From the NCBI GenBank assembly GCA_008632985.1, contig QPGO01000010.1, positions 558,001 through 622,000 of the forward strand: a stretch of 64,000 nucleotides of DNA, read 5' to 3'. The position numbers and the translations under genes are program-made. Of the stretch, positions 1 to 64,000 are shown piece by piece. The notes below the pieces were generated by a model, which saw nothing but the letters and a program-made list of their open reading frames with translations, was not told the DNA's origin and did not search any database. Positions within the stretch are counted from its first letter, which is position 1, and the number at the start of each line of letters is the position of its first letter. Source of the stretch: Psammoneis japonica. Taxonomy: Eukaryota.

Positions 1-1810
1 GTGCAAGTTCTGTCATTGTCACATGCTCACATTGCTGCCTGCAAACAAAAGGACCCAGCCAGTGAGCAAACTGCAGTCAATGATGGTGTGGGGGCACAGA
101 CAAGGCACAGCAACAAAATGAGGCATCATGACTTGGTTTGTGCTGCAGATGTTTGCAACAAGAGCTTCCCATGCCCACAGCGTGTTTCAGCACATTTTGT
201 CCTCTCACCCCCTTCTGGAGGAGCCAGCACACACTTGCTGCTCTCTTGCCAAAAATGCAGCTCAGCAAGTCAACTCTGCTCACATGTGCAAACAACTTTT
301 TTCCAAAGATGGCTTTGCTGCAGTTGCTCATTTGCAAGCATGGGGTGGAGCACCAGTTGGGAGAGTTGTCCATTGTTGTTGATCTGCAAGCCTGTTCCAG
401 CTCCAGGTGATCCACGATCCATCATGTGAGGTGCCAGCCAAAAAGTGCATTCAGCACAACAAACTTTTTTAATTTTGATTGTTTCAAAAATGGAAAGGTG
501 AGTGCACATTAAAAAAATTGTGCACGCTCACCCTTCTGAAGTTGGAGTTTGTTGTGCCAAATGCAAAAATGGGACAGCGATGCATCGTGCCCCTTTTTTG
601 GGCACCCCCTGGAGCTAGAGCAGGCCTGCAGCTGCACAAATCCAAAGATTGAAGCCCACTGCCAGCTGCAGATCCCTGCTTTAACTGGCAATTTTTAAGA
701 GCTGGATGTTGTCACTGACAAGAGCCAATCCATTGTTGCTGGTGGCGGTCATTTGGGAAAAAAGAGAACAAAATTTATGGACCACATTTGCCCACTTCAA
801 CCAGCCATTGAGACCAAAAGTGTTTCATTTGATGGAAGACAATTGCTGGTTGTGGCCACAGCACAAACACTCATTGTTGAGCAAATGCAGAACCTTGCCA
901 TTGCCTGGATGTTGATTGCAGCACCACACACTGTGTTGTTGTTGTTGTTGTTGCGAGGGACCATCGCTCTGCAACAAGAACCTTTGCAGGTGAGCAACAC
1001 AGCCTCCCCTCCCCACTGCCACCTCTGCCCTCCCTTGAATCTCTCTGCCCGTCACTTTCTTAAATTTTTTCTGGACATCTTACCCACCTGGGAGGGTTGT
1101 CAGTGCTGTCTTGAACTGCCACATGCTTGCAAGTTGTTGCCAAACATTGCCACGGGGAGGTGAGCACTGGTTTTGCCATCTTTTTTGTGCAGCTCTGGCA
1201 CTTTTCTCTTTCTTCAAACATCGCCACATTGACGACAGAGGAGCTCCTCTCTCCTTCTTTTTTCCATGTGTTGTGCACTTGTCAATGTTGTCAGGTGACA
1301 GCTGTTGACCACACACAACAACTCTCTTGTTTTGATGTTGTCAATGTCTGCAAAATTCAGCAGCAGTCTCTCCACACCATGCCATGGGATCTCTTTTCTC
1401 TCTTTGAGCATGTGCATCATGCCTCTCAAAGCTCTGCACAGCTGCTGGTCATCTGCCCCTTGAAACTCAACACACCCATGTGTTTTTGGACAGCAGATGC
1501 ATTCCTTTGCCCACACAGGCTCAAATTGTCTCTCTAAAATCACTGGTGAAAACGTGTTTGTTCTTGGTCCCCACACCAGCACACACTGGGCTTGTCCAGC
1601 TATCAAATTGCATTTCAATGCAGCATGATTCTCTCGAAGCTTTTCCGAGTCCTTTTTGCACACAATCATGGCAGAGAGGAACTGGTGGACAGCACATGCA
1701 TCATTCATGGTGTCACAATGTCCTCAAGTCGAGAGTGCCGTTCACTTGGCCGAGAGGAAGCCGCGTGTGCAATCCATCCACTGCAATCAGCGTGCGTTTG
1801 AGGCAGTCGA
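1..1810. repeat. Hypermutated, TpA-depleted repeat or degenerate-gene block
   Basis: Almost no TA and few CG dinucleotides, with a strong TG/CA excess. All ORFs are Cys/His-rich and Tyr-free. Normal composition resumes by about 1.95 kb. Confidence 0.7.
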
Positions 1811-2034
1811 TCTAATCAAATCCAAATCACGATGGCACGCTAATGGCACGACATTGAACATGGGCACGCATCCAGCACAAAGCACAATCTACACTGAACA
1901 TTGTTGAACGTTGAACATTGAACCTTCACTGCGGCGGTTGTGGAGTCAGGGGGTCACATTGCCTCTCCTTTGGTTGTTACCGTTGTATTCTGCCTTGATT
2001 TCTACTCCTTGAGCCAATTCTTTCTTTGCTTATC

Positions 2035-2619
2035 ATGCCATCGAAAAGCACGAACAGTCGCGTGCACGTCCTGTCCTTGTTGGACGCTTATGCGGCTACA
2101 CATGAAAAGGGTCAAGCCCATTACAAATCAACACTGTGGAACATTAACAAAGCGCGACGACAAAAGGGACGTGACTCGATACGTGCTGTAGATGTTCGTG
2201 AAGAATTCTATGCCCGCAGAGTGCTTACACAAGAACAGCATGTTTCTGAACCGACGCTTGTAAAAGAAGAGAGCAAGGCTAAAAACGAAGAGAAAGGCTG
2301 CTTTATACTTGTCGATCCACAGGATCTTGCGGCGAAGAAGAAAGAAAATGACACCAACATTGATACGGAACCCTCCAGTACAGGACTACGAAATCGTAAG
2401 AATGTTTCATCAAAAACTGAAAAGGAAGCGTGGACTGTGGAAGAAGAACTGGACGAGGAGGACGCGTTGCTACAGAACGCTAATCCAATTGACTTGTTTG
2501 GAGCACTGCCACCACCCGATCTGAAACTGGCACAGAAGGAGGCTACAGAGACGATTCAAGAATTTGTCGATGCCGCTAATCTTGTAGCTGCAATCTTGGA
2601 AGCTACGAATAAGGGCTGA
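2035..2619 (+). CDS. CCDC115: V-ATPase assembly factor CCDC115/Vma22-like
   Basis: Single-exon ORF with ATG at 2035. The N-terminal helix 'LSLLDAY...LWNINKARRQKG' and C-terminal 'NPIDLFGALPPPDLKLAQ' resemble the Vma22/CCDC115 'DPLxWFG...P..L..AQ' pattern. Confidence 0.65.
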   Translation: MPSKSTNSRVHVLSLLDAYAATHEKGQAHYKSTLWNINKARRQKGRDSIRAVDVREEFYARRVLTQEQHVSEPTLVKEESKAKNEEKGCFILVDPQDLAAKKKENDTNIDTEPSSTGLRNRKNVSSKTEKEAWTVEEELDEEDALLQNANPIDLFGALPPPDLKLAQKEATETIQEFVDAANLVAAILEATNKG

Positions 2620-3028
2620 TGATGATTCTTCGTGCTATTGTACAGCCATCTCTACAGGTATAGCTTTCAAACACTGCTGAAAGTAGCTGTACACCCTAGG
2701 TACTGTAGAAGCCATACCCTCTTAATCATAACTTGCCTTTAAGTCCCGGCAGTGATGGGAAGGTTGGTAATGTGTCCCGAACAAAGGAGTCAGTCGTCCG
2801 CTGTTTTCTGACTTAAAAGAATAAGATCGCCGAAAGAGTAGCTATTTAGATAATTCAGAAGCTACTACTTTTCCTGCATTCGCTCTTCCTTAAACCGTTA
2901 GATCCAAGTTGGTAGCAAGGCTTGAGAACGGCCCCAAATGCAGGCACGTGTCAACTCGCAGGTGGCTTTTTCGTTACCTATGAAATGAAGGTCATTTCAT
3001 CGCGTCTACATAAAATCCGTTCGAGAAG

Positions 3029-4209
3029 CTATTCTGTAATACGCTTGGAAAGGGAGTCTTCACTTGAATTCTCACTGCTGTCATACCATTGCTGAAACCG
3101 CTGTTGTTGTTGATACTCATTTTTCTCAAAGTGGCAATGTGGCATGCTGTTGTAACTAGGATTGTGTTGCGGCATCTCATACGGCAAAGATGGTACATTG
3201 GTCGAATACAGGCCATCATTACATGACACTTCGCGCACAGCCTGTCCTGTTTGTTGTGCTGGCTGGAAGGAATGGCCTGCGTTGGTCCTCGTTACCAGAA
3301 TACCATGATGCGTTCGCATGTATGAAAAGCCACTGTCAATTATGTGCATTTTCTTCAATTGCTTTCGTCGTCTTCGCTGCAAATAGATACATCCGGCTAG
3401 AACGATGGAAATCAGAACAATCGAAATTCCAAAAGCAATAAAACCTTGTTGTGATTTGGCTTGGCGCTGGACACGTAATGCACCGGCTCCCGTCAAAGCG
3501 CAACCCAGCACACGGTCCGTTGTGGAGTTCAGCGGCCGAACCATGCGAATTCTTATATCAGGTGATGCTTGTATATCTTTCTCAGTCGCCACTGTCGGTA
3601 CGGTGTATGTTATGACTGTTTGATAGTCGCCAGGTTCCGGACAGTAGTGTGGTCCATCTTTGGTGTAATCATCATTAGTTGTTGCAAAGTCAAAATCATC
3701 AAATCGCGTGTTCTTTCCCAAGGAACAAAGTTTGACACGGTCATAAACAGGAGAAAACATGCTACCAAAAAATCCCGAATGGATAGTGACGTAGACGTTT
3801 GTCAAGTTGGTGCGATTGATCGTATCTTTGTGCGAAAAGCGAGAAGGTGGAGAAAAAGTGAGCAAGACATATGAGTTTGAGACGCGTTCGATTGATGATG
3901 CGGCATTATAATGCAACTAAGAAGTTCAATAGACTCACAGTAAACATTTAGCTTTGCTTTGTCCCCTTGTTTACATGATGGGCTATCCTCGTACTCTCGC
4001 GAGTATGCACCGTTCGTGTAATAAAACTTGGGACTTGTGCATGTTACAAACACGGACGTGACTGTAATCGCATTCGCACTACATACACTTGTCACCATAT
4101 CTAGTTCTCCAGAATGGAGATTCCTGTCGACAGCTGCAGCTATCCGTTGTCGTTTTTGCATCGTTGTTGACATCTCTTCCTCGCTTTGAGTTTGCTTTAT
4201 CATGGTCAT
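3029..4209 (-). CDS. Uncharacterised single-pass membrane protein with a Cys-containing ectodomain
   Basis: Two exons (4209-3939, 3825-3029) join in frame across a GTGAGT...AG intron at 3938-3826. Transmembrane segment 'FIAFGISIVLISIVLAGCIYL' is followed by RRRRK. The start codon is uncertain. Confidence 0.7.
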
Positions 4210-4499
4210 CACGATGCAAATGGCGAGGACCAGAACTGCTTCACTTCGACGATATGTCCAAGATATGTCGGAATCCTAAATAAATTTACCCGCCAAATTG
4301 GCTTATATAATTACGAGACTCGCCAAATATTATATCATATATTCAAATTTTAATATTTTAATAATGAAAATTATATGCCAAAGACATTTATGTCACTCTT
4401 AAGTTACAGTATATAAATTGTTCGCCAAAGTTCACGGCCGCGCGCCGGTCGAAGAAAAATAATCTCATCATCCTCACAAAGGATCAGTTACAGGCAGTG

Positions 4500-4775
4500 T
4501 GACAGAAACTGAAGGCAAATGGCAAGAATTCAAACAATAACTCCTTACTGCTGTCTAAATAGCAGATGAGTCTCCGCTCAGAGACCGTTACAGGAGCCGA
4601 AAGACGTGTAAGTCGGTATAATCGGGCTACTGTTGTCATTCTTGTGAGCCTTGTGGCTCAAAAGCAAACTGCATCGCGCGCGAACGCGCGGAACTGAAGC
4701 ACACAAAACTGTGCGCGGCAAACTAAACAGCGCGCGATACTTCGCGCGCATCCAAATCCTGTTCAAATCCTGTCA
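4500..4775 (-). repeat. 3' LTR
   Basis: Direct repeat of 9921-10196, with 13 transition mismatches by my manual alignment. Confidence 0.97.
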
Positions 4776-7700
4776 CTCCCCAGTTTGCTTGAGGAGCCAC
4801 AGAAACAGATTCGACTTCGGATGGAATGAAGTTCCAGAACATGAGGGGGCGGAGAAGGTCCCAGATTTGGGAGCAACCCCAATGCTTGCTGAGAATGTCA
4901 GCAGGGTTGCGGGAGCCTTCGATGAAGTGGAACTCAAGGTAACCAGAGGCAATTGCCTCACGCACACGGTGGAACGACAGTGCGGTGTGTCGCTTGTGTA
5001 ACTTGGAGTGCGGGATGGTGGCACTGTCTACAACCGACTTGTTGTCACCGAACATGTAACTGACATTACGGATCGGGACGCCAAGGCAGCGCAGGGTGAT
5101 GCGCAGGTCGACAATCTGCTCAACACAATTCCTTGCGGCAACAAATTCAGACCCGCAGGTTGCAGTCTCCACGGTGGCTTGTTTCTTGGAGAACCAATCA
5201 GCCGGGAATTTGTTGAGGAAGTGGAGCATTCCCATGACAGAGCATCCGGTGAGCATGCAATGGCACAAGTTTGCATCGACGCAGTGGGTGGTAGTGACGA
5301 ACTTGCCAAGGGGCGGTGGAGCGTCCTTCGGGATCATCTCTTCTGCTTCACCACACACGGAATGCATCCATTCACAGGCCGGAGCAGGGAGATCCGAATG
5401 GTCAGGCTCTTCCGTGCGAACGCGGAGAGCACCGTGTCGCATCTTGGAGAGGTGCCCACAGACGCGTTTGGCACGATCCAAGTGGCCTTGACGGGGCGCA
5501 GCTCGGAAGCTAGAGAGTGACATGACGGCCGTGGCAATGTCAATTCGACCAAGGGACACTGCCCATTGGAGTGAACCAACAAGAGACTGGAACTTGTGAA
5601 TGCCATCGGGTCCCAGCAGTTCGGAAGTGTCCAGTTCGGGGTGGTCACCCTTCTCTAGAGGTGACAGGGCGTTGGTGGCAGGTTTCTCCCCAAACAGTCG
5701 GGCGTGGCTGTCGACCATGCGCTCGATGCACTTGCGCGGAGACAGGCACAAGGTTCCGTCGGGGTCCCGGGAAAAGTCGCAACCCAGATGGAACTCAATG
5801 GGTCCCGTGCCCTTGAGCTTGAACTTGCACTTTTCCGTGAGAGTGTCGACGAAAGGTTGAGGGTCCTTCATGGCAATGGCGAGGTCATCCACATAAACGG
5901 CAATGTGTTCACAGTGGTTGCCGTTCCTGCGCATCCAAATGTCGGGTTCAGCGCGGCAGGGGAAGAAGCCTTCAGCTCGCAGGCAGTCGGCGAAGCGTTC
6001 GTGCCAGCAGAGACCGGAGCTGCGCAGTCCACACAGTGCCTTGTGGATGACAAGGATGTGTCCTTCGAGTTTGCCAAATTCGGGTCCAGCTACAATGTAA
6101 AGCTTCTCCTTGGTGGTGGCCTCAAGGTGGGCATTGCCAATGTCGGTGGCCCATGTCTCCAGCTCGTTGAGTTCGGCCAGGAAAATCATCAGCCGAAGGC
6201 CACGAAGGGAGACTACTCCGGAGTGGACACTGTCGACAGGTACGTCCGTGAGGTGCCCGTCGGCTGCGAGTCGTGCCTTGTGGCGACCGTCGTGTTTCAC
6301 GTCGCACACCAGGTGCACTCGGATCTTCTTGTGTCCCGCAGGAGGAGTGGAAGACTTGAAGGGCCCGCAGTCATGGAAGACTTCGTATTCGTCGAGTTGG
6401 TCCATCTCGAGATTAGTTGCGTCTCCCCACTTGCGGTTGCCGCTGCATTCGTCTAGTGACATGGCGTGTTTGCAGTTCCGGGGAACTTCGCATCCGCACT
6501 TGTAGCGAGGTGCAGTGCGGAAGGAGCGAAGCTTGGCTTGGTTGGCCATGCGAAACAGTTTCTTTTGGCGCCTCGCGACAGTGCGGAACCGCTTCCAGCC
6601 ATCCGTGTCGAGGAGTCCGTTCTCTCGTGCATAGATGGCACAGGTGACGGGGTCGTCCTTGGCGATGATGGCAAGAGGCTCGGACGTGATCTCCCCACTT
6701 TCCCATTCAAGCATGATGTTGTAGCTTGAGCCTTTCCAGGTTGGGTCGTGAGGCTTCAGAGGTCCTTCGTGTGACACGATGCGTCGAAATTTCCAAACAG
6801 TGGTGTCTTCGTCTTCTTGCTCAATGTGATTCATGATGTCATTGCAGGCAAGGACTTCCTCGTGTTCGTCATTGTTGACAGAGCAGACGAACTTAGTGAG
6901 CTCGGGATTGCCGTTCACTTTCCATTCGTGGTCTTCGACGGCCTTGACGATGCGAGCTCTGTGGCGTTGTCCGTCCTCTTGTGGCTGCATGAGGAAGGTG
7001 CGTCCAATGATGTCTTGCGGATCGAAAACTGGCATCTTGGGTGTCCTGATCTCCCCATCAGGAGAATCGACGGGGTTGTCGTCATGGCGAGATTTGATGA
7101 TGGGTTCAGGTGGCTCCCCATCAGGAGGATCAAGACGCAGGTTTCGAACAGCAGGATCGGGGGTGGCGGAGTGAACGTTGGACCGGTGGAGGATCTTTTG
7201 AGTCTCGTCAGATGGGATCTTGAAGGTCATCTGGTGGCCAACGTGCTCAGCAATGCCAACGAAGCATCCGCGCAACTCATGGGATTCGGACGGCCAATCG
7301 GAGTCATCGAGGTGGAAGTGCACTGGTTCCCACCAGTGAAAGCGAAGCAATGGGCTGATGTCCGGGGTGGATCCAGTGAGAGTCTCGAGGGGCGTGCGCC
7401 AGTGGAGACGTGGGGATGCTGTGTGGTTGAGTGTGAAGCACACGCACATGAGCGCCAGCAGCCATGTGTGGGCGGGCGAACCAAAACGGTCCATGACAGT
7501 GTTCGCCATGCGCTTCACGGTCTTTTCCGAAATGGCGTCCACATGTGCAGCGGAGTCACCACAGTCAGCAGGAGTCGTGTTGGACAAGTTGACATCACCG
7601 TCACTCCCAAGGTGTTGGTCGTGAAGGTTGGCCGCAACAGACTCATGGCAGTCACTGGCTCGCGGGTTGCGGGGAGGCGGACGAGAGTGCTCAAGGATGA

Positions 7701-8979
7701 TCGCCTTGGAGGAATCGGGCAACGAATCCCAGAGCCGTTGGTGGTCGGGAGGGAGACGTCTCCATTGGACACCGGTGAGGCTGGGACCACGGGTGCAGGC
7801 AGCATTGGCTTGAAGGACGTCAACGTCGCTGTCAATGTCGCAGAACACATCGTCGGACGGTTCCTCGGAGTGGACGTCGTGTGCGCACATGGCGCGTCGG
7901 GGAGCTCGAGGTGTCGTCTTGGGTTGAAACGTGCTGTCGCACTGAGCTGCCGCGGAGAGGAGCAAGCCACAGTGTTGATCGCATGTGAGGCTCTTGCCAC
8001 TCTGCGCACGATGCTGATCAGCTTGGTCCTTGACAGCACGGAGTTCCTCGACAGGGTGCACGGCATTCTCGAGCATGACGCGCTTCTGTCCTTCAGAGAA
8101 GTGGTCACTGGCGGGGATGAGTGCCTCGCACTTGCGCAGCTGATCTTGCCAATGAAGGATGAACCCGTGGGTCGGACCTTTCCAAGTGCCATCACCAAGA
8201 CGTGCGGTGGTGAGGCATGTGAGCAGGGTGGAGGACTCGACAGATGCACGGGTGGAGGCAAGCGCGCATTCAGACAAGGAGCGGCAGACGGTCTGTGCGT
8301 CAGAGGACCCCACATTTTCGCGAATGAGAGCCTTGCCCTTGTCGGTGAGAAGGATGCGTTCGAAGACGGCGAACATGTGCTTTTGCTGTTCAGCAAAGAG
8401 CAGTTTGTCTTCGGGGCTGGTCGGTTTGTACGACGAGTCTAGAATGCACTCGACGTCTTGGGCACGGGCTTGTGCCACAAGTGAGGTGTGCCAAGTGTGC
8501 CACTGCTTGTCGGATTTGAGAGCCATGAAAGCGGTGGGATCACGCTTGATGCCTCGCTTGAAGTCTCGCACCGGGTCGCGTGCCTTGGTCGGGTTGGTGA
8601 CATGTGGAGGTGCAAGGGGTGAGCTGCCGATGGACAGAGAGGACATGCAGTCCGGGCTGAGGCGGCAGGCAAGGAACTCGTCATGCGTGAACAAAGAGGA
8701 GTCGTTGGCAACGTCAAGACCTTTGTGTGCTTTGACAATGCACAGGCTGACCAGTGCTGCTAACATGTTCTTATAACCACGGGGCAAAGGGATCACATTG
8801 GTGCCGTTGTCGCACTCAAGCGAGTCGATTTGGGACGGTGTGAACGTGAACAGTTCCTGATGCGAGTCCGTGCCGTCTTGGGCCAAAGCCAAATGAAGAG
8901 GACTCCCAGCACCTTGGGCAAGCACGGTTCCAACAACGTGCTCGAAACCATCGGTTTGTTGCTGACGAGTGAGAACCAT
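4723..8979 (-). pseudogene. gag-pol polyprotein (gag, C-terminal part of integrase, RT, RNase H); open frame but probably non-functional
   Basis: RT motifs 'DVKHDGRHKARL', 'DIGNAHLEA', 'KALCGL', 'YVDD'. RNase H motifs 'SKKQATVETATCGSEF', 'GDNKSV', 'NPADILSK'. A chromo-like segment 'WKFRRIVSHEG...LEWESGEITSEP' is present. No protease or integrase HHCC/DDE core is visible. Many expected Tyr residues read His or Cys. Confidence 0.9.
4776..4786 (-). other. Polypurine tract
   Basis: The minus strand reads AAACTGGGGAG immediately before the TG of the 3' LTR. Confidence 0.8.
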
Positions 8980-9903
8980 GGCAGACAAAAGTGGTGTCAG
9001 GACAATCAATTCTGGTTGGGAAGCGAAGGTGGACTCGAAACTTGGGTGAGAACAGACTTGACTTGAAACAGACTTGACTTGAAATCTTGAACTGTCTTAA
9101 AATCAGAAGTCGCCGGGCTTTGTCATCCCGTTCGTTGTCAAGTGCTGAACTTCCCATCCGGTCCGTAGAGTTGTGCCGGCACGTCCGAACCCGCAGCTGG
9201 CGGCGCTTTGGGTTGCTTGCGAGCGGAGCAGCGGGTTGCAAACCCCTGCAGGTGAGCTGACCAGAGGTGGACAAGACCCCCGAACCGTTCTCATTTTAAA
9301 TCGGTTGGATTTCCCGATCAGGCTGGCCAGTTGACGCAGGCGTCAGGTGCTGTGGACGAACGAACAAACGCGGGAAAGCACCCTCGCCCCAACGCAGGCT
9401 GCAATCACGGCTGCTTGCTCTCACAGTCGTCCTCGTGGACCTGGTAGAACTGCAGAGCACCAGCAGTCCGGGGTGGATCAGGTGCAATGGACTCGGTGTG
9501 CTTGTAGAGTGGCAGCAAAACCGCAGTCCGAAGAGTGGGTACAGGTTCTTGGCCGTGAAGACATGCATATATGTGTGCATGTCTTCAGCGACGAAGATCC
9601 TTGAATATGTGGGGTTCTTGACCGTTAACCGATGAACAGGTATATCAAGGGATGAGGATCAAGGATAGACTTGGATATGACCGTTGAATGTATGTCTTCA
9701 GCGATCAAAGGTAGCACAATCAAACCAGATGTCCAGCGGTAAGGAGACTTGACGGTGACGTTAACTTCCTGCCGATGCCCTGGCATTGGATGCGCGTAGA
9801 CTTGCCGATGTATGTAGAACATATACGGAGGTCCACGTAGAATTGAAATAGCGTCGTTGGTAAATCAACGACGACGATGGCGGTTGCTCAATGGGTTGAC
9901 AAT

Positions 9904-9920
9904 GAGCAAGACTGTTAATC
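9904..9920 (-). other. Putative primer-binding site complementary to a tRNA-Asn(GUU) anticodon arm
   Basis: The minus strand after the 5' LTR reads GATTAACAGTCTTGCTC. Its complement GACTGTTAATC is an Asn anticodon stem-loop sequence. Confidence 0.55.
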
Positions 9921-10196
9921 TGACAGAAACTGAAGGCAAATGGCAAGAATTCAAACAATAACTCCTTACTGCTGTCTAAATGGCAGATGAGTCTCCGCTC
10001 AGAGACCGTTGCAGGAGCCGAAAGACGTGCAAGTCGGTGTGATCGGGCTGCTGTCATCATTCTTGTGAGCCTTGTGGCTCGAAAGCAAACTACATCGCGC
10101 GCGAACGCGCGGAACTAAAGCACACAAAACTGTGCGCGGTAAACTAAACAGCGCGCGACACTTCGCGCGCATCCAAATCCTGTTCAAATCCTGTCA
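9921..10196 (-). repeat. 5' LTR
   Basis: Direct repeat of 4500-4775, followed by TSD CAGTG. Confidence 0.97.
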
Positions 10197-10259
10197 CAGT
10201 GCGTGGCTCTCTCCACTCTAGAGCCAGCTGCAAGAGCCAGGAGTAGAGTAGAGAGAAAG

Positions 10260-11000
10260 AATGCAGAGCGAGCAATCAGCACACACAATGCTTTTGCAAG
10301 CCGAGGTCTTCTTGCTTGGATCGTCTTTGAGCTGTCACTTGCTCACACCCTGCCTTCCTCTCTTGCAAGTGTGCCGCCCAAACCTTTGCACGCAAGCCTG
10401 TGCTTCTTCTTCCAGCACATCCACTTGGCATGGGCACTGTGCACAACCACCGGTGTGCAACAGTGTGCAAGCTGTGCTGTTTGGAGGTTGCAAGGCATGT
10501 GCCATGGGGTCAAGAGCAGCTGCAGTGTGGGCACAGCAGCAGCGCAAGCTCACAGGTGTGTGGTTGTTGTTTGCAGCAGCAGTGGCATCATTGGCCAGAA
10601 AAACAGGCATGTGTGAGAGAGCTCTCTCTGCCTTTTTCTGGCGTGATCTCTGGGGTGCCACCCTGTGCGATGGCAGCAACACTTGGCTCACTTTCAACAA
10701 GCAGCACTGACAGCACATGATGTCTTTCCAGGTGGCAGTGCTTGCAACAATGTGTTCTCTGCTGCTGTGGCCATGTGCTTGTGACACAAAAAAAGCCACT
10801 GCACACGTCTGCACCCCCAGCCACAACAGAGAGGAGAGAGAGCTGGCGGGAAGAAGAAGGCAAAGGAAAAAAAAGAGAGGTCGGCACACACATGTGTGCA
10901 CTTTGGTTTCCCTCTCCCATGCAGTGCAACACATTGAAAGTCCCTTGACCTCCACCTTTCCATTTGATTGAAGAGCACAACAAGAATGAATCACAAATTT
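10260..11000. repeat. TpA- and CpG-depleted block flanking the retrotransposon
   Basis: No TA seen between about 10260 and 11295. Strong TG/CA excess and no recognisable protein. Confidence 0.6.
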
Positions 11001-11424
11001 GCTTGATTGGTCGAGCGAATCATCGAAGGATCTTCCGTGCGTGCCGCCGCGTGGATGCTTGTGGATGTTTTCGCGCGTGCGTGGAATCATCCAAAATGTG
11101 GCGCATCGTGGCGAGTTGCATGCGAGACGGGCACGTCGTGTGGTTTGTTGCGTGTCAACCTGAACGACGATCCGCAGTCTTTCTCCTTCCTTCGCCACGA
11201 CTTGTTGCATCCAGGCAAGTGAAGAAGGAGTCGGCTCACAAGTCCACCCAGCTCGATCTCTTTTGCTGTTTCAGAGAAGAGTTGATTTCGTTCCTTAGAG
11301 AAGAAAGAAGCGACGAGAACGAACATACCGTTTCCGTTTTTCGATAGATACTGTTGAGCTCCCGGCTCAAAACCCAATAGAATCGGTGCTTCACAACCCC
11401 CAAAACAAAAGAGAACGAGTAAAC

Positions 11425-14400
11425 ATGGCCAACAGAGGCGGTGCAAGCATGGGCGATCTGTTTTCGCAGCGTCGGGCAGCACGAAAACAACAGCAGCAGC
11501 AAGGGCTGCCTCGAGAAGAAAGTGGCAGTAGTGGTCCTCCAAAACGTACGAGCTTTCTGGACATTCAAGCTCAACAAGAAAGAGAGCAACAACAAGAGCA
11601 GAGATATCAGAGTAGTAGTGGATCTTATCGATCGAACCGGAATAGAGACAGAGACAATAGCTATTCCTATGGAAGTCGTCGCCAATACCAAGAACAACGC
11701 TATCATGATGACTTGCCTCTGGAGTGTGGGTTGGTCTCGTCGCTGAAGGAATCCTTTGGATTTATTTATTGTGCAGATCGCCCGGAGGAATTGTTCTTTC
11801 ACTATTCTCAATTGGCAGATCAACGAGAATCTCTAAACATTGATGATGAGGTCGAGTTTCGTGTTGGGCCATCGAAACGGGATCCTTCGAAAATGGCCGC
11901 TTTTCAGGTGCGTCGCTTGGAGCCTGGAACGATTGTGTGGGAAACAGAAGAAGAACCTGGGAAGCGATACCGTGGAACTGTAAAGCAACCACCGATGATC
12001 TCTCGAGCGTCGGATCAAAGCTCAGAAGGAACTATTCGAGTCTTAGAAGAAGATGAAAACGTGAATGATGGTGAGGAAGGAGAAAGCGCTCTTTCTTCAG
12101 CGAAAGGCCCTGTGGTTCGATTTCTTAGTCACGAATACATTCCCACCGAAAGCGAAGGCGGAGAAAGTCGGAGCTTTCGTCGTTCCGATAGTGGTAGACT
12201 TGGACGGGGTGATTTGGTGGAGTTTATTATCGTGACGGAGCGTCGTACAAAGCAAAAAATGGCAAAGTCTATCACGTTGATCCAATCAGAAAGGGAGCGA
12301 CAGCGACTGATCAAGGAACAAGAATTACTTGCCAATGCAACTAGTGAACAGGGAATTGTCAAGACACTGAAAAAAGATTTTGGCTTTTTGAGGAGCAACC
12401 GTCGTAGAGAGGAAGTGTACTTTCATTATTCCAATGTCGAATTGCCCGACGACAACGAAAACGGAGAAGAGTTTGTGCTCAAGGAGGGCCAGGAAATGGA
12501 GTTCCTTGTCGTGACTGAGGGTAGTGGGCAAAATGAAAAAGTGAGTGCTAGACAGGTCAAGTTCTTACCAAAGGGTAGTGTGGTGTTTCACACTCAGGTA
12601 GCAGAGGGTGTCACCGGGGTCGTCAAAAGGTGTCCTCCGCCCCCAGGCACCAGTTACGGCGGTGACCCAGCAGTGGGGTCTTTGCGTCTTACCACACCTA
12701 TTGAGCTCGGTCAAGACGAAGAGAATGACGAGGCTAAAAGGGTTGTGGACGAAGTTGTATTTCAGGCAGAAGATGCACCTGGAGGCTTCTACTCGACGAG
12801 CCGTGATGGTTTATCCAAAGGGTTGTGGATAAAGGAGGGCGACACACTCCTGTTTGATGTTGTAAAAGAAGTTGTGGATGACTCATACTGCGCTGTCCCA
12901 ACGAGACACAAAATACCCTTGGAATCTCAATGCATGACAGACTCGCAAGAGGACGACACGAATGATGGCAATATGATTGAAAAGGCCATTCGCGTCGTCT
13001 CGCTATCTCTGTCGGGGCGAGCCGAAGGGGTGGTTCACGCTATCAAGGATAACTACGGTTTCATTAGTATAGCAGAACGGCCAGTGGACGCATACTTTCG
13101 GTTGTATGAAGTGCTCCCAGATTCGATGCAGTCGGATTTACGTAGGAGCTTGAAGATTAGCGAGGAACCCATGCAATTAAAGGTCGGGGCGGAAGTGCAG
13201 TTCGATTTGTGGCTGCAAGGAAGGATACCGGGATCTTCAAGTCATCACGGCACTTCCTCGAGAAAGGGAGGTGATAAGGACAGTTTGAAGGCACAACGAA
13301 TCTTATTGTTGCCGCCTTCCACTATTATTCAGACAAAGGTATTGGCAAAAGACGTGAAGGGATTTGTCTCTAAAGAAGATCCTAATCAGCCCTACTCCGG
13401 GCTGATTGAGTTAGAAGACGAGCTCAAGTCGATGCCTCTGGAAGAGCTTCATCCCCTCGCCACAAAACTCATAAACTCCTTTCTTGCAGATGAGGGTAGT
13501 GACTCTCTGATCTTTCCCGATCTCCAAAGTATTAAAGAAGACCAGGTTGTGATGAAAGTCGTCGATACTCTCGGTCACGGCGAGCTGTCTTGCAGTTACA
13601 TACCAGTTGCTAGCGGTGAGGCGAATCATCCAGGGAGACTGTGTATAAAGAAGGAAAGGAAGGTTGGACCGAATGGGGATTCAGATACTCGTGACGCTAG
13701 CCATAAAGAATCCGACGAGAATCTGGAGCCAGACAGTGAGGAAGCGAAGAGTCCTTCAAACAGCAAATCCGCCAAGAAGAAAAAGAGGAAGCCATACAAG
13801 GTCAAATCTCTTAAGCTGGTACGGTACGACAAGCATAGCCTCTCGAAAGAGCTTGAAAATGCTATGCCCCTTGGCATGGAAGATAAGGTTTTGTGTGACG
13901 TGATCCAATCAAGGAGAAGTGGTATGGTTTCGGTAACTAACATTCGAGTAGTTGAACGAAAACAAATTGAACGTGGAGCAAAGATCGATGAATCCGATAA
14001 ACAATCGGGAGTAGGGATCGTTTCAGAAGTAGTGACATCTCGTCAGTTTGGGTTCATTTCAATGGTTGACGAAACGGCGTCGAGGAGGGAGATGCTCTTT
14101 TTTCACACCTCAAGTGTTGTCACCGACGATGATCCTGACAAGCCTGCTTCTTCCAAAACACGTGGAGCCAATGGCGTCGTCCGAAAGGGCGACGAGGTGA
14201 AGTTTGACATTGGAGTTGGGAAAAATGGAAAGCCTGTCGCCAACCATGTCCATGTGTTGCCGCGCGGCACTCTGAACATTCCTACAAAAGCTGAGAAGAA
14301 TGCATGTAAGGGATACATCCTGATGGAACCGTCTCATACAAGCCTTTCAAACACGCCGTCAAGGCATTCGTCGGGAAAACATTCCCCGGCGGGAACTGGA

Positions 14401-15451
14401 CGATGGGCTCAGGTTGGAACCGAAGATTCAATAAAGAAGGCAGCAACGGGATCTAATGTGAAGGAGAACGGTTCCATTCTTCTCCTGTCTGATCCTGCTA
14501 ATCTTTTCGGTAGAATAACTCAAGACTCGAATCACGGTACAGCGAAGAGTAAAGAGACCAGTGTGGTTTCAGATGCTATTTCGGATGATAACAGTGGCGC
14601 AGCCGAAACGGTAGACACTGCTTCACCTCCCACCTTTAGCTTAAAGCGGCTCCCTTACAAGGCTGGTGCACTCGCCCTCCACGGCACCGGAGCATCTTCT
14701 CTTTCTGATTCATCCAGTGCTCCACGCCGAGGCGACCTTGTCTCGTTTGTGAGCGCAAAAGGAGGAAAGGGAGTTCGTGACATTCGGGTTGTGAATCGCG
14801 GTGCAGCAACCTTATTGCGGGGAAGACTAGAAAATATAGTCCTCGCAGGTTCTGCAGTGAAAACTGAACGGAAGGAGGACGAAAGTTCGGGCACTGCCAC
14901 GTTTATTGCTGCAACGGAAAAAGAGGAAGCCTACCAGATTGATCTGGACGAGGTTGTCAGCTGTGACCCATCCCTTCTCAAGAATCTTGAATCCGTTGAA
15001 GGTGTCCTGCACGATGGCCATATTTATGGTGTTTGTCGAACAACAGATTTGTACCTAGAGTCAAAGCTTGGCGCAAATCACAAGGAGCGCCCGCGTCTGA
15101 ACCTTACAGTTCGCAAAGAACTAAAGAATCGTGGGGGAAAGATCATGGCGCAATCCATGATGGCCAAGGTATGTTTGTCAGGACCCGTTGTATGCGTTCG
15201 CTTTCCTGTGCTCTACCTTGCGGTGCTAATCTTTTTTATGTTGTGCATTACTCTAGGGACCTGATGGGACGAATGGATTTGCCTCTGGCTGGACAAAGCG
15301 AACTAGTCAATATGTCGCGCATTCAGAGCATGAGTTACCTCCGACTCCAGGTATTTCTATCGATGAAGATGCGGAAAAAGAGGGAGGAGAAGAGCCAGAT
15401 AGTGTTACTGAGGAGGGTGGTGGCCATGACAACGAGGTTGTGGTAGCCTAG
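11425..15451 (+). CDS. CSDE1: Multi cold-shock-domain RNA-binding protein, CSDE1/UNR-like
   Basis: Repeated CSD motifs ('SFGFI...LFFHYSQ', 'DFGFL...VYFHYS', 'NYGFI', 'QFGFI...LFFHTS'). Intron 15169-15256 joins to 'GPDGTNGF', a SUZ-C-like motif. TAG ends at 15451. Confidence 0.85.
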
Positions 15452-15746
15452 ACACGAAGAGGTAAACATAAGTAAGGCATGTTTATGTTGCGCAAAGCTA
15501 CAAGATATGTCTCCAACTTGCAATGGCCTTGGGGGATAGTTTCTTGATTCGAAAGATGAACTCTAGTGTGTGATTTTGTTGTCTCCGCTCCGGACCAAAA
15601 ATCACGCTGCTGGTCATTAAACAGGAACAATTCAATCCGCTTGCGTTGACTTGCGTCATTTTAAACAATTCTCCGCCACTTGAAAGTGAACAAAGCGACG
15701 TAGTGGAGACCAACACACTGACAACACAGAAAGGGTCTCATAGCTA

Positions 15747-17087
15747 CTACGCATCGAGTCTTCGTCGATTTGAACGACCCAGAGTCAGAGCATGTTCCCG
15801 CAACGCCACCTCGCGGTCCAAAAAAGTTCCTTCTCTCAGTTGCCGATGCGCGTCTTCGATCTCACTTCTCGAATTCATGACAATAGGACCACCCAAAGCT
15901 ACTGATTCACGCAATGGAGCTGCGCTAAGAAACAGAAAGTCTAACTGGCCGCGTTTGGTGTTGCGGATCAAAAGCTCTCCCATATCAGGTCCATCTTGAA
16001 GAGTTACAGTTTGCAGCGCCTTTGCTTGAACACCGTTGCTCGCTAGAGTCGCGGTACCCTCGCGTACATAGAGGATAGACGAATGCTCTGGCGGGGTCTC
16101 TGCAACCCACTCTGTACCCGGATCCATTGTTACGTGCAGCATTCTAACTGGCGGTCGACTCTTGACATTGTTCTGCGATGCCAAGGCCTGTGTGAGGGTC
16201 GCTCCGATATCTCGGACCTTTGTACCCGAAGGCAGCTCGTGTTCAACCCAAGCATTTTCAGTCTTTGTACCAATATAATGGACGGCGGGCTCATCAAATT
16301 TCTGGTCAGCAGGCAGATTGATCCAAAGCTGATAAAGCTCAATGTTGGTCCGACGATCTGGTTTCGTCTCCCAAAATTCTTCATGGAGTACACCTGAACC
16401 AGTTCTCATCCACTGTGCCGCGCCTCCGCGATAGACACGTGACCCACCCAAGGAGTCACGGTGCTTGAACCCATCTGATCCATCCAAGACATAAGTCAAT
16501 ATATCGAAGCCACGATGAGGATGCATGGAAAAGCCCTCCACATCTACATATGGTAATCCCAATGCCTTCCCAGCAAGCTACTCAAAAGGTTCAGACAATG
16601 ACGGTAAAGTGACAGATGTCAGCGCAACTTCCGGACGTAAAAAGTAATCGTAGAACATATAAGAAAACTCTTTATTCACCTTGAAAGGCCCGCGTAAGGG
16701 ATCCCTGGGATCAAACCAATGTTTATGGTGTGCAAGTAGTAGAAACGGATCGTGTCGAGGTCCACCGAGAGACACGGGGACAACTCGCCCGCCACCCCAG
16801 GTCGGCCATAAGGGAATCACTGGACTGGAATCAATGGATGCAACCTTGAGACTGTTCTCAAGGGAATCAGCAGTTGCTTTTTCACTGGATTCCCCAAGAA
16901 CCGCACAGGTTACCAAACCGGCGGGAGCGGCCTTGAACAACTCGCGGCGATGCAAATCAATGTCAGGGAGCGGACGCCAAACGGATGACGAGCCTCGCGT
17001 CTCAGAGGAAAGCGCACGGCACAATCGAGCATGTGTGAGATAGACAAAGGTGGTGACGGCGTAAAGCCCGACGCATAAACGCGGCAT
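15747..17087 (-). CDS. Pirin-family bicupin protein, probably plastid-targeted
   Basis: Motifs 'DPFLLL', 'GFSMHPHRGFDILTY', 'HRDSLG', 'QWMRTGSGVLHEE', 'QLWINLP', 'GPIVMN'. In-frame intron at 16679-16578. N-terminal signal peptide. Confidence 0.9.
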
Positions 17088-17350
17088 GGTCAGATTAATA
17101 GCGAGGTAGACAGCGGCGGCTTGTTTTGCAAAGTTGGAAGTACAGCATGGTACGATCGATGCGATCTGCTGCGGTGATCGGTGATGTGCAACAATAATCA
17201 ACAGAAACCAGAATCAATCACGAGCGTGAATGAAAATGGCGGAAAACCGATGCGTCAAAAATGTCGCAGCCACGTCACAATCTCAAACGAAGAATAATCA
17301 TCGAAAATTGAAAACAGTGGAAAAGCGAGAAGCAGGCGACAGGCGAGACC

Positions 17351-19045
17351 ATGGGAACGTCTTGCAGCAGAGACGCCGGCGCTATGAACGAACCTTTCGG
17401 GTCTGATAGCAGCGCTAGGTCGTCAATGAATCGAGAGATATCTACGGTAGTGGATTCTTCAGTGACAAACTTGTCCACTGTTTGCGAAACAGATGGTGAT
17501 GTTCGGCAGAAGGAGAGCGACTCTTCTGCTGCTGACTCTCGTCCGTCCATGTCGAGTAGATTAAAATCCTCGTTCTTTAAGAGGCAGAAACTTGATCATG
17601 GCCAGCTTTCGCCATCGTTTGTTTATTTTCCAGACCTCAGTGACGATATCATTGTTATTATTCTTTCCTACGTGAGCTACGCACCGATGGAGCTTGACGT
17701 CGGAGGCAGCATGACATTATCAATGCTCTCCGGTTCTACCCGACTTACCGAGGCAATGGCTGATTCTGAACGATTGTGCGTCGATTACAACAATGCTTCT
17801 ATGAACCTGAATAGCGTTCTCAATGGAAAGCCTTCAAACAAATCGCCGTTTAACCTTGCTTTTCGTGCCGATGACTCGGAAACTATCAGGTCTGCACGAA
17901 GAGTTAGTTCTTTACGAATGTTTGGAACACTAACACACGTTCTGCCGCTTGTGGACAAACGACTTTATCGACTGTGTAGTGAATCAGACCTTTTATGGAA
18001 AGATTCCCTTTTGAGACTCATGTCCCAACATCGAGACTTTTTGGTGAACCGAGATAGCAACGGAGAGCTTTTCGAGAAAGGCGTGGAGTCGTTTATTGAA
18101 ACTACGGGTACCGGCAAAGATGTGAGTGATACTGCTACTCTAAATGCGGAACACGTTGATGAGCGGGAAAGAGTTCGTTGTCTAGTTGATCTTGCTGTTA
18201 CGCGAGCTCTGTCAAGCGCGTGTCCAAAGAATGTTGTTACATTGGCAAACCAACCTATCAGTGCGGCTCAACAAGTTCTTCGTGAAGTAGCGCTGACGCA
18301 TATGCCCACCCGTTTAACGATATTTGCAATGACGAGCCGTCTGAGAATTGGAGAAGCCGTGAACCTTGTACTTTTTGAACCAAGGTATCGGCTTTTAATC
18401 GCTGAAGTGATGACTGGTCGACCGGAACGTGAGAAGCAAGGGTTTCCCATTTTCGAACCGCGTCCCAAGTTTCTGTTCCTTTGCAGACCGCGTTCAGAAG
18501 TGGTGAGCGCTTGTTTGGTCGAAGTGAGACGATGCAGGATCAATTATGATGGTTCCGCAGATGTTATGCTTGTTCCGAGCTCCTGGGTTCTGCTTGACAA
18601 AATTGCTACTCGACCCAACTCGGGCGCGCTTCACTATGGCATTATCACAAAAAATCCGGCGCGACTTCGGTTTCCGGTCTTGTGCATGGCCTTTGGTGAA
18701 GTATTATTGGGTGAACCTTTGGTAATACGGTTTTTCGAACCGCGCTTTCGAGCGCTTGATGCTCAGCTGAAAGCACTCGTCGCTGAGCTCATGAAGGGTC
18801 GATCCAAAGATGAGCGAAACGGAGCTGAGTTGTCGAAACCATTGCCCCGGTTTATCTTTGCCTGTCGGACGCCTTTTGAACAGGGAAGTAGTGCCTGTAT
18901 GGTGGAAGTTACGCGTTGCATGATGCTCGCGAACGGCACAGCAACTCTTACGTTTCTTCCCACGGACTGGGTATTGTTGCAATCAATGGTCAGAGGGAAA
19001 AAGTCCGGAAGTGTCTGCATTGCAACAGCTCTACTAGATCGATAA
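17351..19045 (+). CDS. Protein with an F-box-like motif and two Lon N-terminal (PUA-like) domains
   Basis: 'FPDLSDDIIVIILSY' is F-box-like. 'LVLFEPRYRLLI' and 'IRFFEPRFRAL' are LON-N signatures. The N-terminus is MGTSCS. Confidence 0.7.
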   Translation: MGTSCSRDAGAMNEPFGSDSSARSSMNREISTVVDSSVTNLSTVCETDGDVRQKESDSSAADSRPSMSSRLKSSFFKRQKLDHGQLSPSFVYFPDLSDDIIVIILSYVSYAPMELDVGGSMTLSMLSGSTRLTEAMADSERLCVDYNNASMNLNSVLNGKPSNKSPFNLAFRADDSETIRSARRVSSLRMFGTLTHVLPLVDKRLYRLCSESDLLWKDSLLRLMSQHRDFLVNRDSNGELFEKGVESFIETTGTGKDVSDTATLNAEHVDERERVRCLVDLAVTRALSSACPKNVVTLANQPISAAQQVLREVALTHMPTRLTIFAMTSRLRIGEAVNLVLFEPRYRLLIAEVMTGRPEREKQGFPIFEPRPKFLFLCRPRSEVVSACLVEVRRCRINYDGSADVMLVPSSWVLLDKIATRPNSGALHYGIITKNPARLRFPVLCMAFGEVLLGEPLVIRFFEPRFRALDAQLKALVAELMKGRSKDERNGAELSKPLPRFIFACRTPFEQGSSACMVEVTRCMMLANGTATLTFLPTDWVLLQSMVRGKKSGSVCIATALLDR

Positions 19046-19626
19046 CTGTTACTCCTAGATACTCACAGGGAGTACCGGTGCGGTTAGAGACAGCAGTCGA
19101 TGCTCCCGAGTCAACTATAACTAGGTTACTTTTAAAACTCATACTCTCTAGCTAGTTTGCGCATTGACCTAATACCGGTAGGGCCCTACACTCTAGTAGC
19201 TAGACGCCTGCCGCCAAAAGGATGACAGATGCAAGGATATACGGTACGATACTAATACACAAGACAATGGTGCACCATTGCACAAGATGGGCGTGTGAGC
19301 ACGGGCGAAGTGCAGGCGCGAAAAAGGCACAAACAAAGAGAAAAGAGAAAAATGATGATGACGCCAGCACTTCAACATGAAAAGATCGGATCTTCGAGCA
19401 TGCTGAATGCGTACCGTAACAATACGCAGTAGAGCAATGCAGCAATGCAACAAAAAACAAAGATTGAAGTGTCTACCGTACTTCTAGCTCTAGAGGAGGT
19501 GATTGCTATTCTATTGAGGCTGCTTGAGAGGAGTCAATTTCGTCTGCCTGATCACATCGCTTTCTCGCTACAGTATCTTTCGCTAACGTATCCAGTACAA
19601 GAAAAATCAAAGTTCAAGATCACGAG

Positions 19627-20499
19627 ATGCGGTCGTCCAACTATTCCGCTGCCGGTATTTTCCTTCTTGTTTTTTGTTTGAACGGGCGGGCTAAAGCGCT
19701 TGTTATGCCACAAAAACAACAGAGACGACAAATACCTTTAAAAGAATTGTCAGTTGGACTTGCTATTTCTACGGCGACCTTGCTCGGCGACGCTGCACCG
19801 GCTGTCGCTGGCGACGCGGTCGTAGGAACGCCGTTAGAGTCTGCAATCATACAAGTCAGTGACACAGCGTATCCCGTGTTTTCGTCCATTTCCAGCGTCT
19901 CGCCATTATCAACAAAGCTTGCAGGTCTTGTGGAAAAGAAGATTCCTGCTCAAAAGACAACGGATGCTCTCGACAAAGGCATTGACAGTTTTCTTGCGAT
20001 CCCAGATGAAAAAGTTTCGAAATTTGCATCCACATTAAAGTCGTCGTATGAAGGAGTATCAGGTGATAGTTGTTCCTCAGTCCCTGCTCTGGTGGACATC
20101 AATCAAGTTTCTTCGTTGCCTGCAGTCCAGGCTCTCGATCCATCCAAGGTGAAAGCTTTGCAGGAAAAGTATTCCGCCGCTAACAAAGCTGTTCCTACGA
20201 CACCCTCAGGTGCAATTTGTCTCCCTGCAACCCAAGAGGGCTTGGAGCAGCTGTGGATTGCTCAAACAGAGTTGACCCTAAATATTCCTCGTCCCGAATC
20301 AAAGGCATTTGTAAAGTCATTTTCCTCGGCCGTGCAGTCAGTACCCAACGCGGATTTACTGCGACTGGTTCCGGATGCAAAGAAAGCTTTCACTAGCGAC
20401 GTGGACATGAAGACATCATTGAAATTCGAAAAGGCGGGTAAGGCTCTGGAGAAGGCATTTCAACAGGAACCGCGCATTCAGCAGAGACTTAGTAGTTAG
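19627..20499 (+). CDS. Predicted thylakoid-lumen protein with resemblance to peridinin-chlorophyll a protein (PCP)
   Basis: Signal peptide, short basic transit region and a hydrophobic stretch ending in A-V-A. The Ala/Lys-rich mature region contains 'AIIQVSDTAYPVF...AQKTTDALDKGI...SVP'. The gene itself is well supported; the PCP link is tentative. Confidence 0.6.
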   Translation: MRSSNYSAAGIFLLVFCLNGRAKALVMPQKQQRRQIPLKELSVGLAISTATLLGDAAPAVAGDAVVGTPLESAIIQVSDTAYPVFSSISSVSPLSTKLAGLVEKKIPAQKTTDALDKGIDSFLAIPDEKVSKFASTLKSSYEGVSGDSCSSVPALVDINQVSSLPAVQALDPSKVKALQEKYSAANKAVPTTPSGAICLPATQEGLEQLWIAQTELTLNIPRPESKAFVKSFSSAVQSVPNADLLRLVPDAKKAFTSDVDMKTSLKFEKAGKALEKAFQQEPRIQQRLSS

Positions 20500-21592
20500 C
20501 TACCGCATGTACCAAGCATTCCGGTGTAAGGTAAACTGTAAAGCAAATACGAGTATTTCTTTTTTTGGATGCGCATGCGAAAGGTCGCGGGAAATTCGAC
20601 TTATTTCCTTCTTTATTTTCAATACCCTATATTCTTCGCACAAGCCAGAAGATGAGTACGTCTTTGATAGAACGCTGAGGAAATGGATAACTCGGTCCGA
20701 AGCAGACAAGTCTGCTCTTACAGTCGACAGACATTCAACGGTGCGTTATATTTTATCGTTTCATTAAGGTGCTTCTCGTGGTTGGGATCCCGCGTCTATT
20801 GCACGTTACCAGCTTAACACTTCATGATGCGTTCTGGACGGGTAGCTCTTTCTGCAAGAAAAGTGACCTCCATCAAGGGCAACGGCAAGGAGCAGACTGC
20901 TCTCAAGGGATCGTCTGTGGCCTTAAGATTGTCAATGGAGAAAAACAGAAAAAACGACATCAGAGTATGCAACGACATTTCAAGCGCTACGACCGCCATC
21001 GTAGTCCATTGACATATGCATGGAATAACTTACACATAAATGAGGATTACCATCTGGTGCTGTTAGTCTTTCTGCTTCTATTGTAAAGTTTCAAAGCGTG
21101 TTTCAAATATTTGAAACACACCAATGTCAAAAGTGTCTATTGAAATCGGTCGCGTAGGGTAACGTTGCCTCAAGAGCGCCATCAAAAGATGGCGCTCAAG
21201 CTTTTTCGTATCTTCAGAGTGAAAATGTCACCCCAAGAAAAGAAAAAGGGGGGACGTACTACGGAGACAACAAGAAAACTTGCGAGTCGACCGCGTTCTA
21301 AATCAACACTCCCTACGAGTGAAGACTTACCGCATCATGTCACTGACACGACAGAACCCCAAACCTGTGTTCCGTCAATGGTGTGATCTGCTCGGCGAGC
21401 TTTTGCTGCTTCGCAGACGAACGCTGCTGTCTGTTTCAACAGCCGTGACCTGACTGGGTCAAGCGAACAGGCAACTTCCTACGCTCAAAGACACGAGAGT
21501 GACATGGACTCAAGGCCGGAGAGACGCATTCGATTTGCCCCGACCTCTGGACTTAAACTGGCAACACCCACACCACCATTTGAGACAACTTT

Positions 21593-21873
21593 CCATCAAG
21601 CAAAATGAGTTGTGGAACACCAAACAAGAGCAGGCAATTAGAACCAGAGGAAGGGCGAGCCATCCTTGGGTGTCGCGGCATTCCGGCTTGGCGAACAACA
21701 AACACATCGTGCGAGACGACGAGTCGAAAAAGAGAGACAACACACCATCAAGCAAAATGAGTTGTGGAATACCAAACAAGAGCGAGCTCTCAATCCAGAG
21801 GAAGGGCGAGCCATCCTCGGAGATTACGGCTTCCGGCTTGGCAAACAACAACACATCGTGCGAGACGACGAGT
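21593..21873. repeat. Imperfect tandem duplication of about 130 bp (period 152)
   Basis: 'ccatcaagcaaaatgagttgtggaa...catcgtgcgagacgacgagt' occurs at 21593-21724 and 21745-21873. Confidence 0.9.
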
Positions 21874-22212
21874 TGTGATCGAAAACGAGCGCGGTTTTCG
21901 AAGAGATTTTTGTGGTGTCGTGACCGTTGCCACAATTCTCAATCACTATCACTTTTTGTGTATATTCGTATAGAGAGTACCATGAATTCGTATGTAGAAC
22001 ATTCGTAGGGACTTGGTACTTTCAATAATTATTACCAATTCCTACGTAGCCTTTACGGTAGATAGCCAACAGAACTGCCGCCGTTTTCGCTCGAGGCCCG
22101 AGCTCCAGAATTCTCCAGAACGCATCATCTGCACACTGCGGCGGCCAACAGCGGCGGCAAGAAAGTTGACCATTCTGTACTAAAGTGGTTTCTGAATGGA
22201 AAAGAAAGAGGA

Positions 22213-25153
22213 ATGACTAGTAGCGCGGATAAAAGTGTCGAGGCGTTGCTTCGCCCGTGCATAACAGCAACTTCTCAGAACGCTCTCTGCTCGGCGCTTG
22301 AAGAATTATCTGAAAGCATTACTCGGCTACCAAATCATCAACTGGAGTCCATTGCATTTGTTCTAGTGAATGACATAGGAGTAGGTGGAGGAGGCATTGT
22401 CGGTGAAAGAGTGGATGCATGCTTGGAAGCCTGCGGGTTTTACTTGGTCTTGTCGGCGGTGTGTGTTTCAACACTTTTGGATGCCGCGACTGCCGAGAAA
22501 TCGAATCGAAACAATCAGTCTCCTCCAATAGCCTTACAAACAGCGTTGCATACCATTCGAAGAGTCTTATTGACGCTCCCAGAAAATAATTCGAGGCCGA
22601 ACGACTTGTTGCAAATTCGACTGCTGCGGGACTTTGAAGAAACTTGCGAGAACTCTTCTAAGGAAAAGATGCGGCGTAAGCCAACTATTGAAGACTTGGT
22701 CACCATGGTGTTGCTCTTTCCAGTGCAGATGGCAGCAGCTTGTCATTCACAAGGAATTGTCCTTCCCAACTGGGCCGTAAAGACGAACTTTTGTCCGCGA
22801 TTGGTACGATGTGTTGTTTTGGCGACCATCACCACCACGCGCACGCAACCATCTGCATGTGATTTTGCGACTTGCCTAATTCGAACAATGTCTTTTCATG
22901 GTGCATCTAATCATGTGGCAACAGGATTGTACCAGTGCTCTCTCGATATCAAGCAAGACGATCGTGAAGTGTTTAGCCACGTTGTCTTCGAGGCGCTCAA
23001 GTCTATAAAGAACCCGCGGGAGGTTGCCAAACTCATGAAGACTATTTTGCAGCAGATTCTTTCAACTGTTGAAGATAGAATAGCACAATATGACATGCGA
23101 GAACTGGATGCGGCTTGTCGCAAGTACGTACATCCCTATCTTCTCCTTACATGCCAACCAATACTTCAGCATTCCCGAGCGGTACAAGAATCATGGATCA
23201 AATCAATCATTTTGTGCGGAATGCTGCCCGTTTCAAGAAAACTGCCGCAACGATATGCCTCGCACAGTGTTGCGCTTGTCTTGGCCGCCACTCGTGAAGA
23301 AGAAAACGACAGTGAGGACAGCGATTACGATTCGGATGATTCAAGTGAAGACAAAATGATATCTCCACCTTTTCGAGTGCTCTGGAGAGCTGTACAGCAG
23401 GTGGCAGAAACATGGTGTGAAACCACTTATATCCAACACACGGACATTTCTGCACAACGGAACGCGACTTGGTTTCTGCAGAGTGCAATCTCCATGATAC
23501 CTACCAACGAAACCGAGGCAATCGATTTGACAGGGTCGTCATTTGTTCTCAACTTGTTGAATGGCGTTTCGGCTCGGCTGGAATCAGGCGTGCATGACAT
23601 TCGTATGGATGGCATGCGCATAGGAGAGCAATTGGCGACACTTCTTGGACAAGCACCCCTTCGCTTTGAAGAATTGGATAGAGAACGAGAAACCGAAGAG
23701 GTGGAGAAGGATGAGACGTCGGACTCACCAATTTCGGGTGAAGACGGTACTTCCCCGCGTATTTCTTCTATACAAGATTCAGTGTTGAGAAAGAAAAAAC
23801 GAGGTAGTCGGAAGAAGCAGTGGAAGAAAGTGATTGATCCAGATGCAGAGTACCAAAGCTGCAGCGACAGTGACGACGAAGAGAGCTCAACTTGTTGCAG
23901 AGAAGAGAAAAACGGAAACAGTTCCGCTAAAGACGCATTCGATGACGACGATTCTGTATGGGACGACGAATTGATTCCGTACTCCTTAGAAGACGATGAA
24001 GAGGACTTGAGAGAAGTTCCGCGCCCACGTTACCTTCGCGACTGTCTGGCACTGCTACGCGCCCCCGACAGTGAGGAGACGGCCTGTAGCCAACAAGAAG
24101 CGGCATTGCAAGAGTTGGACGCTCTTGTGCGTTCAAGACCACCGGATCTTCAGGATTATGCGGTTCCACTGGTGATGCAACTCCTTCATATGGAGAACAA
24201 GTTCAATCATCCAGATTTTGATGATTTGCGCAAGAGTGGGCTTGTAACGCTGGCCGTCGAATCCCCGTGGCCAGTCGGACAAGCATTCGTTGGAGAGCTA
24301 TTTGAGGGTATTTCACTTGGACAAAGATTGGATATTCTCGCTACTCTAGATGAGGCAGCGTACGAACTGTCTGGAGAGAAAGCGTTAGGGCTACAGCGGG
24401 CTGAAGCGAGGAAGAAACTACGGTAAGAGCCTTCTTCTGAGATTGCTATGATGTTATGTTATTTATAAATCGCGTCGTGGAGACTTTCATACATTGCTGT
24501 TTTTTCATTGCAGTGACGAGACACTAGGTGCGGAACCGAGGGTTTCCGGGAAACGTTTCCTTGTGTCTAATTCAACTCAGAGTACACAAGATGAAGAGCT
24601 TGTGCCGTTTCCAGGGAAGTCAATGACAATGGAAGAGTCTCGCACGCGACGCTGGGGTCGAAGGCGAGAAAACCATGCTACAGTTTCGAATCGTTTCGGG
24701 CCGGTCGCGCCAATGTTATTTTACGCATTGTTGAATGCCTTCATTGAACGTAAGGACGATGCTTCCATTTGGGGAGGCGCTAATGGATCTCATTTGTTGG
24801 CGAGCTTCCTGATCACACTCGCGGTCAATGTCGAGTGTTCTGGAATCCATCCAGGAACAAGCGTACTGGCTGCAGATCTATTCGATTTGGCGTGGTCCTT
24901 TCGACATGTAGAGGCAGCTCAGGTTAGACTAGCAGTCTTGCAAGCCGTTGCCATTGCGCTACCGGTCCTTCCTGAGCATGCTCTTATGGCTATTCTCTCC
25001 CGCAACGAAGCTAACGGTCTTGTTGATTTTTTGTGCACGACAAGGATGGAAGATCCGGACGAGAAATGCCGCCTGTTGGCAAGGGGGTTGTCAGAGACCC
25101 TCGCAAGCACGATAAAGAACATGGATGGTGGAATTGGGAGACTGACTTCCTGA
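22213..25153 (+). CDS. TEL2: Telomere length regulation protein TEL2 (TTT complex)
   Basis: Motifs 'GVSARLES...RMDGMRIGE' and the acidic 'DSDD...PYSLEDDEEDL...PRYLRDCL', then 'QRLDIL' and 'TRRWG...NRFGPVA'. In-frame intron at 24423-24513. Confidence 0.9.
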
Positions 25154-25384
25154 TGAGGAATCTACCAGGTCACTACAGCCAAAATCTGATATTCTCTCTA
25201 ATACTATCTAGAAGTAGCTTCCGACAAACAATTATTACACTGATTCATTACTCTAGAACACCAAGATTGATACGGCCTGCACAATAATGTTTAACTGAGT
25301 AGCAATGAGAGAGAAGAACTGAGATGCCACCCCCGGTTAAATCCAAAGAGGCAGTCCGGCAGAATCGCCGCGGAGGCACTGCGT

Positions 25385-27686
<2,302 letters not shown>

Positions 27687-28484
27687 AAAGTGTTATTGTT
27701 AGTTTTGTTTTGTTGAAATTGTGTGAGCTGCAGAAATACAACGACTCTCGAGACGTGCTTGTTGAAACGGGTTGGAAGCAGATGGAGGACGAAATTCTGT
27801 CAGTCGCACGCAGCCACGACCAGTGCGTAGAAAAGACGTAGAATACATACGAGCTAGAAATCTCGCAGTCACAGCCCATTTTTGTGAAAACAGCAGGTTT
27901 CAAGATGCAACCGCAACACCATGAAATTGCCTTTGACAGAGCTTTCGTAATTCGACACAAACCAATCACAGATATGCAAACACACAAGATAACGACGTGA
28001 ATGGCGTCATACGACTGGATGAAAACGCACCATTTTGCATAACACGGGCTGAAGCTGGTGATTGCGTTGAAAACCACTCAAAAATGGAGGAAGGAAAAAG
28101 GGTTCTGTGCTTTCGATGACTGTGACGAGTACGGGAAATTAGGGCCCTACGTAAGTAGAAACTCACCTGGTAATGTATGGAAAGACATCTTCACGACGTG
28201 GCCGTCAGTTTCCACTTTATATATTTTATTCGATGCTGATTAAATTGATAACCATTATAATTAACATTTTTCAAAGATAATTTGTATCCAGAATTGTAGG
28301 TTTTCTGTCCCTTTGAATCATCATCATTGGTGGGAGTGTCTCCGATGAGCCTGTCACTTTTCGACTTCTTGTGCGTTGAAGAAGAGGTTGTTCGTGTCGC
28401 TTTTGTTGTTGCCCTCATTGCTTTTGCTCGAAGATCACCTCAGATAAAAGCTCTCTTGCTGTTATCGAAAACACCTAGAACACG

Positions 28485-31170
28485 ATGGGACTCTTTGCGA
28501 AACGAAAAAGCAAACGCAAGACAGCAGAGAAGCAGAGTAATAACCATGGCGTTTCGACACCTGCTACAACGAAAAGTAGTCCTGCGAGAAGTAAACAGTC
28601 GACGCCGCCACGAAAGAGCAACAACAACAACAAGTTGGAGCCACTCGACGCCACCATGGAGAATTTGCCAATATTGATTCATGACTTGGACAATTGTACC
28701 GACACATCGGGTGATTTGCCGGCACGTGCTCTGCGAATCCTCTTTTCGCTCTCAGAACACGCTACTGACTCGGAGAACCGGACTCGCATGGTTCGACAGG
28801 AGGACGGACAATTGATTCCCGTGTTGCTGGACTTTTTGAGAAAATGTGAGCGTGGAAGCAGCGAACAGTATTTAGCCTTGTTGGTGTTGAACAATATCAG
28901 TATTCCCAGTGAGAACAAGCGATTTATTGCCATGGATTGCGGTGGAGCGCAAGTGTTTGCTCGTCTGTTGTGTGAGGATCCATCGTGTCATTTAATGGCT
29001 ATTATTTTGGTGAATCTTACCTTTGCCGATGCAGAGCTTCGAAGAGAGCTTGTCAAACCGGGGAATGGTGTGTACATCGTCGAATCGTTGGCTTACACGT
29101 TGAGACTGGCATCCATGACGCAAGAAGAGTACGAAGCTCGGGAGACTCTGTATCCTGGAGACTCGCCGATGGAATTGCTAAGGGTACTTATGGAAGAAGA
29201 CACGAGATTGCGTCCCGCTCTGTCAGATTTGGATTACAATAGAAAGAAGGTAGTCGATCTCGATATTTGGCGGATCCTTCCAAACAGCTGTTTCCCGAGA
29301 CGGCTCGGTGGTGTCTGTCGGCCCTGAAGAATTTGACACGGCCTTCCAAGGATGCCACTGCAGCACTCACTCTTGTAAACACCGGAATTGTTCCCCATAT
29401 CCTTGGCTTGATCACTGTCTTTGAAAGTGCAATGGCTCGCAACAACAGAGAATCGTCTGAAAACCGCGGCTCTCCGTCCTCCAACGATACTCCTACTCTG
29501 TTGGATCCCTTGGAGTTTGCAAACTCTCCCGCCACGTGGGACTCGAGTTCGATTCAAGACGCGGCGCTCTTTGTTGTGTTGAATCTCTGTGCCACTCTGT
29601 CGGTTCGAGAGAATATGCAACAAGCAGACACGGTCAATATTCTTTCGCTGATTCCCGCTTATAATTTGAACGGACAAGTCGAGAACATCGAACAGCAACT
29701 TGACGAAGCAAAAGTCTATCACTTTCAATGCGTCAAGGCTGTAAGTCCTTGTTGCTGCTAGCTAGAGGATTTCTGGCCCGTTTTCCGAATATTGTCTCTT
29801 ACAGTTTTCTCTTTTTGTAACAGCGCATGGCAATGGCTTACCTCGTTGGATCCATTGGTCATTTTGGTCAGCCAATGTCTCGAAACTCCACAAGCCTTGC
29901 ATTGGAAAACCCGAAAGATGAGGTTCTCAAGTTGACTGAGGAAGAAACTGAGAACCTTGTAGAGTTGTTTGCAAATACTCTACACCAGCGTGCCAAGGAG
30001 GGCCCGGGAGGTTACTCGGCGGCAACATTTAACGTCAAGGGTGTCATTCTTGCGATTCGATGCCTCTTGACACATCCGGCCAATCGACTGCAATTTATCA
30101 ATTTGTCTAGTTGCAAGCTTAATGTTTTACTGCTCAAGGCATTGGCGCGACATGCGGTTCTGGATGCTTCTAATATTGATGCGGATGCCGCGGAACACGT
30201 CTGCTTTTCACTTTATTTACAGTCTGACCTTGGCTTCCAGGTAAGCAGTGCTTTGTGCTTGTTGTGCGACTCGCTTCATCTTGTAAACGGTGTGACTTAT
30301 CTACCACCTTTCATTACTTCTGATTCCTTCTAGACACCATTTCTGGCGGCTATTTATGGTGACCACGACAAGATTGCTGGTAAAGGTAGTTTGACAGCCA
30401 AGGTTCTCACTTCGTACTTGCACAAGGAAACCATTACTCCTGCCGGTCGGCATGCTGCCGATCAACTCCTGCTTAGGTTGAGATATCTCGTGTTCAAGGG
30501 ATCTGTGGCTGGACTGAGTCCCAGTCGACGAGACGACTATGTTGACACCGAATCGGATTTTGTCTTTGATCATGACCTAATGGACGCGACGGAACAGATT
30601 ATGGTTGAACGGAGAAGCCATGGAGCCAAGCCGAATCCCGTCATTTTTGATAGACCCATTCTTCGGAGCAGGGCACCGAAGCGGGGTGTGCAGCAAGCCC
30701 CTTGGGAAAATGGAGCTGCAGTGAGCGAGTTTCAAAGTGGTAAGTTTTCATTGCTCCGCCTGCTTGCTTGCTTATTCTAAGATTCTTTATGAGCATGTAG
30801 ACTGACGTCATTTCATGGCTTCTCGATTTTGGTTGCAGCTTTGGAGGCTGTAAAAGAGCTATCTTATGGGAGCACCAAGGTTCGGCACATGGACGCAATC
30901 GATGACATTGTCATTGCCAACAATATTGCCAACAGCGCGAATGGCGAGAAAACCGAATCTTATAACTATTGGTGGAGTTGGAAGGACGAGGTTGGTGAAA
31001 TATCAAAGAGTGTGGAGCGGCAGTCGTCGATGGATTCCAGGTGGAGTTCACGGAGCACCACCAGAAGCGAACGCTTCTCAGAGAAAGTAGCACAGGATCC
31101 CATGTCATTTCTCGAAGTGCTTCGATGCGGCAATTTTTGTGGTGCGGATACAACTATAAAGGAACCTTAG
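28485..31170 (+). CDS. Armadillo-like helical repeat protein
   Basis: ARM-like segments 'ALLVLNNISIPSENK' and 'LSALKNLT'. In-frame introns at 29741-29823, 30241-30333 and 30740-30838. One apparent frameshift near 29267. Confidence 0.75.
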
Positions 31171-31945
31171 TAAATAGAAAATAGAAACCTTGACCTTCAC
31201 TGCGACAGTATCTCTCACCATTGAACCTACCATATCCTCGCTTTAGGACATCAAGTGTAGGGCCCTATCCCAGTTCTTGTTCCTTGCGTTGTTGTGCGAT
31301 AGCAAACTCGTAAGCCGGACGTACAGACAGGCATCGTCCGTCCGTGAGCGCGAAAAACTACAATTTCAAGCAATTTGAAATTCTTAAAATATATAAAAAC
31401 TCAACTTATTCCTTTATTCATAAAATGCCTTTCTTTACGAAAACTCATATTTGGGGGTCGTTCTGGGGTTGACAAGTTCCGGGTCTTGTTGCATACCGTT
31501 GTTACACAAGTCGCCGCCGCCAACAAGAAGACGCAGTCAGAAGGCGGTCATATCACTGTCGTTGCTTTGCAATTCGTTATTTTAGTGGTAGAGAGTTTTG
31601 CAGGCGCTTCGTGTTTCGAAAAGAGATCGTTTGTGCGTGAAGGATCTCGTCTTATCAATAGCATTTTCCTCTAAGTGACTGGTGACGCATTGTTGATTAC
31701 ACACATCTTGTTCAAAGTTCGAAAGGTTCCTCCCGTGCGCCCTGTGAGGATAACGTGCCCAAACTACCTTCAGGTGATTTCATTATAAGGGATTACAAAC
31801 AATCTGGGGTTCCTCCGTCGAGTTTCTCAAGCACGGGTGAAGAACAGATCGAATGAGAATTGTTTGTTCCTTAGTTTCTTACCATCAGGCTTTGAGATTG
31901 CTGCTTTACACCGACCAGTATTTGCAGCATATAGCACGTTAAGGT

Positions 31946-34900
31946 ATGAAGAGATCAGGACGCGCTCGCCGCGCTGCCAGTCGACGTGCTGTTGCCGACA
32001 GCGGTGACGATGACGAGGGGGAAACCGAGACTTCACCTCCTCAGGCAGGAACAAGGCGGTCGACGCGGTCTCGACGCCCTACCGCAAAAGCATTAAGCTC
32101 CTACAAGGGAAACAAGTCCGCGGGCGGAGACCCAGAAGCACAACAAGAATCATCGTCAGAGGAGGATAGTAAGGGGAAAACTAGACCACCAAGACGTTCG
32201 AAACGCAAAAGATCACCGCCAGCGAGTAGTGAGGACGATGAGACAATATCACCAGACGCAAGCGAAACGGAGGAGAAGGACGACACAGAAGCGGAGCAGC
32301 AGTCTTCTGAAGCCGATGATACCCCGAGAAAGCCACCAACGAAAGCTTCCAGTCGATCAAAGCGCCCGACCAGACGGAAACAGCCACAAACGGCGAAAAG
32401 TTCCAAGGCGTTTCCGGAAAGTGACAAAGAGGATCAAAAGTCGCAAGAATCAGATGATCAAGACACGGGAGAGGATGAAGATGGTGAAACACAAAAGTCG
32501 AAGATATCTCGACCGAGACGCTCAACTCGCAGAAAGAGACCAAGAAGTCCGACTCCTCCTCCACCAGAGCCAACGTCGAAAGGGGATGAAAAAAAGGGGG
32601 GCGAAGAGGAGAAACCTGAAGCTTCAAAACCACGACGATCCAAACGAGTCAAAACGCCACCACCGCCCATCTCATTAGCAAGAGTCTCTCCACCAAAGGG
32701 TAAGGATACTGATGAGAAGGCAAAGGCGAGATCTGGAGATCAGAATGCATCTGCTGAGGGGAACACACAAAGCCCCTCACTAGGGAAAGAGGCGCTACCG
32801 TCGCCACCGACACCTTTACCAAATGGCGATAATGAGATCGCTCCAGCACAGGACAAGGGGACTGTCGAGAAAACCAAGGGAAGATCTGAAGAACAGAATG
32901 AATCGACTGAGGGGAACACGCAAAGCGCCTCATTTGAGAAAAAGGCACTGCCATCACCGCCAGCACCTCCGCTACCAAATGACGATATTCACAATGCCGG
33001 GCAGCCGTCTGATGACTTGAGACCTACTATACTGCCAAACGCTGGAGGCGTTGCAGAGGCCAAAATCGACGCAGCTGGCATTGTATTGCCTTCGAGAGAC
33101 AAGGACTTGGAAGACACGGCGAAGTCACAGAAAGGGAAGGGCGACAACGAAAACTCAGAAGGTGCGGCCACTAGCCTTGAAAAGAAGGAGGAAACCTCAG
33201 CCTCCGACGACATTGAACCTAGAATACAACAGAATACTAATCTGGAGGCAGAGTCGTTCTCCCTTGAAGCTCTTGCTTCAGCATGCATGTCCCGATTCGC
33301 TGCTGAATTGGAAGCGAGGAGACAACAAGATGTTTCTTCTCAATTTTCAGCCAGCGTAAGCGACTTAGAGCAAGTGCAAGAAGCAACTATTGGTGTGGAG
33401 AAGGAAGAGATAGTAAGTACGTCAATTGAAGCCCCTTCCCAAGCTGCGCCAACTTCAACCAGCCCGGATCAGGAACTCGACGAGGGAAAGCCAGAGGGGA
33501 CAATAGAGGACGAATACGTTCCCAATTCTGCATTTTCGTTGAAATCAAACCCTTTCGCGGTGGGAGGGGATACAGTGCCATCGAAAGTACCGGTACAGGT
33601 TCACGACGGAACAAGAACTGGCGAAGTGGTCGACGACAAGTCACAGCGTTTGTATCTGACAAACGATGGGGGGAATGGGGTAGAGCCGGATCAGAAAGTT
33701 AATGATTCTGACAACTCTGATTGCGTGGTCGAGCATAACTCAACGATTGTTGGCTCAATGGAACATACAGAAGAAAAGGCCGTGGGTGACGAAGTCGTGG
33801 GAAATGACACCGTTCAGGCCAATAATTCTGCCAATATAGACAATACGGACGATTCAAGGCATTCTTCGCAGCCGAAATCAAAAGGGGGAAAGGAAGCGAT
33901 GGATACGAGCGACCACGACGTCGAGCTTGTAAAGGAAAGCGAGCTTGTGGATGCCTCATGCGAGCACACACAAGAGAAGCGTATACATGATCAGGACCCA
34001 TTAGAAACTTTTGTCAAGGAAGAGGAAACAGAAAGAGGCAACTTGATGCCGCAAAAAATTGAACAAAGCAATTTGGCCCATAACTCTGACGAAACTCGGG
34101 GCTTGGCTATATCGCAGGAAGTCGTAAAAGAGAAAGTTGCCGGAAACGCATGCCCTGTTAAGGATGTTGCTCTGGCCGAGAATTCTACCTCTGCGGTGAA
34201 GTCTGCGCCAGCATCTATTTTAGTTGGTGTTTCAGACGCCAGCCTGAAAGGTGATAGCTTGGAGCAACCAAGGAGAGAACAGCTACCCTCCGCCGAAGGA
34301 CTCGCGACAACGCCCAATAGGGGCACGCCCTCTGATGAAGACAAGGAAATAGTAGAAGAGGACGAAACTTCACCGATGGAAATCGATGACGTGACATCGC
34401 CACCAAGCACTCGAGGTATGCCGAAAGAGTCACCCGCGAGTGATGCAGCTGTAGATCAGGGACCCTCCATGACGAAGGAGAAAGGCGACGAAGGAAAGGA
34501 AGATTCAGAGATGAGTTTAGATCGCCCTATCGCGAAGCTGGAGGGTATGCAGGAAGAACACAGCAAAACAACCGGTGAACCTGCGATGACTCGCGTTGGT
34601 AAGTTATAAGCATCAATTTTCGATGCGTGTGCTTATTTTTGTGCCTACGTTTTAACTCAAATATGGCTCGCAAACCTGTTGTTGTTGTTGTTGAATGTAC
34701 AGACACAGAGCTCGCTTCGAAAGCAGATGATGAGGAAACTTGTGAGGTTGAAACAAACAAAGAAGTGAAGAGCGAAGCGAAGCAAAAACCTTTCTTTTCC
34801 TCCGATTTTCTGGAAATTCAGGCCAACCTTCCAAGCGTAGAGAGACTCAAGATGCGAGTTTATCTATGTGGTGCCAGGGTTCACCGTGGTCGTGGTGCGG

Positions 34901-37216
34901 AACGTCGCTACGCCAACTACTGGGCGGCTCTCTCTCATTATATCTCTGCAAGATTGAAAGGGAACGGAGAATCAATTGATCTGATGGCAGACGCAAGGGA
35001 AGCGTTTGATTCGTTTCTTACCACACCAAAGCTACGCAAACTGCACAATAAAATGATTCTAGGTGCGTTTGAGATGCCCATGGCAAGTAGTGCTTATGAT
35101 CTTTCGACAATCTGATTTCTCAAAGCTCGTCCTCTCCTCTTATTGTTTTCGCTTCAGCAATTATGCAGAGATGTGTGCAACCTTACGTCCCTGATACTGG
35201 GCTACGGCAGCACATACCTGGGCACTGGCGGGGGAGAACTAAACGGCGTCAGTTGCAAGCCAGGCAGTCTTTGTACTCGAAACCTGTTGACAAAGCCGTT
35301 GTGCCATTGCGACCGACACTTGACCCGGCCGAAGTACGTTCGTCCTTGAAGAATATTGTTTCTACAGGGCAAGGTAAGCTTCGTTATTCTTCTTGGCAAC
35401 TCAGTGGTGTAGAGAGTTAAGTCTCATATCGTTTGTGATCGACGTCAACTTTACGCGAAAAGCAGCAAGCATGGGCGATCCACTTCCTGGTGGCTTAGCA
35501 GTAGGAGTTGCTGAATTTGAGCCCTCGAGTGAATTGTCGAGCCACCTGCCTGGGGCTCTTACTGTCGACCGCCTCGCGAAAGAGGCGTGTCAGCGACAGG
35601 GCATCGGTGTGGCTTCAAACGCAGTGTGGTTGATGGTGATTGCGGTCCGAGAGTACGCCTCATCGATCCTACGAAATACTATATCGAACGCTGACGCTAT
35701 TCACGGAGAGCAGATCCTTCCACCGCAGTCAAGCGCAAGTAGTATCTTGTTCACCGGCAAAGGTGGTCAGAAGAAGCCCTCTGGCAGCATTGTGGGGAAA
35801 ACTGAATTGGATGCATTATCACTGAACCTGCCTGGGTCTTTAAAAAATACCGAATCTTCCGGCAGAAAGAGGAGACGGTGCCTCACATCTCTAGACATTG
35901 CTACTGGTTTGGGGTGCATTCCAGTCGGTATAGGAGCGCCTCTTGGCGGTTCGGCATCCCGTATTTCTTTCGAGCGATGTATTACATCTGCATTTTCCCC
36001 GGGTATCGCCAGCAATTCTTTCGATGCAGTAAACAGCTTCTTTTCCACTGAAATCAAAGGGGCGGCCCTTGCTCACAAGATGGTCAAGGCAGAACCGAGC
36101 ATCGATGAAGCATACGGAGTGGATTCGTCTACGCGAACAAGTTCCCCAATTATGAACGAGTTCAGCATACCTGATTCGAAGCCAATCAGTTCTCGAAGGT
36201 CGAGTGGCGGACTTGGGCGAGGTGCAAAGAATCTTGCAGCGCTAAGGGCAAGAGCTGTGACAAAGACGCCGGACAATGTTGATGCTGGTGTTGGCAGCGT
36301 GAAATCGCCCTCTGAATCAGCTGTGCCTCCGGGAACTCCAATTCGTGGAACAAGTGACGCTGATACTTCTGCCAGACCTGCGTCTCTCTCATCGTCGACC
36401 GAAAACGGCGATGTGGGGCGAGTCATAGGCAGAGGATCTGGAGTCAAGGATCTTGCAGCAATTATTAAGGCTCGTTCGCAACTCTCTTCTGAGACCTCCA
36501 ACGATTCGAAGCCACCATCCCACGGTGAGAGTGTCAACGCTGCGCTACACCAGGTTTCAGAATCTCAACAGGATCTCGCAGAATCTGCGAGAAATGCGTC
36601 GGAGAAGGGTGGCAAGCAGCTGACCCTTCTTCGGATGGCCGAGGAGCGTCGAAAGAACCTTGCTAGCGTCGACACAGGCACAGACTTAAAGCCAAAAGAA
36701 GTGACGATGGACCAGACTATCTCCGATCCCAGTGTTCCCAACAGCGGTGTTGGTGTTGCTGAACATGTGAAAGCGAGCGTCGTATCAACTCAAGGATCTG
36801 TTGTAGTCCAGCCAAAAAGTACTGAGGGGACTTGGCCCATCCAACCTCCACAGGACCTAGGACATGGAGTTTCAGAAGAGAGCTTTGCTGTTCAACAAGA
36901 AGAATCGATAAAGCCTGAGGCCCTAAAAGATGCACCGACTTCGAATGCTGCGCCCTCCAAAGTAGCTTTCAACGCAAACGAAGAGAATTCCCAGCGCGCT
37001 CCTCCTAAACAACCAGGGGACTCTCTGACAATGCCTCACCCACCGAATCCGTATCCTGCACACGAGAAATCCGCAGTTTCTGACCCTCGCGCTCCAGAAA
37101 ACGCTGGAACTCCTGTCGAAGCTGCTTCTGTGAACAAACCAAATAATGATGCTCCCGCCCCTGTTGTTCTACCTGCTCCTGTGCAAGTACCAGGGAACTC
37201 TGATGGCAGAAACTAA
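31946..37216 (+). CDS. Large low-complexity nuclear protein with a SAGA Tad1/Ada1-like region
   Basis: In-frame introns at 34599-34702, 35063-35157 and 35374-35462. 'YWAALSHYI...LRKLHNKMIL' and a histone-fold-like 'LPGALTVDRL...GIGVASNAVWLMVIAVREY' resemble Ada1. Many basic NLS-like runs. Confidence 0.6.
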
Positions 37217-37634
37217 AGGGGTTAAGTTAAAGTTCGAATGACAAGCTGAACAATCAGTATAGCTGTAGCCGTCAGTTATATCATGATGTGGCTTCGTTCT
37301 GCTTCTTTTGAAAAAGCAGGAGTTCCCGTCAGCTCGAGGAGCAAGTGAAGAGTCATCCTCGCATTTTCTTGTTTTTTGTCCAAGTTTCATGGGCGGCTGG
37401 TGAAGATGTCTCGAACGCATACTAAAAACCATCAAGGATTTGGAAACATAGTCCTTAGCGAAATAAAGATATGTAATGCCATAGCGCCGCATTTCGTAAG
37501 TCTCACTCGTTTCAACCTCGAGTATTCGCAACATACAGTACAACCTTTTAACTATAAAGTAACGAATGTGCAAACAGGTACACTACGAATTGTCAGCTCT
37601 TTTGTTTGTCAGAAACTGTGAGCTTTTGCGGATG

Positions 37635-39041
37635 TCATTCTGCCTCTGTTAGAGGTTTGGGCTTTCGCAGGGTCCAGTCTGCATCTACCTCCTCGTCACT
37701 CTGACTTTCCAATTCTTTGAGTTGTCTTTCAAGGTATTCTGCAACTTGACTGGATGTTGCTCTTTCTTCGGGATTTTTTTGGAGGCACATGTTCATAGCA
37801 GTCTTGAGCGATACAACAACGATATCAGTACTTCTAGCCATAGAATCTGGCAATGTTGGAATATCCCCAGCTAAAATCAGTGCAGCTGCCTCTTCCTTTG
37901 TTTTACTACGATACCTTCGCTCATTCATAAGCAACTGATAGTATATATTTCCAATTGAGTATACATCAATCTTCTCGTCAATCATACTGACTTCTTGGAA
38001 TTCTTCCGGTGCCCGATTAATGTTGATGTGTCTCTTCTTGGAAGCCTTGCACGTGCGTTGGCCAGTTGTGTTCCATCTCATCATGTAACCAACATTAAAG
38101 TCATTTAACTGGAATTGGCCTTGTAATTTAACAAACTGGCGCTCGGCAATATCAGAGTGGACAAACGCCGAGTACTTGCCTCCACCAAGACTGTGAACGT
38201 CTGCAAGACCCCTAGTTATTTGCACTGCGGCACGAAGCCGTTCACCTCGATCCAGCCTTCTGTAATGATCATAGAGAGTTCCATGGGTGGCAAACTCATA
38301 CAGGGAAGTAGCACCGCACACGCCATATATCTGTGCCACATTTTTAGAGAACGTCGCTCTGTCGGCAATAATCGCATCCTTGGCTTGGCTTTGAAAGTGG
38401 TAGTTGTTGAACTCCCATTTATAACGAAGAGTTTTTAAGGCCCATGTTGTGTTGTCCCAAGCTCTAAAGCCCCAAATATCCCGCATCATACCTGAATCCA
38501 CTAACCATGCACCGCCTTGCTGCATTTTTGAACTGCTTATCTCGTGAATACTGTTACACGTCGGATGGAATGAATTTTGCCAATCAAACATTTGTACACA
38601 TTCTGGATCGACCACGATCTGTTCGTCATTTGAGTTTCCTGAGGCTTGGTACGTGGAAGTAGCTTGTGTGTTTACTTTGACTGAATACTGCCTTAAGTCC
38701 ACTATTTCGACGCTGCCTTCGGGGTAGAGTATCAGCGCCAAGGGTTTCGTCTTGCCATCACGTGGGTGTTTACCCCAATCGTTGCGAGGTTGTGATGTGT
38801 CATTTCTTGTTACTGTCAACCATGTTTGTATAATCAACATCCCTACCAAAGTAATCTCTCCGAGCTTCTTGTAAGATCGCTGTGTTCTCCACCTCCCATG
38901 CCGTTTTCTCTGTTCAAACGAGGCCTTCTCATCTTCGCTGTCACAGCGAACGATTGGCGAAATTCTGTTTGCGTCATTTTGCGTCTTCCTACCGCGAATC
39001 CGCCTCATTCTTAATGAATGAAGACGTGGCTTAGCAGTCAT
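37635..39041 (-). CDS. Type II membrane-anchored protein kinase-like protein (PKDCC/VLK-like)
   Basis: N-terminal hydrophobic segment, 'FHPTCNSIHE', 'ALK', catalytic loop 'VHSDIAERQFV', 'LNDFN', 'RAPEE', 'KIDVYSIG'. Confidence 0.85.
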   Translation of the reverse strand: MTAKPRLHSLRMRRIRGRKTQNDANRISPIVRCDSEDEKASFEQRKRHGRWRTQRSYKKLGEITLVGMLIIQTWLTVTRNDTSQPRNDWGKHPRDGKTKPLALILYPEGSVEIVDLRQYSVKVNTQATSTYQASGNSNDEQIVVDPECVQMFDWQNSFHPTCNSIHEISSSKMQQGGAWLVDSGMMRDIWGFRAWDNTTWALKTLRYKWEFNNYHFQSQAKDAIIADRATFSKNVAQIYGVCGATSLYEFATHGTLYDHYRRLDRGERLRAAVQITRGLADVHSLGGGKYSAFVHSDIAERQFVKLQGQFQLNDFNVGYMMRWNTTGQRTCKASKKRHININRAPEEFQEVSMIDEKIDVYSIGNIYYQLLMNERRYRSKTKEEAAALILAGDIPTLPDSMARSTDIVVVSLKTAMNMCLQKNPEERATSSQVAEYLERQLKELESQSDEEVDADWTLRKPKPLTEAE

Positions 39042-39349
39042 CTCTTTCCTTTGACTAATAGCTCTCCCTATCTACAGAGAAAGAGGTTTGCTGAATGTGA
39101 GAGTGATTGCGTTCTACTCAGATGAAGGCATCAGCTACAGTAATCAGCGAGAAGCTGAAGTCCCGCCTGGTTGGCGCGGAATCTCAATCTCCATTTTCAA
39201 GCGTATATATGATTCATGTCCATACACGACTGAGACACCACGACTCGCGACACGAACGACGGGGTCGATGCAGCAGCGCACTAACTGCATCAACTTTTGT
39301 GACTAAGAGCATCCATACGACCAGTTTGCCCGGGTGTTTGCCTCAGACA

Positions 39350-41000
39350 TTAAAGAAAACATCCAGCCCACTTTTGCTCTGATAAATGAATAAAATGAAA
39401 GCCCTTGGGGGCTTCAAAACGGGGAAAGGTGTGAGAAACAACTTTGTTGCAGCTCGGGCGGCCGTGGAGCCAGGAGGAGCAGCTTGGTGTGGTGCAAGCA
39501 AGGTCCCACCCAGAGCTGGAGAGCATCAGATGACAGAAATGCATGTTTTCTGTCATTGTTCAGGTCCTCACACCTCTGGCATTTGGCACACAAAGTGTTG
39601 AGCCTTGAAAGGAAACTCTTTGAGAGGTGGTCCTCTTCTGTTTTTGTTGGGGAAACACAGCAAAAAATTGCAAAATTGACAAGCGAGTCCAAAGTCACTC
39701 CTTGCATCTCAACTAAAAGAGACATGAAACAGCAACAAGCCAGCACCACACACAAAGGCTTTGCAGGCCACCCTCTGACAATGCTGGTGTGCACTCAACA
39801 AGACACCATGATGTGTTTTGTGGTGCCTTGTGCCTTTCTCACCACATGAGAACATCAACATTTGCTTTGCATGAGTGGCAATGCTCTTGAGAAACTTCAC
39901 TTCAACACATGCCAACAAACAAGAGGATCTGAGCAAAGAAAAAGCAGGAGGAGTGAATGGCTTCTCTGGATCTGCTGGCGTCTTTCTTGCTGCTGCTCTG
40001 GCCAAGTGTGTGTGTTGCGCAAGAAGCCAGGCAGTGAAGGGAGTTCACAACAGGGCCCCAAAATGATCTGACTGCTCACCCTGTGGCAAGGGGTGCAGCA
40101 ATTTAGAAAAAGCCAGAATGCATTGAAACCTCAGCAAAGCAATTGATGCATTAAAAATTTCCATGTTGGCAGCACTTGTGTGTGTGTGTGGTGGGCAACA
40201 ATCTCTCTCATGTGATTGGCGCCAGCCCCTGACAGTGTGTGTCTGTTTGCAAAGAGAGTTTGTCACAACATTGATTTTGCAGCACAACATTTCAAAGGAA
40301 ACTCACTGAACAATGAGTTGAGAGCAGTGGTGGTGGTCATGTCGGCACTGTCTGGCAGAGCTGCAGGACATGAAAGGGACAAAAACAACAATCTTTTTTG
40401 CTGTTGCAGCAACTGCACCTTTCAAAGATTGCAGAAACGCCAATTGAAAAATGGCACAGGCTCTTAAAGCCAACACCAACATTTTGGCTTGTTGTCAAAA
40501 GGATGATGATGTTTGGTGTGTGTCTTTTGTGCATTTTTGCGCATCTGTTGCTGCTGTTGCACAGCATCATTTGAGGCAAAGCAGCGCTGCTGGAAAAGCT
40601 CCAGAGAGTCGCCACAGCCAGAGTGCGCACTTCCTCTTGGCTGCCACCAGTGTGCTGAATGCCTCCAGTGTTTGCCAGTGCAGGTCTGTCACAACTTCCT
40701 CAGTTTTCAGGGTGTGTTGGTGTGCACCTTGTGCGCCAGTTGGCTGGCTCTGCTGCTGCAAGACAGGCCCCCCAGCACGCACAGAAAGAGCAACAAACAT
40801 GTGGCGAGTGGTTTCCAGAGGCAAGAAGGGGAGGCAGGCAGTGGCATCCCCACCTCTGATGCTGCACATGCTAGCAGCTGGAAGCACCTGTGGTTGTAAG
40901 CAGTTGTCAACTGTTGTGATTTGTCATCCTTTTGGTCCCAAAGGAAATTCGGTGCGCTCATGCACATCCGCCCTGTGCTGAACCGCCAAAGTCAGTCATG
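39350..41000. repeat. TpA/CpG-depleted intergenic block, probably an eroded transposable element
   Basis: Sharp compositional switch between two normal genes. Only a handful of TA remain. No clear TIR or TSD found. Confidence 0.6.
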
Positions 41001-41316
41001 CGTTCCCTTGGACTCCTTCGACTAAAGCTGAAGAAGAATGACCTTCAGCTCGTGACTGGGCCCTACGGAGAGTCTACATACTATGATCCAGTACAAAACT
41101 GACAGGGAGTAGCATAGGTACTAGAATCGCCTGTGCGTAAGACAAAAGGTCGGTACGAGAAGCCTACGATCAAGATCCGTATTCACCCAAAGATCCCATC
41201 CGTCCGGTACTGAACGCCGTAGACATTACGTAGCTCGCGCTGAGGCGCTTTTGGAAGCAGCACGAAAAAGTGCCGCGAATTCATACCACTAATAACAAAC
41301 TGCCTAGACCGTCACC

Positions 41317-44300
41317 ATGGCGGCAGGGGAGACTCCCCCAAGTGATCCGGGCGAACCATATTCTTGGAATGAAGAGGATCAGCCGCCGGAAGATACCCTT
41401 CAGTTGTGGAGCGAAGTTGCGAACGGCGTGGACAAGAGTCAAACAGGTGCGTCCGACGTCTCGCGCGTAGAAAATGTACTGGGACCACGTACAGGCATCA
41501 GAAGAAAATAACCATGCCCACCTTCGGCTTTGCTTTGTGGGTCTAAACGGTGCAAACAATTTGCGGTATGCGTCTTGTACTTACGCTGATTGGTGTTACT
41601 GTTTTCTGAAATACGCAGTTGTGTGGAAAAATGCAGTCGAATCGCTGGACCAAGCGTATCGTTATCTCGAGACATGCGAACAAAGTCGAATCTTCGTGGA
41701 GAGGTACATGGGACTTATTATTGGCATTCTTGTGGAGCAGCAGCCGGCCAAGATCGGTCAAGTGGAGCGTGGCTGTGTTGAAGACAGCCTGGATAGAGCT
41801 ATCTTGATTGTCGTGAAGGATATTGAAATCCAGCACCTTCGGAAGGGGGAGAGTAAAGTCCTAGAAGTGCTTGCCACTATTTTCAATAAAAAGAAAGCCT
41901 ACTACAAAGGCAGCAAGTCCAGCTGGAACGCAGGCCTGAGTGGTCTTCCTGAGGTCAGATTGCAGATGATTGAGCGCTTCCGTTGTGAGCAAGGGTTCTC
42001 TCGACTTGCGCAGTACCTTTCGGCTCGGGTCTCGTCCTCTACGTTTCCTCAACTCGAATTTATTCACATGATTCTTGTAGCCATTTTCGACGCCTTACCT
42101 AACCGTGCTCAAGGTACTGAGCAAGGAGCTAACGCGAAAGAGATGGAACAAGATGCGATTCTTGTATCACGCGCTGTCATGGATTTCATCAGCAACGCAA
42201 GCGATGCAATGTTGAAGAAAATTCAGCATGACGTTCTCGGTACTATACGATTGGATCTCCAGCGAATCTTTGATCGTCTCATTAGTACTCATCGAAAAAG
42301 TGCTTATGCCTTTTATGAATTTTGGCGGCAGCTCACGCTCAAGCTCATCATGTCGCCCTCGCTTCCGTTGAGACTTTTCGGCTGGGATCAAGTATCTGAT
42401 CTGATTGTTGCAAGCGCAGACCATCGCCCACCTCACAAAGTCTTTATGGTATCTGGTGGGGGGAGTACTTTTGTGAATGGGCCGTACAAGTTCCATGGAA
42501 CGATTGGCAAAGCGGGTTACGTTCCGAAGGGATCGGAAATCAGCTACGTTAGAACGCTCCCGGCGTCTGGTGATGACAAGGAAGGGAAGAAGTTAACTCT
42601 TTTTCGCTGTACCATGCGGTCACACCAGAAGTGGTGGTTTCTTTCGGAGGCTGACGAAGAACAACCTGGAACGGATAAGGATATCGATTATTACCAGCAC
42701 AAATCAAAGCCTCACGAGGAGAGGGAACCGCCTGCATCTGGATGGGTTACTTGCCGAAGCGCTGGGGCGGACCCTCCTCCGACTCTGAAAGGCCGAGGCA
42801 TTGTTGTTCCACACGGCGAAGAATACAACACGCTCGAACATCAGCTGGCGAGGTGGGCGATCGAGAACAGCATACTTTTGCATGTTCTTGGCGACTCGAT
42901 TCACCGAGAAGTCGTTTCTCGTTCTACTCCTCTTATCAAATTCCTTGCTTCCATGTGTGAAAGAGACGAGCCGGTAGAAGGTATGGCCCAGAGGCCGAAT
43001 GCGTATTGTCTACACAGCCGACATCTTCAGCTCGCTTGGAAGACTTGTACCAGCAAGACTGACGCGGCGGTATCCGATGAGGTGTACCAACTCCTTGTAT
43101 CCATTTTACCATCACTTCCAAACTCCCTTGCAATACCACTCATTCGGTCCATTCAGACTTCACTCAAGGACAAAAGTGAGAATCAAGACTACTTGTTTGA
43201 GACTGCTGAATTCTGCAGCGCTCTTGCCTCAGCGAATCCGGTTGATCCAAAGGCCGCGAATGCCGGCGTAGAAGTCCTGTCGAACGAAGTCAGGAAAGAG
43301 GTGCTGCAGCTCCTTTGGGCAGTCCTTATTCATCCCGATGCGAAAAATCTCAAATCGTATGAGAATCTAAAGCGATATTTTGCTAGCGAACTTCGGGTTG
43401 AGCCAGAGGGTAGTGGTCATCGTAGCGGCTTTTTGGAATCATGCCGACGCGGTTTGTCAAAGAATGCCAAGAAAACCAGTGGCGGAGATGTAGTGAACGA
43501 AGCTCTTGCGCTGCGAATGGTGAAGCTAACAATGTTCATATTGGAAGCAAGCCCAAGGGAACAGGCTGTACAGTTTGTAAACAGTGACCAAGGCGCTTTA
43601 CCGACGTTGCTTTTCAATGAATTGACATCTTATCTTGTTCGACGTATGCAGCCTCGCGAGTTGGCTCGAAAAGTAAGTGCGCGTAAAGCGGTGTGCAGAT
43701 TTATACTCCTATCTACGCATAAAGTCTTTCTAATGTACGGGTGTTTTCAACTGAATAGAATTCAACTTCTTCTGCAACGGAGGAACATTCAAATGCTTTG
43801 AGAGAGCGGTTGAAGATTATCAGATATGCGTTTGGCCTTGCAGACCGGGTGAAGATGAATGAGGAACAGGTGGGTCAGCTGTGGAAACTTGCGACTAGCA
43901 ACGCCGATAGAGAGGCAATGATGGTGTTCGTGGCTGATGCATCTAGTTCTGGACACAACTTCAACATCGGGGCACCCGCAGTTCAGGAGAATCCTGAAAT
44001 CTCTCCGCAGCAGAAGCAAAATCAGCAGCGCCAGCAGCAACAGCAGAAGAACGTAACGATTCAGGGCCCACAGATTATCGGGGCTGCGTTCCCAGACGAT
44101 GTCCGCTCCTTTGCGTTCCAGCAGTTGTTCTGTTCGTTGTCTATGAACTGGAATGAGCTCGGAGAAGAGGCATATCAAAGCTTTCAGAGAATGTTCCGGA
44201 AGTCTGACGCCGTTTCGATGGATCCGGATGGGCCCGCTCTCAATGCTCTGTGGCGTATTTGCCTTGTGACCAGCAATGACGCCGTTGCATCTCAGGCGAT

Positions 44301-47300
44301 GAAAGACCTTTTGGCGGTGTATGGGGCGATGTCAACGGGAGTCACAGCGATAGCATGCAGACAGACATAGGAACAGAGAATTTTGGAAAACGAGTTTTCG
44401 CTTGTCTTGTGGAAGTGAAGGAAGGACTAGAGAATGGCGACCCGTCCTCTGAGCGATCGGCGGAGCGATGTTTGAGAATACTGAATGCCGCCGTCGACTG
44501 CGGCAGCAGTGGCAGTTCTGTCACACGTACCATGCTAGCTTCAATTTCATCCATGGCAAAGGAGGGAAATCTAACCGGAGCTCTGAAGCCGCTTCCTCAC
44601 GGCGTGAGAAGTCAAGCGTGCTACAGGAGAATCGGGGTAATGGCGAAGCGCACGTCACCGCCTAACCAAGGCGTTGTTCAGACGATGACACCAAAAGGCT
44701 CTCGGGGTCGGGAAGAAAATTTGGCGCCGGCCCAGTCCAACGGTGGCGGTCATCGAAACTCACCAACCGTTCGTTTCCACCTCGACGTACATCCGCTTGA
44801 GACTCTGGTATCGGTGAAAATGAAAGTTGCTAATTACTGCAAGTGTTCACCGTCTTCAGTTAAGCCCATTTCAGTGAGTGGGCGGTTAGCCGGCACCCGG
44901 TCGCCGAACGATTCCTCTCAGATGAGTCTGAACGTAGTTCCTGATGACTCGTTGGTTGATCAGCTCGGGATTGTGCAAGGCTGTGAGATGGTTTTGTAAT
45001 CAATGATAGACAGGTTCAGCCAAACCCGAACGTTCCATCCAACAAAGTTGGGGCTTCGAAAGGTCCAACGCTTGAGCTCAGTGAGATTTTCCACAGTGGA
45101 CCTAACGGATATTCTGACAGATTATTCGAAACCTTGCTTGGGGTTCTTGAAGCACTACCTGAAACGTCAAACCAAGCCGTGGACACTCGCAAACATGTTT
45201 GGGATCTACTTTTGGCTATGCCCACCAACGTACGCATATCGAAAAAAGTAAGGTCTACCGCTGAGAAGGGGAACGCACAAGTCGGATCGAAAATCGACGG
45301 GGACGCAATGATCGTTGATATCCCACTTGATCTCTGGACCAAGCTCCTCGATCTAAGGAGCTTTCACCACTCTGTGTATGTCATGCAAGTTATTGATGCG
45401 CTCCTCCAGCCAGCACCGGAGGTACTTTGTTCTCTGCCTTCCGACGAAAGGAGGGTTCTGGAGAAAACTATGCAGACAGAATCTGCGTCTTTTCGCATCG
45501 GGTTCATTCATTCTGGCGGCTTCGATGCTGTTGTCCGTTTTTTCTCGGGGTCCGGTAGACACAGAAGAGGCAGAGCTACAATGGCCAACGCGGTTGCGTT
45601 GAGAATTTTGAAATGCTGCTTGTTCGGTAACGGTTTGCGCAGTGGCGAGCATTCTTCTGGTGGCTTAGACGAAGCGGGTGCTCAGCTTCTTGATTCGTTG
45701 TCTGAAAAAGAAGGTCTTCTGAAAAGTCTCGTAAAAGTTGTCATCGACGACGAAGGCATCTCAAGCGCTGCCATTGGGGATGTGCAGAAATTCCTTCGCC
45801 AACTGTTTCGAAATCCTCGTGCGACGGAAGCATTTGTATCGCTCCCAAATGGTATGGCGGAGCAATTCGTCATCACTCTCATTTTGTGGGAAGGAGGGCC
45901 CGAGGCGACTCGTACAAATTCTGCGACTAGAATCCGAAAGAATACCCAAGACTTGATTCTGAGCAACTCGGCGTTAGCAACTCGTTCCTTGCCTTGGTTG
46001 ATCAGCGCCATGGATAAGAAAGTTGATGTGACATCGGATTGCTCATCCGAGTACTTCGCTGTTTTAAGAAAGCTTGTTCAGGCCGATGGAGAGAAGGCAG
46101 TGGCATCGCCGTCGCACTTGCGAGATCTTGGAACAACGGTGTGCAGTAAGCTTGCATCCTGCCCTCGACCCACCAGCGACAGCGCCTTGATTGACTATTC
46201 TACAGGGGTATTGTGTGGTTGTTTAAAGCTTATGCGTGCCCTGATTGAAATTGGCGGAGGGGCTGCGCTTCGCCCCGGCACAACCCTCCTACTCCAAAGC
46301 GTTGGTGTGAAACGGTGGTCTGATAACGGATCAATGTCTAGTAGGGGGCTCCTTGGCAGGATGTCGATGCCATTTCGATCTAGATTGAAACCCGAGGACC
46401 TAACGCTCATAGACTTAATGGGCGGTATTTTTGATGGCTTTCTCACACCGGGTGGGTCGTCGTCTGTCGTTTCTATATGTTGTGATAAGGAGTCACGTCA
46501 ACTTGGATTCGACATTGTCGGGGCGGCGGCGAGGTCTTCCTCAAGCAGTGGTGGTTACTTTGCGCTAGTTTCGAGAATTGAAGGTATCATTGGCTCCGCC
46601 GCCCCCTTCCTGCGGCACAGATGGGGACACAACGGAGGAACGGATGATGGTCACAATCGCCCTTTGAGGAGTTCGTCCAAGTACTCAGGTCTTAAGAACC
46701 AAGGCTGCACCTGCTACATGAATTCAGTGCTCCAGCAACTTTTTATGATGCCAGGACTTCGGTCTAGTTTATGCGCGGCCACTCTTCCTTCCGTCTTACG
46801 TACTTCAGGTGGAGGACAATGCGTGAAAGGATCGGAACTGGTGGGAAAGAAGATTTCTCTCCAGTGGGACAGCGGCGTTTCTTACGATGCCGTTGTCGAA
46901 GGATTTGACGAAACAACTGGGATGCACACCATCCGATACTGTCCAATGCAAGTTGCAACCGTTGGTGGCACCGGCCACCAACAGGTGAACCCCGACGAAG
47001 TTGCGAGTCTTCCTCGGGAAATGCCTGACGAGTTCTTCCTTTCAGAGGGCCGTCCAGGTAGAGAGACCGGCGTGTTTGAAGTCGTGGACACAACAACGCA
47101 AGGCACCGCCGGGGATGCACCTGCAGTCGCTGGAGAGAAGTCTACAGAAAGGAAGGTTCGTCGACCTTCCGTTGGAGGTATTGAAGAGACTGAAGATGAA
47201 GCATCGTCGAGGCATTTGTTGGAAGAGGTGCAACGCACATTTATCCATTTAGACGAAGGTTCTCGAGGACGCCCGTTTGATCCTCGAGCCTTCGTGGAAG

Positions 47301-50300
47301 CCTGCAATTGTCTCAAGTTGGAATTCGACGTGTGGCAGCAGAACGATGCATCTGAATTTGCGATGAAACTACTTGACAGGCTGGAGATCGCGCTGAAGAG
47401 GTGGTCGCCAAGCAACTTCAAGTATTTGGAGCACACTTTTGGTTTGAAACAAACGAAACAGAAGTTGTGTAAAGAGTGCCAGCTCAAGGTATGCACACTA
47501 CTTTTGCCCGCTCGAAATTTGGCTTTCTTTCGATTCTCCATGTTGTATCTAACATAATTTCTCACCTTTGGTTGCAAACATCAGACTAATCGAGAGGAAA
47601 ATCTTATGAGTATTGACTGTCAAATTCGAGGGAAATCCGATATCCACGAAGCCCTAGCAACGATGTGTGATGTTGAGTATATGGAGGGCGACAACAAAGT
47701 CTTCTGCGACCGCTGCAAAAGGAATACTGATACGGTGCTTCGAACTGCAATCTCAGCTCTTCCAGATATGCTTATTTTGTCTCTCAAGCGTTTTGATCTA
47801 GATTACAACACATTCGAAACGGTGAAGCTCAATAGTCGCTGTGCATTCGGTCAAACTTTGAATATGAAAAGGTATACACTCGAAGGAGTAGATGCCATGG
47901 AACAAGCAAATGTTGACGGCGCTTCACCGATGGACACGGACGATGGAACCAATGACCCGTTGAGCTCTCTTCCCGATGAAGATTATGAATACAAACTTGC
48001 GGGGGTTCTTGTTCATGCCGGGGTTGCTCAGGGTGGTCATTACTACAGTTTCATAAGGGACCGCTTCACCGCCAAGGGAGACGACGAGCCAGACAAGTGG
48101 TATCGTTTCGATGATGACGATGTTACTCCGTTCGATCCTTCTTTAATAGAGGCAGAGTGCTTCGGTGGTAAGGTGAAGAAAGAAACCAAATTTTCATCTG
48201 GGCAGGTACACACTGTTGAGAGCGAGCAATTCGCCAATGCCCTTATGGTCTTTTATGAGAAGGTTAAGCCCGCCAAGCGCCCTGAGGAAAAAGGGAAGGA
48301 GAAGAAAGAACCCAAGACGAAGCAACGGATTGCGGACCAGAAGCTAGAAAAATCCAGCGGGTATGACGTGTTCGAAGCCGATGTTCGACGTTCCAATGCT
48401 ACACATCGATGGCAAACATTTCTGTTTGATGCCGAATTCCAGTCGTTCCTGAAGGGCTTACTGGGATTCTGCTTCTTGACGCGGAACGACATCGATCGGA
48501 TGGATGTCTCATCAGCTACCACAGCTACTGGACTCTTGCCGGATAGTGAGACTGAAGAATCTTGGCGCACGGCGCTTGTACAAATGCTTCTCCTGTTCGT
48601 GTATGATATTCTGCTCTACTCTGCCGATAAGGGAGCTCTAGATTATTGGGTAAACAAGTTATCAGAAGGCATGAAAAGCAACAGAGAGATTGCCAAGACT
48701 TTTCTTCAGGTTCTCGCAAAGAAGACAAAAACTGTCAGCGCTAATTGGCTGCGTACCTACCTTGCTGACTGCCCTGAATCAGACTCCCGCGTCGCTGCAT
48801 CGCGAATCTTCAGCGCTGCAATCGTGTCGTGCGCTTCAGACGAGAGGGAGCAGGCGGCGCTCAGGCGGTGGTCACAAGCATGGCGGGAGCAGATTGCAAC
48901 GCAGCGAAAGGTCTCCATAAGATTGGAAGGCGAATTTCAGCACCTCGAAGACTTAGAATCCGACGATGCATCTACTATCGGGGTGATTGCCTCTCATTTG
49001 ACTGCGCTTCTCGAAGTGTTGTCTCGGACATGGCGTTACACATCCGACTTCTGTTTGTTTCTGAGAGATTTGAGCAGCACCGAGACAGTTTCTGGTGACG
49101 CACTCCGTGAAGCCTTGGTAGAATGTCAGATCCCAGCTCGACTTATGTGCCTGGTAACTCGCGAGAGATCGCCACCGCCGTTGAAGGCAGCTTTTCCCGG
49201 CGAATCTGCTTCTATCGACGTTGTCGAAACACAGATAAGACCTGAGACGAATCCTACTTCTCACTGATGCCGTTGAGTGGGAACCAACTAATGAATACCT
49301 CGGACTTGAACTCCAGGGGTGCATCACCCAGCGGATCAGACTTCGTCACTTTATTTGAAACATTGGGTTGCCTATTGCGTGTGGAAGGCATCAAACTGGC
49401 AGACCTTGTGGTTGAGACGCAAGACGCAACAAGAATGCGCCATCGCGTCGCCCTAACCGATGCTGCTTCAGAAGCACTACGGACCATTTTCGGCGATAGT
49501 GCAGATCCAGGATCAAAGCTAATGGGCGCTACGACGTTGAAAAGTATTTAAGAACATGCGGTGTCGACTCGTCGGCAGTGCCACCTCAGCGAATCGTTGA
49601 TATTTTGGCGAAGTACCATGCAGCAGACAATGGAAACGGTCCCAAAGGCAACTTTTTGGGCGTCGAGGGTTTCCTTGCTTACTACCGGGATACCGCGCAG
49701 ACAAATGAAGCTCGGGTAAGTAACTCGACTGAGACGGCAGTGAGTCTTGCGTTTCGTTCTCTCTGTTTTGCGCAGCTAACTCATCTGATAATCTCGATCT
49801 TACTTCCAGGTGCGATCGGACCTTCACACCTTTGGATTCCGTCCTGATCTATCCCGTCGTTCCCGAGAGGCTAGAGTTTTTGATTCTGGTGGAGGTCACG
49901 AGCAACTTTATTCCACAGTTGAAAGTGTGACTGCCGACGTCACTTCGAGCCAAAAGCAAAAGGGCTGTGTGATGCTTGGCCCGCTAGCTGATATTGGTCT
50001 TCATTGTTTCCATTTGTTCGCTTATGCGTACAGTGCAAGTGAAATTCTCGCTGAGCACATCCTAGCTGCCTCTGCGTACGAGAAGGATACGTCTGATTTA
50101 ATAAATGGCACGCTGAAGGCGTTGTATCGCGCACCAGCAGGTTGGGCGGGGAATGAGACATGGAATTCGGCTGTTATGGTAAGCGCTTTCGTTATATGAT
50201 CTTAGACGTGCCTACGCTTTTGCCGCCTTGCTAACGCCGCATTGTTATTTTTTTCGGGCTAGGTGTTGAAAATTCTCTCGGCACTACCGGACAGTCGACA

Positions 50301-51120
50301 ACAGGCACGCATCACCTTAGTAATGAACAGCCCGGAAAAACCCAACAACATTGCTGATCACGGCGCGGGTCTACTAGTTGCTGCACGTGCATTCTACGGA
50401 GCTCGGTCGCCTCAGCACTACTCCAATGATGCCCAATACGCATTTGACAGGTACTTGGACGTGATAAAGGAGTTGATCAGGCTCCGGGCGGTGTCACAAT
50501 GGATGTCGAACAACCGGCAGCTATGGACTTGGATGGAGCGAGAACTAGTCTCTTCCGGTGAAGGCCACCCATCGCACCAGCAGATGAGAGGTGACATGAC
50601 TGGAGTGCGAGAAGGCGACATGGATCACCAGCACTCGGACTCGGATATGCCCGGTATGCAAGACTCGGACGAAGAAGACGACTACGTGGATATGAATTTT
50701 TTGCCCGGCCATTCAGCAGTTCATGTTGAGAGAGCTGGAATCCCTGAAGTCAACGGCACGTATGAACAAGCGGGAGCATTCGATGGTGCTGGAAAGTTCA
50801 TTAAGGAAGGTGTTTGGGAAAAGCGCCAAGTTGTTTTCTCGCTGTTTCGATGCCACGTGAGCGACAACTCGAGACGCTGGTACATCTCTGTTGTGCCCAG
50901 AGGCCTGCAGCCAGGGACCAACACTGACATTGATTTCTACACTGCGCCAGCAGCAGATGACCCGCGAGCAGTAACGCCTCCCGAGCACGGCTGGGGAACT
51001 GCCGGAGTAGGAAGGGATCCGCCTCCTCAGCTGATATTGAGCTCAGACGACGAAGAAGGTCGAACATCAAATCTTGGAGATGACATGCGTGACGGCGACA
51101 GTGGGAACATGTACATTTAA
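41317..51120 (+). CDS. Ubiquitin-specific protease, USP9/24/34 (fat-facets-like) type
   Basis: Cys box 'GLKNQGCTCYMNSVLQQL', 'QQNDASEF', His box 'VHAGVAQGGHYYS' and 'WYRFDD'. Introns at 41447-41618, 43673-43758, 47489-47584, 49716-49809 and 50179-50262. Four apparent 1-nt frameshifts near 44340, 44995, 49265 and 49525. Confidence 0.92.
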
Positions 51121-51254
51121 GTGACGACGGATGAAGTTCGAAACGCAAAGGACTGGACGTAAGCATTATAATGTTATGTGTATGAAAGCGCCGTTTTACA
51201 TCTATGTGTAACTATGCACTACGTTACTTCACAAGCTGATTCAGACTACCGGTA

Positions 51255-52598
51255 TTACTTGCACTCGAACCTTTTGCTCTCGGCGTCTGCGGTAAGTCTT
51301 TGTGATTGCAACTGACTAATGGAATCATCAAGAAAATCTAGGTATGTCTTTTTGTCAAAGCTCCCGCGGAAGAAGTTGCAACTCAGATTGACTTCAAGAA
51401 GACAAACCGGGAGTTTCGGATCTGCGCTAAGGACAACATCCCACCCAGCCAACGGAACGTCTGGACAAAGTTTGAGGTGGGATTCCTCCACCAGTTTCAA
51501 CATGCCGGCAATGTCAGGCACAGAGTTCCCCGAAACGACTATGTCTCCGTCGGGATGGGTCTTGTATCCGTGACTTGAACGCCAGGGACAACGTCCGGGT
51601 AGCGCCTCATGTAAGCCAAGACGATACCAGTGAGCATTTGTAGTGCCACCACGAATTAAACCCGTCTTGACGTCCACATCAAAAAGAATGGAATCGTGAT
51701 CGGTTTGAGCATTAGCTCGGCCGGCACGAAAGACGCAACTCAAAGCCGTGACGTCTCCCGCCTTTGGCTTCTCACTCAAGTTTATGGATGCCCGGCTTTG
51801 GGTAATGACTCGGAACGTGGACAGAGGTGCGCTGGGTGGCAAGAGAGACGAGACCCAGTCGCTGTTTTGAATGCGTTCCTGGATAATCCAGTCACCCCCA
51901 TCAGTGGCATTCTTGTAGAAAAAGATACCCATACCTCCTTCCTCGTTTCTGTGCTTGACTACGATGCCTGGAGTCTTGAGAAAGGGTGAGACGGGGACTC
52001 CGCGTTGTGCCCCCTCTTCTAAGAACGTCCACTTGTTCTCCATATCATACCCATCAGGCATGTCATTGAGGAGAGAATGCAAACCAACCAGACGGCAGTT
52101 CAGACGCCAGTACGAAAACCAGTCGTCTGGTGCCAATAACCTTGTAGCATATTCTTTCGAAATACTGGACTTGAATCGCGTCTTGAGCCAATATTGAACG
52201 GATGCCACGAGGCTTACAATGGGGTATGACGTGAGAACAAAGCCCAGCGCTACAATTTTGCTTCGGACAAACAAGGACATAGGAATACCGGTACCCGGGA
52301 TAGCAACGTTCCGTAGATTATCGACCAGATCGTCCTTGTAGGAACCTTTGCGGTAGTGAGGCTTGTTGTAAAGGTAGAACGCAGACGCAAGACCGAACAG
52401 GTGGATCCTTGCATGCTGCTTAAACAGAGCTTCTTCTTCTGTATCGGTTTCTTCAGGGAGAAAGTAAGGAAACGTCGAGTCTGCTCCCAGTAGATACGGT
52501 GATTTACGACCCGATCCAAGGAGGTAGTGAAGAAATCCTCCGTAGAAGCGAGACGTTGTCTTGAGCAGACGAACTGGTAGCGAGAGAGCTTGGCCCAT
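51255..52598 (-). CDS. ATP-grasp fold protein (sugar-transfer-associated / alpha-L-glutamate ligase-like)
   Basis: Motifs 'ENKWTF', 'VVKHRNEEGGMGI', 'WIIQERIQN', 'STFRVIT', 'AGWDVVL', 'LLEVN'. Likely start is MGQALS at 52598. Confidence 0.8.
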   Translation of the reverse strand: MGQALSLPVRLLKTTSRFYGGFLHYLLGSGRKSPYLLGADSTFPYFLPEETDTEEEALFKQHARIHLFGLASAFYLYNKPHYRKGSYKDDLVDNLRNVAIPGTGIPMSLFVRSKIVALGFVLTSYPIVSLVASVQYWLKTRFKSSISKEYATRLLAPDDWFSYWRLNCRLVGLHSLLNDMPDGYDMENKWTFLEEGAQRGVPVSPFLKTPGIVVKHRNEEGGMGIFFYKNATDGGDWIIQERIQNSDWVSSLLPPSAPLSTFRVITQSRASINLSEKPKAGDVTALSCVFRAGRANAQTDHDSILFDVDVKTGLIRGGTTNAHWYRLGLHEALPGRCPWRSSHGYKTHPDGDIVVSGNSVPDIAGMLKLVEESHLKLCPDVPLAGWDVVLSADPKLPVCLLEVNLSCNFFRGSFDKKTYLDFLDDSISQLQSQRLTADAESKRFECK

Positions 52599-52986
52599 TC
52601 TTTTCTGTGTTGCGTACGTACCAACGAAATGTACCGTAGAGATGAAAAATGAGCTTCGAAGCAAAACTCTCTAGCTAGGTTGCTGCTGCTCTGCTGGCAA
52701 CAGTGATGTGGATGAAATATTGGTGTTTGTTCTGATGACAGATATGATGATGAGGTGACAGTGTGACGTTCCAACGTTCAACGACACTTGCGATGATCGA
52801 TGATGTCTTCGTGATGTTTTCTTTTTTTACTTTACGTTTTTTGTCGCGTGACGCGTGACGAGTGGCGTGACGCGACGCTGACGCGAGCTTCATTTCATTC
52901 GTTGCTCGATCGAACTGATCAAAGCAATTACGCCGGTGTGGCTGTCTGTGTGTCGAGTGTGTTGTGCCCTTTCAGGCAAGCTTTTG

Positions 52987-54600
52987 GGCTCTTCGTCTCA
53001 TTTCTAAATCTTTGACTGCCAGACATTTAAAAGCACACTAACACATCCACTGAATGTTGGTGGTGTAGCCCTCTGTCGGCTAACAAACCCCAGCTGAAAG
53101 CTCGGCCACCAGTTGGGCTAGAACCCCAGTTAGATTCGGTTGCATTGGCCCACAGGCACACCAGTGTGATTTAAACAGAACCCGGGCCCACGCCGCATGA
53201 GTTCGAATCACCAGCCTCTGCAGCTCCAGCCGATGCAACAGCATGGAAGAGCAACAGAGTTGCTCCAACGAGGTCCAAGCATGAGCTGCTGGCCACGACA
53301 CCCTTGCATCTGTGGCGTCTCAACCAGGTGGGTGGGAGGGAAAGAAACAACAGCCAAAGGCTTGAATCCTTCAAAAGCCGTGACAAACAATGTGCAATTG
53401 CAGATGTTGCGGAGGATCTTCACGCAGTTTTGAAGGTGCAACTTTTTATGAGACATGTCAGAGTGAAATGGAGGGAGAGCGAACAAGTGTTTCTGAAACG
53501 AGAAACGAGTCACTTTTGCAGTGGGAATCACTTTTGCAGTGGGAAGAGTGATTCGAACCCCGACAACTGCTGACACACCTTGACATTCTCGTTTTCCAAA
53601 AAGGGCTCTCCCTTTGCTTCTCATCCCAAATGCTGTAAAGTGTTGTGCTTGTCATTTGACAAGAGAATTCAACAAAAACAATCGCCGCAACAAACCGCGC
53701 GACTGAGACATAGAGTCAGTGAAAAATGTCCAGCCGCAGTCCACGATCAAGATGCTCGACTCAGTGCCTGGTGAAGCCAAAGGTGCAGATTGGCTCTTTG
53801 TCTCATTTCCAAATCTTGGGCTGCTGGACATTTAAAAGCACACCAACACATCTGCTGAATGTTGGTGGTGTGGCCCTCTGTCGGCTGACAAACCCTGGCC
53901 GAAAGCTCGGCCACCAGTGAGGCTAGAACCCCAGTTAGATTCGGCTGTGTTGGCCCATCAAGAACAGGCGCTAGTGATTTTAATGGAACCTGGGCCCATG
54001 CCACATGAGTTCAAATCACCAGCCTCTTCAGCTCCAGCCAATGCAATGGCGCAGAAGAGCAACAGAGTTGCTCGAAGAGCCAAGATGCAACCGACGAGGT
54101 CCAAGCACAAGCTGCTGGCCACGACACCCTTGCATCCATGGCATCTCAACCGGGTGGGTGGGAGGGAAAGAAAAAACAACCAAAGGCTTGAATCCTTCAA
54201 AAGCCATGACAAGACAATGTGCAATTGCAGATGTTGCAGAGGATCTTCACGCAGTTTCGAAGGTGCAACTTTTTATGAGATGATGTCAGAGTGAAACGGA
54301 GGGAGAGCGAACAAGTGTTTCTGAAACGAGGAACGAATCACTTTTGCAGTGGGAAGAGTGATTCGAACTCCGACAATTGTTGATGCCTTGACATTCTTGT
54401 TTTCCAAAAAGGGCTCTCCCTTTGCTTCTCATCCCAAATTGCTGTAAAGTGTTGTGCTTGTTGTTTGATGAGAGAATTCAACAAAAACAATCACCGCAAC
54501 AAACCGCATGACTGAGACATGAGTCAGTGACAAATGTCCAGTCGCAGTCCACGATCAAGATGCTCGACTCAGTGCCTGGTGAACCCGAAGGCACAGATTG
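52987..54600. repeat. Tandem duplication of about 805 bp
   Basis: Copy 1 spans about 52987-53791 and copy 2 about 53792-54600. They are collinear along their length and differ mostly by transitions. Confidence 0.92.
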
Positions 54601-55459
54601 CGCTTGTTGGTGGTTCAGGAGGGGGAAATTTGACTTTCAGCACATGCAAGAAGGCAAATGCTGCCGCTTGTTGTCTTTTTGTGACAGCCCATCTCTGGAA
54701 AAGTTGTGTGTGCCTTGTTCTTCCATGCACCTGCTCACAAGGCAAAAGACAACCCCAAGAAATTGTTGTTGGCAGCACCAGGACAAGAACCAAAACCACA
54801 AAAAAAGTTCACACAACTGCCTTTGGATGACTGTGCTGGTGCAGCTCCACAATGTTTTCACCATGGCTTGCCCTTGGGGTCAATGTGGGCTGCCAGAGCA
54901 GCACTCTCCAGCAAATGAATGACTGTCTTTGGCTTGCTGGCTGTGCCAGCTAGCTTGGCACACCCTGCATGGAAGAAGAGAGAAAGAAAGCCAGCAGCTG
55001 AGAAGGAGACATCATCCATGCACATTCTCAATGCTTCTTCTGAAGCAAGAAGAAGGCAGAAATGGGGCAACAATGAACACTTGGTTTGGCATGATCTCAG
55101 GCAGCCAATGGACTGACATGCTGCACACAAGCTTTTTGTTTGCCATTCACAGCTTTGGCACCAGGCAAACGAGTCTTCCTGCTGATGAGCAGAAAAGCTG
55201 GTGCTCCTGCAATGTTTTGCCAGCACCCACTCCATGTTGTTGCCCACTCTGCACGATCCTGTCTGGAATCTAGAGCCAGAAAGGAAATTTCAAATGTGGC
55301 GCCACTTTCACCCCCATGCCTTGCTGAAGCTGTGGGTTGTGGTGATTCTCCCCATGTCTTTCTCCATGATCTGTTTGTTCTTGGCTGCTGTGCCCCAGCA
55401 GTGGTTTGGAACATTGTCAAGATCCAGCCCCGCACAGCACTCAGGAATGCAGGAACATC

Positions 55460-56700
55460 AACAGCAGTGCAACTGCAGTGGATTTTTGATCATGCACTCT
55501 GTGATGGCCAAAAACTTCTCTTGATTGTAGCAGAAGTGACTGGAAGCACTGCTGACAGCTTTGTGCACTGACACAAGATCTCCATTGACTTTTTGGAGCA
55601 GTTTGGACAGATTGTCCAGCAGGGTGCAACACCTTGCAGCACACAACAAGATGGAACACAAGCTGAAACATTGCTGTCTTTTCCTGCAACTTGGAGCTTT
55701 CCCCAACACTTCCACCTTTGTGCCTTTGTTGCCAATTGTTGAGTCCAGCATGAAATGCACAAGATCATGGCAGTCAAAGCCATGCATTCCCTGCAACTTG
55801 AGTGCATGTCAGAGAAAGCCACAAGACCTCCCTCAATGAATTTTTTGCATTTGGCTTCTGAGGATTTCTTGCAGAGCTCCTTCATGAAATTTGCAAGAGC
55901 GTCATGCTGCATTGCTGAGCCACCCAGCCACAAGGTTTCAAATGTCCAGTCACAATGCAGAGAACATGTCATCAAGCAATGAGGGAACTTTTGAGAGTGC
56001 CTGGCTTTGCACAATCTGCAATGCAATCCATGCCATGATGCTCCTCTCAAGTGTGAACCCATTCTGACAAATGAGCGCCAATTGAGATCTGCTCATGCAT
56101 GGCAATGTCCTCAGCACACTCATCAACCTGTCATCAAACAAAACAATGATTGACTTGCAGGTCTTGTGAAATGATGGAGGCAGATCTTGGAAGTTGAAGT
56201 TTCCTGTTTTCACTCAAGACAATGTGGAACAAATCACACCTGGCAGATTGCACCCAGATGCTCATGGACTCAAACTGTGTGCTTGGCACCTTTCTGTGTG
56301 CACAACTCATCTCATCGTGTAAGATCCTTTGCCATTGGTTCTGTTCAATGACAAGCCATGGTGAGCTGGACAATGCAGTGCTCATGAAAGTGGTGTCCAG
56401 AACTCAGCATGCTGTGATGTCAACAAAGCTCTGCTCTCTGCTGGCAGCTCTCTTCTGTGAGTGCATTGTTCACAAACAGTGATTTGGCAGAGTCTTTGTG
56501 ATGACTCTCTGTCAGGTGAATTTGAAGGGGGGGCAGCATTTGAAGCTCAGTGAGTGCAAGTCACCACTTCAATGCAACAGAGGACATCATGACAGCTCCA
56601 TTTTTGGCAGTTTCTTAACTTTTGCTGGCATCAACATGAGCCATTGTCCTGTCTCCCCATGGCTGCTTTGGAACACTGGGGACATGGCCTGAGCTCATTG
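55460..56700 (-). mobile_element. Eroded hAT-like transposase remnant, copy A
   Basis: 'LSAVLPVTSATIKRSF' matches the hAT dimerisation-domain pattern 'LPVTSA..ERSFS'. 'IEGGLVAF' is shared with copies B and C. Confidence 0.6.
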
Positions 56701-56849
56701 TCAACAATGAATCTTCACTCAAAGGACTTGAAGAGCATGATGACCAGCGGACATGTTGGGTGATGCCACAGACACCTTGAAAAACATGATGACATCAGTG
56801 GCATCATGTTGGGCAATGCTGCAGATGCCTCAGGGTCTTGAGGAGCATC

Positions 56850-58700
56850 AACAGCTTTTGCATCATTCACGGCTGTTGGCAAGTTGCTTGTGGCTTCATG
56901 AGAGTTGGCTTTTGCACCACTTGAGCACAACTGACAATTTTGAGAACTGTGTGCACTTTCTCCTTGTGTCCATGGATCAATGGTTGTCCGCAGAAGTAAA
57001 ATGATTGCCGTGAGTTGCACAAAAACAATGAGTGGGTTCATTGCCTGGTTGACAGTCACCAGCTTTGTCCACCAAAATTGAAGCAACTGGTTCAACCACC
57101 AGGCCTTGGTTGCAAGTGCCATGAATGTGACAACATGACCAATGAAGAAAAACCAAGGTGTCATCATGCATGTTGTGTCAAGCTGACTGTCGGCCTCCAA
57201 CCCTCTGGCATTTCATCCCAAAACAGAGTGTGAAAATGGCCAAGTTTGTGATGAGTGAACCCATGCACAAAGGAAAGAGAAACAATGATTTGGCTTTCAG
57301 GAGGGTGACTTTGGACCCTCCAAAATTGAGAATCAATGCAAGGGCACAAACTGACAGGAAACCAGTGTGACTGCAAATGTTGAAAGTCCAAACACTCAAA
57401 CACCCTGTGAGACAGGAAGTTGTTCCAGATGCCAAGGAGCATCACACACCAGACTTCTGGCTGCAGCCATTCCTGTTGGCAAAAGAGGTCCCTTCAACTC
57501 TTCATTGATTGTCGACAATTGTTGCCACTCTCAGTGGTGGAAACAAGCTTGGGGCAGTGAAAGTTTGCATTCCACCTTGGGCCATTGTCTGACCCTGGAC
57601 ATTGCACAGGTCAACTGAAATGTCATCTGGACAAGCATGACAGTGCTCTTCCTCATCAAATCTTGTGTGACCTGATGCACCTTGAAAGCTCAAATTTATC
57701 ATGCCAGCAAGCATTCTTTCATCAAGGCCAATTTTGGTGGAATCCATTTCTTGGTCCAGCTTTGCATCCTCCAATGCAAAGTGTTGTTGCAGCATCGCAA
57801 GTGAATGATGTCAAGGTGTTTGGTTTGTTCTCTGTGAAAGCAATCACCAGTTGCCTGAAAGAAGCATGCATCATTGCCTGCCAGTGAAGAGCAAAGAACA
57901 TTGAGAAAATCTGCAAAGTTGATGCCCTGATCTCTTTGAGCTTTGAGGAAAGGGTCGCTGTGTTTTGCTGGCCAAAGCTGATCCATCTGGTCAAACACAA
58001 ACAATGCATTTGTCAACAGCTTGTCTGAGGAAGATCCTTCCTCTGCCTTGCCAAATGAGTTGTCAAGTTGATGGTCTGCAGGAAAAGCTGCAGGAGGTGA
58101 GATGATGCAGAGGTGGTCTTCTCCGAGTGGGCCCTGCTCATTGATCACTTCAGTCATGCTCTTCAACACTTTCAGATCCACCAAAGGTTTGTTGCCACAA
58201 CCACACTTGCATCTCTTCCCTCTTTTCAAAGGCTTGCACAACAAAGTTAGAGCCCTCATCTGCAGCTCCAACAAGTTCTTTCCCCCCTCTTTTGTTGAAG
58301 AATCTTTGTCATCACCTTTGCTTTGGCTTTTGATGTCTTGATCACTGACAAATTTTTGTCAAGAAGCTCTGCAGCACAAGCATGGAACAAGTGGTTGATT
58401 CTTTCAAGTGCCCCAATGAATGATGCCCACAAATGGGATCCTGTCTAGAGTCTCACAGAGCCAGGGCACCACAGTGCAAGTGAAGCAAGCACCCTCACAC
58501 ACCATGTGACCCAAAAGAGCACTGTCTCTCCCATGATCAGGGGATGGGATGAGCAAGGAAACTGCAGCGCAAAAAAAAACCAAATTTGGCACTGTTTTCA
58601 CCCCTGTTCCATGCTGCCAGTGAAACGTGATTGTCGGGGCTCTCTGCTCATCTCCCATCCTTTTGTTGCAGTGCACCTTGTCAAGAAGATCCAGCTCTGT
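56850..58700 (-). pseudogene. Hypermutated class C (GABA-B-like) GPCR gene remnant
   Basis: Fragments 'FQGASGHTRFD', 'LFLFPLCMGSLITNLAIFTL' and 'LDTTCMMTPWFFFIGHVVTFMALATKAWWLNQLLQF...TIDPWT' resemble diatom 7tm_3 receptors. Frameshifted and Tyr-free. Confidence 0.75.
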
Positions 58701-58759
58701 GCAGATGCAGGAAAATCAAGAACAGCACATCGAGTTGCTCCTGTGACATTTGTGACCAC

Positions 58760-59880
58760 AGTTGGTTTTTGATGCCTTTTGTGGTCGAAAAGCTTTTCTC
58801 AATTCTTGTGACAGAAAAAACTGGAAGCACAGGCATTGTGCTCAGTGCCCTTTCAGGCAAGCTTTTGTTGGTGCCACTGCAGTTGGTGGATTGGGTTTGC
58901 ACAATCCTTCTCAATGGAGCTGCTTGTGGGGAAATTTGACTTTCAGCATGTGCAAAAAGGCAGTGCTGCCACTTGACAGCCCATCTCTGGAAAAGTTGTG
59001 TGTGCCAAGGATTGAGTCCTGCATGAAATGTGTGGGATCATGGCAGTCAAAGCCGCTCTCCATGACTCAAGTGTTGCAGCTCCAGAAAATGTTAGAAAAA
59101 GCTGCAAGACCTCCCTCAATGAGCCCTTTCTTGCACCTGGCTTCTGGGCACTGAGGATTCCTTGTTGCACACAGAGCTCCTTCATGAAATCTGCAAAGAC
59201 AGTGTGCTGCATTGCTGAGCCAGCCAACCCAAGGTTTCAAATGGTTCACAATGCAGAGAGCAAGGGAACTTTCTCCACAGCCTTTTCAACCACCAAGTTC
59301 AGTTGCTTCACTGTGCAGTGTGAACAGAATGCCTGGGGCAAAATCTGACTCATGAGCACCTGAAGTCCACATGTGTCCCCAACATGTTGGGTGCACCATC
59401 ACAGTCCTGATCATGCATTTGCAGCTTGAGAGATCTGTCACACTGATGCCACATTTTTTGTTGAGGAGGAAAGCAACAATGGTGCTCTGGCATTCTCAAG
59501 GCAGAGTGCCCGACTTTGCATCTGTGACACAAACCATGCCAAGATGCTCCTCTCCAGTGTCACCCTGTTCTTGGCACAATGAGCACCTGTTGACATCTGC
59601 CCATGTTTGTCATGCATTGCAGACAGAATCTCAAACATCAGCCTTTGCCCCTGTCTGCATCAGATCTCCAAAAGCCTGCATCAATGGAATGCAGAGAGTG
59701 GAGTGCTCATTGTCCATTTCTGCTGTGAACTCAAACAGCTCCATTTCTTGTCACATGGGTTGGGTGACCAACCAAGATTGCTGTGCACATCATGTTTTCT
59801 CTGCTTGCCATGACTGCAGTTTCAATGGCATGGTGTGGAGGTTTTTTGGCAATGTGCTGCAATGCTTTGAGGGAAAAGAG
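58760..59880 (-). mobile_element. Eroded hAT-like transposase remnant, copy B
   Basis: Nucleotide similarity to 55740-56100 and 60150-60900, e.g. 'gatcatggcagtcaaagcc' and 'caagacctccctcaatg'. Its end also matches 52965-52985 and 54620-54715. Confidence 0.55.
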
Positions 59881-59939
59881 TGAGCAGAAAATCAGACATT
59901 CCATAAAAAACAGAAGCAATCTTTTCTCATTTGATCTTG

Positions 59940-61300
59940 TTGAACCATGAAAATGATCACAAAATGTCCCTGTTGACTTTTTGAAGCAGTTTGGATGGGT
60001 TGTCCCAGTGTTGGTGGGTGCAAGAACACCTCACAGCAAACAACAAGTTGATGGTGGAGCACCAGCTGAAGCATTGCCATCCATTCTTCCTGCCAACCCA
60101 AAGCTTTTCCCACTGCTTCAGTCTTCATGCCTTCATTGTCAACAGTTGAGTGTGCAGTGTGAAACACATGGGATCATGGCAGTCCAAGCCATTCTCCATG
60201 ACTCAAACGTTGCAGCTCCAGCATGTGTCAGGGAAAGCCACAAGACCTCCCTCAATGGATCCTTTGCACTCAGCTTCTGAGGATTGCTCCTTGTTGAAAT
60301 CCTTCACAAAATTTGCAAAAACAGCGCGCTGCTTTGCAGATCCATCCACAAGGTTTTGGATGGTTTGCAGTGCAGAGAACATGTTGTCAACCAATGATGC
60401 ATTCTTCTCCACAACCTTTGTTCCAACCACCATCAAGATCAGTTGATGATGCACCATGCAGTGTGCACAGAATGCTGAAGACAAAATTCATCTCATGAGT
60501 GCCCAAAGCCCACCTGTGTTCCCCAACGTGTTGGGCACCACACCATTGCAACCACCCTGCAGTGCAGTTGCAGTTTGAGATCCTCTGTCACACTGGCACC
60601 ACATGTGTTGACATTCTGGCATTCTCAAGCGTGTTGGACTTTGCACCTGCAATGCAAGCAATGCCAAGATGTTCCCACTGTCCAGTGATCCCATTCTTGA
60701 CAAAATGAGAACCAACTGACATCTGCTCATGTTTGGTGATGTCCTCACACTTGCTGACAACCACAGCGGCAAAGACAGAAAATTTGCAATGTCAGCATTT
60801 GCCTCTTTCTGCATCAGATCTCCAAAAGCCCAAATCACTTCGTTTCAAACATTGGCGTCAATGCAAAAAGCATTTTTGGGTTGATTGGAGTGCAGAGTTG
60901 AGCGCTTGTTGTTCATTTCTGCTGCAAACTCAAGCAGATCCAAAAAAGTTGCTGTAGCTGGGTGTGTCAGTCCATTCCTGTGGGATGCACCTGCCTTGGT
61001 GCACTGGTGCTGCCAACACTGTCATCAGCATCTTCCTCCTCCTGTGGACCACCAGCATTGCTGTGAGATGAACATCTTGGTGCAAGTGACTCTGACTTGT
61101 TGCTCTTTTGCTGCAAGCAGAAATCTGCTCCAGCACACAGGTGCCTGTGGTCATTTGGCAATGCTGTGCTGACCAAGTTGAGGGGTTCATCAGTCTTGGT
61201 CTTTAGCTCTTTCACAAATTTCTGAGACAGAGTGGTGCCCCTTGTGAAGTTGGCAGGGTTGCAGTGCATGCAAGTTGCTTGTTCATGTCATGAACCTGCT
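59940..61300 (-). mobile_element. Eroded hAT-like transposase remnant, copy C
   Basis: 'IEGGLVAFPDTCWS' is interpretable as the hAT 'TRW' motif after a CGC>TGC change. Collinear with copies A and B. Confidence 0.55.
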
Positions 61301-64000
61301 GGTGCCTCAGCAAAATGCCACAGCTGAACAAGTGCTGGCAGTGTGCTTTGTGCTCATGAGCCTCCTCTTCATCATGAACACTCTCATGATCTCCATGTGC
61401 TCATGGCTGTTGCAGCATTCTTCAAAAACATCACAAGAAATGCTGTTGTGCAAGAAGAAGGAACAACAACCACAACTGCTTCATCAACAAGACTCGCCAG
61501 GACTCGCAGTTGACTCACACAGCACTCATGATCTTGAGCCACAACCATGGCCACTTGAGAGACATGATGAATGGATGCAGCTGTTTTGGCCGCGGTTGCA
61601 AGCCATGCTCTCTCTGGCCAGCTCTGCTGCTGGCAGAGCTGCTCCACTGGCCAGCCACTGCTGCCAGCACTCTAGAGCAGACAGCAGACAGCATGGGCAG
61701 TGCAACTTCATTGGTTTTGGTGGCAAGCATGAACTCCTGTAGAACGCACATGTGGAGCATTGCACCACTCCTGCGAGAAAAAGACATTGTGCTCTGCAGG
61801 TGGCCAGACAGCTCAATCAAAAGATGCACCATGCCGGCACCAATCACCAGCTGTTGTTGCATGCTTTGCAGTTCACTGACAACGTCTTGGCTGGCAAGAC
61901 CTTTCTAAAGCATGACTGCAATGTTGGGCCTGCTCAAGAACGTTCAATGCTTCCTGCCACTGGCTGAGGGACAGCTCCAAGCCACTGACATCTTCCATTG
62001 AAACTCTTCCATGCCAGCTGCAGCTCCATCATGCCAACCAATGCCCGACTCTGCACCATGCCCTGGGGCCCTGCCAACACTGACGCCTCCTCAGACAATG
62101 TGATCAGTGCTGCCAGCCACACCGGGGCCAATGCTTCCACCTGCATGGGAGCCTGCTGCATCCTCCACTGCTGATGCCTTGGCCCACACCGTTCCCCGTT
62201 GCCTGGACTTACGCCATCACCAATCTGGGCAATGAGCCTCTCACTGACGCAACGACACAAGACAGCAAGGGAGATTGGTCACAAACCCCGTCCGTGGTGA
62301 TTCAAATGGGGACGGAAAGTTGGATCCAACCAAAACGTGGGTGCACGAGGCCTGTGGAACCACCAATGAGGGTGTGTCACCTCCTCTGCCAATGCTGCCA
62401 TCCAATGCTTCCACCTCCACTGGATCCAACTGCGTCCAATGCTTCCACCTCCATTTGAGCCGGCTGTGTCCTCCACACCATTGCCGACACTGCAACTCTG
62501 GGTCTCACACGATGGCACCGCACACTCTAGATCCTGCAATGCCTCCTTCACCACCTCCAGCACCCTCAAAGCAGCTGTCTCTCCGCCAGCATTTCCACCC
62601 AAAAGCCACCATTGATGCCTCAACCCACACCATTCCCAACACAAACAACGGCCACTGCATCATCAACCTCCCACCCGTCTCCAAGCCCGCACCTCTGCCT
62701 GTGCCACCATCCACCCCTCCACAATGCCAATGCCAACTCCAACTCCAGGACACACCTGACAAGCCCCCCCTGCCATTCAGCATCCCACACCCCTGCCTGC
62801 TCCAGGTCCTGCAATGCCTCCTTCGACACCACCAACAACATCGCCGTTTTCAGCCTCCACTCCAACAAACGACTGGCACTCGAATCTCGAATCCCAACTT
62901 GCCCCCCACTCTCTGCCCTGCAGAGAGTCCACAGAAATGCCAACACATTGTGAACAGGATTCTAGAGATTCCAAGCAAGCCATGTGCAATGCGACCACTC
63001 TGCGACAACATGGCATGCATGTCAATCTCATCCACGTGTCATGAACAATCAAGAGCCGCTCGACAAAAATCATGTGGAGCTGTCTTTGTTCCACTGAACA
63101 ACACAACAAACTCAAAATTGCGAGCGCTGTTTCCAAAATTCCAGACATCGCCAAAGATGCATCACAAAGCATCTGTTGGCTCAACCCGGGAAAAACCGTG
63201 TGAAGCAAATGCGCACCACATGCATCGGATCTTTTCGCTGCAAAGGCATTGATGCAAGAGGGCACTGCACCAGCCAAATGAACAATGGGCAAGTGCCAGA
63301 TGCTCATGCAACCCTGGAAACCTTCAAAGCACGAATGTTCCAAATCGGCACAGCACACTTGACACAGACAACCAAACAGAAAAGATGAAATGACTTCAAG
63401 ACAACGCCATGCCTCGAGTGCAACAAAGCGCAAGACACACAGTGTGTTGAATGATTGACACATTTTGAGAGTGGAGTGCTTGAGTTCTTCTTGTTCTGCC
63501 ATGGGGTTGCAATTGGCTTGCTTCTGCTCTCTCTCTCTCTCTCTTCTGAAGAATCAGACATCCACACCGGCATCTGTTTGAGCGCTGCTGTCCTCTCTTG
63601 TCTCCTTGTCCTCGCGATCAAGCACACACCCGAACTCAGAAAATTGAGCAGCAATGGCAGGACACATGCAAGGATCTGCAGGAAAAGACACACAGATTGA
63701 AATGATGGTGAGACAATGATTCCCCAAACACAGCAGATGCGCACCACATGGCTTTTCCAATGTGCGGAACGAGTGACTTGCACTTTTGAAAGGAGAACAC
63801 TCGAGTGCTTCCAACTCGTCTTCACCCCAAGGATCGGATGGGATCGCTCATCTTTTGCACAGGTGGTTTCGTTGACAAGGAGGCAATGCTGTGGAGGACC
63901 GCACCGCCGCTTTGAACATCGTGTTGACGGAAAATGCAGAAAAATGCTTTCGATCAGCCAAACGCAGGGCATCACAGTTGGACACGTCACAATTTCAGTA
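61300..64000. repeat. TpA-depleted degenerate sequence of unidentified origin
   Basis: Same composition as the other eroded blocks, with a C-rich segment. No family recognised. Confidence 0.5.

Follow-up and report, generated by a model that had tools for sequence, protein, structure and literature searches.

A decayed copia element

The window is a stretch of 64,000 nucleotides. Between 4500 and 10196 it holds a Ty1/copia LTR retrotransposon that has suffered an internal deletion and no longer encodes a working protein; it belongs to a highly repeated family. Among the features of the Ty1/copia group it has a pair of LTRs that begin with TG and end with CA, a 5-bp target-site duplication and a gag-pol frame with a copia-type RVT_2 domain. 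The element lies on the minus strand. Its 3' LTR (in element orientation) occupies 4500–4775 and its 5' LTR 9921–10196, both on that strand and both 276 bp long, with the ends TGACAG...CTGTCA. A repeat finder run on the window returned one direct repeat, 4500–4776 against 9921–10197, at 95% identity. Counted position by position, the same 5-mer, CAGTG, flanks both LTRs (4495–4499 on the left and 10197–10201 on the right). Adjoining the 3' LTR is a probable polypurine tract (4776–4790, minus strand), taken directly from the sequence, which ends in aactggggag on the element strand, with the purine run GGGGAG directly at the LTR. After the 5' LTR, the sequence as read has no recognizable tRNA-complementary site.

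The decayed gag-pol is a stop-to-stop frame of 1457 codons (4723–9096, minus strand). In a Pfam search of this frame RVT_2 was the sole match (E = 5 × 10−24), with no integrase or protease domain. The frame is 57–71% identical to polyproteins of about 1700–2070 amino acids that carry PF07727. With six relatives as tblastn queries, two blocks meet at 7510–7524 (minus strand), the junction of an internal in-frame deletion, where approximately residues 499–944 of the full-length relatives (about 446 residues) are absent. Other family copies in the read set diverge onward at 7523/7526. The deleted stretch presumably held the protease and the integrase.

About 80% of the coding-region TA dinucleotides have been removed from the element. 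In the frame the ratio of observed to expected TA (o/e) is 0.13, while that of CG is 0.88, and a core of about 1.5 kb (6895–8428) contains no TA at all at normal CG density (123 CG in 6751–8400). The LTRs and the leader are the least depleted parts.

The leader beside the 5' LTR (9500–9920, minus strand) has a normal TA density, with 22 TA. Placed between the LTR and a frame that is depleted, it is an exception within the element that a uniform chromosomal process would not predict.

Differences between the two LTRs

Because of the high copy number of the family and because the contigs of short reads end where the LTRs begin (they span 2035–4494 and 10239–11793), the LTR bases of this copy are those of the assembly alone and not of independent reads; aligned as they stand, the two LTRs differ at 13 positions, all transitions, without a gap. 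At seven of these the left LTR has TA and the right one TG or CA, and at three it is the other way round. Another two, next to each other, make up a reciprocal TG/CA pair (4634–4635 and 10055–10056), and the last is CA against CG (4660 and 10081). This exactly reproduces the comparison on which the initial annotation was built, including its statement that each LTR has lost TAs that the other keeps (seven lost in the right LTR, three in the left). The left LTR still has 11 TA sites and the right LTR seven, only four of them in common. For CG the numbers are 21 and 22, with 21 in common.

Only about 21–23% of the possible LTR transitions interconvert TA and TG/CA, and the probability of finding at least 10 among 13 is 3 × 10−5. 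The polarized class that destroys TA makes up 10% of the possible transitions, which gives a probability of 2.5 × 10−8. Expressed per site, and as a relative estimate, 10 events fall on 28 TA site-lineages versus one on 44 CpG site-lineages, with no isolated change elsewhere. About 36% of the TA sites were lost per lineage, and about 200 other positions per LTR show no isolated change. Both strands were hit in each LTR: five sense T>C and two A>G changes in the 5' LTR, two and one in the 3' LTR.

Polarity and context of the changes

In the copia frame the changes can be oriented by comparison with related proteins. Among 38 columns in which Tyr is conserved in at least 80% of 60 relatives, only seven have kept it and 27 now encode Cys (18) or His (9). 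Conserved His, on the other hand, is kept at 25 of 25 positions and conserved Cys at six of six. Altogether 61 unambiguous single-step changes could be polarized, 43 transitions and 18 transversions; the latter are ordinary divergence from relatives that are only 57–71% identical. Among the transitions are 25 A>G changes, 22 of them with a 5' T, and 11 T>C changes, all directly 5' of an A, which places 33 of 36 in TpA. The other transitions, four G>A and three C>T, are all of CpG type. None of the 61 changes creates a TA. The direction from TA to TG or CA, the preference for a 5' T and the use of both strands, in the frame as in each LTR, are as the initial annotation had proposed. Since stop codons cannot arise by A>G or T>C, the frame has stayed open although the protein is ruined. 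We also looked for strand-coordinated clustering, which would point to a processive single-strand deaminase, and saw none.

A shortage of TA is not intrinsic to the family. In 120 relatives Tyr, Cys and His make up on average 3.8%, 0.9% and 3.5% of the residues, versus 0.7%, 3.4% and 5.1% in the copia frame. At the DNA level, TA o/e is 0.51–0.85 in 26 of 27 related loci, compared with 0.13 here, and these loci keep 39–85% of the relatives' Tyr where our frame keeps 13%. Judged by these sequence comparisons, the TA deficit of the window's element is not a family trait.

Further TA-depleted domains

The initial annotation placed the phenomenon between 4500 and 10196. That interval is indeed affected, but its limits are too narrow: four further domains (1–1700, 10250–11300, 39400–40870 and 53000–64000) are nearly without TA, and most CG is also lost in all of them except at 11010–11295. 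In the first (1–1700), which is moderately repeated in the read set, o/e is 0.09 for TA, 0.16 for CG and 1.8–1.9 for CA and TG. The second (10250–11295) flanks the element and lacks TA over 1047 bp; 10250–11010 is nearly CG-free, and 11010–11295 is CG-rich and still TA-free. The third (39400–40870) is depleted of TA (0.04) and CG (0.19). The last opens with two tandem 806-bp units of 86% identity (52987–54600) that are in an intermediate state, their differences including 13 reciprocal CA/TG pairs, 20 cases of CG versus CA/TG and four of TA versus CA/TG. It continues from 54300 to 64000, past the end of the window, with internal repeats and 21 TA in 9.7 kb, and is nearly CG-free up to about 61.7 kb. 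Within this part lies the relic of a class-C GPCR-like (7tm_3) gene (56931–58433, minus strand), in which none of the 107 Tyr and 20 of the 334 Arg positions in the alignment are kept (85 Arg>Trp, 46 Arg>Gln).

TA and CG alone are depleted among the 16 dinucleotides. The affected domains have TA at 0.03–0.13 and CA/TG at 1.3–1.9 of expectation, compared with a TA o/e of 0.57 (0.038 TA per bp) in the normal parts of the window. The longest TA-free gaps measure 1535 and 1047 bp, versus about 183 bp expected. Repeat pairs within the depleted domains contain 13, 18, 17 and 4 reciprocal CA/TG pairs, whereas no other kind of adjacent double difference occurs more than five times; in normal window DNA, two repeats taken as controls contain no reciprocal CA/TG pair. 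The tandem duplicates, the GPCR-like relic and the flanking DNA all carry the signature, and none of them has any retroelement feature. The same signature is found on an unrelated metagenome contig (L003).

The copia family, the domain at 1–1700 and the region at 53–61 kb are repeated. The bins at 10401–11200, however, are at single-copy depth, so that the evidence for an aim at repeats does not extend to every domain. Nor are all domains of foreign origin, since one of them holds a host-type gene relic.

Reads and other copies of the family

All reads come from one sample of one study, possibly the sample from which the window was assembled. Contigs that were built from accurate reads by exact 31-mers and have single-copy depth (about 57–67) cover TA/CG-free flanks and differ from the window at 2 of 953, 10 of 723 and 4 of 1555 positions. 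In the flank 1–1677, at eight listed places that differ from the window, the reads show only the other letter. Of the four refuting outcomes that the initial annotation listed, three (a TA-poor family, the opposite polarity, no 5'-T preference) are contradicted by the data. On the fourth, read support for the bases is partial: the contigs of this one sample back the single-copy flanks, and the LTR bases of this copy stand on the assembly alone.

Other copies of the family vary at the same kind of site. Among the 29 variable places listed within the frame, 15 lie in nine codons at which 48–60 of 59–60 relatives have Tyr, and at these codons TAY, TGY and CAY occur side by side among the copies in the read set. 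Codon 1123, for example, is TAC in 90% of the depth and TGC in the window; codon 865 is TGC in 55% of the depth and TAC in the window. The copies differ at 377 transition places versus 68 transversion places (X1). The window copy differs by 2.4–2.9% from contigs of the low-coverage runs, and the two directions of change are about equally frequent (X2; 79 G>A and C>T, 63 A>G and T>C). Because these contigs are so close and the changes go both ways, much of the TA loss may come from source copies that were already mutated. It is uncertain what portion arose after this insertion.

A probable chromosomal process acting on TpA

Our preferred reading, which we consider likely, is that a locally targeted chromosomal process converts TpA to TpG or CpA, and that it hit the copia element and made the neighboring TA/CG-poor domains. 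What this window itself shows is the polarity and the TpA context of the changes, their occurrence on both strands and outside retroelements, their sharply local restriction, and the loss of TA before CG. The process would act on chromosomal DNA and turn A:T into G:C on one strand or the other of the palindrome TA, and in the copia element it would remove TA far faster than CpG decay or ordinary substitution act. Together with a slower decay of CG to TG or CA, which is probably 5mC deamination, the same process would produce the neighboring domains without TA and CG. It presumably acted after integration in this particular copy. The process may well be enzymatic and could serve as a defense directed against silenced or repeated DNA; the name of a genome-defense system and the candidate enzymes put forward in the initial annotation are inferences. 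For the chemistry our best guess is deamination of adenine to inosine.

One could also argue that the changes are made during retrotransposition, by A-to-I editing of the RNA or adenine deamination of single-stranded cDNA, in the manner of APOBEC3 or ADAR in animals, such that each new copy acquires TA>TG/CA changes and passes them on. The family does, after all, consist of many copies, most of whose differences are transitions and which are mixed at conserved Tyr codons, and among the abundant variants some that closely resemble the window copy are already converted. That the cis-acting leader and the LTRs are least depleted fits the propagation of transposition-competent templates only, and a 5' U is the preference of ADAR according to the Discussion of a recent preprint (bioRxiv 10.64898/2026.01.13.699255). 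Editing of this kind is nevertheless unlikely. The frame contains both sense A>G (22 at TpA) and sense T>C (11), each LTR is changed on both strands where editing of strong-stop cDNA predicts one strand per LTR, and the signature extends to tandem duplicates, a GPCR-like relic and flanking DNA. It is because each of the two LTRs has changes on both strands, and because DNA without retroelement features carries the signature, that a chromosomal process is the better reading. On chromosomal DNA the modified base could be thymine instead: a TET/JBP-type dioxygenase would oxidize T at TpA to 5hmU or 5fU, which would mispair with G and lead to T>C. As TA is palindromic, the footprint would be identical to that of adenine deamination, and the similar numbers of TA>CA and TA>TG without strand runs are equally compatible with it. 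Older literature on dinoflagellate DNA describes an enrichment of hydroxymethyluracil at TpA. For the organism studied here, though, neither such a base nor such an enzyme is in evidence, and the only experimental precedent, in Bigelowiella natans, proposes an adenine deaminase, likewise as an unproven candidate. We therefore judge thymine chemistry improbable as well.

Targeting might not be needed at all if TpA and CpG were hypermutable throughout the genome, with neutral DNA drifting toward a TA/CG-free state and selection keeping TA in genes. Even the normal parts of the window have rather little TA, and every affected segment that can be identified is non-functional DNA. But the boundaries are sharp: the 100 bp of apparently non-coding DNA left of the element hold seven TA, TA o/e in 3500–4500 is 0.66–0.86, and at the rate of TA loss in the LTRs neutral intergenic TA would be gone too. 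These observations make an untargeted process very unlikely. We give even less credence to an artifact, be it errors of base calling or polishing at modified bases or a mosaic assembly of paralogous copies. In a high-copy family whose contigs break at the LTR edges, paralogous polishing could mimic LTR differences, and the eight places in 1–1677 where the reads show only the other letter point the same way. Against this, the single-copy contigs match the TA/CG-free flanks with 0.2–1.4% differences, the mixture at conserved Tyr codons exists within the read set itself, the unrelated metagenome contig carries the same signature, and the decay of the proteins (Tyr>Cys/His, Arg>Trp/Gln) is coherent over kilobases.

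Comparison with known systems

The proposed chromosomal process resembles fungal RIP in that transitions in a dinucleotide context affect duplicated DNA on both strands, leaving dead elements and sharp compositional domains. RIP, however, turns CpA/TpG into TpA, whereby TA accumulates and stop codons appear. In the present case TA is lost, as the initial annotation had recognized in calling the changes opposite to RIP, and the 1457-codon frame is open. A diatom methyltransferase, DNMT4, is reported to be related to RID (PMC9998398), a relation that could be relevant only to the CG arm.

With APOBEC3/AID the window shares deaminase-type hypermutation that inactivates retroelements. Those enzymes act during reverse transcription and cause G>A in GG or GA context, confined to the plus strand, whereas the changes in the window are A>G and T>C at TpA, present in the two LTRs and also outside retroelements. 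Hyper-editing of repeat-derived double-stranded RNA by ADAR is likewise directed at repeats and produces A>G, preferentially after a 5' U. But ADAR acts on RNA, leaves only sense-strand A>G in retroelement progeny and cannot make the LTRs of one element differ; to our knowledge ADARs are confined to animals. The CG>TG/CA arm of the old domains and the CpG-type changes in the copia frame (7 of 61) are explained by the CpG decay of methylated diatom transposable elements. That decay cannot remove TA, and the element is nearly TA-free with CG at 0.88 of expectation.

The closest counterpart is TpA hypermutation in B. natans. The initial annotation knew of no description of such a process, but one is given in a 2026 preprint (Mettrop et al., bioRxiv 10.64898/2026.01.13.699255). 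In that study, 230 of 231 mutations that arose in two integrated viral regions of mutation-accumulation lines were A>G/T>C, all at TpA. The integrated DNA derives from a giant virus and a virophage, an ADAT2-like adenine deaminase is proposed, and TpA-depleted genes are enriched in reverse-transcriptase and DDE domains. In diatoms, the literature we searched contained no report of TpA hypermutation.

The likeness to what the preprint describes is considerable. Both strands undergo TpA>TpG/CpA, the restriction is sharply local with normal DNA alongside the affected regions, and the long-term footprint consists of clusters depleted of TpA and enriched in CpA and TpG. In the window 36 of 43 polarized frame transitions are A>G/T>C, the other seven being of CpG type. 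There are also differences. B. natans is a rhizarian alga, and the host of the window is most likely a diatom, hence a stramenopile. The B. natans regions are viral, the giant-virus one being single-copy; here the target is a high-copy LTR retrotransposon together with repeat and gene relics. Depletion is far more complete in the window (o/e 0.03–0.13) than in the giant-virus region (0.45), and TA loss is coupled to CG loss, with CpG not mentioned in the text of the preprint. The B. natans rate, orders of magnitude above background, was measured in real time; ours is a relative estimate from one LTR pair. We regard the process in the window as the same kind as that measured in B. natans. A more tentative extension, possible but somewhat doubtful, is that SAR algae (rhizarians and diatoms) share a chromatin- or repeat-directed system of DNA adenine deamination. 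It would kill mobile elements without making stop codons, leaving long "zombie" reading frames, and the copia family of this window, with its many copies, would lend itself to identifying the enzyme and the rule by which it is targeted. Together with 5mC deamination, such a system would erase TA and CG, both of the palindromic pyrimidine-purine dinucleotides, from silenced DNA.

Direction and sequence context of the changes

Our results show that a process converting TA to TG or CA has acted in the window, and that it is real, polarised, both-stranded, locally restricted and opposite in direction to RIP. The initial annotation had proposed TpA-targeted A>G/T>C hypermutation of repeats ('reverse RIP'), an interpretation supported by the polarity, the involvement of both strands and the local restriction. 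The direction can be read from a decayed Ty1/copia LTR retrotransposon (4500-10196, minus strand), whose gag-pol frame runs from stop to stop over 1457 codons (4723-9096, minus strand; RVT_2, E 5e-24). We aligned 60 relatives with this frame and took columns with at least 80% agreement among them as conserved (n = 622); the window residue is identical in 536. Only 7 of the 38 conserved Tyr columns are kept, 18 having become Cys, 9 His, 3 Phe and 1 Trp. Retention is complete at conserved His (25/25) and Cys (6/6) and at least 74% in every remaining residue class. Tyr, Cys and His accordingly make up 0.7%, 3.4% and 5.1% of the frame, compared with means of 3.84%, 0.91% and 3.54% in 120 relatives.

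At the codon level, 61 differences are unambiguous single-step changes (a further 7 are ambiguous and 18 multi-step). Among them are 25 A>G changes, 22 of which follow a T, and 11 T>C changes, all of which precede an A. The remainder consists of four G>A and three C>T changes, all seven in CpG, and 18 transversions. With 27 of 38 conserved Tyr columns now Cys or His and none of the 61 changes creating a TA, the annotated polarity is borne out, as is the 5'-T preference of the A>G changes.

TA-poverty is not a trait of the family. In the DNA of 27 related metagenome loci the observed/expected ratio for TA is 0.51-0.85, with the exception of L003, a copia-related metagenome contig (0.27), versus 0.13 in the frame. 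When 40 relatives were used as tblastn queries, 39-85% of their Tyr residues were kept in the 27 loci versus 13% in the window copy, where Cys has replaced 38% and His 22%.

Several familiar processes could in principle remove TA. Selection against UA in mRNA cannot account for the loss of conserved Tyr. Gene conversion biased towards GC would hit all A/T sites, but AA, TT and AT are near normal. Error-prone synthesis of the Pol-eta type (WA>WG), one of the mechanisms suggested initially, is weakened as an explanation by the fact that ApA is little affected (2 A>G changes after A versus 22 after T). The retention of conserved Lys (35/41) and Asn (16/19) bears against it as well.

The copia element and its LTR pair

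A repeat finder detected a single direct repeat in 3500-11500 (4500-4776 and 9921-10197, 95% identity). By alignment and position-by-position count, the LTRs are 276 bp each (4500-4775 and 9921-10196, minus strand; the left one is the 3' LTR), have TGACAG...CTGTCA ends and are accompanied by a 5-bp target-site duplication, CAGTG, on either side of the element. A purine run, read from the sequence, adjoins the 3' LTR; no primer-binding site is recognisable next to the 5' LTR. The Pfam search of the 1457-codon frame found no domain besides RVT_2.

Relatives of the frame among the public metagenome proteins listed have about 1700-2070 residues and 57-71% identity. Neither the 'near' nor the 'shorter' length protein search returned a relative above 71%, and hence copies from the species itself could not be collected as proteins. 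Six full-length copia relatives used as tblastn queries gave two blocks that meet at 7510-7524, which means that, relative to the full-length protein, about 446 residues are absent, presumably the protease and integrase. Contigs of the read set diverge from the window at 7523/7526. Because of the missing residues and this divergence, we regard the copy as an internally deleted, non-autonomous Ty1/copia element. There is no second copy in the window, and tblastn with six copia polyproteins found no copia relic in it beyond 4798-8979.

Between the LTRs there are 13 differences, all of them transitions without gaps, as read from the assembly alone (short-read contigs, 2035-4494 and 10239-11793, end at the LTR edges). 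Seven have TA on the left and TG/CA on the right, and three the reverse; two neighbouring ones make up one reciprocal TG/CA pair, and one is CA/CG. This recount matches the initial annotation exactly. The two LTRs have 11 and 7 TA sites, of which 4 are common, and 21 and 22 CG sites, of which 21 are common. Interconversions of TA with TG/CA make up 21-23% of possible LTR transitions, which gives P = 3e-5 for at least 10 of 13; for the TA-destroying class (10%), P = 2.5e-8.

Observed/expected TA is 0.25 over the whole element, and both LTRs show moderate depletion only. The leader (9500-9920), between the depleted frame and the LTR, has 22 TA in 420 bp, a normal density. Either the process differs in intensity on a scale of hundreds of bases, or a large part of the loss is older than the insertion and copying was limited to templates whose cis-acting parts were intact.

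Probable action on the chromosome

One could also argue that the element was edited at retrotransposition, in strong-stop cDNA, rather than in the chromosome. Three observations favour a process acting on the chromosome instead. Editing of strong-stop cDNA predicts that each LTR is altered on one strand, but both LTRs are altered on both (in element orientation, five sense T>C and two A>G changes in the 5' LTR, two and one in the 3' LTR). At TpA, the frame likewise has 22 sense A>G and 11 sense T>C changes, and the signature is also present in DNA without any sign of a retroelement. Less in keeping with the process, runs tests detected no strand-coordinated patches of CA versus TG (z from -2.5 to +1.5 in the depleted domains, -1.8 to -1.2 in normal DNA), and thus nothing points to processive action on one strand.

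Variation among copies in the same genome

Among the data sets listed, reads matching the window come from one sample (four runs, one study; no RNA set among them) and were compared at 80% likeness. Depth is about 58 in the single-copy flanks; for the element, the depth summed from 12,349 contigs is 60,000-149,000, which is not a copy number and which we take only as 'highly repeated'. Variable places comprise 89 A>G, 101 G>A, 89 C>T and 98 T>C, and 6-13 in each transversion class.

Of the best-supported 40 of 449 variable places, 29 lie inside the frame and were mapped to codons, so that the following counts describe a selected subset. Fifteen of the 29 fall in nine codons at which Tyr is present in 48-60 of 59-60 relatives, and there the copies mix TAY, TGY and CAY. 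At codon 1123 the window has TGC and 90% of the depth TAC; at codon 1215 the window has CAC and 43% of the depth TAC. Conversely, the window has TAC at codons 1347 and 865, where TGC makes up 32% and 55% of the depth, respectively. Both neighbouring positions are variable at codons 958, 1022, 1131, 1233 and 1337, which fits TGY and CAY both being derived from TAY. Therefore, different copies lost different TAs. At five further places among these 40 of 449, the window alone has lost a CpG; codon 642 is CGC (Arg) in 100% of the depth and in 60/60 relatives, and CAC in the window. The window copy differs by 2.4-2.9%, in both directions, from the longest contigs of three low-coverage runs. Hence, the source copy had probably been mutated already and passed on part of the TA loss.

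Domains nearly without TA and CG

The extent given initially, 4500-10196, is real, but the element is a mild case of something far more extensive. In sliding windows, four domains stand out that are nearly without TA and CG (1-1700, 10250-11010, 39400-40870 and about 54300-61700), the last approached through a transition zone from about 53000. Their observed/expected ratios are 0.00-0.09 for TA, 0.12-0.23 for CG and about 1.8-1.9 for CA/TG; of the 16 dinucleotides, TA and CG alone are depleted. The edges are sharp and the sequence is complex, with no microsatellite. Normal window DNA has 0.038 TA per bp, from which a longest gap of about 183 bp is expected; the longest TA-free gaps measure 1047 bp (10249-11296) and, within the element, 1535 bp (6894-8429). 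Recoding the sequence as purines and pyrimidines, which makes a search insensitive to transitions, brought up no homology between the depleted domains, and a Pfam search of 60 frames from them gave only a sub-threshold 7tm_3 match and one chance-level DUF1853. Bins 10401-11200 have single-copy depth, and 'repeat-induced' may therefore not fit every domain.

Between 11010 and 11295, just upstream of a gene with cold-shock domains, 285 bp contain no TA, where about 9 are expected at normal density, and 12-13 CG per 100 bp; as in the copia element, TA is gone and CG is kept. From 61700 to the window end at 64000, DNA is TA-free with CG partly kept (0.48). It has a strand asymmetry (TG 2.04 versus CA 1.50 of expectation; GC skew -0.23), and its frames of 334, 258 and 231 codons have no Pfam or Atlas match. 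This stretch may be another element, at a stage where TA is gone and CG is going.

Between these domains, 11299-39071 is ordinary, gene-dense DNA whose frames are long and uninterrupted, at about 0.57 of the expected TA and about 1.0 of the expected CG. Its genes are for a protein that has three cold-shock domains (11299-15264), a TELO2-like protein (22066-24426) and, on the minus strand, pirin (15747-16577) and a protein kinase (37635-39071). The pirin has no identical database protein; its best named relatives are all diatoms (52-57%), and metagenome proteins reach 74%. The window thus most likely comes from a diatom. Bigelowiella is rejected as the source, because its sequenced proteins should be present in the database as 100% matches.

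Further evidence for conversion after duplication comes from repeat pairs. Two tandem 806-bp units (52987-54600, 86% identity), at intermediate conversion, differ by 13 reciprocal CA/TG pairs, and three other repeat pairs within domains by 18, 17 and 4. Every other class of adjacent double difference has at most 5, and two control repeats in normal DNA have no reciprocal CA/TG pair. A reciprocal pair implies that a palindrome, TA or CG, stood there originally and was converted separately in each copy after duplication.

The process is also not confined to mobile elements, as tblastn places the relic of a class-C GPCR-like (7tm_3) gene at 56931-58433 (minus strand), inside a TA/CG-free domain. 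A frame in this domain (56718-57212, minus strand) has relatives at phmmer E 3.6e-15 and the sub-threshold 7tm_3 match. In a tally over 39 mutually non-independent relatives, Tyr is kept at 0 of 107 aligned positions and Arg at 20 of 334 (85 Arg>Trp, 46 Arg>Gln); other tallied residues are mostly kept to 33-66%, Glu to 17%. Hence, both arms are polarised in old domains, TAY>TGY and CGN>TGG/CAR.

Could these domains be a long-read base-calling artefact? Contigs that were assembled from exact 31-mers and have single-copy depth (57-67), from a sample that is possibly the source of the assembly, differ from the TA/CG-free flanks at 2/953, 10/723 and 4/1555 positions, an agreement that argues against it. 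Ten differences between the window and X1, one sequencing run, are displayed outside the element. Eight of them (seven events) lie in 1-1677, and six of the seven events interconvert TA or CG with TG/CA. Polymorphism still being generated by the process would fit this pattern; a paralogous contig is a possible explanation too.

Order and rate of TA and CG loss

The copia frame has TA and CG ratios of 0.13 and 0.88, the 806-bp units 0.06-0.31 and 0.50-0.56, and the old domains have lost both. In the LTR pair we count 10 TA events in 28 TA site-lineages, one CpG event in 44 CpG site-lineages and no isolated changes elsewhere. TA is thus lost far more rapidly than CpG decays, and both rates exceed background.

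Comparison with known systems

Although the initial annotation was aware of no description, the process matches one in a preprint on Bigelowiella natans (10.64898/2026.01.13.699255, dated 2026-04-14). There, mutation accumulation is reported to have yielded 302 nuclear single-nucleotide mutations, 231 of them in integrated giant-virus and virophage regions; 230 of these 231 are A>G or T>C, each at TpA. The same preprint gives rates of about 6e-7, about 1000-fold above background and in some lines only, describes TpA-depleted genes as enriched in reverse-transcriptase and DDE domains, and proposes an ADAT2-like adenine deaminase. The words 'diatom', 'CpG', 'LTR' and 'retrotransposon' do not occur in its main text. 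Our literature search, whose coverage excludes subscription journals, found TpA hypermutation described only for Bigelowiella and no report from a diatom; an apparent 'TpA' match in PMC4504042 is the word 'Tpase', and a Rhizoctonia paper uses standard RIP indices. For the CG arm, PMC9998398 describes CpG methylation of diatom elements and a relationship between diatom DNMT4 and fungal RID.

L003, from an unrelated metagenome, possibly records the same process in another organism. Its first 750 bp have normal TA density, and 751-3516, from the copia-like start, have 0-4 TA per 250 bp with CA+TG raised; its Tyr>Cys and Tyr>His changes, at 0% and 12%, give a weak signal.

If confirmed in a diatom, the process would no longer be the curiosity of one chlorarachniophyte, and it would become a candidate for a widespread genome-defence or mutational mechanism of ecologically dominant algae. 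There are practical consequences as well. TA-free DNA is almost without stop codons, and gene finders call long spurious frames in it: those of 555 codons (6775-8442, plus strand, antisense in the element), 311 codons (10338-11270, minus strand) and 334 codons (62248-63249, plus strand) exist because DNA without TA has neither TAA nor TAG. Dating by LTR divergence overestimates ages in genomes with TA-directed hypermutation. For the base-editing field, a natural activity on DNA that is strictly specific for TpA would be of interest.

The window and B. natans have the conversion of TA to TG/CA in common, and hence the process is not categorically new. New relative to the preprint are the host lineage, most likely a diatom, and the target, an LTR-retrotransposon family with an internal clock in its LTR pair. 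Conversion is near-complete here and includes the relic of a host-type gene. Also new is the coupling with CG loss and its order, in which TA goes well before CG.

Follow-up and report, generated by a model that had tools for sequence, protein, structure and literature searches.

The 64-kb window analyzed here, that is, the whole stretch of DNA, holds between positions 4500 and 10196, on the minus strand, a copy of a Ty1/copia LTR retrotransposon. Its affiliation is given by an RVT_2 reverse-transcriptase domain, by direct LTRs ending in TG...CA, and by a 5-bp target-site duplication, and it is made at the level of Ty1/copia, "CoDi" being only the label of an earlier note on this DNA. In the sense direction of the element, the 5′ LTR (9921..10196, 276 bp) is followed by a leader (9010..9920), by an open frame of 1428 aa with gag-like and RT/RNase H parts (4723..9009), and by the 3′ LTR (4500..4775, 276 bp, TGACAG...CTGTCA, delimited by the repeat pair and its alignment), which contains the last 17 codons of the frame and is adjoined by a short stretch of purines that reads GGGGAG in the sense orientation. 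The same five bases, CAGTG, abut the two outer LTR ends at 4495..4499 and 10197..10201, and the LTRs are identical at 263 of 276 bases. The N-termini of homologs align at the ATG at 8979, which is likely the start codon of the polyprotein. A tblastn search with seven homologs found no further copia copy within the 64-kb window.

The frame has 1,871 homologs at E ≤ 0.001, the best of them sharing ~67–73% identity, with a homolog length of 1850–1950 aa. The RVT_2 domain (PF07727; residues 890–1099, at 5713..6342 on the minus strand; E 5e-24, 85.6 bits for a cut-off of 31.6) is the sole Pfam match along the Ty1/copia order of gag, protease, integrase, RT, and RNase H, as it is in both of two intact homologs. 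The copy lacks ~485 aa (homolog residues ~460–944) at a junction located at 7523..7526 on the minus strand, as indicated by alignment gaps between gag and RT and by tblastn HSPs that break at 7618/7524. From motifs recognized in the homolog consensus, we take the missing part to be the protease/integrase part. In contigs of other copies of the element, divergence from this one sets in at 7523 and 7526, and the loose ends reach up to 255 letters.

A Tyrosine-Poor Open Frame

The earlier note had counted 10 Tyr in the 1428-aa frame alongside many Cys and His, and our counts agree: Tyr amounts to 10 residues (0.70%), Cys to 49 (3.43%), and His to 73 (5.11%), when the 120 homologs listed contain 3.31–4.97% Tyr, 0.47–1.66% Cys, and 2.79–4.49% His. 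At the nucleotide level, the observed/expected ratio in the frame is 0.14 for TA, 1.54 for TG, 1.27 for CA, and 0.89 for CG, and there are zero in-frame stops, so that the abundance of CpG and the lack of stop codons that had also been reported both hold. The loss of TA spans the three codon phases, with 11, 10, and 6 occurrences observed for 72, 52, and 65 expected. Across 79 related loci, TA observed/expected over the matched parts ranges from 0.31 to 1.13 (median 0.65) and falls below 0.3 in none of the 79.

The element belongs to a multicopy family and the GC content of its frame is 0.57 for ~0.49 in the window, as would be expected if gene conversion favoring GC, or an overall AT>GC bias, had acted on the many copies. 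The effect is, however, restricted to TpA: the frame has ratios of 0.89 for AT, 1.10 for AA, and 1.06 for TT, and the A>G rate at codon position 2 is 0.44 after T and 0.11 without a preceding T, which makes such a bias extremely unlikely.

Inactivation of the element had been attributed to missense rather than nonsense changes. The missense load and the lack of stops stand, to which the deletion of ~485 aa must be added as a second lesion. No stop is found because a sense codon cannot be made into a stop by one A>G or T>C change; the open frame is a by-product of this arithmetic and is therefore uninformative on selection or activity.

Direction of the Changes

We scored the fate of the 42 columns where 70% or more of 50 full-length homologs have Tyr. 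Only 8 of them still read Tyr in the copy, when 19 read Cys, 10 His, and 5 another residue; the tally of Tyr>Cys/His changes against homologs is thus 29 out of 42, to be compared with a retention of 74–97% at conserved columns of the non-Tyr residue types (Fisher p 1e-20). Seen from the other side, 23 of the 49 Cys of the copy occupy Tyr-majority columns (which also contain 14 of its His) and only 7 occupy Cys-majority columns. The motifs highlighted in the earlier note largely follow this trend, since seven out of eight have Tyr in the homolog consensus and Cys or His in the copy (consensus KALYGL, GNAYLEA, SVYSGVV, YEYIAVYVDD, ATYGSEF, LRYLGVP, and KHWGY). In HIAVYVDD, YVDD has retained its own Tyr, and those that were lost lie before the motif. 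The exception is LVCDVKHDG, where the consensus of the 20 closest homologs has Phe and Tyr is present only in more distant ones (P0001/P0003).

The codon alignment with the closest relative, L001, points in the same direction. At the 177 TA sites of L001, the copy has TA in 14 cases, CA in 48, TG in 36, and other dinucleotides in 79, so that TA became TG or CA at 84 of 177 sites, when the opposite direction accounts for 1 of 21. The suspicion that non-TA changes might be equally frequent is dispelled by the retention of each dinucleotide relative to L001, which is 0.08 for TA and 0.33–0.57 for the remaining 15. The direction TA>TG/CA proposed from the sequence of the copy is hence upheld by the homolog columns, by the L001 alignment, and, as described below, by the element's own LTR pair.

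Both orientations of the change are represented, as had been supposed from the Cys and His routes: conserved Tyr columns gave 19 Cys and 10 His. The excess of Cys at these columns falls short of significance (p 0.14), and in the LTRs the lean is in the opposite direction. Along the frame, Cys and His outcomes form 21 runs, versus 18.4 ± 2.8 when shuffled, and no strand-coordinated runs are observed.

Changes in the LTR Pair and among Copies

The two LTRs of an element are identical at integration, and any differences between them are acquired afterwards. Here, they differ at 13 of 276 bases, 12 of which fall at TpA and correspond to 11 TpA sites: 10 differences oppose TA to TG or CA, two adjacent bases oppose TG to CA, and one opposes CA to CG. 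The adjacent TG and CA imply that one ancestral TA was changed in both LTRs with unlike outcomes. The density of changes is 12 bases over 30 TpA positions, versus 1 over the 246 remaining positions. Out of at least 15 ancestral TpA, the 5′ LTR has kept 7 and lost 8, and the 3′ LTR has kept 11 and lost 4. Since the LTRs started identical, their differences at TpA reflect a DNA-level, postintegration change, and a TpA-specific mutational process of this nature very probably acted on the copia copy.

The LTR pair also weighs against an earlier origin of the changes, in which an ADAR-like A>I activity on RNA, or a deaminase acting on cDNA, would have accumulated edits over the cycles of a transmobilized, nonautonomous element. 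Several features are in line with this scenario: the interior of the frame is more TpA-depleted than the LTRs and the leader, the sense strand shows a modest A>G excess at Tyr codons (the 23 Cys/14 His and 19/10 reported above), and a copy devoid of its presumed protease/integrase part could have moved only in trans. RNA editing nonetheless predicts TA>TG on the sense strand only, together with identical LTRs, when we observe both TG and CA and 11 differing TpA sites. The outcomes moreover lack strand coordination, and a similar TpA loss is found in blocks of the window without recognizable retroelement content, so that we consider editing before integration to be unlikely.

Other copies of the element were recovered as contigs from one sample (run X1), aligned at ≥80% likeness; this sample is probably the source of the window's own assembly, and these contigs are hence not independent of it. 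Relative to the copy, they display 259 transitions and 19 transversions. Among 284 change rows, 40 rows resolve into 32 copy-to-copy events: TA in the window versus TG/CA elsewhere (4), the reverse (4), adjacent TG<>CA doubles (8), CpG-type events (9), and others (7). Tyr codons account for 10 of the 16 TA-type events. At ancestral Tyr codons, copies differ both ways, with Cys elsewhere for His here and the reverse, and codons 929, 993, 1102, 1204, and 1308 encode Cys in one copy and His in another. Both outcomes, TG and CA, thus occur, and different copies have changed independently.

Modified bases give systematic miscalls in some long-read data, and a modified TpA in transposable element DNA might have been read as TG or CA during sequencing or assembly. 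We regard this artefact as highly improbable: 65% of the sampled 31-mers of the element are found in the X1 contigs, where TG, CA, and TA are discrete alleles with depths of tens, the element's own LTRs retain many TpA, and the same scar is seen in unrelated metagenome assemblies. The data sets listed as containing the element included none of RNA. Indeed, about eight related metagenome loci carry the Tyr>Cys/His scar. One of them, L071, has 6 Tyr, 15 Cys, and 9 His at 47 positions, and L079, L056, L059, L060, L078, L049, and L068 are scarred likewise, when typical loci have 0–2 Cys.

Two Possible Layers of TpA Loss

The depletion is uneven along the element. Tyr codons comprise 8 kept for 29 changed to Cys/His, when LTR TpA comprise 18 kept for 12 lost (p 0.002), and the leader, with a TpA observed/expected of 0.52, is far less depleted than the frame; 23 of its 27 TpA sit at 9506–9917. 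In view of this contrast between the frame, on the one hand, and the LTRs and leader, on the other, part of the TpA loss may predate the insertion, or the targeting may be uneven. The routes of loss relative to L001 differ as well. Outside Tyr codons, TA became CA 39 times and TG 4 times in phase 2, and TG 10 times and CA 0 times in phase 1, when Tyr codons yielded 22 TG and 9 CA (p 5e-8 versus the non-Tyr pattern). Such a bias toward synonymous routes outside Tyr codons is not expected from a purely unselected process. Ordinary synonymous divergence explains part of it, the baseline third-position T>C rate being 0.45.

This mostly synonymous removal of TA outside Tyr codons is what would be expected from selection against TpA/UpA, be it through codon usage or through the avoidance of UpA-cleaving RNases, in the complete absence of a mutational process; the host DNA is itself TA-poor (~0.55) and relatives of the element descend to 0.31. 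Selection of this kind cannot, however, swap 29 of 42 conserved Tyr, including those of RT motifs, for Cys or His, nor can it account for LTRs that diverge almost only at TpA or for copies that differ as Cys versus His at one codon, and we therefore hold it as very unlikely on its own. We lean, by a small margin, toward a succession of two layers, in which an older synonymous loss of TA, filtered by selection, would have taken place in the active lineage, followed by an unfiltered loss in dead copies that would include their Tyr codons.

The Rest of the Window

Within this window, the loss of TpA is confined to the element and spares neighboring host genes: the latter have a TA observed/expected of ~0.55 (~0.4–0.9 depending on the region) and a CG of ~1.0, for a TA of 0–0.3 in the interior of the element. 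These host genes form long uninterrupted ORFs and are intron-poor. One of them, TELO2-like, matched only generic eukaryotic clusters in the ESM Atlas, and a homolog search with it returned no hit at E ≤ 1e-10. Four further blocks of the window are devoid of both TpA and CpG, with TA observed/expected down to 0.03 and CG of 0.03–0.2. None of their 79 stop-to-stop frames of at least 90 aa reached the Pfam cut-off, two matches being weak and subthreshold, and the four blocks share no similarity with one another, save for repeats inside the last one.

Candidate Mechanism and Comparison with Known Systems

On the basis of these sequence patterns, the palindromic TpA of the integrated copy was very probably converted to TpG or CpA, by A:T>G:C transitions, at about 100 times the level of other base changes. 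TAY codons thereby become TGY (Cys) or CAY (His), and stops can be removed and never created, which leaves the frame open and the protein ruined. Tyr is the main loss at the protein level because it is the only amino acid with TA in-frame in all its codons. As to the chemistry, adenine might be deaminated, giving hypoxanthine, in double-stranded TpA and on either of its strands, a candidate that we advance with some doubt.

The system that comes closest to these observations was reported in mutation-accumulation lines of the chlorarachniophyte Bigelowiella natans, where two viral inserts had acquired 231 mutations, of which 230 were A>G/T>C and all fell on TpA (Mettrop et al., 10.64898/2026.01.13.699255). 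According to the same study, this genome contains clusters of regions depleted in TpA and enriched in CpA and TpG, and its TpA-depleted CDS are enriched for reverse-transcriptase and DDE domains (10.64898/2026.01.13.699255). The two cases have in common a confinement to TpA, A:T>G:C changes, TpG and CpA products, and the sparing of host genes, which applies here to the scope of the window. They differ in that the B. natans process was measured in real time on two single-copy inserts (NCLDV and virophage), when ours is deduced from sequence and concerns a multicopy LTR retrotransposon; in that B. natans has ~8 introns per gene, according to PMC13746701, versus long uninterrupted ORFs in the host of the window, which is hence probably another organism; and in that the depletion is far deeper here (observed/expected of 0.14, and 0.03 in the older blocks, versus a Rho of 0.45 given for the B. 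natans NCLDV region). The older blocks have lost CpG too, which is a further difference. By analogy, the process at work on the copia copy might correspond to a host-encoded activity of the B. natans kind, directed at mobile DNA.

Fungal RIP resembles these observations in that it wrecks repeated mobile DNA in place, through transitions in a dinucleotide context and independently from copy to copy. RIP changes C to T, mainly at CpA, and thereby creates TpA and stop codons. PMC7296669 and the B. natans preprint likewise give C>T as the change made by RIP. We rejected RIP itself on the grounds that the copy is depleted in TpA, enriched in CpA and TpG, raised in GC, and free of stops.

Editing by APOBEC3 or ADAR shares with the present case the deaminase-type, context-dependent transitions and the inactivation of retroelements by a missense load. 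Its substrates are single-stranded cDNA or double-stranded RNA, and it leaves strand-coordinated runs of one change. ADAR prefers a 5′ U and is described from metazoans, as stated in the preprint (10.64898/2026.01.13.699255). Hyperediting of the ADAR/APOBEC type was rejected in light of the interleaved outcomes and of the postintegration changes in the LTRs.

The decay of methylated CpG likewise turns a palindromic YpR step into TpG/CpA in silenced repeats, and it co-occurs in the older blocks. However, 5-methylcytosine decay affects CpG and not TpA; with a CpG ratio of 0.89 for a TpA ratio of 0.14 in the copia copy, the TpA process must be separate from CpG decay, and faster.

Taken together, these comparisons lead us to propose, tentatively and as a reading that falls just short of being probable, that an adenine-directed counterpart of RIP exists beyond Bigelowiella. 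It would recognize integrated mobile DNA and convert TpA to TpG or CpA on either strand, and it would target a multicopy LTR family in an intron-poor, diatom-like eukaryote as well as elements in the hosts of the scarred metagenome loci. Along with CpG decay, it would produce old insertions free of TpA and CpG, and active lineages would have purged their synonymous TpA, leaving Tyr codons as an irreducible target.

A full-text literature search found no report of TpA-specific hypermutation beyond the one 2026 preprint, and a term search of the paper of Maumus et al. 2009 on CoDi, the diatom copia lineages (PMC2806351), returned no mention of dinucleotide, hypermutation, RIP, or deamination. 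The signature of TpA loss is seen here on an LTR retrotransposon family, in a host of different gene structure, and in related environmental elements. If the proposal is true, the process would be a widespread genome defense of protists rather than the curiosity of a single species. In genomes of this kind, long open frames would be no proof of active or selected genes, and Tyr-poor, Cys/His-rich "proteins" and TA/CG-free blocks would be diagnostic fossils of mobile DNA. Dating by LTR divergence would also be strongly inflated unless TpA were masked, as these sites make up 12 of the 13 differences here. With regard to the flanking context, counts that are small give a hint that the remaining TpA lie in CTAG and TTAA.

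An Insertion with an Internal Deletion

The open frame of 1,428 codons (4723–9009, minus strand) is part of a complete Ty1/copia insertion, bounded by two LTRs that form a 276-bp direct repeat with ends TGACAG...CTGTCA (3' LTR, 4500–4775; 5' LTR, 9921–10196) and by a 5-bp target-site duplication, CAGTG, directly outside both of them (4495–4499 and 10197–10201). The N-termini of homologs align at ORF residue 11, which makes the ATG at 8979 the probable start of the polyprotein, in agreement with the end coordinate given in the earlier note on this DNA. The frame extends 17 codons into the 3' LTR (4723–4775), and codons 1407 (CAA) and 1410 (TGG), near the end of the homologs, could be candidates for a converted stop codon.

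The sole Pfam domain in the ORF is RVT_2, the copia-type reverse transcriptase (residues 890–1099, E 5e-24), and Pfam detects RVT_2 alone even in the two intact homologs checked. A protein search with residues 850–1400 returned 1,871 relatives at E ≤ 0.001 among 8,000 scored candidates; among the best 120 of them, full-length relatives are mostly 1,850–1,950 aa long and about 65–73% identical. Homolog residues ~460–944 are missing from the copy in an alignment against 50 full-length homologs, tblastn HSPs are interrupted at 7618/7524, and contigs of other copies part from the window copy at 7523 and 7526, which together imply an in-frame internal deletion of ~485 residues. Judging from motifs in the homolog consensus, the missing part would be the protease and integrase.

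Loss of Tyrosine and Direction of Change

The earlier note had claimed that Tyr was erased from this polyprotein through TA>TG/CA changes, and the loss is confirmed: the ORF holds only 10 Tyr in 1,428 residues (0.70%, vs 3.31–4.97% in the best 120 of the 1,871 relatives), together with 49 Cys (3.43% vs 0.47–1.66%) and 73 His (5.11% vs 2.79–4.49%). Its TA obs/exp is 0.14, with CG at 0.89, TG at 1.54, and CA at 1.27. TA is scarce in all three codon phases (11/10/6 observed vs 72/52/65 expected), so codon choice is not the cause. Over the matched parts of 79 related metagenome loci, TA obs/exp ranges from 0.31 to 1.13 (median 0.65) and none falls below 0.3; the closest relative, L001, stands at 0.84, with CG at 1.10. 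Seven of the eight motifs cited as Tyr-bearing do carry Tyr in the homolog consensus, but at LVCDVKHDG the consensus of close relatives has Phe, with Tyr confined to the more distant polyproteins P0001 and P0003; in YVDD, the Tyr itself is retained in the copy.

The proposed direction of change is borne out by the conserved columns, by the codon alignment with L001, and by the LTR pair. The copy matches 609 of 738 columns that are at least 70% conserved among 50 full-length homologs, and its 42 conserved Tyr columns read 8 Tyr, 19 Cys, 10 His, 3 Phe, 1 Leu, and 1 Trp, when other residue types are retained at 74–97% (Tyr vs others, p 1e-20). As many as 23 of the 49 Cys lie at Tyr-majority columns vs 7 at Cys-majority columns, as do 14 of the 73 His. 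In the L001 alignment (1,364 codons, 61% identity), the 177 TA sites of L001 read TA 14, CA 48, TG 36, and other 79 in the copy, whereas the 21 aligned TA sites of the copy read TA 14, CA 1, and TG 0 in L001. Non-TA substitutions are thus not equally frequent, as TA retention is 0.08 vs 0.33–0.57 for the other 15 dinucleotides.

Timing of the Changes

The two LTRs of an element are identical at integration. Here, they differ at 13 of 276 bases: 10 differences oppose TA in one LTR to TG or CA in its partner, two are adjacent and oppose TG to CA, so that a single ancestral TA was altered in each LTR but in a different way, and the last opposes CA to CG (4660/10081). Counting at least 15 ancestral TpA, 12 changes fall over 30 TpA positions vs 1 over the 246 others, a roughly hundredfold excess, with 4/15 lost in the 3' LTR and 8/15 in the 5' LTR. 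Because of that initial identity, the LTR changes, at least, are DNA-level and post-integration.

Other copies were found in one sample (runs X1–X4), probably the source of the assembly and hence not independent of it, whose contigs were compared to the element at ≥80% likeness. Run X1 alone yielded 12,171 matching pieces, spread as 3,001/3,909/3,756/1,505 over four likeness bands, which shows a multicopy family with diverged members. The copies differ by 259 transitions vs 19 transversions in X1. Among 40 of the 284 difference rows, 32 events comprise eight adjacent TG<>CA doubles, four with TA in the window copy vs TG/CA in the other, four of the reverse, nine of CpG type, and seven others; 10 of the 16 TA-type events in these rows concern Tyr codons. 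Codons 929, 993, 1102, 1204, and 1308, all five conserved Tyr columns, encode Cys in the window copy vs His in others, or the reverse, and each of these ancestral TAY codons was thus struck independently in different copies. At codons 380, 1094, and 1186, Tyr is still present in some copies.

An Open Frame as By-product

When all single changes are enumerated, no A>G or T>C change converts a sense codon to a stop and five such changes convert stops to sense, whereas C>T and G>A create stops from CAA, CAG, CGA, and TGG. Since A>G/T>C create no stops, the open frame is a by-product of the mutation type. The interpretation in the earlier note is thus supported, but its inference that missense rather than nonsense changes inactivated the element needs two corrections, as the copy has the large deletion too and its open frame is uninformative. 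Other-phase frames overlap the polyprotein at 6817–8442 (+, 541 aa), 5704–6456 (+, 250 aa), and 7515–8396 (−, 293 aa); these are artefacts expected from TAA/TAG loss, not genes.

Mechanism and Comparison with Bigelowiella natans

Cys and His outcomes are randomly interleaved along the ORF (21 runs vs 18.4 ± 2.8 in 20,000 shuffles), and Cys does not significantly outnumber His (p 0.14). This speaks against an ADAR- or APOBEC-type enzyme that edits processively along a single strand. The outcome pattern fits palindromic TpA sites of duplex DNA being attacked one by one, on either strand. In the literature searched, no other described process with a TpA>TpG/CpA signature was found besides that of B. 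natans. According to the preprint describing it, two viral inserts in mutation-accumulation lines had 231 mutations, of which 230 were A>G or T>C, these all lying at TpA, at a rate of ~6e-7 per site per generation; its authors also report an excess of reverse-transcriptase and DDE domains among TpA-depleted CDS and propose an ADAT2-like adenine deaminase (10.64898/2026.01.13.699255). For the present copy, adenine deamination would tentatively be the likeliest chemistry, if still a doubtful one.

With regard to the host, the window contains nine host ORFs of 450–1,300 uninterrupted codons, including cold-shock-domain, TELO2, kinase, and UCH genes, whereas B. natans genes average 8 introns in Table 1 of PMC13746701; because of this difference, the host is probably other than Bigelowiella. 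The copy is a new instance of the very recently described TpA hypermutation, with another target and, apparently, another host. Adjacent plus-strand ORFs at 45134–47557 and 47606–49267 hold the N- and C-terminal halves of one UCH domain and probably belong to a single gene, split by a short intron or by a frameshift.

The Tyr>Cys/His scar also marks related copia-like elements among the 79 metagenome loci, searched by tblastn with the intact polyprotein P0007 (figures from 30 rows, the lowest 25 and the highest 5). L071, L079, L056, L059, L060, L078, L049, and L068 keep <40% of Tyr positions and show 13–24 Cys+His there (L071: Y 6, C 15, H 9 of 47), L026 is borderline, and typical loci among these rows have 0–2 Cys at Tyr positions. 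The scarred loci are also those lowest in TA; with L026, their TA obs/exp is 0.31–0.62, with CpG at ~0.6–0.8 and a few stops. Since all eight have one contig-name prefix in common, they count as one independent source, and at ~45–59% identity to P0007 they belong to a family other than that of the window copy.

Uneven Depletion

TpA has been lost more heavily from the interior of the element than from its ends: 8 Tyr codons are kept vs 29 turned to Cys/His, when 18 LTR TpA are kept vs 12 lost (p 0.002), and the leader (9010–9920) has a TA obs/exp of 0.52. The outcome at L001 TA sites also depends on codon phase, with TG 22, CA 9, and CG 0 at Tyr codons (phase 0), TG 10, CA 0, and CG 0 at xTA codons (phase 1), and TG 4, CA 39, and CG 11 at junctions of NNT with ANN (phase 2; phase 2 vs phase 0, p 5e-8). 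Wherever a synonymous route exists, TA loss relative to L001 mostly takes it. Third-position T>C reaches 0.70 before A vs a baseline of 0.45, and because of this baseline, part of the phase bias is explained by ordinary synonymous divergence; a preceding T does not raise A>G at codon position 1 (0.22 vs 0.16). We lean slightly towards two layers, in which TpA would have been purged over the long term under a selection filter while the lineage was still active, before unfiltered hits in dead copies removed Tyr codons and LTR sites. Alternatively, the unevenness may reflect uneven targeting, or the preservation of cis-acting ends in a trans-mobilised deletion derivative.

Depleted Blocks and Probable CpG Decay

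Four further blocks (1–1850; 10251–10950, adjoining the element; 39401–41000; 53151–63850) are nearly devoid of both TpA (obs/exp ~0.03) and CpG (~0.03–0.5), with TG and CA at ~1.8–2.0, in complex, non-repetitive sequence where none of 79 frames ≥90 aa reaches the Pfam cut-off. They are probably older insertions of mobile DNA in which first the TpA process and then a slower CpG decay reached completion. Diatom transposons are CpG-methylated. CpG obs/exp is still 0.89 in the copia copy, which we read as younger than these blocks. CpG-type changes form the second commonest class (one of 13 LTR differences and nine of the 32 listed copy variants); of the 315 CG sites of L001, 60 are TG and 25 CA in the copy, consistent with the start of a methylation-linked decay.

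The largest block, 53151–63850, contains a direct repeat of ~630 bp (53166–53792 and 53974–54600, 86% identity) and, further inside, weaker repeats (68–73%); an unrecognisable element may have left these repeats as its LTRs or as nested copies. Finally, 44 TpA survive in the 14.2 kb of depleted blocks, 10 of them in CTAG, 10 in TTAA, and none in ATAT, ATAC, or GTAC, with no enrichment of the CTAG and TTAA contexts in the host background; these small counts may mean that the mutator favours certain flanking bases or that C>T has created TpA anew.

What the first reader, a model, noticed from the sequence alone, without database searches (positions are those of the whole stretch)
10960..11300. 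TpA loss extends beyond CpG loss at block edges, suggesting two processes and spreading into unique DNA
Seen: 11000-11295, just upstream of the CSDE1-like gene, is CG-rich yet has no TA until about 11296. A similar CG-retaining, TA-free fringe occurs at about 1630-1810 and 40940-41010. Block interiors lack both TA and CG, while the copia body lacks only TA. Inference: TA>TG/CA is the faster or wider-reaching process and CpG decay follows later, both converging on TG/CA. The mutagenic zone may leak a few hundred bp into gene promoters.
Basis: partly seen in the sequence, partly recalled or inferred. Interest (0 to 1): 0.7.

Follow-up and report, generated by a model that had tools for sequence, protein, structure and literature searches.

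The report
TA erasure outruns CG decay
In this diatom, silenced DNA loses TA steps about 17 times faster than CG steps, so at the soft edge of such a region a short stretch of single-copy DNA in front of a host gene has no TA left while it still keeps its CG.

Summary
Observation confirmed. 11012-11295 has 0 TA and 28 CG, is single-copy in the assembly, and continues a TA/CG-poor block (10202-11011). Chance is 0.02% overall and about 1% in composition-matched DNA. The two other fringes are weak. The window is diatom DNA. 22 young copia LTR pairs give TA>TG/CA in 208 of 604 site-copies against CG>TG/CA in 23 of 928, about 17-fold faster, on both strands. In 664 kb, CG-poor DNA nests inside TA-poor DNA; TA edges lie a median 72 bp further out (null 14, p=0.002). 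One soft-edged domain with these two rates reproduces that median, so a wider reach is not needed. A two-copy gene elsewhere on the contig shows such a fringe directly: TA lost 10 of 12, CG 5 of 18. Against: no unedited allele of this fringe was found, its TG+CA excess is small, and the copia's other flank keeps all its TA, so leak is not universal. Same signature as the TpA hypermutation of Bigelowiella natans (2026 preprint); enzyme unknown. The scan noted this process and its leak before on other DNA of this genome.

The parts
11012..11295 (.). TA-free, CG-rich fringe; single copy; probable promoter and start of the 5' UTR of the CSDE1-like gene
   Evidence: 0 TA, 28 CG, 43 TG+CA; one match in G000; a contig of a run that behaves as RNA begins at 11232, a weak hint only
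10202..11011 (.). Old TA- and CG-depleted block, single copy in the assembly, origin unidentified
   Evidence: 3 TA and 12 CG in 10205-11011; one match in G000; no Pfam family over cut-off in three frames tested
4500..10196 (-). Young copia LTR retrotransposon, about 1.4 kb shorter than its family; LTRs 4500-4775 and 9921-10196; 5-bp target duplication at 4495-4499 and 10197-10201
   Evidence: RVT_2 E=5e-24; LTR differences 10 TA single, 1 TG/CA double, 1 CG, 0 other; at least 40 copies
9500..9920 (-). 5' leader of the copia, where TA is largely spared; the editing front differs between copies
   Evidence: 23 of 36 TA sites kept here against 0 of 14 at 7000-7999; fronts 0-1176 columns from the 5' LTR
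4200..4499 (.). Left flank of the copia: TA-rich up to 11 bp from the LTR; counter-example to leak from TE ends
   Evidence: 28 TA in 300 nt
11425..15264 (+). Intact CSDE1-like cold-shock-domain gene with normal TA; intron at about 15167-15254
   Evidence: Pfam CSD and CSDE1; named homologs listed are diatoms; GT..AG joint
1730..1812 (.). Short CG-normal, TA-free fringe at the right edge of block 1, upstream of a Vma22/CCDC115 gene
   Evidence: 7 CG, 0 TA; HMM offset +83; within the null spread
40950..41022 (.). Short CG-normal, TA-free fringe at the right edge of block 3
   Evidence: 6 CG, 0 TA; about 10% by chance

Best explanation
The fringe is the outer rim of a silenced chromosomal domain in which two mutation processes run at very different speeds. 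(1) Shown: after insertion, DNA in such domains changes TA to TG or CA on either strand, favouring purine-TA-pyrimidine sites, about 17 times faster than CG changes to TG or CA. (2) Shown on average and in one paralog pair: TA loss extends tens to a few hundred bases beyond visible CG loss, into non-repeat DNA. (3) Inferred: both processes follow one domain whose strength fades, or which has only recently advanced, at the edge; enough exposure to remove 95% of TA removes only about 16% of CG, which cannot be seen in 284 nt. (4) Inferred: CG loss is deamination of methyl-CpG, and active promoters stop the domain. (5) Speculative (about 0.35): TA loss is adenine deamination on chromosomal DNA by a TadA/ADAT-type enzyme.
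For: LTR pairs, 22 of 22 with perfect target duplications: TA single 140, TG/CA double 34, TA shared 128; CG single 23, shared 441; other 14; ratio 16.8; TG 75 to CA 65, p=0.45. CG-only depleted DNA is 0.3% and 0.7% of two contig stretches against TA-only 10.8% and 36%. Edge offsets: 48 of 68 positive, median 72 against null 14, p=0.002. One-domain simulation with ratio 17 and 40-bp decay gives median 72.5; equal rates give -4 to 39. Paralog pair: copy A lost TA 7 of 8 inside, 10 of 12 in the fringe, 6 of 38 outside, and CG 12 of 18, 5 of 18, 1 of 27; an outgroup protein has Tyr at two fringe codons that read His and Cys in copy A. CG and TA loss share the LTR asymmetry (18:5 and 119:21) and correlate across copies (rho 0.48). 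The fringe holds 16 CG-adjacent product motifs, more than any of 56 far promoters (maximum 11).
Against: No unedited allele or ortholog of this fringe was found. TG+CA in the fringe is 43, near far promoters (38 +/- 6) and low against promoters edited in silico (53 +/- 7; 5 of 56 as low). The two most CG-rich far promoters have only 2 and 4 TA. Surviving TA beyond CG edges is not enriched for resistant contexts (p 0.09-0.95). 20 of 68 edges go the other way, and 15% are at or below -100 against 2-7% in the two-rate simulations. At matched leader sites CG loss does not differ between edited and spared copies (35 of 678 against 7 of 174, p=0.69). The copia's left flank shows no leak. No methylation data.
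Confidence: 0.6

Rival explanations
1. The TA process has its own, wider reach: it is aimed independently of CpG methylation and rewrites unmethylated promoter DNA next to silenced blocks.
For: 28 CG kept in the fringe, above background; net CG balance between the paralogs in their fringe is 5 to 5; no CG difference at matched leader sites; 28% of edges are at or above 200 bp against 16% in the best single-decay simulation.
Against: Not needed to explain the median offset; copy A's CG loss is raised in its fringe, 5 of 18 against 1 of 27, p=0.03; shared LTR asymmetry.
Confidence: 0.2
2. This particular fringe was never edited: it is a natively CG-rich, TA-poor promoter that happens to sit beside a block.
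For: CG-rich far promoters can hold 2-4 TA; small TG+CA excess; with 68 edges examined, a 284-bp offset occurs in 5.6% of null edges.
Against: 0 of 56 far promoters lack TA; product motifs and GC exceed all 56; 2 of 261 matched windows.
Confidence: 0.15
3. The fringe is itself a young repeat copy that arrived TA-free.
For: Young TEs here are TA-poor and CG-normal; 10 of 23 fringes of 150-999 bp have a similar stretch in the DNA held.
Against: One match only in G000 for 10900-11400; near single-copy depth, 58, in run X1; no terminal repeats found.
Confidence: 0.05

Closest known systems
TpA-restricted hypermutation of integrated NCLDV and virophage DNA in Bigelowiella natans (Mettrop et al., bioRxiv 10.64898/2026.01.13.699255)
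   Same: TpA to TpG or CpA on either strand, regional, on chromosomal DNA, not dependent on a second copy (their NCLDV region is single-copy and was extended about 21 kb on mutation density); TpA-poor clusters enriched in TE domains.
   Different: Here a diatom; targets are LTR retrotransposons, dead gene duplicates and unique rims; paired with CpG decay (the word CpG does not occur in their main text); a flanking-base preference and position-dependent fronts are seen; no mutation-accumulation data here.
Repeat-induced point mutation (RIP) of ascomycetes and its leakage into single-copy DNA (PMC2973834)
   Same: Transition hypermutation concentrated in repeats, with leakage over hundreds of bases into single-copy neighbours.
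   Different: Opposite chemistry: RIP is C to T and creates TpA (recalled); this destroys TpA. Homology dependence is not evident: one of two paralogs is hit by position.
CG methylation of TEs in diatoms by DNMT5a (Hoguin et al., PMC9998398)
   Same: Provides methyl-CpG on LTR-copia islands, the likely source of the slow CG decay.
   Different: Explains nothing about TA; methylation was not measured in this genome, and the DNMT type of the 27 PF00145 matches was not determined.

Membership tests
Bigelowiella-type TpA hypermutation | A:T to G:C transitions confined to TpA | tested here: met
   LTR pairs: 174 TA-site differences, 23 CG, 14 other; rare A>G at AA, GA about 2 per 1000; direction confirmed by an outgroup protein
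Bigelowiella-type TpA hypermutation | Both strands hit (TpG and CpA products) | tested here: met
   75 TG to 65 CA
Bigelowiella-type TpA hypermutation | Regional, on resident chromosomal DNA, not needing a second copy | tested here: met
   LTRs diverge after insertion; one paralog of two is hit; block 10202-11011 is single-copy
Bigelowiella-type TpA hypermutation | About 1000-fold de novo rate, in a subset of lines | not testable with these tools
   Needs mutation-accumulation lines; only hint is 10 differences in 723 bp of block against 5 in 6526 bp of gene in run X1
Bigelowiella-type TpA hypermutation | Targets of viral origin; ADAT2-like candidate enzyme | tested here: inconclusive
   Targets here are TEs and host duplicates; TadA-like and ADAT2-like genes exist but look like the ordinary tRNA set
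RIP (ascomycete) | C to T at CpA, producing TpA excess | tested here: not met
   TA o/e 0.0-0.08 and CA/TG about 1.9 in blocks
RIP (ascomycete) | Triggered by pairing of duplicated sequence, both copies hit | tested here: not met
   23 TA lost in copy A against 5 in copy B of an 89% identical pair
RIP (ascomycete) | Leakage into adjacent single-copy DNA | tested here: met
   Edge offsets and paralog fringe; not at every edge
Methyl-CpG decay | CG to TG/CA raised above other transitions in TEs | tested here: met
   14.6 per 1000 at CG against about 1.1 at CC and CT
Methyl-CpG decay | 5mC present at the decaying sites | not testable with these tools
   No methylation data

The most novel reading that the evidence does not exclude
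Diatoms carry a TpA-specific DNA mutator, shared with Rhizaria, that is aimed independently of CpG methylation, reaches further than it, and rewrites the promoters of working host genes such as this CSDE1-like gene, making TE neighbourhoods a directed source of regulatory change.
Probability: 0.2. Interest if true: 0.85.

Novelty: new variant of a known kind. Interest (0 to 1): 0.58.

Why it matters
A regional mutator that turns A:T into G:C at TpA has been described in one preprint on one rhizarian alga; my eight literature searches listed none for diatoms. This genome supplies a rate relative to CpG decay, a sequence preference to match against candidate enzymes, and edges that say where the process stops. 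TA/CG content becomes a two-hand clock for dating silenced DNA, and host promoters beside such domains are predicted to mutate faster.

Tried and rejected
Ortholog of the fringe: the metagenome scan with the gene's first 332 aa found no relative; best protein homologs are 54% identical, too far for promoter alignment. Reads: run X1 shows no listed difference in 11012-11793 but is probably the same or a near strain; a 211-nt contig of X3 over 11195-11396 has one T>C and four gaps; neither shows TA in the fringe or tells whether the block is present. I first misread two short X2 matches as a second copy of 10403-10861; the depth table shows they are separate short matches. Resistant-context test outside CG edges: not significant. 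Tandem pair 52987-54600: both copies are already edited, 4 TA differences only. Flanks of 22 copia copies: 7 of 43 are CG-normal; 3 show TA recovering over 600-900 bp, 2 stay low, 2 show no loss; host identity of the 3 was not established (no Pfam hit in the frames tested). Tet_JBP search found nothing, but its control did not ring, so it is uninformative. Deaminase survey gave an ordinary-looking set. A YA preference as in evolved TadA (recalled) was not seen: CA>CG is no higher than AA>AG. Leak from the copia into this fringe rejected: the spared leader and the old block lie between them.

Full report
Setting. The window is G000:C6:558001-622000 of a 91-Mb assembly. The gene behind the fringe starts at ATG 11425 and carries cold-shock and CSDE1 domains. 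The named homologs listed among the best 120 of 215 hits are diatoms: Attheya, Mayamaea, Cylindrotheca, Amphora, Nitzschia, Pseudo-nitzschia.

The observation. There is no TA from 10250 to 11295. CG is scarce to 11011 and dense from 11012 (28 in 284 nt). In 224 kb of far-from-block DNA, 1 of 8576 TA gaps reaches 284 nt. Matched for CG of at least 24 and GC 52-58%, 2 of 261 overlapping windows are TA-free. None of 56 far promoters is TA-free (mean 14.8, minimum 2), but the two richest in CG have only 2 and 4 TA. So the main fringe is real at about the 1% level after matching. The 73-nt fringe at 40950 is about 10% by chance. Half of 1630-1810 belongs to a tandem-duplicated block.

Is it a repeat? 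10900-11400 and 10205-11000 each match only themselves in G000 (the search skips very common words). Run X1 covers 10239-11793 with one contig at depth 58, the level of neighbouring genes.

Rates. I held 22 copies of the window's copia family: the window copy, one more on C6, and 20 of the other 38 listed, taken from the top of the list. All 22 have perfect 5-bp target duplications. Between the two LTRs of each copy: TA single 140, TG/CA double 34, TA shared 128, CG single 23, CG shared 441, other 14. No LTR site showed both TA and CG, so doubles were counted as TA sites. That gives 34% against 2.5% per site-copy, a rate ratio of 16.8 (about 10-30); sites lost the same way in both LTRs are invisible, so this is a lower estimate for TA. 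Internal parts agree: 2143 of 3959 TA-site states edited against 412 of 10464 CG, though shared ancestry inflates both. Products are strand-symmetric (75 TG, 65 CA). In deep blocks retention relative to far DNA runs TTAA 0.57, CTAA 0.25, GTAA 0.11, CTAG 0.10, CTAC 0.07, ATAA 0.07, ATAG 0.013, GTAC 0.01, ATAC 0.004, ATAT 0. The first TA after the fringe (11296) is in a resistant context, so the true edge may be as far as 11326.

Edges. Separate two-state HMMs on 664 kb (464 kb of C6, 200 kb of C2) show CG-poor DNA nested in TA-poor DNA. Of 98 CG-segment edges listed, 14 were dropped for N or for an inner position, and 16 more had offsets of 1 kb or more. Of the remaining 68, 48 are positive and 20 negative; median 72 bp against 14 in 395 coincident-edge controls, p=0.002. 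The focal edge is +284; the window's other short offsets are +83, -47, +72, +73. A simulation of one domain with exposure decaying outward gives median 72.5 for ratio 17 and 40-bp decay, 267 for 120-bp decay, and -4 to 39 for near-equal rates. The observed spread is wider on both sides than any single setting, so edges are heterogeneous.

Direct test. C6:752898-754474 (copy A, at a block edge) and C6:725976-727562 (copy B) are 89% identical. Copy A lost TA at 7 of 8 sites inside, 10 of 12 in its 400-bp fringe and 6 of 38 outside (p=4e-5); it lost CG at 12 of 18, 5 of 18 and 1 of 27. A 42%-identical outgroup protein has Tyr at two fringe codons that read His and Cys in copy A, fixing the direction. 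TA loss thus runs past strong CG loss, by position rather than by repetition, with some CG loss in the fringe, as the two-rate model predicts (16% expected, 28% seen, interval 10-53%). Copy B has lost as many CG there, so the net balance is even; this is the weak point.

Where it stops. In most copies the 5' LTR and leader are spared (TA lost 119 to 21; CG 18 to 5), with a contiguous front at a different place in each copy. The window copy is reversed, 7 losses in the LTR beside the block against 3 (p=6e-5 against the rest), and its left flank keeps 28 TA in 300 nt. Context, not the element, sets the reach. Across leaders CG loss is 58 of 1181 on the edited side and 9 of 472 on the spared side (p=0.005), but at matched sites 35 of 678 against 7 of 174 (p=0.69).

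The focal fringe itself. For editing: 16 CG-adjacent product motifs against a maximum of 11 in 56 far promoters, and GC 0.55 above all 56; over 23 fringes products per CG are 0.39, close to substrate plus product in far promoters, 0.42. Against: TG+CA is only 43, and the resistant-context test outside edges is not significant. No unedited allele was found. In X1 the adjoining block still has TA at 10596 and CG at 10517 where the window has CA, so the block is polymorphic or still changing.

Mechanism. Shown: rates, strand symmetry, context, position dependence. Inferred: methyl-CpG deamination for CG, given DNMT5a-dependent CG methylation of diatom copia elements (PMC9998398; abstract and passages) and 27 methyltransferase matches here. 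Speculative: adenine deamination for TA. TadA-like and ADAT2-like genes are present but are expected in any eukaryote. T-side damage cannot be told from A-side deamination by sequence.

Literature. Mettrop et al. (parts 1-3 of 5 read, plus a term search; supplements not seen) describe the same signature in Bigelowiella natans; earlier notes of this scan led me to it. RIP leakage of at least 930 bp is cited in PMC2973834 (passages). Eight searches listed no diatom case (listings only). Earlier scan notes report the process, its leak and its lead over CpG decay on other DNA of this genome; they are not counted as support.

Verdict. The fringe is real and most likely the rim of a hypermutated domain. 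'Faster' is established, 'wider-reaching' is unproven and unnecessary, and leak is edge-specific. New variant of a known kind; interest 0.58.

Noticed in passing
window 1-1730 and L024 (C6:551594-555038): Block 1 is a tandem array that includes decayed copies of the neighbouring Vma22/CCDC115 gene region, with TA and CG turned to TG/CA.
   Followed up: partly
window 7523-7526: The window copia lacks about 1.4 kb present in most other copies yet keeps a 1457-codon frame with only 10 Tyr and 74 His.
   Followed up: partly
window 955-1677: Run X1 differs from the window at 10 of 723 bases in block 1 against 5 of 6526 in genic DNA, p=2e-7; several are TA or CG changes.
   Followed up: partly
window 4556, 4670-4724 (LTR): Some LTR TA sites are almost never edited (44 of 44, 42 of 44, 41 of 44 kept), mostly CTAAA; context or protein protection.
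   Followed up: no
window 52987-54600: Tandem duplication of about 0.8 kb at the edge of block 4 with TA mostly gone and CG half lost.
   Followed up: partly
L090:8240-10000: Same anatomy elsewhere: block, about 300 nt TA-poor CG-rich fringe, then a TLC-domain host gene.
   Followed up: no
G000 C297, C301, C10, C28: 27 matches to C5 DNA methyltransferase, several clustered and with internal stops: a possibly expanded, partly decayed family.
   Followed up: no
L107 (C41:504700-507500) and C317: Two adjacent dCMP-deaminase-like matches, repeated on a second contig.
   Followed up: no
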